Below, one piece after another: positions 1-32,890 of a stretch of DNA of 32,890 nucleotides. Location of the stretch: assembly GCA_043801585.1 (NCBI GenBank), contig JAZDLX010000030.1, positions 1 to 32,890 on the forward strand, given 5' to 3'. A program made the translations under genes and the position numbers. Under the pieces are notes generated by a model. That model made no database searches. It saw nothing but the letters and a program-made list of their open reading frames with translations, and was not told where the DNA came from. Position 1 is the stretch's first letter; each line of letters starts with the position of its first letter. Source of the stretch: a bacterium (GTDB lineage Bacteria; Electryoneota; Electryoneia; Electryoneales; Electryoneaceae).

Positions 1-1239
1 GGAAAATCGACTCGTTTTTGCATTGCGATTACGTCCTGCCCATTAGATGCACTAATCAATGCAGGTCCGTTCGAATCAAATGTTGATACACCAGAAAGTA
101 CAATTGCTGTGTCGTACTTGACTTTGTACTGGAGTAGAGTATCGAAGCGCACATAGTATAAATCGCCCCCAGTCGTTACATATGTCGTAAAAAGGAATAC
201 AGCATCACCATTCGATAGTATTCCCGGTTGTCTGCAAATACTATTCCCAACAAGAACAAGAGAATTATCGCGAGGATATCGCACAGGTTCATTCTGATTA
301 TTCACCCTCTGGATATCTGCCTTCTCACCCCTGCCCTCAATCATGAAATAAACACCGCCATAATTGTCTGGTGTAGCAGTGACTCCATAAGAATTCAGAG
401 GATTATAAATTGCGAGCCCCCCCCCCAACATGAGAATTCTGACTTAAATGCTCAAATTCGAAACTCCCACTCGCATCATCGACATATCCGATGAATACCC
501 CACCTTTGCCATCTTCGCAAATGGCAACTCCGTCACCCGTACGAATGTTAGCTCCTCTACCTACTGGAAACAGATCAGAATAGTTGCTATTCAGCGTACC
601 ATCTGAATGAACATTGGTGATATCCACTTCCGGGGTGAAATCTTTATATGCAAGCAACCACATCCCATCCATGCCATCCGAACAGCAAACATACTCCGGA
701 TACTGATCGTAAGAATAGAAATAACTCAGTCCCTCTTTCACCGCGAGGGGAACGCCATGCTTCTGCCACATCGGCTCCCCTGAAGCGCTGAACCGCTGTC
801 CGTATAGACCATAATATCTCCGGGTGCTGTCGGAGTTATAGAAAGGGGTTGCTGCAAGGTAAGCAATGATCACTCCGCCATCACTTGTCGGTACCGCACC
901 GTGCAGCCAAGCCAGGGAATCAGTCGTGTCCTGGATGACACTGTGTCCGTACTCACCAAGCAGTTTGTTGCCCGTCGAATCGATGTGCTGGATTCGGAGA
1001 AACCCTTGTGTTAATTGGGTAGATTTTGCTCCTTTTAAAACGGTGGAACGGATTTCAGAAAGGGAAGGAGGTGGATCAGAGCTGTCATAAATGAGCCAGA
1101 TTCCACCCGAAGTGTCCGGAACTGTGATCATCATACCGACCTGACCCATCGGCTCGATGCCTTCCACTGGCCATTCGGCAGAAGCGGAACAAACGATTCC
1201 AAGTAATGCGATCAATATTACATAGGTTAACCGTGGCAT
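1..1239 (-). pseudogene. Secreted DGxGG-repeat beta-propeller protein, paralogue of 1360-3072; frameshifted at a G10 tract (417-426) and running off the window edge
   Basis: ATG at 1239 has a GAGG RBS and starts a signal peptide (MPRLTYVILIALLGIVCSASA|EW). The ORF stops at 403. Deleting one G gives VGGGLAIYNPLNSYGVTATPDNYGGVYF...ILSNGDAVF...SNGQDVI, open to position 1 and collinear with the paralogue. Confidence 0.85.
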
Positions 1240-1267
1240 TCGAATCCTCAAGATCATCAAGTTGGTA

Positions 1268-1380
1268 TATCCTCTTCCTTGAACGCTCACCCATATTGAA
1301 AAGGATGAGCGTTCAAGAATATCTCATGTACAATGTATGCCAAACGAAACAGGAAAAGCTTATTTCAACAACACGATCTT
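1268..1380. repeat. Conserved intergenic module, copy 2 (end of upstream CTD, spacer and hairpin)
   Basis: 87/95 identical to 3101-3195 at an offset of 1833 bp (counted by eye). Confidence 0.9.
1276..1319 (-). promoter_or_regulatory. 5'-UTR/intergenic stem-loop, copy 2
   Basis: UUCUUGAACGCUCAUCC pairs with GGGUGAGCGUUCAAGGA (17 bp with G-U pairs on the minus strand). No poly-U tail. Confidence 0.55.
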
Positions 1381-3072
1381 TCGAAGGTTGGTGGATTTCC
1401 CCTTCTGGGTGGCTCGGATAAAATAGACTCCGCTGGCGAAATCGGAATTCGGCGACCATGTGGTGATAGCGGAATTAGCAAAAGGGAGAGATAATGTCGC
1501 CACCTGCTGTCCAAGTACATCATATATAGCTAACGCTGCTGATTTTATGCTCGGTAGAGCGACACGGATTGTAACTGTTCCATTGAATGGATTCGGCCAA
1601 ACTGACTCAATCTCAAATCGTTGCGGAAGCGACGAATGAGATGGATTCTCCGTCGTATCCGAAACAGGAGGTCCATCCTCGCTAATCCGATTGAAACGGA
1701 AATAGCCTTCTTTATACGTGTATTGGATCAACAAGTACCCATCAGATAATCTTGTGATCCGCGTTCGAGGGAAAGAGGTTGTGTTGCCATTCTCATCCCA
1801 TGTCAAAACTCGAGGAGGATCTGCCCATAAATCTGGTTTTCCTTCGGGCGGGACCTTGTGCATAGTGATATTCCCGCACCAGGTATTATCCTTGAACACT
1901 ACTGTTTTCACAGTTGTGATGACATCCTGACCGTTGAATGCAGTGACCAATGTTGGTCCGTAGGAAGTATCGGCGATTGGATTAGTGAGGTCATTCACTT
2001 TAACCGCCATTGTAGTATCAAGTCTCGTGTAATAGAGATTATCATCCATCGTTGTGTACATGAACACAGCATCGCCATTTGAAAGGATCGCCGGCCACCG
2101 ACTGACACTTTCTCCCCCGAGTAGAAGTCCATCATGTGAAACCGACTGGTTATTGCAATCTACCCGCTGTACATCCGCCCTCCCACCAGTGCCACTCGCC
2201 GTGATATAGACACCCCCATATCCATCAGGTGTGGCAGTAACTCCCGAAGAATTGTAGGGATTTGTTCGTGCAATACCACCGGCGATCGGTTGATTCTGTG
2301 TATAATGCTCCCACGCCAGACTTCCGCTGTGGTCGATAAATCCAGCAAATATTCCACCTTTTCCGTCTTCACAAATCGCTACTCCATTATCCGGAATATT
2401 GTCATCAATTATAAATGGATTGTGGTAATTAATGTTTAGTGTCCCGTCGGAATGAACGTTCGTGATGTATTTCTTCATCGAAAAACCGACGTAAACCACC
2501 AGCCACATCCCGTCATTGCCATCCGTACAACAAGCCCAGTGATTCCAACCAGCCCAGATATAGTCTGTCCCGTCCTTGACCGCCAGAGGAACGCCGGATT
2601 TATTCCACATCGGTTCGCCGTCAGCATTGAGCCGCTGCCCGCAAAGGCCGAAATATCCATCTGTGCTGTCAGGAGTATAGAAGAATTTCATGAAGGCGAC
2701 GATTACACCACCATCGCTCGTCGGAACTGCGCCGTGCAGCCAAGCGACTTCGACTGTCGTATCCTGAAAGATGCTGTGCCCGTATTCCCCGAAAAGCTTC
2801 ACGCCGTTGGAGTCGATGTGCTGAACTCGAAGGTAGCCATTCGTGAGTTTTGTCGATCTTGTTCCTTTCAATCCAGCAGATAGACGTAGGGATTGAGACG
2901 GAGGAGCATCGACCGGGTCATAGAGCAGCCAGAATCCGCCCGATGTATCTGGAACCGTGATCATTTCCTCCACCTTACCCATCGGCTCGATGCCTTCCAT
3001 CGGCCATTCGGCAGAAGCAGTAAAAATAGTCCCAAATAATGCGATCGATATTGCCAAAGCTAACCGTGACAT
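1360..3072 (-). CDS. Secreted repeat (beta-propeller-like) protein with T9SS type A C-terminal sorting domain
   Basis: Start moved to ATG 3072 (GAGGG RBS; signal peptide MSRLALAISIALFGTIFTASA|EW). Repeated DGxGG motifs. C-terminus WPNPFNGTVTI...IYDVLGQQV...SGVYFIR...KIVLLK. Confidence 0.88.
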   Translation of the reverse strand: MSRLALAISIALFGTIFTASAEWPMEGIEPMGKVEEMITVPDTSGGFWLLYDPVDAPPSQSLRLSAGLKGTRSTKLTNGYLRVQHIDSNGVKLFGEYGHSIFQDTTVEVAWLHGAVPTSDGGVIVAFMKFFYTPDSTDGYFGLCGQRLNADGEPMWNKSGVPLAVKDGTDYIWAGWNHWACCTDGNDGMWLVVYVGFSMKKYITNVHSDGTLNINYHNPFIIDDNIPDNGVAICEDGKGGIFAGFIDHSGSLAWEHYTQNQPIAGGIARTNPYNSSGVTATPDGYGGVYITASGTGGRADVQRVDCNNQSVSHDGLLLGGESVSRWPAILSNGDAVFMYTTMDDNLYYTRLDTTMAVKVNDLTNPIADTSYGPTLVTAFNGQDVITTVKTVVFKDNTWCGNITMHKVPPEGKPDLWADPPRVLTWDENGNTTSFPRTRITRLSDGYLLIQYTYKEGYFRFNRISEDGPPVSDTTENPSHSSLPQRFEIESVWPNPFNGTVTIRVALPSIKSAALAIYDVLGQQVATLSLPFANSAITTWSPNSDFASGVYFIRATQKGKSTNLRKIVLLK

Positions 3073-3100
3073 ACGAACCCTCAAGGTTTTCGAGATAGCA

Positions 3101-3213
3101 TATCCTCTTCCTTGAACGCTCACCCCAATTGAAAAGGATGAGCGTTCAAGAATATCTATTGTATAATGTATACCAAACGAAACAGGAGAAGCCTATTTCA
3201 ACAGCACAATTTT
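3101..3213. repeat. Conserved intergenic module, copy 1
   Basis: Direct repeat of 1268-1380. Confidence 0.9.
3109..3152 (-). promoter_or_regulatory. 5'-UTR/intergenic stem-loop, copy 1
   Basis: 18-bp stem with three G-U pairs, valid only on the minus strand. Preceded by AT-rich TATACATTATACAAT, a possible -10 region. Confidence 0.55.
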
Positions 3214-3429
3214 TCGCTGAGCCTGGAATTTCCCTGCCCGCATTTTGACAAAGTAAACGCCCGAACTCAATTCGACTCCCGATTCGTTGACACCCTTCCA
3301 CATCCTTTTATGGTATCCGGCACGCATCTGTTGATCAACGAGCGTGATCACACGTTGTCCGAGGATGTTGTAGATCTCCAATCGCACAGGAGAATTCTCA
3401 GGAAGCGAGAATGGAATGGTCACGACGGG
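3193..3429 (-). pseudogene. 5'-truncated gene remnant retaining only the T9SS/FlgD-Ig C-terminal domain
   Basis: PVVTIPFSLPENSPVRLEIYNILGQRV...SSGVYFVKM...KIVLLK. The expected PNPFN motif and everything upstream are replaced by the repeat at 3424. Confidence 0.8.
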
Positions 3430-3470
3430 TGGCCCGGGATGTGGACCGCAGGTCCATTTCCCGGGTTTCA
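3424..3470 (+). repeat. REP-like palindrome A (GTGG head, CCCGGG...CCCGGG stem)
   Basis: 46/47 identical to 3790-3836; inner hairpin TGGACC-GCA-GGTCCA. Confidence 0.85.
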
Positions 3471-3496
3471 CAGGTATGGTTGCTCATAACTTCGGT

Positions 3497-3521
3497 GACG
3501 GGTTCGGAGACCTCGACTTAC
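3497..3521 (-). repeat. Degenerate GTAG-type REP-like hairpin
   Basis: 21/25 identical to 4023-4047. Confidence 0.6.
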
Positions 3522-3576
3522 ATGACTTTTCCATCTTTTAGATCGTAGGATTCCACAAAAATTGACCCTTCAGAAG

Positions 3577-3624
3577 GAAACCCGGGTAATCCACTCTTCG
3601 CGTGAACAACCCGGGCCACCCGTC
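3577..3624 (-). repeat. REP-like palindrome B (inverted partner of A)
   Basis: Reverse complement GACGGGTGGCCCGGG-ttgttcacgcgaagagtggatta-CCCGGGTTTC has the same ends as A and a different inner hairpin. Confidence 0.8.
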
Positions 3625-3700
3625 TCCCCTCCAGAATTTGTCAGATCAAACCTCCATCCGGTATGTATCCATCAGACATTGATGAAATGCAACCGAGGGT

Positions 3701-3789
3701 GTGATGAAGAAGAAACCGAACGGAATAACCTCCAGCGAGCGTGTGCAAGAAATCGCGCATGTCCTCGCCCGGGGCATTCTCCGGATGAA
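3701..3789 (+). pseudogene. Small ORF fragment resembling the short proteins that precede DUF2924/serine-recombinase genes; interrupted by REP C
   Basis: GAGGG RBS; MKKKPNGITSSERVQEIAHVLARGILRMK. The motif similarity is recalled from memory only. Confidence 0.35.
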
Positions 3790-3836
3790 GACGGGTGGCC
3801 CGGGATGTGGACCGCAGGTTCATTTCCCGGGTTTCA
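3790..3836 (+). repeat. REP-like palindrome C
   Basis: Near-identical direct copy of A (one C/T difference). Confidence 0.85.
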
Positions 3837-4022
3837 AGATTTTACAACGTGTAATGTGCCCCTGTTTGCCTGGCGAAGCGGGCAAACAGGGGCTATTCCA
3901 ATTCATCAATCTGATCGGTTTGTCGGATCAATGAAAAGCCGGATTCGGAACTAAAGCGGACAACGTCCGCGAAACTCGCGGACACAAAGTGACAGCAAAT
4001 CCCGGCCTGCATAACTATTTGA

Positions 4023-4047
4023 GCCGGGTTCGGAGACCCCGGCCTAC
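4023..4047 (-). repeat. GTAG-type REP-like hairpin
   Basis: Minus strand reads GTAG-GCCGGG-gtctccgaa-CCCGGC. Confidence 0.65.
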
Positions 4048-4052
4048 ATATT

Positions 4053-4097
4053 GAATCCCGGGCAATCCGCCAACTGGCGGACAACCCGGGCCATCCC
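4053..4097 (-). repeat. REP-like palindrome D (inverted partner of C)
   Basis: Reverse complement GGGATGGCCCGGG-ttgTCCGCCAgtTGGCGGAttg-CCCGGGATTC. Confidence 0.75.
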
Positions 4098-4109
4098 TCC
4101 ACCAACAAC

Positions 4110-4138
4110 ACGGGCTGCTTCTCTTCGAAGCAGCCCGT
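4110..4138 (-). terminator. Putative intrinsic terminator of the minus-strand operon
   Basis: 12-bp perfect stem ACGGGCTGCTTC/GAAGCAGCCCGT downstream of the last gene; the U tail is weak (GUUGUUGG). Confidence 0.55.
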
Positions 4139-4192
4139 TCCAAGGGAAATCTCCGTTAAAATCGCCGCAGGGGAGAACGCAGCGATTCAGCG

Positions 4193-4256
4193 ATCAGTCA
4201 AACTCCTGCGGTTCCCTGACGTCCGGGTGGATCTGGCAGAGCTATCAGTCAACGAC
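4193..4256 (-). repeat. Degenerate duplicate of the 3' end of gene 6645-7667
   Basis: 4193-4236 matches 6644-6687 at 42/44. It translates as VVD**LCQIHPDVREPQEFD* versus VVDGQSYQIHPDVKEPQEFD* in the gene. Confidence 0.9.
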
Positions 4257-4270
4257 TTCCGAAACAGCAA

Positions 4271-6415
4271 TCATTCTTCCAATTCGACGGCGACCAGAGC
4301 ATAGATGTCCAGCTCCGGTACCGTCACCTGAGCGACGCCGCCGGTGACAACCGGCTCGATGGAACTCCGTTCGCAGCCCGGACGATAGAGCCAGGCGTGT
4401 TCGATCCTTCGGCCTTTTGGCAGTGCGAGTTGGCAGACGACATTCGATGCGGCTGTGATGTCTCCCTTGATGGTGACGTCGTAATTCACAAGATGGAGCA
4501 AAACGTTCGAGCCGTCGCTCTTCGCCATCCGGCTGACTTCGACCCACGGATGCTCCGACAGCCGCCGTGTCACGCGGTCACCAATCTTTTCGAGCACGGT
4601 GTCAACGAGTGACTCAAGGTGCGTGCGAAGCTCGGGATGAATATTATCCCGTGTGTAAGCTTCGGGGACATCGGGGAACACGTCGAGCATCGCGGGTCCA
4701 AAGGTCGTTGCATCGGCACGCTGCTTGCCTCTGACAAGAAAGCGGTGCTCCGGAATGTCGAGGGGCACACGAATGATGCTACCGCTTCCGACCGTCGCCA
4801 CCCGCTCGTCGGCCTGATTAAAAAGCGACTCGAAGGGCGGTGTTTCACGCTCCAAGCCGTAGCCGTCCTTATGTCCGCAGTCGCCCAACAGGACGAGTGT
4901 GCCACCCTGACGTGCATAGTCCAGCAACGCTTCGATCTCCCCATTGGTGAGGAGCGGCTGATAGGGAACCAACACGAGAGGGTACCGTGCGAGTCGATCA
5001 ACACGCAGGTCGTCACTGACCAGCATAACATGGTGAACCCCTCGATCGGCCAGCACGCGTGACGCTGTAAAGGCAAAGGAGAGCTCGTCATGCAGGTATG
5101 GCCGAATCATCGCGACAACTGCGATCTCGCCATCCATCTTGCTTTCGAGCAGATAGGGTTCCGCCGAGGCGAGCAGTCGGTGCATCTGGGTGGCGCCGGG
5201 AGGAGTCTCGCGTTTTTCGCGAAAGACCGCATGACCAGCCGCCGCTTCCGCAATGTTGATTTGCGCCATGGCACTCAGCGCCCGCTCCGTCGGCTCCGGG
5301 AATATCGGGGGTGTAATCTCCGTTGCATAGACGATGACAGGTTTGCCGTGGGTTGCGGCTGTCAGGAAACGGAGAGCCGGACTGTTGGTGATCCGTACGC
5401 CGTCGCTACGCCGTCTCGGCGCAAACTCGAGATACTCCTGGATTTCGGAGTAGACGAAATCATCGACCCCATCACGCCCGAGCATCTCGATGTTGCCCGC
5501 CGCATCATAGGCGATCGGACCATAGCCAAATCCACCGTAAACGTTGCCACTGATAAGGAAATGAGGATTGTACTTCCTTGCGATTTCGCGCATATGGTGG
5601 TGGAAATTCGCCACGCTTTCACCCCTGAAGGTGACCCATTCCGCCCAGAAGGGCTGACCGCGACCGGTGGGAGGTTCGAGAGTTTCGTACTCCGCGGTGC
5701 CGTACTTCTTGATCGCGATCTCCTTTGGGAGATTCTGCGTCAAGTATTCACGAAAGGCACGCACGCTGTGGTCGCAGTAACAGGTTCCGCCGGCGATCTG
5801 TGTCCAGTCGATGTAGGAACCGTCGATCCCTGTCTCGGCCTGAGCACGAATCCGCCCCTCCATGTAGCGCACATAGTCCGGATTGTGTGGACAGCCCCAG
5901 GCTTCGAATCCCTCGTCTGTCTCCTGGCCGTAGGGAGCGTACCGGTAGTACGGGAAGGTTCCGTCCGAACGCACCATGAGCCAGCTCGTTGGATCGCTCG
6001 CCGGCTTCGGCCCGATGTAATCCTCGAACTCGGACCAGCGTTTGTTGTAGAAATCGAGCAGTCCGATCTGATCTTTCCGGGGTTCGCTCTTCGGCGTTGC
6101 GGAGTTTCCCTCAAGGGAGGTCGAGAGATAACGCAGGACGATGATCTCTCGATCATGGTAGGCGTCGTTGAACTGCCGCGCCGCGAGCATCGACGAATCG
6201 AACTGAGCGCGGGTAACATCGGGAAAGTTGGGTGCACCGCTGCCAAAGGTGAGTGTGAATTGATTATCGGCAAGGAAAGTGGAATCGCTGCGGTGTCCGA
6301 GCCGCCAGTGCCCCCAATCGGTGGAGGGAGCCCACGACTTGGTTGCACAACCTGTCACGAACATGACAATGACTGCTGCAAGGCAAACAATCAGCAACTG
6401 TTTCGACTTCATCAT
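4271..6415 (-). CDS. Lipoprotein, putative glycoside hydrolase (GHL6/GH42-like TIM barrel plus beta-galactosidase trimerisation/GATase1-like domain)
   Basis: Start moved to ATG 6415 (MMKSKQLLIVCLAAVIVMFVTG|C lipobox). Motifs CPHNPDY, IDGSYIDW, CYCDH, WVTFR, LLDYARQGGTLV, LHLVNYD. Confidence 0.75.
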   Translation of the reverse strand: MMKSKQLLIVCLAAVIVMFVTGCATKSWAPSTDWGHWRLGHRSDSTFLADNQFTLTFGSGAPNFPDVTRAQFDSSMLAARQFNDAYHDREIIVLRYLSTSLEGNSATPKSEPRKDQIGLLDFYNKRWSEFEDYIGPKPASDPTSWLMVRSDGTFPYYRYAPYGQETDEGFEAWGCPHNPDYVRYMEGRIRAQAETGIDGSYIDWTQIAGGTCYCDHSVRAFREYLTQNLPKEIAIKKYGTAEYETLEPPTGRGQPFWAEWVTFRGESVANFHHHMREIARKYNPHFLISGNVYGGFGYGPIAYDAAGNIEMLGRDGVDDFVYSEIQEYLEFAPRRRSDGVRITNSPALRFLTAATHGKPVIVYATEITPPIFPEPTERALSAMAQINIAEAAAGHAVFREKRETPPGATQMHRLLASAEPYLLESKMDGEIAVVAMIRPYLHDELSFAFTASRVLADRGVHHVMLVSDDLRVDRLARYPLVLVPYQPLLTNGEIEALLDYARQGGTLVLLGDCGHKDGYGLERETPPFESLFNQADERVATVGSGSIIRVPLDIPEHRFLVRGKQRADATTFGPAMLDVFPDVPEAYTRDNIHPELRTHLESLVDTVLEKIGDRVTRRLSEHPWVEVSRMAKSDGSNVLLHLVNYDVTIKGDITAASNVVCQLALPKGRRIEHAWLYRPGCERSSIEPVVTGGVAQVTVPELDIYALVAVELEE

Positions 6416-6644
6416 CTCGCCCCCCCACGTTTCTGCATCCTTCAAAACGAAACGGGGCCGTTTTGATGAATTCGCCCCGTCTGCAATAATTGTCATCTGC
6501 TATGATGCCGGTGATGTTCAAACTGAGCGATCATATGTCGTCACCATCATCATCCGGCTTCTCCTGCTCTGTGGAGAAGCAGTCCTTCCACGTAAACTCA
6601 TATCCAGAAACCACCAGATATATCCAGCGGTGAGTCCTCAAGCA

Positions 6645-7667
6645 TCAATCAAACTCCTGCGGTTCCTTGACGTCCGGGTGGATCTGGTAGGACTGGCCAT
6701 CAACAACCCCCAGCCAGGTGCCGTCGGGCAGTTGGATCGCGTCAATCTGGTGCATCCCATCCGTGGCCCACCACTCGCCGTTGGGCTGCAGCACCGGATT
6801 GGCGGGGACGGGGGTTTCCTGGTACACCTTCGGGGTGATCTTGTCAATGCGAAACGCCGATACGCTCTGTCCGTAGGTTGGATAGGTGTCCTGCGAAAGG
6901 CGGTACCAGTAGCCGTTAATCTTCATGATGCGCCCGGCGGGGCGCGAGATATTGGCGTCGTTGCTGACAATCGGGCTCGCCGGATGCTCTTTCCAGGGAC
7001 CCATCAGGTCCTTCGAATAGTAGAGGCGGGTGTCGTCCCAACCGTTTTTAAAATCCGTGGCGCAGACTATGTACCAGTACTTGCCCTCGCGGAAGATGCT
7101 GGGATCCACATTTTGGACGTCCACAAGCGTCTTGACGAATTTCCACTCCGTGGGGAAATTGGTAGCCTTGTAGAGGCGCAGGGTGTGGGTCTGGTAGGTC
7201 TCGGGGATCATGTAGTAGTCGCCGTTCCACTCGAATACCTGCGGGTAGGAGAGGTGGAAGTACTCGTGCAGTACCACGCCCTTGTAGGTCCAGTGGATGC
7301 CATCCTCCGATTCCGCGTAGGCGATGTCACCATAGCCGTACGGCTCCACTTTGGCAACTTCCAGGAACAGGAGATATTTATTATCGACCTTGACGATGAA
7401 CGGGTCCGCGACGAACAGGGCCTTGGCGTCGGTGATGTCCTTGTAGGTGAAAACCGGATTCTGAATGTCGCCGGGATCCTTGAGTGTCCACGGGGTCTCG
7501 CCGCGGTAGACGCCAATCGACCAGAGCAACTCCGTGTGAGGTGCAGGCGCCATGATTGTGCTGTCAGCAGTCCTAACATCACCCTCGCCTTCGTCCGTCT
7601 GAGCGAAAGCGGTTAATGGAATCGCAACCAGCAGAGTCAATGCGTATGCGAGCAACAAACGTTTCAT
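6645..7667 (-). CDS. Exported five-bladed beta-propeller resembling the N-terminal domain of plant GINT1 (GT64); GH43/32-like fold
   Basis: Signal peptide; motifs WSIGVY, NPVFT, FVADPF, HLSYPQVF, YMIPET, LYKATNFP, GPWKEHP, RPAGR, QD..PTYG, GMHQID. Confidence 0.75.
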   Translation of the reverse strand: MKRLLLAYALTLLVAIPLTAFAQTDEGEGDVRTADSTIMAPAPHTELLWSIGVYRGETPWTLKDPGDIQNPVFTYKDITDAKALFVADPFIVKVDNKYLLFLEVAKVEPYGYGDIAYAESEDGIHWTYKGVVLHEYFHLSYPQVFEWNGDYYMIPETYQTHTLRLYKATNFPTEWKFVKTLVDVQNVDPSIFREGKYWYIVCATDFKNGWDDTRLYYSKDLMGPWKEHPASPIVSNDANISRPAGRIMKINGYWYRLSQDTYPTYGQSVSAFRIDKITPKVYQETPVPANPVLQPNGEWWATDGMHQIDAIQLPDGTWLGVVDGQSYQIHPDVKEPQEFD

Positions 7668-7705
7668 GCTTCTGTCCTTTCTTCAGCGGGTAAAACCACG
7701 AGGCT

Positions 7706-8629
7706 TCACCCAACACGTCCCGATGAGCCGAGCAAGCGCATCTTGGCGCGAACCGTTTCCGCAACCGCGTCACGTGCCTCACCGAGGTAAATCCGCGGAT
7801 CAATCACCCGTGGATCCTCTCCAAGCGTCTGGCGCAACGCCGCGAGGAATGCCAGACGCAATTCGGTAGCGACGTTGACCTTTCGGATTCCACGGCGGAC
7901 GGCCTCGCGGTACAGCTCCTCGCCCAATCCCGAAGCTCCCTGGATAGCGCCCCCATACCGGTTGATCGTGGAGATTGCCTCGAGATCCACACCCGATGCG
8001 CCGTGCAGGACAAGTGGAACGTGCACCCTGGCCGCGATAGCGGTAATGCGTTCAAGATCGAGGTAAGGCTCTCCCTGAAATTTGTAGGCGCCATGGCTGG
8101 TGCCGACGGCAATCGCCAGGGAGTCCACACCGGTTTTCGCGACAAATTCCTCCGCCTTTTCCGGATCCGTCAGTGGAGGTTCGACAGCCGCCTGCTCGCC
8201 CGGTTTTCCGCCGACATGCCCCAGTTCCGCCTCGGTGAAAGCGTTTCGAGCGTGAGCAAGTTTGACGACTTCGGTGGTGATCCTGACATTCTCCTCAAAG
8301 GGGAGCGAGCTGCCGTCGAACATCACCGAGGTGAATCCAGCTTCAAGCACGTCCGCCACCATCTCCGGGTTCTCGCCGTGATCGAGGTGAAGAACCGGCC
8401 GAACGTCCTCGCTGCGCGCCACCCCGGAGACTGTTGCGGCAAACGTGGCGGCGTCGAGATAGTCCAGGGTCTTGGGGCTGGCGGCAATGATCACCGGAGA
8501 CCGCTCATCGTGCGCCGCACGCACGATCGCCTGCACGAATTCAAGGTTTTCGGCGTTGAATTGCCCAAGCGCCCACCCCTCTCTGGCTGTTCTGGCATAG
8601 AGTTTTTTCAACTCGTCGCGATTCACCAC
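7706..8629 (-). CDS. fba: Class II fructose/tagatose-1,6-bisphosphate aldolase
   Basis: HLDHG, GFTSVMFDGS, EAELG, GTSHG, LVLHGASG, KVNV; GGAGGA RBS (the start may be 8626). Confidence 0.92.
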   Translation of the reverse strand: MVNRDELKKLYARTAREGWALGQFNAENLEFVQAIVRAAHDERSPVIIAASPKTLDYLDAATFAATVSGVARSEDVRPVLHLDHGENPEMVADVLEAGFTSVMFDGSSLPFEENVRITTEVVKLAHARNAFTEAELGHVGGKPGEQAAVEPPLTDPEKAEEFVAKTGVDSLAIAVGTSHGAYKFQGEPYLDLERITAIAARVHVPLVLHGASGVDLEAISTINRYGGAIQGASGLGEELYREAVRRGIRKVNVATELRLAFLAALRQTLGEDPRVIDPRIYLGEARDAVAETVRAKMRLLGSSGRVG

Positions 8630-8646
8630 TCCTCCAGATTGCAGCC

Positions 8647-8802
8647 CTACCGGGCAGCGTTCTCGTCCGTCGTAGCGGTCTTTGAATCGTTTTCCTTATG
8701 ATCCTGATACAGCCGAATGAACTCACGCACGGGCTGTACGATGAACACGACGAGGATGAAGAAGGCGATTGCCCAAATGCCCCAGGTAATCCAGTCAAAC
8801 AT
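8647..8802 (-). CDS. 51-aa single-TM protein, candidate SSS accessory subunit (absent from the ORF track)
   Basis: GGAG-N6-ATG; MFDWITWGIWAIAFFILVVFIVQPVREFIRLYQDHKENDSKTATTDENAAR*. It fills the gap between the SSS and the aldolase. Confidence 0.8.
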   Translation of the reverse strand: MFDWITWGIWAIAFFILVVFIVQPVREFIRLYQDHKENDSKTATTDENAAR

Positions 8803-8814
8803 GGTTTTCTCCGA

Positions 8815-10503
8815 TCAAGTGGTATAGGCACGCATTAGCCCGCCGCCAAAATAGATGATCATGCCGGTGATCGCCGTCGCGCTCGCCGCGTCTGAACCCT
8901 GCGATCCCAGATAGAGGCCAACGGCAAAGATCAGCAAACCGGCGAACCAGATGCCCAGCGCCGCCTTTCCAGGAAGACTGATTGGTATCAGGTGATAGGT
9001 TGACGCCTTGTCCACCTCTTCGGCGGTATTCTTCCTCGCCGCCCACACCCGGGCGATTTTCTCCGGATCAGGTTTCGCTGTCATCACACTGATCAGCGGA
9101 GTGAAGATCAGGGCGGCGGAAGCGGAAACCAGAGCGGTCACCGCAAAAGCACTGTCATCCGCTATCGCCCATCCGAAGAACGGCACCTTCGCCGCGACCT
9201 GCGTGTAAATGCCGAACCCGGCGCCCGCGAGGTACCCGAGGAAAGCGCCCTGCCAGTTTGCACGTTTCCAGAGCAGTCCGTAGAAAATGGCGACGATGAA
9301 GAGCGGCATGTCGAGGATGCTGATCACCGTCAGGTACGCCTCCACCGCCGTTCCGATTTTTGGAACCATGTACGCGAAGACGATCATAATCACGCCGGCG
9401 ACACCGATCAGCAGGCGCAAGGTGAAAACGACCGCCTTGTCCGTGGCGTCACGTTTGAAGATTGTGCGATAGACATCGTTGACAAACAGTGTGGAGGTGG
9501 CGTTCAGGTTCGCGGAAATGGTGGACACCTGGCTCGATAGCAGACCGACGAGCACAAGCCCCAGGATGACCGGCGGCATGTGACTGACCAGCAGCGTGCC
9601 CATGGCGTCATCGGGATTCGCGAGACCGGGATGAAGAATGCGCGCCGCGAGGCCTGGAATCACCGTGAGGTAGGCGATCGGGGCCATGATCACACCGGCG
9701 AGGATCAGGCCGCGTGAGACGGTGCGGATGTTTTTCGCGGAAAAGGCCGTTTGCAGCAGCCCCTGGTCCGTCGACGCCCATTGGATTCCGAGCAGGAAGA
9801 TGGCCACGATGAAAAGCCAGTTATAAGGACCCGACTGGACAACGAAATCCATCGACCCAGGCTCCAGCTTCGCAAGCAGGCCCGCTGTCCAACCGACCTT
9901 GCTCATCACCACGGGGACGATGATCAGCAGTGCGGCGAGCATCAGGACGAACTGCAAAACGTTTGTCAGGGCAACCGCCCACATCCCACCCATGGCGGTG
10001 TAGATGATGGCGATGATCGCGAACACCGCAATCCATGACGCGAATGCCATCGCGCCCTCGGTGCCGGTGACATTCATCGCCACCTTGACCGCGAGATAGA
10101 GCACCACCCCGAGCCACGCGCCCAACCGGAAAACCCACATGATGCCGATCAGGGCCCGGACGCCACGGCTGTAACGGTGTTCAAGGTATTCGGGCACCGT
10201 GTGGACCCTGAGGCGGCGAAGGATCGGAAGGACAAACAGGCCGCTGAAAACCAGCGCCATCATCCCTGTCCACTCCTGCCAGACAATCCCGATGCCGTGT
10301 GCGTAACTGGTGCCGGCGTAACCAACGAAATTGTAGAGGTTGATGTTCGTCGCCGCCAGTGTTGCAGCAAGGATGAAGGGTGTGATCGAACGGCCCGTGA
10401 CCATGAAGTCGTCGGGGTTTCCGATCCACTTGTAAAACCAGCTCCCCAGCAGAAAAATCACGCCAAGAAACACAAAGATGATGGCATAATCAATGAATGT
10501 CAT
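8815..10503 (-). CDS. Sodium:solute symporter (SSS) family sugar transporter
   Basis: DFMVTGR, TVPEYLEHRY, YTAMGGMWAV, DQGLLQ; many TM helices. Start MTFIDY chosen by analogy with its paralogue (GTG 10515 is an alternative). Confidence 0.92.
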   Translation of the reverse strand: MTFIDYAIIFVFLGVIFLLGSWFYKWIGNPDDFMVTGRSITPFILAATLAATNINLYNFVGYAGTSYAHGIGIVWQEWTGMMALVFSGLFVLPILRRLRVHTVPEYLEHRYSRGVRALIGIMWVFRLGAWLGVVLYLAVKVAMNVTGTEGAMAFASWIAVFAIIAIIYTAMGGMWAVALTNVLQFVLMLAALLIIVPVVMSKVGWTAGLLAKLEPGSMDFVVQSGPYNWLFIVAIFLLGIQWASTDQGLLQTAFSAKNIRTVSRGLILAGVIMAPIAYLTVIPGLAARILHPGLANPDDAMGTLLVSHMPPVILGLVLVGLLSSQVSTISANLNATSTLFVNDVYRTIFKRDATDKAVVFTLRLLIGVAGVIMIVFAYMVPKIGTAVEAYLTVISILDMPLFIVAIFYGLLWKRANWQGAFLGYLAGAGFGIYTQVAAKVPFFGWAIADDSAFAVTALVSASAALIFTPLISVMTAKPDPEKIARVWAARKNTAEEVDKASTYHLIPISLPGKAALGIWFAGLLIFAVGLYLGSQGSDAASATAITGMIIYFGGGLMRAYTT

Positions 10504-10527
10504 GGCCTCGTCCACCTTCCGGTTATC

Positions 10528-10962
10528 CTACTTGTCACCCATGACCTGCACAACAACGGTTCTTTCGAGCGGACCGTCAAACTCGAGGAAATAAATGGTC
10601 TGACGGCCCCCCTTGACGATCTTTCCGTCAACGATCGCAAAGTTGACCTGATAGTTGGCGAGGACGCTTTTCAGGTGATCCTCGGCGTTGAAACCCACAC
10701 GTCCGTCGAAGTCGAGGTACCGGCGATGCCGATAATCGGCTTCCACGGGCGCGAGCTTCTTGAAGAAGGCGATCATGTCCGCCTCGAGGCAGGGAATGCC
10801 CTCCGTCACATTCATCCCTGACGACGTGTGAGTGGTATACACGAGCAGGTGGCCGTGTTTGATACCCGACCGTTCGACCACTTCCTCCACCTGCGGAGTG
10901 ATATCGATTGCGATCTCGTCCGCCGTCGTCAGGATCTTGATCTTCTCGGTGTGGATATGCAC
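10528..10962 (-). CDS. yjbQ: YjbQ/UPF0047 family protein
   Basis: DITPQV, SGIKHG, HTSSG, NAEDHLKS, Q.IYFLEFDGP..R; AAGGAG RBS. Confidence 0.88.
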   Translation of the reverse strand: MHIHTEKIKILTTADEIAIDITPQVEEVVERSGIKHGHLLVYTTHTSSGMNVTEGIPCLEADMIAFFKKLAPVEADYRHRRYLDFDGRVGFNAEDHLKSVLANYQVNFAIVDGKIVKGGRQTIYFLEFDGPLERTVVVQVMGDK

Positions 10963-10973
10963 AAGCGACTCCT

Positions 10974-11813
10974 TTACAGCTTCAGCAGACGGCGCGCGTT
11001 TTCGCCGGAAATCGCCTCGATGGCATCCGCATTCAATCCGGCTCCCTCGAGCATCTCGATGGCGTGTTTGATTTCCATACGCGGGTAACAGGAGCCCATC
11101 AACACCCGCTCGCGGAGACTGCGCTCGATGACCGTCTTCGGGATCAGGTGGTTAAATACGAACCTCCCGAATTCGATGGGGTGATCGTGATAAAGCGCGG
11201 ACGTGTCGAGATAGACGTTGTCATACTTCAAACCCAGCGCTACAGCTTCCGCCACCCAGGGCCAGCCGAGGTGCGACAGGACAATGGGGACATCGCGAAA
11301 ACTTCGAATGATCCGCTCGAAGTGGATCGGACGCCCGGGTTCCAGGGGTGTATCCGGCGCCCAGCTCATTCCCGTTTCAAACAGGATCGGGATCTGCAGC
11401 GACCGGGCGGCTTCGTACACCTCGGTGGCACCCTTGGAATAGGGGTCGAAATCCTGCATGCCCGGCAGCAGATGGACACCCTTCAAGCCATAGGCTTTGA
11501 CATCCTTCTCGAGCTGCTGCGCGGCACCCTTGACCTCCGGGTCCACACTGGCAAAACCGACAAACCGTCCGGAACGTTTGACCAGCTCGGCAATCTGCGC
11601 GTTGGTGAAGACATCCACGCCGCGGGCGCGTTTGCAGGCAATCGGGAGGATTACCGCGGTGTCCACACCTCCCGCGTCCATCTGCAAGTGGAACACCTCG
11701 AGAGGCTGCAGGTTGTTGCCGCACTGGAAAACGTCCCGGGTCGCCCGCAACATCTCATCCGACCCCTCAACCATCTCCCGGACGAGCACCGGATAGGTAT
11801 GGAAATCGATCAT
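10974..11813 (-). CDS. Amidohydrolase_2-fold protein with atypical metal-ligand positions
   Basis: IDFHTY, GFASVDP, LFETG, LSHLGWP, NVYLDTS, GSCYP, GENARRLL. Start 11813 overlaps the PfkB stop (ATGA). Confidence 0.85.
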   Translation of the reverse strand: MIDFHTYPVLVREMVEGSDEMLRATRDVFQCGNNLQPLEVFHLQMDAGGVDTAVILPIACKRARGVDVFTNAQIAELVKRSGRFVGFASVDPEVKGAAQQLEKDVKAYGLKGVHLLPGMQDFDPYSKGATEVYEAARSLQIPILFETGMSWAPDTPLEPGRPIHFERIIRSFRDVPIVLSHLGWPWVAEAVALGLKYDNVYLDTSALYHDHPIEFGRFVFNHLIPKTVIERSLRERVLMGSCYPRMEIKHAIEMLEGAGLNADAIEAISGENARRLLKL

Positions 11814-12766
11814 CCTTTCTGATCTCCTTTGAATCCATGCTGGGTCAGCCATCGTTGCGTCCCATCACGATCCGTAAGCGCAGCCGTCCCACCAGCGGCC
11901 GTCACAGAATACGCCGCAATGGCATTTGCAAAGGTTAAGGCGTTTTCGTCATCGAATCCGCGAAGACCTGCGTAAACAAATCCGGCATCAAAACTGTCGC
12001 CCGCACCAACGGCATCGACAACGTTGACATCAAGAGGTTCAACCTGAAATTCCACGCCTTCCGCGTTTCGCATTTTCGCGCCCTGACCTCCCGCCTTTAC
12101 CACCAGTGTCATTCCACGGTGATGAAGGGCTTCGATGGCGTCAGCGATATCATGCGCCCCTGAGATCGCCAGAGCCTCGGACTCGTTGGGAAGAAAGATG
12201 TCCGTATGCTTGAGGACATCGTGAACCCCTTTCCACGTTTCCGCCGGGTCCCATTGAGTATCGAAGCTCGTTGTCAAGCCTGCATCGTGAGCGCGTTTGA
12301 AGAGGGTCGCGCAACCGGGTCGGAGCTCATCCTGGAGATAGAAGCTGGAGACGTGGAGGTGCCGTGCCCGGGCAAGCATCCCGTCGGTTATGTCCACCTC
12401 CTTGAGGTCATCCATGGCACCCTTGAAGGTGACCATCGCCCTGTCGCCTCCCCACCCGAGAACGGCCGTGACGCCCGTTGGGGTCGAGGGATCGACGATG
12501 ATGCTGCTGGTGTCCACGCCACCCTGTTGCAGGCTCTCCAGCACAAGTTTCCCGAAAGCATCCTCACCCAGCCTGCCGGCAAAGGCGACCTTCGCCCCAA
12601 GCGATGCCAGATTGACCGCAAAGATTGCTGAGGATGAACCCATGGTCAGGGTCATTCGGTCCGCGAGGATCTCCTTTCCCAGTTCCGGGGACTGAGTCAT
12701 GCCAAAAAGGATCAGGTCCGCGTTCAGTTCGCCAACAACAAGCACGTCAAACGGTTTGTTCGTCAC
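11810..12766 (-). CDS. PfkB family carbohydrate kinase
   Basis: VVGELNADL, GRLGEDAFG, FLPNESEA, DAVGAGDSFDAG. Confidence 0.93.
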   Translation of the reverse strand: MTNKPFDVLVVGELNADLILFGMTQSPELGKEILADRMTLTMGSSSAIFAVNLASLGAKVAFAGRLGEDAFGKLVLESLQQGGVDTSSIIVDPSTPTGVTAVLGWGGDRAMVTFKGAMDDLKEVDITDGMLARARHLHVSSFYLQDELRPGCATLFKRAHDAGLTTSFDTQWDPAETWKGVHDVLKHTDIFLPNESEALAISGAHDIADAIEALHHRGMTLVVKAGGQGAKMRNAEGVEFQVEPLDVNVVDAVGAGDSFDAGFVYAGLRGFDDENALTFANAIAAYSVTAAGGTAALTDRDGTQRWLTQHGFKGDQKG

Positions 12767-13815
12767 AGCGTCACCACTTGTGTCAGGTTTTTCGGGCTGT
12801 CCGGGTCTTCACCTCGGGACAGAGCATATTCAAGACCAAAAAGTTGAGCCACAGGCATCACCAGCGGCAACCGCGCTTTTTCAGGAATCTCCGTTCCAAT
12901 TTCCGTCACCAGGTCAGCGTGGTCACTCGTGATCCTTTTCGCTGAACCTGCAATGGCCCAGATTCCAACCCCCAACTTCTTGATATCGGCGAGCAGGTCT
13001 TTTTCGTAATCTCCTCCACCGTCCGAAAGCAGCGCCACGACAAATGTATCTGAATCTGCAATGGACTTGGGACCGTGGCGGTATTCAAGGCTGTGGAAGG
13101 GTTCGCTCGATTGAATCGCCATTTCCTTGACCTTCAGAGCGATTTCACAAGCGAGACCGTAATACGCACCCTGACCAAACGTCACGATGCGTTGAGGGTT
13201 GAACTCCGTCACAACCGTATGAACATCCCGATTCAGTTTTGATCCGAGAGCGTCCAACATGTCGGGCAATTGTTTCTGTGCATCGAGCAGATTCTCGCGG
13301 TGGGCGACGTGGAAAATCCAGCGGCTGAACCCAAGCAACATGGTGCTGAAAGACCGTGTCATTACGACCGACTTCTCCGCCGCTCGACCGACTGCAAGCA
13401 CAGCCTGCGCGCCTTTTGCCATTTCCGTTTCCGGGTGGCAGGTCAGCGCCCAGGTGACACCGCTGAATTTCTCACGCTGAACCTGTAGCGCCCGCACGGT
13501 TTCCGTTGTCGTTCCGCTCCTTGAAACTCCCAACGCCCAGGCGGGTTCCGGGTGATTGTAGTCCTCTGCACAGATCAACAGGTCGGACGGCGGCACGGCC
13601 AACACCGGCGCACCTGTGAGAGACCGCATCAGATGGGCAAGGGTGCGCGACAGGTAAAGAGACGATCCTGCACCGACAAACAGTCCACGCCCTTGGGGCG
13701 GGACGACCGGCAATCCGAATCCGTCCTGCTCAAGGTCCTGCAACGTTTCTTTCCAGACGCTCGCCTGGGAGATGATCTCCTGGCGAGTCGTTCCGCCCGC
13801 AATGGCGGTCATCAT
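12763..13815 (-). CDS. Double-SIS-domain sugar-phosphate isomerase/deaminase (AgaS/GlmS-C-like)
   Basis: GAGSS, SRSGTTTET, EKSVVMTRSF, LKVKE, EYRHGP, PDSPKNLTQVV; no glutaminase domain. Confidence 0.9.
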   Translation of the reverse strand: MMTAIAGGTTRQEIISQASVWKETLQDLEQDGFGLPVVPPQGRGLFVGAGSSLYLSRTLAHLMRSLTGAPVLAVPPSDLLICAEDYNHPEPAWALGVSRSGTTTETVRALQVQREKFSGVTWALTCHPETEMAKGAQAVLAVGRAAEKSVVMTRSFSTMLLGFSRWIFHVAHRENLLDAQKQLPDMLDALGSKLNRDVHTVVTEFNPQRIVTFGQGAYYGLACEIALKVKEMAIQSSEPFHSLEYRHGPKSIADSDTFVVALLSDGGGDYEKDLLADIKKLGVGIWAIAGSAKRITSDHADLVTEIGTEIPEKARLPLVMPVAQLFGLEYALSRGEDPDSPKNLTQVVTL

Positions 13816-13835
13816 CCATCTCCTTCCGTGAACCG

Positions 13836-15863
13836 TCAGGGGGTAAAGGTGAGGGTTGCTCCTCTTCTTAATTCAGGAATGGCCACTTCGGTGTTGCTGC
13901 CTTTTCTCCTCACACTCAACAGCTTCGAATCTCCGAACGCCTCAAGCATCCGGACGCTGGTGAAATGACCAGTGACGCGCAGTTTCAGGTTGGTCAGTTC
14001 TTTCGGTACGGCGTTCACGTTCGCCACCAGGCCTGTCGTATTGAACAGATGAACCGTCAGGTTTCTACCACTGCGAAGGGCGGTCACCTGGACGTCGCCA
14101 TCCGTTTTCAATTCGACCGTCCGATCGGCAAGTTTCAAGCGAGGCACCTTCTTCCACCATCGTTCTTTCAGCGCATTCAATTTGTCGGCCGGAAGGGAAT
14201 CGCGAGGCTCCTCCCACTCCTCGGTCATCGCCAGACCTCGAAGCCATTCCCGTTCGGGAACACCTTCGATTCGGATTACCTGCCCCTCCAATTCCCCAAG
14301 TCCATCGCCGGGACCTCGGTCGTTGTTCCACATCCCCGGTTCACCGCTGGCGACGATCTTCACACCTTTCTCCAGCAGACCCTGCAAGTACTCCAGTTCA
14401 GGTCCATCGAGCACTCGTGTGTCAGGCAGGATCAGAACCTTGACATCCGCCGTTCGCAGGTTGCGGGGGGTGATCACCTGGTAGGGAATCCCTGCCTCCA
14501 GCAGCAGCATGCTCGCCCCGAAGAAAGCATCCGTATACTCCCGGCCTGTCCATGTACGGCTGCTGGGCGAGAAGTAGATTCCATAGCCTGCCGCAACCGT
14601 GGCGTCATCGGGATACAGCACCTTTTTATGATCGCAAATCCAGTTCAACGCCTGCGAGCGCCAGCTCGAATCGACCGTCGACCTGCACATCCGGATATCA
14701 CCGCACTCCCAGAAGGAAGCGTCGAGAGCAATATGGCTGAACGCCAGATTTGCGGAGGCGGCGATGCGGTCTCCCTGCCATTTGTCGTAGGCGGCGTAGG
14801 TGAGCATCCAACTCGGTTTGCCACGTTCCCGGGTGATTTCGCGAAGTGCATGCACACCCGCCTGGAAGTACAGCCATTGATTCGTACCGCGAGCCGAGGC
14901 AACCGCAAACGGATTGTACTCGTGTGAAATGGCATCACAGAATTGGATGATGCGATAGGGGTCCGCACCGACGATGACAGGATCCATATCCGTACCGGGA
15001 TACAACTCAACGATGAATGCGACTCCCGGATCGGCGGCCTTGATCACATCGTGCACACGCATGACAAACTCATCCATGGCGTGCATTCGAAAACGAACCC
15101 ATTCCCGGAAAACGGGATCGTCAAAATTGCCCAAGTCGGCTTTGTACGGATCGAATCCCGTTCGACGGCGAAATTCAGCGACCGTTGCCGAGTCGAAACT
15201 CGCCCAGGTATCTCCCCATCCCTCGAAATGAGTCATCCAATAGGGAACGTCAAGATAGATGCCATCAAGGCCCGTCAGTGCAAGTCGCCGCACGATTTCC
15301 AGGTAAGGGTCCAGCCAGTCCCTGGCGTAGGGAGAGAGCCAGATATCCTCGGTGTTCGGCGGAATCCAGAACGCGGCTTTTTCGTCGAACAGTGCGGGGT
15401 CCCCGTCCCGATTCCTTTGAGCCCAGTTGGGATGGTCCAACAAAGCCGTATGGCCGCTGGCAATGTCATGCGAGAGGATTTCAAGCCCGGCGATGTAGAG
15501 CACCGCCCGGCGTCCGTTTTTGTGCACCTCGTGCGCCATGAAACGCACGAATTCAATGGTGCTGTCCGGATGGCAGAAGACTTCGTAATCCTCGGTCAAC
15601 CCCGTGTGCAGATCGATGACACTTGCCCCGGATGCAGCGGCATTGGCGATTTGCAGCGCAGCGTCCGCTCGCCCCCTGTACCCACAGAGACCGACGATGG
15701 TCGCTCCCTGGATCCAGCCGAAACGCCCGGATTCCTCATGCGGCGCATAGGACCGAATCCTTGAGCCCTGGGTCTTATCTCCGCATCCACAGGAATCGTT
15801 CTGCCCGAACAATGGTGTGGCGACCATGCTGACAAGCAACATCGGCGCAAGGATTCCACTCAC
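13836..15863 (-). CDS. Exported putative glycoside hydrolase (GHL6-like barrel plus trimerisation/GATase1-like domain)
   Basis: Signal peptide; HPNWAQRN, LDGIYLDVPYW, WVRFR, IVELYP, ISHEY, VLILPD, VHLFN. The start is uncertain (GTG 15863, CTG 15869 or TTG 15899). Confidence 0.72.
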   Translation of the reverse strand: MSGILAPMLLVSMVATPLFGQNDSCGCGDKTQGSRIRSYAPHEESGRFGWIQGATIVGLCGYRGRADAALQIANAAASGASVIDLHTGLTEDYEVFCHPDSTIEFVRFMAHEVHKNGRRAVLYIAGLEILSHDIASGHTALLDHPNWAQRNRDGDPALFDEKAAFWIPPNTEDIWLSPYARDWLDPYLEIVRRLALTGLDGIYLDVPYWMTHFEGWGDTWASFDSATVAEFRRRTGFDPYKADLGNFDDPVFREWVRFRMHAMDEFVMRVHDVIKAADPGVAFIVELYPGTDMDPVIVGADPYRIIQFCDAISHEYNPFAVASARGTNQWLYFQAGVHALREITRERGKPSWMLTYAAYDKWQGDRIAASANLAFSHIALDASFWECGDIRMCRSTVDSSWRSQALNWICDHKKVLYPDDATVAAGYGIYFSPSSRTWTGREYTDAFFGASMLLLEAGIPYQVITPRNLRTADVKVLILPDTRVLDGPELEYLQGLLEKGVKIVASGEPGMWNNDRGPGDGLGELEGQVIRIEGVPEREWLRGLAMTEEWEEPRDSLPADKLNALKERWWKKVPRLKLADRTVELKTDGDVQVTALRSGRNLTVHLFNTTGLVANVNAVPKELTNLKLRVTGHFTSVRMLEAFGDSKLLSVRRKGSNTEVAIPELRRGATLTFTP

Positions 15864-15882
15864 TTTCAGAGCAATGCTCCGT

Positions 15883-18009
15883 TCAATGAATGAGAACAAA
15901 TTTGCCCTCCGTATTGCCCTGCGGACTCTTCAGGAAGTAGAAGTACACCCCCGGTCCCACCAACTGCTGATCGTCGCTCAAGAGATTCCAGGCTTCGATG
16001 GATGCTGCGCGAGAGCTCGTCACCGTATGCTCAATCGTCCGCACTTTTTCACCCGCCACGTTGTAGATCTGAATCGTGCAACGATCCGGCAGCCCGACGA
16101 ATTGAACCTCACGCATCGATCCCTGCTCAAATGCGTTCGCGACCACATAGGGGTTGGGCACCACACGAACGGCGCGCAGGTCATTGCCGCCGGCAAAAGA
16201 TTCATTCGGGACCACACTTACGGTATTGTTCGGTTTGCTCGGGTCAGTAGCAGGCGTACTCTCCAGCGGACCGACAACAGCATTTCCGCTGTCGTACGCC
16301 GCGACGTAATAGAGATACTTGATCCCGTTGATCACGTCGCGATCGGTGAAGATGTTCACCGTGTCGCCAACGTTGAAGAGGGTCAGGGCATCCTCCGTTG
16401 CGACCGGTCTGCGGATCTGATTCCAGGTGTCATCGCCGAGGTCGAACCAGGCGTATTCCGGGAGTGTCCGGTAGTTGCCTTTGATGTTGTCCGGCAGGTC
16501 ATACTGGGCTAGCGGGATGTAATGTGTCGCGCCCTGGAAATCCTGGAAGCTGTAGGTTCCCCAGGTCGTGCCGTTATCGGCGCTGCGATACACCTTGTAC
16601 CCTTCAAACTCGGGGTCCTCTTCGGCATTGGTAGACCAGAAGAGGGTAACTTCACGGTTGTCCTCTTTCGCTTCGACCGTGGGAGTGGGCGGAGCTGTCA
16701 ATGGTTCGAAATCGTTTTCGTAAAGGTTCCTCGCACGTTGGGCGTTGGTGAACAGATCGGCCTGGGTTGTCCCGAAGACCACGGCCACGATCATTGTGTC
16801 GGTTTCGCCCGGATTCAAAGTAAAGGGGTGCGAGCCGATCACCTGAAGGCCATCTGCAGACGAACCGATGAAATAACCCTGCCCGCCGTTGTCAGCGTCC
16901 GGAACTCCGTCACCGTCGAAATCGTCATCGATTCCGTCGTGGTTGCTGTCCTGTGGATCATTGTTGTTGCAAAGGTTCCAGTTGAAATACATCTCCGGAT
17001 TGCCACCAGAACCTGATGGAGACGTTTGCCCCTCCCAGAAATGGGTGGCATCGTAGGTCGCCACGGTGTGATCACCGCCCGGCATCCGCAACGCCGTCAC
17101 CCCACCCCAGGGAATCTGTTCCCGTGTGAGACTCGCGCCGTTGGGGCTTTCGACATAGCCGTTGTCGTCGGTGGCATAGGCGAGTTGCAGATTCTCGTTC
17201 CAGTAGTGACGGTCATCATCCGAGGACCTGGGAGCAAAGGCTTGGGGCAGGAAACCAAGATCGCAATGCACCCCGACCCGCATGTCGGTGAGGGGATCGG
17301 TACCAATATTGCGCACAACCACAACCCACATCAGAAAATCTTCGTAAAGGGAGCCGGTCCACGCCAGGCCGCGCACGACCATCTGGGTTTTCAACCAACG
17401 TGTGGTGCCCTGCCCCCCTCCTTCGAGCTGATCGGTTCCACCCCAACCATAGGAAACGGAAAAGCTTTCAGCGTCGCCGACACGCTCACCTCCGGAACCG
17501 AACCCGGGCCACCCTTCGCTTCCGATCTCAACAGTATCGGTCGTTCCTGGATACACGGTCGGCCAGTTGTCCGGCCAGCTTGAGGGATCGTCGGACATCG
17601 CCGCCGAATCGCTCGAACAGAAACCCGGATAGGGAGCAAAGTGTTCTTCGTTCCAGAAGTCGGCAGACCCCTCATCCATGGTGCCATCAAGGAAGGCGAG
17701 TCCATCCGGATTGGTCCCTCCCCACACTCCGGAGAGCTGGGGGTAAGGTGCTCCGACGACAAAACCGACACTCGTTCCCCAGTTCAATCCTGAACCGTTG
17801 GGGTATTCAAAGGAAGGCATTCTGCGCAACGGTTGATTCTGCTGGTTTCCGTCGCAGAGCAGTCCGGTGTTGTTGAATTTGGTGGCCAGTTTGTTTATCG
17901 AGAATGTCTTCCACCGCTGGTTAACCATCGGATTATTCTGCGCCGAAACAGGGAGCGCGAATGCGAACAGAAGAATAATGACTCCGATCCAGTTTCGCTT
18001 TACCATCAT
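15883..18009 (-). CDS. TBDR-associated T9SS-secreted surface protein 2 (Asp-rich Ca-binding motif, FN3-like domain, VPNPY-type CTD)
   Basis: Signal peptide; FEYPNGSG, DSNHDGIDDDFDGDGVPD, FEGYKVYRS, YYVAAYD, VVPNPYV...GVYFY...GKFVLIH. Confidence 0.82.
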   Translation of the reverse strand: MMVKRNWIGVIILLFAFALPVSAQNNPMVNQRWKTFSINKLATKFNNTGLLCDGNQQNQPLRRMPSFEYPNGSGLNWGTSVGFVVGAPYPQLSGVWGGTNPDGLAFLDGTMDEGSADFWNEEHFAPYPGFCSSDSAAMSDDPSSWPDNWPTVYPGTTDTVEIGSEGWPGFGSGGERVGDAESFSVSYGWGGTDQLEGGGQGTTRWLKTQMVVRGLAWTGSLYEDFLMWVVVVRNIGTDPLTDMRVGVHCDLGFLPQAFAPRSSDDDRHYWNENLQLAYATDDNGYVESPNGASLTREQIPWGGVTALRMPGGDHTVATYDATHFWEGQTSPSGSGGNPEMYFNWNLCNNNDPQDSNHDGIDDDFDGDGVPDADNGGQGYFIGSSADGLQVIGSHPFTLNPGETDTMIVAVVFGTTQADLFTNAQRARNLYENDFEPLTAPPTPTVEAKEDNREVTLFWSTNAEEDPEFEGYKVYRSADNGTTWGTYSFQDFQGATHYIPLAQYDLPDNIKGNYRTLPEYAWFDLGDDTWNQIRRPVATEDALTLFNVGDTVNIFTDRDVINGIKYLYYVAAYDSGNAVVGPLESTPATDPSKPNNTVSVVPNESFAGGNDLRAVRVVPNPYVVANAFEQGSMREVQFVGLPDRCTIQIYNVAGEKVRTIEHTVTSSRAASIEAWNLLSDDQQLVGPGVYFYFLKSPQGNTEGKFVLIH

Positions 18010-18025
18010 GGTTCACGTCTCCCTA

Positions 18026-19039
18026 TTAAAAGCGGAATCCGACACCGAACTGCTGAAGGACTCCAAACACTCCCCAATCGGCGGCAGCGTAATCGAAGAT
18101 CACCTGGCCCATGTTCGGCATGTGGATGTTGAAACCGAATCCAGCCGTCCAGCTGGCCTCGTCCCAATTGGCCTTGTAACCAGCGCGCAGGTAAACAAAA
18201 TCGTCGTAAACATACTCTGCGCCGATCAGGTGACGAGCCTCGTAATCGCGGCTGTCGAGGAGTTGATACACGAGATGCAGCCTCATCTGGTTCGTCTGGA
18301 AAACATTGGTCTCAACACCAAGACGGAAGAGGAGCGGCAACTCCCAGGATTCCGTCTTCATCCTCGCGGGAACTTCCTTGCCCGTGGGGCTGTCCGGCAC
18401 GGTGTAGAGAACCTCAAGATCCCGGCCGTTGAACTGCAACTTGCTGCCGAAATTCGAGAGTACGAAATTCATCTCGAGATTGTTGAGGAAATTCGTCCGG
18501 AATGTAGATCCGATGTCCACGGCAAACGCTGTTGCTTGCGCCTGGGAAAGGTTCTCGTTGATCACCTTGACTTTTCCACCGGCGGAAAACCTGTCCGTGA
18601 GCTTCGCGGCGAATGTTGCACCGATCATCAGATCGCTGGCGTTGAACACTCGGCCGGTTCCATCCTGTTCCGCGATCGTGGTTTCGTCGATGTCACCGGT
18701 GCCGAAATAATCAATATCTACGGCAACCGTCGAGACTGGCGATAACGGATAGGACGCCGCCAGGTAGCTGACCCGGGTATCGACAAGCCACTTCATCGAA
18801 GAGATCGTGATGGAACCCTCGGACATGCCGGCAATGGAAGCGGGGTTGAACATCACTCCCCCCGCCCCGCTGCCGGAAGAGAGAGGTGCGTCTCCCATCG
18901 CGGAGTTGCGTGTGATGGGACTGATCTTGAGAAAATTCGCCGCCGAAGTACCGGCGTAGTTGACGTTCTGGGCATGCACCCCCTCGCCCGCGACGGCAAG
19001 CATCAGGACTGCCAAAATCATTTTTCCGACTGCACGCAT
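18026..19039 (-). CDS. PorV/PorQ-family (UPF0164-like) outer-membrane beta-barrel
   Basis: GTSAANFLKI..RNSAMGDA, FNPA, A.AVDIG, LPLLFRLG, LRAGY, DYA; C-terminal Phe. Confidence 0.85.
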   Translation of the reverse strand: MRAVGKMILAVLMLAVAGEGVHAQNVNYAGTSAANFLKISPITRNSAMGDAPLSSGSGAGGVMFNPASIAGMSEGSITISSMKWLVDTRVSYLAASYPLSPVSTVAVDIDYFGTGDIDETTIAEQDGTGRVFNASDLMIGATFAAKLTDRFSAGGKVKVINENLSQAQATAFAVDIGSTFRTNFLNNLEMNFVLSNFGSKLQFNGRDLEVLYTVPDSPTGKEVPARMKTESWELPLLFRLGVETNVFQTNQMRLHLVYQLLDSRDYEARHLIGAEYVYDDFVYLRAGYKANWDEASWTAGFGFNIHMPNMGQVIFDYAAADWGVFGVLQQFGVGFRF

Positions 19040-19049
19040 CGGGGCCTCC

Positions 19050-21200
19050 CTACAGAATCAGGACCATCTTGCCGGTCTTCTCTCCGAACTCCGACTTCAG
19101 GTAGAAGAAGTAGATTCCGGGAGCGACCAGTTGGTCGTCATCGTTCAAAAGATTCCACACCGCAATGGAAGGAGCCTTTGCGGTGGCTGCATCGTGTTCA
19201 AGCGTTCGCACCTTTTCGCCCGAAGAATTGAAAATGATGATCGTGGCACGGTTGGGCAGATGCGTGAACTGAATTTCTCGTTGATTCCCCATCTCCCACG
19301 CGTTTCCGCCTACGTAGGGGTTGGGAACCACTCGGACATCGTCAAGTGCTTCGGTGGATGTGGCGCCAGGTATGTGCGGCACAACTTTCACCGTATTGTT
19401 TGCAAGCAGCGGGTTGTTCGCCGAGGTGTTCTCCAACGGTCCATAGATCCCGTTGCCGCTGTCGTAGGAGGCAACGTAGAACCGATACTCAAGTCCGTTG
19501 GTGACGTCACGGTCCGTAAATGCACGAACCGTGTCTCCGGCATCGAACAGCGAGAGATTGTCTTCCGCCGTTACGACGTGAAGATTGGGCAGACCGGTGT
19601 CGTCCCCCAGATAGAACCAGGCGTATTCCGGCAAGGTTGAGTAGTTGCCCTTGATGTTGTCATCGAGGTCGAACTGGGCAATCGGGATGTAGTGAATGCT
19701 GCCGTCAAAATCAGCGAAGGACTGCGAACCCCAGGTCACACCGCCGTCGGAGCTGCGGTAGATTTTATACCCCTCAAACTCCTGGTCGGCTTCTGTTTCC
19801 GTGTAGCTCCAGTAGAGATCGACTTTACGGTCGTCCACCTTTGCTTCCACGATGGGTGACGGGGGTGGAGTCAGGGGCTCCCAGTTGTTCTCGTACAGTC
19901 CTTTCGCACGACGCGCGTTGGTCAACAGATCGGCCTTGTTGTCACCCATCACCGTGACGAAGATCAGGGTGTCGATCTCGCCCGGATTGAGGGTGAAAGG
20001 AGCCGACCCCATGACCTGGACGCCATCCGCCCCGGATTCCACCGCATATCCCGGTCCGCCGTTGTCCACATCGGGTACGCCGTCCTCGTCGAAATCGTCG
20101 TCGATGCCATCGTCATTGCTGTCCTGAGGATCGTTTTCGTTGACCAGGTTGTAGCGATAGTAGAGCTCCATCGAAGCTCCGTTACCGGCGGGGGTTGTCG
20201 CAGCCTGCCAGAAATGGAAAACATCGTAGGTGTGGACCTGGTGGTCGCCTCCCGGCATCCGCATCACCATTGTCCCGCCCCAGGCGATTTCATCCGCCGA
20301 GAGAACACCGCCCCCACGATTGATCTCGTATCCGTTGTCGTCGCTGCCATAGGCGAGTTGCAGGCTGGTGTCGTAGTAGTGGCGGTCATCATCGTAGTAG
20401 GGCACTGCATAAAACTCCGGCAGGAAACCGAAATCGCTGTGGACGCCGACTCGAAGGTCTGTGATCGGATCCGTGCCGATGTTCTCAATGGTATAGACCC
20501 AAATGATGAAGTCTTCGTAAAGCGATCCCGACCAGGCGAGGCCGCGGGCGGTCATTTCTGTATTCAACCATCTCACATCCTGGCCTGTGCCACCGCCTTC
20601 GAGATAGTCCGTTCCGGCCCAACCGTAGGATGCGGAGAAACTTTCAACCTCGGCAATACGTTCGCCGCCAGGTCCGAATCCCGGCCAACCCGCGCTTCCA
20701 ACCTGAAGCGTCCGTCCCGATCCGGGAAGGGTTGTCGGCCATTCGCTGGGCCAGGTTCTCGAATTGTCGGACATGGCCACCAAGTCGTGCGCGAGAAAAC
20801 CGGGATACGGAGCAAAATGCTCTTCGCTCCAGAATGCCGCCGATCCCTCGTCCATGGTCCCGTCGAGGTAAGGCAGGCCGCTTGCGTCGTTACCACTCCA
20901 GGCGCCGGAAAGCTGTGGATAGGGAGCTCCGACGACGACGCCAATGCTTGTCCCGTACTGAATCCCGGATCCCGTCGGGTACTCCATCGAAGGCTGGCGG
21001 GCCAGCGGCTGGTTCTGCTGGTTGCCGTCGCAAATCAACCCGGTGTTGTTGAAGACCGTCGAGATCTTGTTCAACTCGAAGGTGTTCCATTTCTGGTAAA
21101 CCATCGGGTTTTCCGTCGGGAACTGTGCGGCAGCAGACGATGCCATCACTGCCACCGCCAGAAGAACCAGTGTCCGGCGTCCGAGACGGATGTGACTCAT
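19050..21200 (-). CDS. TBDR-associated T9SS-secreted surface protein 1 (paralogue of 15883-18009)
   Basis: Start moved to ATG 21200, 1 nt after the TBDR stop. Signal peptide; collinear with its paralogue (NNTGLICDGNQQNQPL, EEHFAPYPGF, DDDRHY, LPEYAWF, VVPNPYV). Confidence 0.82.
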   Translation of the reverse strand: MSHIRLGRRTLVLLAVAVMASSAAAQFPTENPMVYQKWNTFELNKISTVFNNTGLICDGNQQNQPLARQPSMEYPTGSGIQYGTSIGVVVGAPYPQLSGAWSGNDASGLPYLDGTMDEGSAAFWSEEHFAPYPGFLAHDLVAMSDNSRTWPSEWPTTLPGSGRTLQVGSAGWPGFGPGGERIAEVESFSASYGWAGTDYLEGGGTGQDVRWLNTEMTARGLAWSGSLYEDFIIWVYTIENIGTDPITDLRVGVHSDFGFLPEFYAVPYYDDDRHYYDTSLQLAYGSDDNGYEINRGGGVLSADEIAWGGTMVMRMPGGDHQVHTYDVFHFWQAATTPAGNGASMELYYRYNLVNENDPQDSNDDGIDDDFDEDGVPDVDNGGPGYAVESGADGVQVMGSAPFTLNPGEIDTLIFVTVMGDNKADLLTNARRAKGLYENNWEPLTPPPSPIVEAKVDDRKVDLYWSYTETEADQEFEGYKIYRSSDGGVTWGSQSFADFDGSIHYIPIAQFDLDDNIKGNYSTLPEYAWFYLGDDTGLPNLHVVTAEDNLSLFDAGDTVRAFTDRDVTNGLEYRFYVASYDSGNGIYGPLENTSANNPLLANNTVKVVPHIPGATSTEALDDVRVVPNPYVGGNAWEMGNQREIQFTHLPNRATIIIFNSSGEKVRTLEHDAATAKAPSIAVWNLLNDDDQLVAPGIYFFYLKSEFGEKTGKMVLIL

Positions 21201-21201
21201 C

Positions 21202-23763
21202 TCAGTCCCCCCACAAACTGAGACCGATCTGGATACGGCGCCCCGGACCCCACATCGTGGGGTCGTTCGTGTAGTCATCACTCGTCGCATCGCTGGCATC
21301 GACTCCCGGTTTGCCCGAATCAGAATACACCCACCAGACGTTGCGGCGATTCAACAGGTTGTTGACCTGCAGGAAAATTCGCTGCTTCATCCCGGCCCAT
21401 TTAAAGTCCTTGTAGACGTAGGTGTCCATGGATATGATCATCGGACCCCGCTCTTCATTCGGTGCAAACGTGTTGAATGTATAAGGGAAACCGCTGGAGG
21501 CTCCGCCGGTCAGAGTGAATCCCCACTCCCTCGGGAATTTGAAAGAGAGGGAACCGCTGAAAACCTGCGGCTGATCCCAATCCGCGAGATAGGTCCGTGA
21601 TACATCCGTCTGCTGGTCGAACAGCAGCGAACTGGACACCAGGGTCTGGCTGTAGGTGTAGTTCAGGAATGCACTGAAGGTGTTGGAGAAGAAGCGTCTC
21701 AGCGTGAATTCGACACCCTTCACTGTTGAGTAGTTGATGTTGTCGAGCGCCGGAAAGCGGTTTCCTTTCACATCCTCAATGATTATCGTACCGATCAGGT
21801 TCGAGGTTTCACGGTAGAATCCCGTGACATCCAGAGTCACCTTTTCGCCAAGCCGCGTCTGGACACCACCCTCGTAGTTGACCGTGTGCTCTTCCTTGAT
21901 ATCTCCCACCGCGATTGCACCGCTCACCGACTGGATGTTCGGAGCCGGATACTTGGGATAGCTGCGGTTCGCTCCCTGGTACACCTTGTAGAAGTTCGGA
22001 TACTGGTAGTAATGGCCGTAACCAAAGTGGAACGCTGCCTTGTCGCTTATCGGATAGGAGACACCGATACGTGGTGAGAAATAGGAAGAGGCTTTGACAC
22101 CTTTTTGCGGAGAATCCTCCGTGTCATGAATGTCGGTTGGGAAGGTACGCATGGGATCGACAACATCGAGACGAAGACCGAGGTTCAGGATCATCCCGAT
22201 GGTGTTGAACTCCATTTTGTCAGTGACGTAGTAGGATGCCTTGATCGGCATATAGTTGTAGTTCTCGATGGGAGAGAATCCATCCGGATTCAGCCGTCGT
22301 AAGACGGCGTGCGCCTGGTCGAACGATCCTCCCAGCGACACCAGGTTCTGGTTGTTCACCTGGGAGGTAACCTGTCCCTCGGCTCCAAAACGCAGGTAAC
22401 GGCTGTCGAAGTAGACCCAGTCCTCTCCTGAGACGGAGAATTCGCCCGATCCGTTCTGCGGGATCACGGCGTAATCGGCTGCCGTGTTCCAGACGCTGCT
22501 GTGGAAGGTGCGATCATAACGGGAAACGACAACGCTGTAATAGGTTCTGTCGGAGAGAGCATGGTTCCATTTCATATAGGCAAGGGTCTGATTCAGATCA
22601 ACCGTGGGAGTCCCGAAGGGGTTGTATTTGAAATAATGGTTGTAGTTACCTGCCTGACTGACTCCCGCAAAACCGCCAACGTCGATACGCAGATTCTCCG
22701 TTGCCTGGTACATGATCTTGCCGGTGTTGAAGAAGATGTCCCGGAATTGCATCGGAACCTCTTTCGCCGTACCCGTCTTGTCCCTGCCTTCAGAATCCAC
22801 CCAGTCCGGGTAGATAAAGCCGAAGATGTATCCATCGGTTGTGTAGTACCGTGAATTCAGGCTGAACCCGATGTTCTTGGCATATGGCACGGGACCGGCG
22901 AGGTGCATTTCCCCCTGCCAGGTGTTTTCCGAGCCCCCATTAAATCCGGTCTTCCCTCCGATCCGGTCCGTATATCCCGAAGCGTACCATTCCAGGTGTT
23001 CCTTGACCTGGCTGATCGGGTTGAACACCATCACACCCGACATCGCCTCTCCGTACTGGGCGCCGAACGTTCCGGAATAGACGGACATATCCTCGAGACC
23101 TTCGCCGTTGATCGCGTCCACCTCGAAGCCACCCCAGAGATCATCGCGAACCGGAACCCCGTCGTAGAGGTACTCGACCTCACCCTCGCGCCCACCACGG
23201 AAGTGAAATCCATCCGTCGGAATGGTCGCGAATTGGCCGAAGACAGGCTGGCTGTTGACAGGTGTCGTCGAAATATTCCTCGTCACACCCGCCTGGAGCG
23301 AGAGGACATCGGAAAGATCGTTGACAGGCAGCTCGCGCATATCCGCCGCCTTGAGGGTCTGCACTTTGAAGGTCTGGTCCCTCTGGATCTGTGGGCGTTC
23401 GTAAATGATCGTCACCTCTTCCATCTGGATCGCACTGGATTGAAGCGTGACGTCGAGGTTTGTCGTCAAACCGCCTTCAATCCCCACACCCTCCAAGGTC
23501 ACCATCGAGTACCCCAGGGAACTGACCTGGATGTCATAGGATCCGACAGAGATGTTCAGGACAAAGAACTGACCATCCAGGTCCGTGGCAGCTCCCATTC
23601 GAGTGCCCTTGATGAGTACGTTGGTCCCTATGATGGGATTGCCCTGGGCATCCCTGACAGTCCCAAACAGCTTGCCTGTAGTCTGTGCGGAGGCTGCGGA
23701 CCCGGCCGCAACCGCAAGCAACACAGCCAACAGACGCATCAGGCTTTGTCGACCTCGTCTCAT
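21202..23763 (-). CDS. TonB-dependent receptor with N-terminal carboxypeptidase-regulatory-like domain
   Basis: TGKLFGTVRD, GAATDLDG, plug HFRGGREGEV.Y.YDG, GTFGAQYGEAMSGV, NLGLRLD, FSPRIGVSYPI, NLLNRRN, PGRRIQIG. Confidence 0.93.
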   Translation of the reverse strand: MRRGRQSLMRLLAVLLAVAAGSAASAQTTGKLFGTVRDAQGNPIIGTNVLIKGTRMGAATDLDGQFFVLNISVGSYDIQVSSLGYSMVTLEGVGIEGGLTTNLDVTLQSSAIQMEEVTIIYERPQIQRDQTFKVQTLKAADMRELPVNDLSDVLSLQAGVTRNISTTPVNSQPVFGQFATIPTDGFHFRGGREGEVEYLYDGVPVRDDLWGGFEVDAINGEGLEDMSVYSGTFGAQYGEAMSGVMVFNPISQVKEHLEWYASGYTDRIGGKTGFNGGSENTWQGEMHLAGPVPYAKNIGFSLNSRYYTTDGYIFGFIYPDWVDSEGRDKTGTAKEVPMQFRDIFFNTGKIMYQATENLRIDVGGFAGVSQAGNYNHYFKYNPFGTPTVDLNQTLAYMKWNHALSDRTYYSVVVSRYDRTFHSSVWNTAADYAVIPQNGSGEFSVSGEDWVYFDSRYLRFGAEGQVTSQVNNQNLVSLGGSFDQAHAVLRRLNPDGFSPIENYNYMPIKASYYVTDKMEFNTIGMILNLGLRLDVVDPMRTFPTDIHDTEDSPQKGVKASSYFSPRIGVSYPISDKAAFHFGYGHYYQYPNFYKVYQGANRSYPKYPAPNIQSVSGAIAVGDIKEEHTVNYEGGVQTRLGEKVTLDVTGFYRETSNLIGTIIIEDVKGNRFPALDNINYSTVKGVEFTLRRFFSNTFSAFLNYTYSQTLVSSSLLFDQQTDVSRTYLADWDQPQVFSGSLSFKFPREWGFTLTGGASSGFPYTFNTFAPNEERGPMIISMDTYVYKDFKWAGMKQRIFLQVNNLLNRRNVWWVYSDSGKPGVDASDATSDDYTNDPTMWGPGRRIQIGLSLWGD

Positions 23764-23778
23764 GCGAACTCCCTCGCT

Positions 23779-24873
23779 CTAAAATTTCCTGGCTTCTTTC
23801 AAGCCGACATCATCAAAACGTCGAACGGTGACACCCGACGCCTTGCGAACGATGAACGCAATGCCCCCGGCATTTTCGATCGCCCTGGCGACTCGCTCCG
23901 TATTCTCCGGGGCGTAGACGAACATCGCCCCACCGCCGCCGGAGCCGTTGATCTTTCCTCCCAGCGCACCTGCTTTCAATGCAGCATCGATCAAGGAGTC
24001 CAGTTTCTCCGTGGAAACCTGCAACCTCTCGCGAAGCACTTTCTGATGTTCGTTCAGCAATCGACCGAATTCTTCCGGATGGAACGTTTTTGCGCGCAAT
24101 ACTTTAACTGCTTCACGAGTCAAGTTTCGATTTTCGACGGCGCCAAGGAGATACTGCTGGGTGATCGTGTCTCCCCTCGCCAACACCACGGCTTCCTCCA
24201 GCGTCAATTCGTGCAGGCTCCTCCCGGATCGTTCCAGTTCTGTGCGCACCCGTTCCAATGGCGACCGGATGCGGGACAAGACCTTGTTCGTGTTCTTCCG
24301 CTGCTGCGAATCCGCAAGGATGAAAGCGCCGGGTTCCACCGAAAACTCACGGCATCTTTCCTTTGGCTCGAATTCAATCAGCCGCAATCCCCCATAAGCG
24401 ATCGACAGGTGATCCATCTTTCCGCCCGGGGCGTTGAACTCGACGACTTCTGCCCGATACGCGAGCTCCGCCAGCCGCTTCGGTGATTGCGGAGCATTCG
24501 CCAGAGTTGCCAGTGCGCTCATCATCGAAATCAGTGTTGCCGAGCTCGAGGAACTTCCCGAATTGACGGGAATGCCGCTTTTGAACCGCAACCGTGCAGG
24601 AATCAGGGGAAACCCTTCATCCCTTAAAACGTTAATGGCGCTGTGGACATGGTCCACCCCGCTGCGGTATGGCAGGCGTCCGTTGTTCAGCTCCAGCTGC
24701 TCTTCTTTCTTCAGATCCTCGAAATGCAGGATCAGATGGGTCTCGTCTTCAATCCGTTCAGCTTCAACTTTCATGAAGAGGTTGATGGTCATGGCTATCA
24801 CAGGGAGGCCCAGATAATCCTGGTGCTCTCCGAACAGGCACAACCGTCCTGGAGCAGAAGCTTCAACTCTCAT
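23779..24873 (-). CDS. GHMP kinase, galactokinase-like (anomeric sugar kinase)
   Basis: SAPGRLCLFGEHQDY, IPVNSGSSSS, GKMDH, GGKINGSGGGG. The start is uncertain (24873-24903). Confidence 0.88.
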   Translation of the reverse strand: MRVEASAPGRLCLFGEHQDYLGLPVIAMTINLFMKVEAERIEDETHLILHFEDLKKEEQLELNNGRLPYRSGVDHVHSAINVLRDEGFPLIPARLRFKSGIPVNSGSSSSSATLISMMSALATLANAPQSPKRLAELAYRAEVVEFNAPGGKMDHLSIAYGGLRLIEFEPKERCREFSVEPGAFILADSQQRKNTNKVLSRIRSPLERVRTELERSGRSLHELTLEEAVVLARGDTITQQYLLGAVENRNLTREAVKVLRAKTFHPEEFGRLLNEHQKVLRERLQVSTEKLDSLIDAALKAGALGGKINGSGGGGAMFVYAPENTERVARAIENAGGIAFIVRKASGVTVRRFDDVGLKEARKF

Positions 24874-25678
24874 TACGCGCATCCGCGACTTCATCAATTG
24901 CATCCCACTTTTTCGTAGCTTGCCGCCGCTCGAGGTAACGTTTCATCACCTCGAATTCTTCCGATGTGTTCACTCCGAGATGATGTTCCGGGTGTTTGCT
25001 TCGCCAACCGGCCACTCGAAGCCCTGCTTTTCCTGCCAACGTCACGATATCGGTCAGATACATCTCCCTTGCCCGCTGCGATCGTTGGAATTGCATCGCC
25101 AGGGGCCACACGATCGGCGAGGAAAACACCCATTGCGAGGTTGTCACCTCCCGAATCTGTCTCTGCACAGAACTCGCATCGCTTTCTTCGATCAGGGCCA
25201 CGATCTTTCCCTCCGCATCACGCACCACCCGTCCGTAAGGCGGCACGGGATCGAATTCCGCAGTCGTCAGTGTGACCGCCGCATTCTGTTTGCGATGCTC
25301 TTCCAGCAACGCTTCCAGATCCTCACTCTGAAGCGCCGGGGCATCACCCACGGTTACAATCAGATCACCCTGAAATCTCTCCAAGACCGGACGGGCAGCG
25401 AGAAATGCGTGCCCTGTTCCCAGGGGAGTTTCCTGAACCACGGATACAACATCCACACCCGCTCGTTCGATCACCAGATCTCCGCCATGTTCGAGGGGTG
25501 GCACAACCACCACCACGGGACCGTTCACGACCCCAAGGCACGCCTCGATGACCCATCGCACCAGCGGCTTCCCGGCGATCGTCTGCGCCGGCTTCAGTTC
25601 GTCGCTTCCACCAAGACGTTTCCCCATTCCTCCAGCCAGCACAATGGCTGCTGAGTCCCTGTTCGCCGAACGACTCAT
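24863..25678 (-). CDS. Sugar-1-phosphate nucleotidyltransferase (GlmU N-terminal domain only)
   Basis: LAGGMGKRL..K, QETPLGTGHA, VGDAP, YGRVVRD, EMYLTD, GVNT; no hexapeptide acetyltransferase domain. Confidence 0.88.
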   Translation of the reverse strand: MSRSANRDSAAIVLAGGMGKRLGGSDELKPAQTIAGKPLVRWVIEACLGVVNGPVVVVVPPLEHGGDLVIERAGVDVVSVVQETPLGTGHAFLAARPVLERFQGDLIVTVGDAPALQSEDLEALLEEHRKQNAAVTLTTAEFDPVPPYGRVVRDAEGKIVALIEESDASSVQRQIREVTTSQWVFSSPIVWPLAMQFQRSQRAREMYLTDIVTLAGKAGLRVAGWRSKHPEHHLGVNTSEEFEVMKRYLERRQATKKWDAIDEVADARNES

Positions 25679-26904
25679 AGTTCCGCTCGTTGCGCGTTGT
25701 GCTGAATCACGGCGTCTCCGAAGAGCGGTTCAAGGAGAAGACGAGCCGCTCCCTGGGCGGCTGCGAGATCTCCCAGTTTCGACGTGACGATTTCGATTTC
25801 GTCGACAAGCATTGGGATGACACTGGCCCTGGCTGCTGCGCGCAACGCATCGATCAATAGTTTTCCAACGGTCGAGATGTATCCGCCGATGACGATCAGT
25901 TGAGGATCGAAAAGGGTATAGAGCACGGACAGATTCCGTCCGAGAATCGCCGCCTTTTCAAACAGCGTATCGATGGATACCTGATCACCCGCCCGAATCG
26001 CTTTGACGACAACGCCCGTATCAACACGATCGAGATCTTCTCCGACCATCTCATGGATGATGCTCTTTTCGTTGTTTTTCAGTTTGATCACCAGATCACG
26101 AACGAGCGCCGATCCGCTGCAGACGGTTTCGAGGCATCCACGTTTTCCGCACATGCAGAGTTCACCATGGGGATCGACCGTCAAATGACCGAACTCCCCC
26201 GCGTGACGGTGCGCACCGAAATGCAGGCGATCGTTGACGATGATTCCCATTCCGATGCCACCATAGCCCATGTTGACAAAGAGCAAATCCTTGACACCCT
26301 TTTCGCGATAGATCATGTACTCGCCGTATGCCATTGCGCGTGCATCATTCACCACGACCGCCGGAAGATTCAGACGCTCGGAGAGGATGTCCCTCAACGG
26401 TCGATCAAAATTGAAATAGGTACGGCTGATACCAGTCCTGCTGTCCACCAGGCCGGGCAGTGCCAGCGCACACCCGAGGCTTTGCGACTTCGGCATCTGC
26501 GCGCTGGACATCATCTCCTCTACCCAACCGACAACCGTCTCCAACGCTTCCTCTTTCCGGTTGAGGTCCGGCGACGTGTATAGACGATTTTCCAGCAGGC
26601 GCCCTTCGAGATCGACGATGCACAATCGCGTTGCACGTCTGCCGATATCGACCCCGATAGCCCACTTTGAATTCGACACCAGGGTGTAGAGCTTCGGGCG
26701 GCGACCACCCGTAGATGCTGCTTCTCCCGATTCCTTGATCCAACCGTTGCGCATCAACTTGCGCAGGATGCTTGTCACAGATGGGATGGAACGATTGACC
26801 TCAACCGAAATCTCGGCCACCGTTGCATGACGTCCGCGAAAAAGTCGCAGGATTTTGCGGTCCAAAGGATCCAACTGAATGGTTGTCAGGAGTTCAGTCT
26901 CCAC
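25675..26904 (-). CDS. ROK family transcriptional repressor (NagC/XylR-like)
   Basis: N-terminal wHTH with STGGRRP; GVDIG, PGLVD, NDARA, AGEFGH, C.CGKRGCLE. Confidence 0.93.
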   Translation of the reverse strand: METELLTTIQLDPLDRKILRLFRGRHATVAEISVEVNRSIPSVTSILRKLMRNGWIKESGEAASTGGRRPKLYTLVSNSKWAIGVDIGRRATRLCIVDLEGRLLENRLYTSPDLNRKEEALETVVGWVEEMMSSAQMPKSQSLGCALALPGLVDSRTGISRTYFNFDRPLRDILSERLNLPAVVVNDARAMAYGEYMIYREKGVKDLLFVNMGYGGIGMGIIVNDRLHFGAHRHAGEFGHLTVDPHGELCMCGKRGCLETVCSGSALVRDLVIKLKNNEKSIIHEMVGEDLDRVDTGVVVKAIRAGDQVSIDTLFEKAAILGRNLSVLYTLFDPQLIVIGGYISTVGKLLIDALRAAARASVIPMLVDEIEIVTSKLGDLAAAQGAARLLLEPLFGDAVIQHNAQRAEL

Positions 26905-26922
26905 AATCTATCCTCGGTTAAC

Positions 26923-28026
26923 TCAGCGATTCCTGAAGAACACTTTCATTGGTGTATCCACGGCGATCGTCTTCATCACATCGAGTGGAATTTCCCACCC
27001 GTCAATCGCCCAGCGATGCGTCCCCACCAGGATCGGGCCTTCGTTTCCATCAAAGGGTGTGGGGATACTTGCGTCGCGTGTGTAAAGGATTCTGTGAACA
27101 CGTGAGTAGAACCGCTGTGCGTCATCAACCCAACCGTCATAAAATCCATCCGGCGCGGAGACTCCCCAGTCGGTTCCCAAAAGAATGCGGTCCGGGTACT
27201 GCATCAGCAGCCAGCGGGTTTCGCGTGCATGTTTGGCCAGTTCACCGTAACGTGCCGAAAGGTCGACGTAAACATTCGGGTACTGGTCGAGAAGCCACGC
27301 GACCTGAAGCGGATCCTCACTGCGATTGCCGACGTGAGCGCCGACAAAGGTGACGTTCGGATAGCGCTTGAAAACGTTTTCGAGTTGACGAAGGATGGTT
27401 TCTTTGAACGGCACGTCCGTATCGCCAAATGCCCAGGTGGAATCTTCGATGTAATTGGTCGCGTCGTTCGGTGGCATCCAGAAACGCTCGGGGTCGCCGG
27501 CATGAACGAGAATCGGCATGCTGTATTTTTCCGCGGCTTTCCAGAGCGGATCGAAACGCGGATCGTCCACGGGCACAAGTATGTTGTCTTTGTCGCGAAG
27601 GTACACGCTGAAATATTTATAAAGCTTGATCCCGGCGGCGCCCAGATCCTTGGCGTGATGGATGGACGCCTCGATGTCCTTGGGCCAACTCTTCTTGTTG
27701 AAGGTGGCGAAGTCAGGCGAATAGAGGACGGCAAAGCGGTTCGGGTACCTGCCGAACTCCTTCATGATGGCATCGAAATCCACTCCCATCGGCGGCAGGA
27801 CAACCATGCGCGACAGGCCGAGCGACTCCATGTGTGCAGCGAGACTGTCGGCCGTACCCAGTCCGAGATGGGTGTGGGAGTCTATCGCCAGCACAGGCGG
27901 CTGGTAGGCGCGATCCGGCGACATCGGGACGTAGCGTACCGGACGCTTCGCCTGAACCGTCAGCGTACCCGCCACGAAAAGCGCAGCGAACAATCCCCCT
28001 CGAATCATGTATCGCATGTCATGCAT
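26923..28026 (-). CDS. Exported amidohydrolase_2 family metallo-hydrolase
   Basis: GGAGG-N7-ATG at 28026; signal peptide ending VQA|K; intact DSHTH, GIK, LVHAGDP, GAHVG, LGTD. Confidence 0.87.
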   Translation of the reverse strand: MHDMRYMIRGGLFAALFVAGTLTVQAKRPVRYVPMSPDRAYQPPVLAIDSHTHLGLGTADSLAAHMESLGLSRMVVLPPMGVDFDAIMKEFGRYPNRFAVLYSPDFATFNKKSWPKDIEASIHHAKDLGAAGIKLYKYFSVYLRDKDNILVPVDDPRFDPLWKAAEKYSMPILVHAGDPERFWMPPNDATNYIEDSTWAFGDTDVPFKETILRQLENVFKRYPNVTFVGAHVGNRSEDPLQVAWLLDQYPNVYVDLSARYGELAKHARETRWLLMQYPDRILLGTDWGVSAPDGFYDGWVDDAQRFYSRVHRILYTRDASIPTPFDGNEGPILVGTHRWAIDGWEIPLDVMKTIAVDTPMKVFFRNR

Positions 28027-29671
28027 AACGAAGCCTCCACAAACCCGCAAGGAAGTAAACCGTCATCGCCCCGATCGTCAGAGCGGGCGCCCAGGGTTGT
28101 CCCATTCCTCCTGAGATCACTCCCACAAAGAATACCGCCAACGCCGCGAAAAAGACCAACAGCGTCACCCTTCCCGCACGGCTGGCAGGGATCACGGAAT
28201 ACAGGCCGTCCGCCTCCGACTCCATGTTGATGGAGCCTCGGCGCGCCAGATTGAAATCTGACACCTTTTTGTTGTCCGCCTTTCCCTTGAACAGAACGTG
28301 GCCCAGGGGCATGCCCACCAGGGCGGTCACTCCGCTGACCAGTGTCGCTCCGGCAAACTCGAATCCAAAACCAAACGTGGCCACCGTCCCCGCCGCGACG
28401 CCCATCAGAAGTGCAGTCATGGCGCCCCGGTGATCCGCCCAGTTGGTGAAGCCGTAAATAACCGCGATGACAAACAGCGGCATGTCCATGATCGCTATAA
28501 CCGTCAGGTAGGCGTTGACCACTCCCCCAAGACGTTCGACAAGCAGGCTGATCCCCACCATCAGCAGTCCTGCGCCCAGGGTGGAAAAGCGTGCGACCCG
28601 CAGGGTTTCCGTGCTGGTGGCGTCCCGTTTGAAAAAACGGCGGTAAAGATCGTTGGCCAGCATCGTCGCAACCGCATTCAAATTTCCGGAAATCGTCGAA
28701 ATCTGACTCGACAGCAACCCACAGAGCACAAGACCGAGGATGACAGGTGGAAGCAGCTGACGGTAGAGCAACGGAATCACCGCATCCGGATCGGAAACCC
28801 CGGGAACGATCACAGACCCCGCGAGACCGGGAAGGATCCAAAGCAATGCGAACGGTGTCGTCACGATGCCGGCGATCACCAGACCTTTTGCCACGGACTT
28901 CGTGGAACGCGCACCAAACGCCCGTTGCAACAATCCCTGGTCCACAGCCGCCCACTCAATGCCGAGGAAGAAGATCGCGAGGATGAATTTCCAGTTGAAC
29001 TGACCGACCTGCGGGACCAGGTCCAGCTTTCCCGTACCAGCCAGTTTGTCGATCAGTCCCGGCATCCAGCCAACTTTGGACATCGCCAGTGGAAGCACGA
29101 TCATCGCCGCGACAAGCATCAGGACAAACTGCAGGATGTCGTTCAGCGCCACCGACCACATGCCACCGATCATCGTGTAAAGCACCGTGATCACCCCGAA
29201 CGTCATCAGCCACAGGAGCACCGAATCCACACCGGTGATCTTTGCGGCAGCGACCCCCGACGCGTAGAGCACCACACCAATCCAGAATGTCAGGCGGAAA
29301 ACCCATAACACTCCGACCAGTCCGCGCACGCTTCCCGCGTACCGGTGTTCAAGCAACTCCGGCACGGAACGAATCCTTAACCGGCGAAACACCGGCAGGA
29401 TGAAGAGACCGCTGAAGACAAGGGCCATGTTTCCTGTCCATGTCTGCCAGATGATGGAAATCCCATGCTGGGACGCCGTTCCGGCTTGCCCGATAAAACT
29501 GTACAGGTTCACATTGGTCGCCGTGATCGCAGCCGCAAGAATGAACGGCGGCAAGGCACGGCTGGCGACGAAATAATCATCCGAATGCTTGACAAATTTT
29601 CCGCCCACCATCCCGACATAGAAGGTGAAGGCTAGAAAGACCGCCACCAGCAGGTAGTCAATCGGCGTCAT
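28019..29671 (-). CDS. Sodium:solute symporter (SSS) family, paralogue of 8815-10503
   Basis: DYFVASR, SVPELLEHRY, YTMIGGMWSV, DQGLLQR. Confidence 0.92.
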   Translation of the reverse strand: MTPIDYLLVAVFLAFTFYVGMVGGKFVKHSDDYFVASRALPPFILAAAITATNVNLYSFIGQAGTASQHGISIIWQTWTGNMALVFSGLFILPVFRRLRIRSVPELLEHRYAGSVRGLVGVLWVFRLTFWIGVVLYASGVAAAKITGVDSVLLWLMTFGVITVLYTMIGGMWSVALNDILQFVLMLVAAMIVLPLAMSKVGWMPGLIDKLAGTGKLDLVPQVGQFNWKFILAIFFLGIEWAAVDQGLLQRAFGARSTKSVAKGLVIAGIVTTPFALLWILPGLAGSVIVPGVSDPDAVIPLLYRQLLPPVILGLVLCGLLSSQISTISGNLNAVATMLANDLYRRFFKRDATSTETLRVARFSTLGAGLLMVGISLLVERLGGVVNAYLTVIAIMDMPLFVIAVIYGFTNWADHRGAMTALLMGVAAGTVATFGFGFEFAGATLVSGVTALVGMPLGHVLFKGKADNKKVSDFNLARRGSINMESEADGLYSVIPASRAGRVTLLVFFAALAVFFVGVISGGMGQPWAPALTIGAMTVYFLAGLWRLRYA

Positions 29672-29692
29672 GCGTGCTCCGCTGTGCGTTGG

Positions 29693-31771
29693 TCAACGCT
29701 GGTCTTTCACCGCCTTAAGCAGTAGATGAAGATGAAACTTGACGTCGAGCGTTGCCTTCGGTCCTTCGACTTGCCCGTAGGAAACGCCGTTATCATAATC
29801 CGTGATCTTGTACGTTACCCCTTTTTCCAACCCTCGCAGTTCCACGGGACCTTCGAAACTGTCCGCGAAGAACGAGTAATACATCGTTCCATTCTGCTTC
29901 TCGAAGACGTGCGTTTCCGGCTTGTCAAAGCCAAGAACATAGAGATCGCGGCAGGTGGATTTGGAGAGCATTTCTTCGTTGTAAATGCCCAGCCAGTGAC
30001 GCTGGATCTGTTCACGTTCCGGTGTCAGCAGAAAATCTCCGGATACCGGTTTGGGATCCGGCCAGATGAACTTGCTGCCGGGCACGCCGCCCATTCCAAC
30101 CGTCGACGCAAAATCATCGCCACCCGTCGAAAGCTCGACATGATCGCCATAGAAAGAGATTTTATTGCCGACAATCGCGCGGAGCACAAGGTGTTTGCTG
30201 CGGATCTGCCACGATGACTCCGGGTCGGAACTGACGTACTGGTCGGTCCAGGGCATGTTGTAAAGGCTGAACACGGTGCCGCACGGACAGTTGTGCAGGA
30301 TGGCGTCCGGCTTGACCTCCTTGGCCCCCTCGTAGACCGTCTTGAGAATATCCGGCGAGTGCAGGCTCGTGATGTTTGGATTGTCTGCGTGGTTTCCGTA
30401 ATCCGGCGGCACCAGATTGAAGCATTGCCCATCTGTTTTCAGACCGTCGTATCCCCAGTCTCCAAGGAATTTCTTGACCAAGTCGCGCTGGTGCTGAAGC
30501 ACCCCCGCCTCTGTAGGATCGAGGTAGTAGGTGTCCCACCAGGAGATTTCAGCCGGCGATCCATCCGCGTTGCGCACGATCCAGTCGGGATGATTCTTTG
30601 CGAGCATGGACGCCGGATCGACATCTCCCGGCACCCACCAGAGCATCGCCTTGAGACCCGCACTGTGGATTGAATCCACAAGCGCCTTCATGTCGGCGTC
30701 GCCATTCGGGAATTTTTCCGGGATCAGATCCCAATCCCCGTTGGCGGTCTGGTAGCCGTCGTCAACCCCGGCCCATTTGTACCCCAGCTCCTTGACTTTC
30801 GGCAGGGTCGCCAAAATCTCCTGCGGTTGAAAACGGCGTTCATACCCCCACGCGCACCACATCGGTTCGTAGGCGCTTTCCGGCGGTGTCGGGAAATGCA
30901 GCCCCTGCGCCTCCATGACCCGCCCGTAAGCGTGCAGGCCCGTGTAAGCGTCTCCGGAATGAATCAGGAAATAGAGCGGCGTTTCTTCGTAGCTGCCTGC
31001 TGGAGAAATTTTCACCTGCCCCGTTTCTTCCACCCCAACCTGAACTCCGTTGGCAAGACCCCGCAAAGGAAGGCTCACCGGACGCCAGGTCGGCGAAACG
31101 GAGGCGACAAGAATCCCCCCCTTGTCCGTCCAGATGTCCGTGGCCGGGATACCCCCGCCGTAATCCGGCGCGTTCATGCCCTGGTAGTTCTCCCGCTGGA
31201 ACCCGGGATTGACATCCACAAGCCAGTCATCGCGCCCCTCGGACGACCCTCCGTTGAACGCCCACCAGTCATCAGGCGTCAACGCGGGATTCAGACGGGA
31301 TGCGTCAACCGTGGAGACAAAGATGTGATTCTGCTCCACAACGATATCCTGGTTAGTATTGTTATGGAACACCCGGCGAAAAAGCATACCCTTCTGATGT
31401 GCGGGAGCCGGGGTGAGACGGATCTCCACCGCAACGCCTTCGATCCCGTCAGCTTTCCCCTCGACAACCCATTCGTCGGTGCGATTGTCCCGGTGCATCC
31501 GGCTGAAATCGTATTTCCACCCATGTACCGATCCATCGACTGTCGCCTCGGGGGGAACCGATTCCGTCAACAGTGTTCGAGCACCTTCCCCACTAACTCG
31601 AAAGAGGGTGATAACCCCATTATCAGCGATACGCACCATCGTCCCGCCGTAGCCGTATTCGAGGCCTTCATCCGTCACTACAGGCGCCTTGTCACCTCCG
31701 CAGCCCGCAAGGGTGAATCCCAGCACGGCCAACAGGAATACGATGATGAGAAAGAAACGATAGTGCTTCAC
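29693..31771 (-). CDS. GH36 alpha-galactosidase/alpha-(N-acetyl)galactosaminidase lipoprotein
   Basis: Lipobox LAG|C; WCAWGY, VDDGYQ...GDW, KFPNG, LWWVP, GYDGLKTD (nucleophile), CPCG, SSDP (acid/base). Confidence 0.88.
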   Translation of the reverse strand: MKHYRFFLIIVFLLAVLGFTLAGCGGDKAPVVTDEGLEYGYGGTMVRIADNGVITLFRVSGEGARTLLTESVPPEATVDGSVHGWKYDFSRMHRDNRTDEWVVEGKADGIEGVAVEIRLTPAPAHQKGMLFRRVFHNNTNQDIVVEQNHIFVSTVDASRLNPALTPDDWWAFNGGSSEGRDDWLVDVNPGFQRENYQGMNAPDYGGGIPATDIWTDKGGILVASVSPTWRPVSLPLRGLANGVQVGVEETGQVKISPAGSYEETPLYFLIHSGDAYTGLHAYGRVMEAQGLHFPTPPESAYEPMWCAWGYERRFQPQEILATLPKVKELGYKWAGVDDGYQTANGDWDLIPEKFPNGDADMKALVDSIHSAGLKAMLWWVPGDVDPASMLAKNHPDWIVRNADGSPAEISWWDTYYLDPTEAGVLQHQRDLVKKFLGDWGYDGLKTDGQCFNLVPPDYGNHADNPNITSLHSPDILKTVYEGAKEVKPDAILHNCPCGTVFSLYNMPWTDQYVSSDPESSWQIRSKHLVLRAIVGNKISFYGDHVELSTGGDDFASTVGMGGVPGSKFIWPDPKPVSGDFLLTPEREQIQRHWLGIYNEEMLSKSTCRDLYVLGFDKPETHVFEKQNGTMYYSFFADSFEGPVELRGLEKGVTYKITDYDNGVSYGQVEGPKATLDVKFHLHLLLKAVKDQR

Positions 31772-32890
31772 TTGACCCTCCCAACAGCAAGTGCCCGGGA
31801 ACCCGATGTTGCCGGAACTTCGGCGAGTTTTGTCAGATAGTGAGGTTCGTAAATCTCAATCTTTTCATCTGATGCGAGAGCGATGTAGATCAGATCTCCC
31901 TGGGGGGTAAATCCGATATCCCAGGGCCGGGAATCGAGAGTGATGTACTGGACGAGTGAGCGGCTGGCAAGATCCACCTGATAGAGGATTCCTTCCAGGC
32001 TCCACATGTAAGCCGTTCCCCCATCGGCGATCAGCCCACGTGAACGATCTCCGGAAATGGTTGTATCTCCGTCAGCGATTTCCGTGAGAAAGATGTCGAA
32101 GGATTCCAGATACGAAAAACTTGTGAGATCGATTACGTGAACCTTTGCAGAGAGATCTTCCTGAACGTAGGCTTCATCATCATAGACCGCGAGTCCGGAA
32201 GCGGCACGACCCATGGTGACCGAGTCCGAGAAATCAATTGTCGCGATTTCGGTAAGGGTTCCCTCACTTCCGATTGCGAGCACCTTCAGGATTTCGGGTG
32301 CACCGCTCGCCGCCGAGGCGACGACGATGAGATCATTGGCTGCATCCAGGGCCACGATTCCGGGATCAAACCCATCATCAAAGGAAAGGACACTGGACTG
32401 TGTTTTCGTGGAGAGCGTAACGGTCGAGATTGTGTTCGAAGATGTGTTGACCACGAAAGCATATCCGCCTGACGTCACGAGATATTCAGGACCGACGCCC
32501 ACCATCACATCCGTTCTACTCGAGAGCTCACGGTCGAAAACACTGATATAGCCGCTTACCACTTTGTTGGAGACGACCACGTACTGTCCGTCCTCACTAA
32601 CAACAATGTCTTTCGCGGTTTCGAAACCGGTCACCTGGCTGACTGCCGTGTCCGGCGATGTGAAGTCCAGCATTTCGCCGGTGAGTTGTTCAAGCACATA
32701 AGTTCTGTACCAGCCACCGTCATCATAATCGCCTGATGTAAAGAACCAGGAGGAGTCGCCATATTCGGGGTCGATTGACAGAGAGTTGTCATTCTGATCT
32801 TTAATATTTCCTGACACGTGAATCCTATACCGCGCTGACACTTCATAATTCACGGACGGCGTGAATGTCAGATAGTGTTCATAGGTATAG
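31768..32890 (-). CDS. Partial: Ig-like (Big_5/SbsA) domain plus YncE/YVTN-type beta-propeller
   Basis: The frame is open to the window end (YLTFTPSVNYEVSARYRIHVSGNIKDQNDNSL). Propeller motifs VGVGPEYL, AFVVNTSSNTIS, PWDIGFTPQG. The stop overlaps the GH36 start (GTGA). Confidence 0.75.
   Translation of the reverse strand, partial: YTYEHYLTFTPSVNYEVSARYRIHVSGNIKDQNDNSLSIDPEYGDSSWFFTSGDYDDGGWYRTYVLEQLTGEMLDFTSPDTAVSQVTGFETAKDIVVSEDGQYVVVSNKVVSGYISVFDRELSSRTDVMVGVGPEYLVTSGGYAFVVNTSSNTISTVTLSTKTQSSVLSFDDGFDPGIVALDAANDLIVVASAASGAPEILKVLAIGSEGTLTEIATIDFSDSVTMGRAASGLAVYDDEAYVQEDLSAKVHVIDLTSFSYLESFDIFLTEIADGDTTISGDRSRGLIADGGTAYMWSLEGILYQVDLASRSLVQYITLDSRPWDIGFTPQGDLIYIALASDEKIEIYEPHYLTKLAEVPATSGSRALAVGRVK

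Follow-up and report, generated by a model that had tools for sequence, protein, structure and literature searches.

An exported, stand-alone GINT1_N beta-propeller in an amino-sugar catabolic locus is a candidate de-N-acetylase of alpha-linked HexNAc

The window, i.e. the whole stretch of DNA analysed here, comprises 32,890 nucleotides (contig JAZDLX010000030.1) of a T9SS-bearing uncultured lineage. The gene under study, a stand-alone GINT1_N propeller ORF, lies at 6645..7667 on the minus strand and encodes 340 aa from an ATG start, 7 nt downstream of what reads as a ribosome-binding-like site, AAAGGA (7675..7680, minus). It is the last gene of an operon that is otherwise devoted to the uptake and breakdown of a monosaccharide. 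The operon-like run upstream, also on the minus strand, consists of a GHL10-like exported protein (13836-15899), a SIS deaminase-isomerase resembling AgaS/GlmD (12763-13815), a PfkB kinase (11810-12766), a cytoplasmic Amidohydro_2 protein (10974-11852), an SSF symporter (8815-10515) and a class II ketose-bisphosphate aldolase (7706-8629), and the same order is found in a second genome (G014, locus L002) and in two metagenome contigs (L094 and L103). Between the stop codon of the aldolase gene and the propeller ORF there are 38 nt, in which no terminator-like site was found, and the propeller gene is likely co-transcribed with the aldolase gene. Downstream of the propeller gene is a probable lipoprotein gene with weak GH42M/GlmA-like matches (4271..6496, minus), followed by a terminator-like hairpin (4110-4138). 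The true start of this lipoprotein is likely at the Met of MMKSK..., and in G014 its gene is not adjacent to the propeller gene.

The SIS deaminase-isomerase, the PfkB kinase, the class II aldolase and two SSF symporters constitute the amino-sugar catabolic genes of the locus, which also contains a GHMP sugar-1-kinase-like gene and a GlmU-N-like nucleotidyltransferase gene. A lipoprotein GH36 of the Flavonifractor plautii alpha-galactosaminidase type, carrying a lipoprotein signal, is encoded at 29693..31771 (minus). The catabolic locus with a GH36 that had been proposed from the raw sequence is thereby borne out, although the GH36 gene is 22 kb upstream of the propeller gene. The GH36-SSF-Amidohydro_2 block also encodes an exported Amidohydro_2 protein of 375 aa (26923..28050, minus), which competes with the propeller as a candidate for the deacetylase step. 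Sequence searches against the PDB returned no match for the GHL10-like and 741-aa proteins, weak YVTN/lactonase-type matches and no deacetylase for another propeller gene upstream of the GH36 gene, and a single weak match, a decarboxylase and no deacetylase, for the exported Amidohydro_2. A search for NagA (TIGR00221; E <= 1e-5) gave no match in the genome, which is 92% complete, whereas 10 of 14 control genomes matched. Since no NagA was found, the cell seems to be limited to de-N-acetylated amino sugars, unless another enzyme deacetylates them.

Judged by its sequence, the exported propeller protein is of the same family as the front half of plant GINT1. Its sole domain is GINT1_N (PF24793; E 6.9e-58), which spans residues 46-324, covers profile positions 6-303 of 304 and scores 196.5 bits against a cut-off of 27, in agreement with the genome search; the profile comparison that had been proposed as a check therefore gives strong homology. 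The original prediction had described a signal peptide followed by a propeller only, and both were found. The N-terminus, MKRLLLAYALTLLVAIPLTAFA|QTDEGEG, displays a basic n-region, a hydrophobic core and an AxA-type cleavage site, with cleavage predicted after AFA. This Sec-type signal peptide (residues 1-22; 7602..7667, minus) was assigned by eye, not by a predictor, and its FAQ/LAQ cleavage site is common to the close orthologues P0001-P0004. The acidic linker that follows (residues 23-43; 7539..7601, minus) is placed with low confidence (pLDDT ~50 for residues 21-40), and the five-bladed beta-propeller (residues 44-330; 6678..7538, minus) is delimited by the fold model and by conservation. 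In the structure model (pLDDT 92.8) the signal region forms one helix (residues 2-22) and leads through a low-confidence linker (25-42) to a propeller of five blades.

The motifs singled out in the original prediction, namely ADPF (87-90), HLSYP (138-142), MIPE (153-156), VDP (187-189) and GMHQID (304-309), are all present and strongly conserved over 300 GINT1_N domains. Among these domains D88 is found in 293, H138 in 273, D188 in 295 and D309 in 269, and E156 in 269 with Asp instead in 19; H228 (297) and D323 (298) are nearly invariant, and R242 and H306 are both present in all 300. The conserved polar residues of the inner strands form one set per blade, D88; H138/S140/Y141; D188; R242/R246; and H306/D309, where the assignment of residues to blades is a reading of the secondary structure. 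H228, R256, Q259, Y265, E284 and D323 are further conserved residues of the propeller. In plant GINT1 (Perilla, Musa) 21 of 21 key residues are identical, and Perilla GINT1 is ~36% identical to the propeller protein over 87% of the protein.

The fold was compared with solved structures. The F. plautii GalNAc deacetylase, FpGalNAcDeAc, had been named as a propeller of this kind, and its structure indeed aligns with the model (6n1b_A; Z 20.7, rmsd 3.2, 258/385 residues, model 60-333, rank 13 of 48,161 chains), with a structure-based identity of 13%. That enzyme is said to be metal-dependent. The folds closest to the propeller model are those of GH130, GH137 and GH159: the best matches are the GH130 entries 9fj8 (Teth514_1788; Z 24.1, rmsd 2.6 over 250 residues), 9erh (Uhgb_MS; 23.0) and 4udg (22.8), together with BT_0996 (22.9) and GH159 7zei (22.8), the rmsd of 9FJ8 and 9ERH being 2.6-2.9 over 250-257 residues. 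By entry titles, and counting 3taw, which we take to be GH130, this family fills 5 of the top 7 fold rows. The 6n1b deacetylase lies 3.4 Z units under the best GH130 and is tied with GH43 and GH62, GH43 chains scoring Z 19-21 against the model; Foldseek retrieves GH130 at E 5e-12.

At the sequence level, the PDB sequence and profile matches listed are to GH32, GH130, GH159, GH43 and GH117 only, and a deacetylase appears neither among the 12 PDB matches at E <= 10 nor among the best 60 of 73 PDB profile matches. Profile similarity to GH130 is weak (7fip, E 9.7e-7); the GH130 Pfam family PF04041 gave no match at E <= 0.01, and the NCBIfam beta-1,2-mannobiose phosphorylase model scored 18.8 bits against a cut-off of 450. 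Pfam GH43 (PF04616) matches residues 84-321 with 28.4 bits, under its gathering cut-off of 32.2, and the ESM Atlas gave sub-threshold leads only, to GH130, GH43 and GH32 (score 0.87).

In common with GH43, the protein has five blades, and on a motif reading ADP (blade 1) and DPS (blade 3) occupy the base and pKa-modulating Asp positions; the Asp residues of ADPF and VDPS fit both GH43 and GH32 motifs. However, the general-acid Glu of the GH43 EGP motif corresponds to R242, the Arg of 300/300 GINT1_N domains, a position placed by motif (10 positions ahead of the Gly in the NGYWY strand) and not by superposition. A GH43-type triad, which the original prediction had set against its own reading, is accordingly incomplete on this motif mapping, in that D88 and D188 are kept and the general acid is replaced. 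GH130 enzymes are not known to have a blade-1 Asp, and their catalytic Asp is in an EDPR motif. The window protein, in contrast, has a blade-1 Asp in ADPF and reads HLSYP on the EDPR strand. Both are rich in conserved Arg and His, but the window protein is exported and has no family-level sequence match to GH130.

GINT1_N is a broad family, with 8,588 cluster representatives at E <= 0.001. The domain is catalogued by Pfam/NCBI, whereas the exported catabolic subclade is rare; a metagenome scan for it yielded only two contigs, with synteny as in G014 and no independent context. We found no published function for GINT1_N, no paper that pairs GINT1 with a propeller and none on PF24793. Bacterial stand-alone relatives bear the NCBI name 'glucosamine inositolphosphorylceramide transferase family protein', while a PF22847 label on some relatives was not reproduced on re-check. 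Of 108 long forms, glycosyltransferase fusions account for 41 (GT4 29, GT2 3, GT64 6, other GT 3), one of which, P0335, carries the source name of alpha-1,4-GalNAc transferase; the GT64 fusions are confined to six eukaryotic proteins. Other partners in the long forms include APH kinases, methyltransferases, a Fem/CelD-type GNAT and an ATP-grasp domain, and 41 scanned representatives add a sulfotransferase, two GNATs and a hexapeptide transferase. Because membrane segments are absent in 13 of the 16 GT, sulfotransferase, APH, GNAT and hexapeptide fusions checked, we read these 13 as cytoplasmic. Secreted relatives carry CBM32, PKD, GDSL and CE4 modules; CBM32 occurs in 12/41 representatives and 23/108 long forms, and a CE4 deacetylase is fused to 4/108 long forms and encoded by a neighbouring gene in locus L017.

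The window protein departs from its relatives in architecture and setting. Plant GINT1 combines GINT1_N with a C-terminal GT64, while the 340-aa protein has no glycosyltransferase domain; it carries a cleavable signal peptide instead of having a membrane anchor or a cytoplasmic location. Its gene is in a catabolic operon, whereas in distant loci that were sampled the gene stands amid polysaccharide-synthesis genes in 11 of 12 and with glycosyltransferase genes in 10 of 12. A biosynthetic context is also seen for a putative relative, the outer-core Orf1 (formerly Ghy) of Acinetobacter baumannii, in contrast to the catabolic one here: as set out in sections of PMC4172580, it belongs to Group A loci, which also contain pda1, a CE4 gene, and 6-8 genes for glycosyltransferases; it was initially labelled a GH43-like hydrolase and is given there without a known function. 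In a tree of 358 domains, the window clade branches within a group of 114 tips (support for this nesting 0.918) made up of cytoplasmic, GT-fused and stand-alone forms, which contains 0/49 of the secreted CBM32/PKD forms and 0/4 of the CE4 fusions. A descent of the window clade from the secreted CBM32 forms was rejected on the basis of this tree.

The GH36 of the locus is, again from sequence, related over its full length to the F. plautii alpha-galactosaminidase. It matches 9awt, titled 'A type blood alpha-D-galactosamine galactosaminidase', at E 6.5e-66 (query 39-689 on chain 18-669 of 672), and of 9 active-site residues listed in PMC11762096 it has retained 8, C513 and D532 among them. Co-occurrence of the propeller with a GH36 had been suggested as a check: propeller orthologues (>= 60% identity, i.e. 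at least 60%) and galactosaminidase-type GH36 are present in the identical 3 of 79 phylum genomes (G000, G014 and G005). These three are kin (two genera of one family), and a single acquisition may account for the pattern. The distance between the two genes is 22 kb here and 24 kb in G014, and in G005 they are on separate contigs, while in 3/3 genomes the GH36 block retains the exported Amidohydro_2 and the other propeller gene. Outside the small clade of the window, galactosaminidase-type GH36 was found in 0/164 GINT1_N loci within their flanks. FpGalNAcDeAc, which has the propeller fold in common with the window protein, works with the GH36 FpGalNase, and an FpGalNase-type GH36 is likewise in the window locus. 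The gene of FpGalNAcDeAc, however, is next to that of its GH36, unlike the distant pair described here, and a propeller-plus-CBM32 architecture is common to FpGalNAcDeAc and many secreted GINT1_N members, whereas the window protein has no CBM32.

We tentatively favor a reading of the exported propeller as a predicted periplasmic de-N-acetylase of alpha-linked HexNAc, likely GalNAc, while placing its chance at somewhat below even. Deacetylase activity is offered as a viable and testable prediction, not as a result. We lean to it because the GH36 of the locus is of the galactosaminidase type and is confined to the same three genomes, because 6n1b shares the fold and no NagA was found, and because the protein is not a canonical GH43, given the sub-cut-off score and the Arg at the acid position. 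The fusions to glycosyltransferases and amine-modifying domains, the polysaccharide-synthesis loci and the full set of key residues in plants argue in the same direction, as does the grouping of the window clade with GT-fused and cytoplasmic forms, without the CBM32/PKD or CE4 forms. HexNAc transfer followed by de-N-acetylation and re-modification of the amine is an established logic (MshA/MshB, PIG-A/PIG-L, NDST). The original prediction of a de-N-acetylase acting ahead of the GH36 thus holds in part: GINT1_N homology, co-occurrence with the GH36 and the 6n1b fold agree with it, but there is no sequence link to the deacetylase, the GH130, GH137 and GH159 folds are closer, and the GH36 gene is 22-24 kb off or unlinked.

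If the propeller is a de-N-acetylase, glycan fragments would be captured at the surface and imported through a TonB system, after which the periplasmic propeller would strip the N-acetyl group from alpha-HexNAc, leaving GalN ends. The galactosaminidase-type GH36 would then free GalN, which would be taken up by the SSF symporter, phosphorylated, deaminated to a ketose phosphate, phosphorylated a second time and cleaved by the aldolase. In the funnel, H138, H228, H306, D88 and D188 may provide metal assistance to the hydrolysis of the amide, and R242 would help to stabilise the oxyanion or to bind a neighbouring acidic sugar. Since the conserved site is common to cytoplasmic, Golgi, periplasmic and secreted members, the chemistry should require only water and perhaps a metal ion.

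Several observations run against the de-N-acetylase. Its CE4 fusions would be redundant, because the propeller would itself deacetylate; yet these fusions fall in the other main group of the tree. Glycoside phosphorylases and hydrolases head both the fold and the profile matches, and the Asp residues of blades 1 and 3 fit GH43/GH32. The linkage to the GH36 is loose, the exported Amidohydro_2 adjoins the GH36 in all three genomes, such a GH36 is lacking from the flanks of the 164 GINT1_N loci covered, and the three genomes that have both genes are related.

The main rival, which we regard as somewhat unlikely, is that the protein belongs to a new GH43/GH130-like family of glycoside hydrolases and, in the periplasm, would cut an amino-sugar oligosaccharide (e.g. 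a decoration or a HexN/HexNAc unit), with the monosaccharide entering via the adjacent SSF symporter and the Amidohydro_2 proteins acting as deacetylases. All characterised fold neighbours ranked above the deacetylase are glycoside hydrolases or phosphorylases, the profile matches are to GH32, GH130, GH159, GH43 and GH117, and the Asp motifs of blades 1 and 3 are retained. The CBM32, PKD, GDSL and CE4 modules of secreted relatives are typical of glycan degraders, CE4-plus-hydrolase pairs are a known design (PgaB, PelA), and the position of the gene at the end of an operon for monosaccharide uptake and breakdown would suit a hydrolase. An invariant Arg at the general-acid position and a GH43 score under the cut-off are, however, not expected of such an enzyme; degradation fits poorly with the cytoplasmic GT, sulfotransferase, GNAT and kinase fusions and with Golgi GINT1, and the window clade sits with the biosynthetic forms, apart from the secreted CBM32 forms.

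It seems improbable that the domain is a non-catalytic propeller that presents an amino-sugar or uronic-acid glycan to enzymes or transporters. The catalytic residues of GINT1_N are so far putative, the domain is nearly always fused to or beside another enzyme, and its invariant Arg could bind acidic groups, for example the GlcA-inositol-phosphate of GIPC. Against this, polar residues are conserved to an extreme degree on five inner strands and persist in plants at ~36% identity, a pattern seen more typically when an enzyme acts on an invariant chemical group. The acceptor of GINT1 is also used by GMT1, which has no GINT1_N domain, and a stand-alone periplasmic binder would have no obvious partner for an SSF symporter. 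A GH130-like phosphorylase or transglycosylase (a sugar-1-phosphate-dependent synthase) whose invariant Arg and His bind phosphate is just as improbable and was rejected as the leading reading because the protein is exported: the fold comparison is headed by GH130 phosphorylases (Z 24.1) and the mannoside synthase Uhgb_MS (Z 23.0), R242, R256, R246, H228, H306 and Y265 are invariant or nearly so, APH-type kinase and glycosyltransferase fusions occur in the family, and sugar-1-kinase-like and nucleotidyltransferase genes are in the locus, but sugar-1-phosphate donors or phosphorolysis would be unexpected for a protein with a signal peptide and for the many secreted or Golgi-lumenal relatives, Pfam GH130 gives no match, the mannobiose-phosphorylase score is far under its cut-off, and HLSYP stands where GH130 has the catalytic Asp of EDPR.

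Returning to the de-N-acetylase, this reading would bear on the plant enzyme as well. The statement that plant GIPCs carry GlcN or GlcNAc, made in the original prediction, is backed by passages of PMC9113257. According to the same passages, GlcN-GIPC is predicted to arise by deacetylation following GlcNAc transfer, the GIPC deacetylase is still unidentified and the origin of the free-amine GlcN form is an acknowledged gap; GMT1 adds mannose to the same acceptor as GINT1 and has half its length. A deacetylase activity would make the propeller a candidate for the plant GlcN-GIPC step and provide a rationale for the many glycosyltransferase fusions. A more speculative extension, which we consider rather unlikely as a whole, is that GINT1_N as a whole consists of propeller de-N-acetylases acting on alpha-linked HexNAc, a large family that ranges from bacteria to plants and has gone unrecognised as such. 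In biosynthesis, its members would convert freshly added GlcNAc or GalNAc to GlcN or GalN, which would then be sulfated, acylated or methylated by the partner domains; the N-terminal half of plant GINT1 would be the missing GlcN-GIPC enzyme, and the window form would have been recruited to catabolism, feeding a GalN-specific GH36. GINT1_N would then be a bacterial counterpart of NDST, MshB and PIG-L.

As a small, soluble, exported, single-domain member, the window propeller is a convenient test case for the whole family, and the other parts of its locus suggest what the defined product is, namely galactosamine set free by a galactosaminidase-type GH36. A deacetylase would constitute a second propeller family of de-N-acetylases, and a glycosidase would found a new GH family in which, unusually, an Arg takes the acid position. 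The locus further suggests a route by which a T9SS-bearing uncultured lineage may exploit alpha-GalN glycans with no need of a NagA-type enzyme.

The open reading frame at 6645-7667 (minus strand) encodes a 340-aa protein with an ATG start and an AAAGGA site 7 nt 5' of it. It begins 38 nt after the stop codon of the class II aldolase gene, with no terminator-like site in the interval; the first terminator-like hairpin past it on the same strand is at 4110-4138, beyond the next gene. The N-terminus, MKRLLLAYALTLLVAIPLTAFA followed by QTDEGEG, reads by eye as a Sec signal peptide, and in the structure model this region is one helix leading into an acidic low-confidence linker. The remainder is a single GINT1_N domain (PF24793), aligned to profile positions 6-303 of 304 with E 6.9e-58 and 196.5 bits (cut-off 27), and the Pfam GH43 match is sub-threshold (28.4 bits vs 32.2). 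The GINT1_N homology proposed in the original prediction is thus confirmed, as are the position of the frame and its architecture of signal peptide plus propeller; every motif named there is found in the protein and is conserved.

This is a very large family, with 8,588 proteins at E <= 0.001, 6,641 at 1e-10 and 842 at 1e-30 in a full scan of 1.84 billion representatives. A word-indexed search returned 703 proteins at E <= 1e-5 among 1,700 candidates; all 120 matches listed of these carry PF24793, and their few names are 'glucosamine inositolphosphorylceramide transferase family protein', 'family 43 glycosylhydrolase' or hypothetical. Near kin are scarce, with one protein 84% identical (P0001), four at 55-67% in the alignment (P0002-P0005) and all others at about 50% or below. 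A literature search, including GINT1 with propeller and PF24793, found no publication on the function of the domain. The protein is a new member of this catalogued, functionally uncharacterised family; its setting, exported and catabolic, is both unusual and rare.

Every gene of the locus is on the minus strand; we number them in the direction of transcription. A propeller-like gene (1; 31768-32889, running off the window end) is followed by a lipoprotein GH36 (2; 29693-31771), an SSF symporter (3), an Amidohydro_2 protein exported by a signal peptide (4; 26923-28050), a ROK/NagC-type regulator (5), a GlmU-N-like nucleotidyltransferase and a galactokinase-like GHMP kinase (6-7; 23779-25678), a TonB-dependent receptor (8; 21202-23763), two paralogous T9SS-tailed proteins (9; 19050-21299 and 15883-18009) flanking a PorV/PorQ-family gene (10; 18026-19039), a GHL10-like exported protein (11), a SIS AgaS/GlmD-like enzyme (12), a PfkB kinase (13), a cytoplasmic Amidohydro_2 (14; 10974-11852) within the SIS-PfkB-SSF-aldolase operon, a second SSF symporter (15), the class II ketose-bisphosphate aldolase (16), the window propeller (17), a 741-aa probable lipoprotein (18; 4271-6496) and two further exported paralogues in tandem (19; 1360-3123 and 403-1290).

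Judged by sequence, the GH36 is a full-length homologue of a solved alpha-galactosamine galactosaminidase: it matches 9awt ('A type blood alpha-D-galactosamine galactosaminidase') at E 6.5e-66 (query 39-689, chain 18-669 of 672), the next-best GH36 alpha-galactosidase being at 1.3e-18. PMC11762096 names nine active-site residues of the F. plautii galactosaminidase, and in the sequence alignment eight are kept by the locus GH36 (W317, D346, D347, W387, K461, D463, C513 and D532). The sole difference is Y464, which is replaced by Gly, so the specificity may differ from that of the blood-group enzyme. A search of the window's genome, which is 92% complete, for a NagA/AgaA-type HexNAc-6-phosphate deacetylase (TIGR00221) gave no match at E <= 1e-5, while 10 of 14 control genomes give one. 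The cytoplasmic Amidohydro_2 could be a non-orthologous NagA replacement; one CE4 gene is present elsewhere in the genome. Taken together, the galactosaminidase-type GH36, the gene content and the NagA result suggest that the locus captures, imports and uses a glycan containing alpha-GalN; going by family names, the last steps would be a tagatose-type (or fructose-type) phosphate pathway.

Several further features of the locus can be recorded. The propeller-like gene at 31768-32889 overlaps the GH36 start codon by 4 nt, is also upstream of GH36 in both relatives that carry it (G014 and G005) and has weak lactonase/YVTN matches. The TonB receptor, T9SS pair and PorV/PorQ gene (15883-23763) look like a PUL-like capture/import cassette without SusD, the T9SS-tailed paralogues being about 61-63% alike (tblastn in relatives). 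The GHMP kinase and nucleotidyltransferase genes overlap, and the latter has no acetyltransferase half; the pair suggests a Leloir-like amino-sugar salvage parallel to the SIS/PfkB/aldolase route.

It had been proposed that the propeller de-N-acetylates terminal HexNAc ahead of this GH36. Of 79 genomes in the phylum, three have a close orthologue of the propeller, namely the window's own, G014 (82%) and G005 (60%), and exactly these three hold a GalNase-type GH36 (81% and 58% identical); the GINT1_N relative in G008 is at only 36%. The co-occurrence is at the genome level; the two genes are unlinked in G005, and a GalNase-type GH36 is within the flanks of none of the 164 loci examined that contain a GINT1_N gene. 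Because the three genomes belong to two genera within a single family, one acquisition could explain the pattern. Synteny with G014 extends across the entire locus, and two metagenome contigs show the gene order of G014. G005 retains a block of the propeller-like gene, GH36, SSF, exported Amidohydro_2, ROK, nucleotidyltransferase, GHMP kinase and TonB receptor, with its GINT1_N gene on a separate contig, between a T9SS-tailed Exo_endo_phos gene and a different, OMP_b-brl_3-type TonB receptor. The Exo_endo_phos family includes sphingomyelinase-type phosphodiesterases, and with this neighbour a phosphodiester-linked glycoconjugate becomes a conceivable substrate.

The fusion partners of the family are varied. 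Among 41 long representatives scanned against Pfam, CBM32 occurs in 12 and other surface repeats in 5, with GT4 in 5, GT2, GT32-like, sulfotransferase, APH kinase and hexapeptide transferase in 1 each, Fem/CelD-type GNAT in 2 and CE4 in 2; GDSL is also present on two of the CBM32 forms, and in 10 no partner was detected. For the 108 long forms from the profile search, a tally of precomputed Pfam labels gives GT4 29, GT2 3, GT64 6 (eukaryotes), other GT 3, CBM32 23, CE4 4, APH 3, Wzx 3-4, methyltransferase 2, GNAT 1 and ATP-grasp 1. The source annotation of one GT4 fusion (P0335) is alpha-1,4-GalNAc transferase. A hydrophobic segment is absent in 13 of 16 GT, sulfotransferase, APH, GNAT and hexapeptide fusions; two others have a borderline segment within the GT domain and one a clear inter-domain segment. 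A hydrophobic N-terminus is found in 57 of 90 stand-alone members. Of 12 distant loci sampled, 11 have polysaccharide-synthesis surroundings (glycosyltransferase genes in 10), and the remaining one is a secreted 1,642-aa fusion. The conserved site thus works in the cytoplasm and at membranes, in the Golgi and the periplasm, and extracellularly, which points to a chemistry that needs water alone, perhaps with a metal. A midpoint-rooted FastTree was built from 358 domains, each spanning at least 75% of the profile. In it the window clade has 6 tips (support 1.0) and a long branch, and it falls (support 0.918) inside a group of 114 tips made up of stand-alone, GT-fused and cytoplasmic forms; the 49 secreted CBM32/PKD forms and the 4 CE4 fusions are all in the other main group. 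Categories were assigned by hand, and 33 long proteins were left without a label.

The GINT1 proteins of Perilla and Musa, which join GINT1_N to GT64, score about E 1e-80 with the profile, share 34-36% identity with the window propeller and retain all 21 residues checked; three further GT64 fusions from eukaryotes diverge at E103, H138, R164, D188 and E284. According to the review PMC9113257, Ishikawa et al. predicted that GlcNAc is transferred first and that deacetylation then yields GlcN-GIPC; GMT1, which uses the same family to add hexose, is about half as long as GINT. From this length difference we infer that the extra domain correlates with HexNAc rather than with the acceptor.

Conservation was counted over 300 GINT1_N domains of every architecture. 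R242 and H306 are kept in all 300, followed by D323 (298), H228 (297), Y265 (296), D188 (295), E103 (294), D88 (293), Q259 (292), R256 and E284 (289 each), H138 (273) and E156 (269, plus 19 Asp). Judged from the secondary structure of the model, the first (inner) strands of blades 1 to 5 carry D88, H138/S140/Y141, D188, R242/R246 and H306/D309, respectively; given this placement, these polar residues should ring the funnel. By motif, ADPF would correspond to the GH43 base position and VDPS to that of the pKa-modulating Asp. The general-acid Glu ('EGP' motif; ten residues before the Gly of the next strand) is R242 here, so the GH43 triad appears incomplete.

We tentatively put de-N-acetylation first among the readings. 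It accounts for the glycosyltransferase fusions and amine-modifying partners, with a family logic in which HexNAc would be transferred, the amine freed and then re-modified; it also accounts for plant GINT1, the missing GH43 general acid, and the GalN-specific partner GH36 in a genome with no NagA found. The interpretation is still a hypothesis, though a reasonable and now better-framed one. The fold and profile neighbours suggest a glycosidase.

These neighbours are as follows. The AlphaFold2 model, from a 90-sequence alignment, has mean pLDDT 92.8 and pTM 0.85, with the propeller at residues 44-330. Foldseek against the PDB ranks GH130 phosphorylases on top (9fj8, 9gph, E 5e-12), then GH117, GH159, GH62 and GH43. 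A second, Foldseek-independent scan of 48,161 chains gives 9fj8 (GH130; Z 24.1, rmsd 2.6, 250 residues), 9erh (Uhgb_MS synthase; Z 23.0), 5mt2 (BT_0996; Z 22.9), 4udg (GH130; Z 22.8), 7zei (GH159; Z 22.8) and several GH62 and GH43 chains (Z 20-21.6). The F. plautii GalNAc deacetylase, 6n1b, is at rank 13 (Z 20.7, rmsd 3.2, 258 of 385 residues, 13% identity), so the comparison to it is legitimate at the fold level, but the fold does not single it out. The protein alone finds only weak GH117 and GH43 sequence matches in the PDB (12 at E <= 10, best 1.4e-4); the family profile finds GH32, GH130, GH159, GH43 and GH117 (73 at E <= 10, best 3.2e-8), with no deacetylase by name among the best 60 of the 73. 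A glycosidase, which we regard as somewhat less likely than a de-N-acetylase, would also fit the CBM32, GDSL and CE4 architectures and the gene position at the end of a monosaccharide operon; however, neither the cytoplasmic and Golgi fusions nor the Arg at the acid position is easily explained by it.

A serious alternative is that the exported Amidohydro_2 beside GH36, not the window propeller, carries out the deacetylase step of the locus. It is a candidate for that step or for a lactonase. With its signal peptide it would be periplasmic, unusual for an amidohydrolase; it keeps its place in the SSF/GH36 block across the three genomes, and its sole PDB sequence match is a weak one to gamma-resorcylate decarboxylase. 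A phosphorylase or transglycosylase would agree with the top-scoring fold match and with a site rich in Arg and His, but is at odds with export and seems improbable. Equally doubtful is a binding-only role, which fits poorly with polar residues that are almost invariant on each of the five blades.

Downstream of the propeller, the 741-aa protein (4271-6496) most likely starts at an internal Met (MMKSK...), giving a lipoprotein signal (..VTGC). It has weak GH42 trimerisation and GlmA-like matches and no PDB sequence match, and its gene is absent beside the propeller gene in G014. The paralogues at 403-1290 and 1360-3123 are nearly identical over their first 70 residues, and the longer one has a C-terminal T9SS sorting domain; since the shorter one (295 aa) is without this domain, it may be a truncated duplicate.
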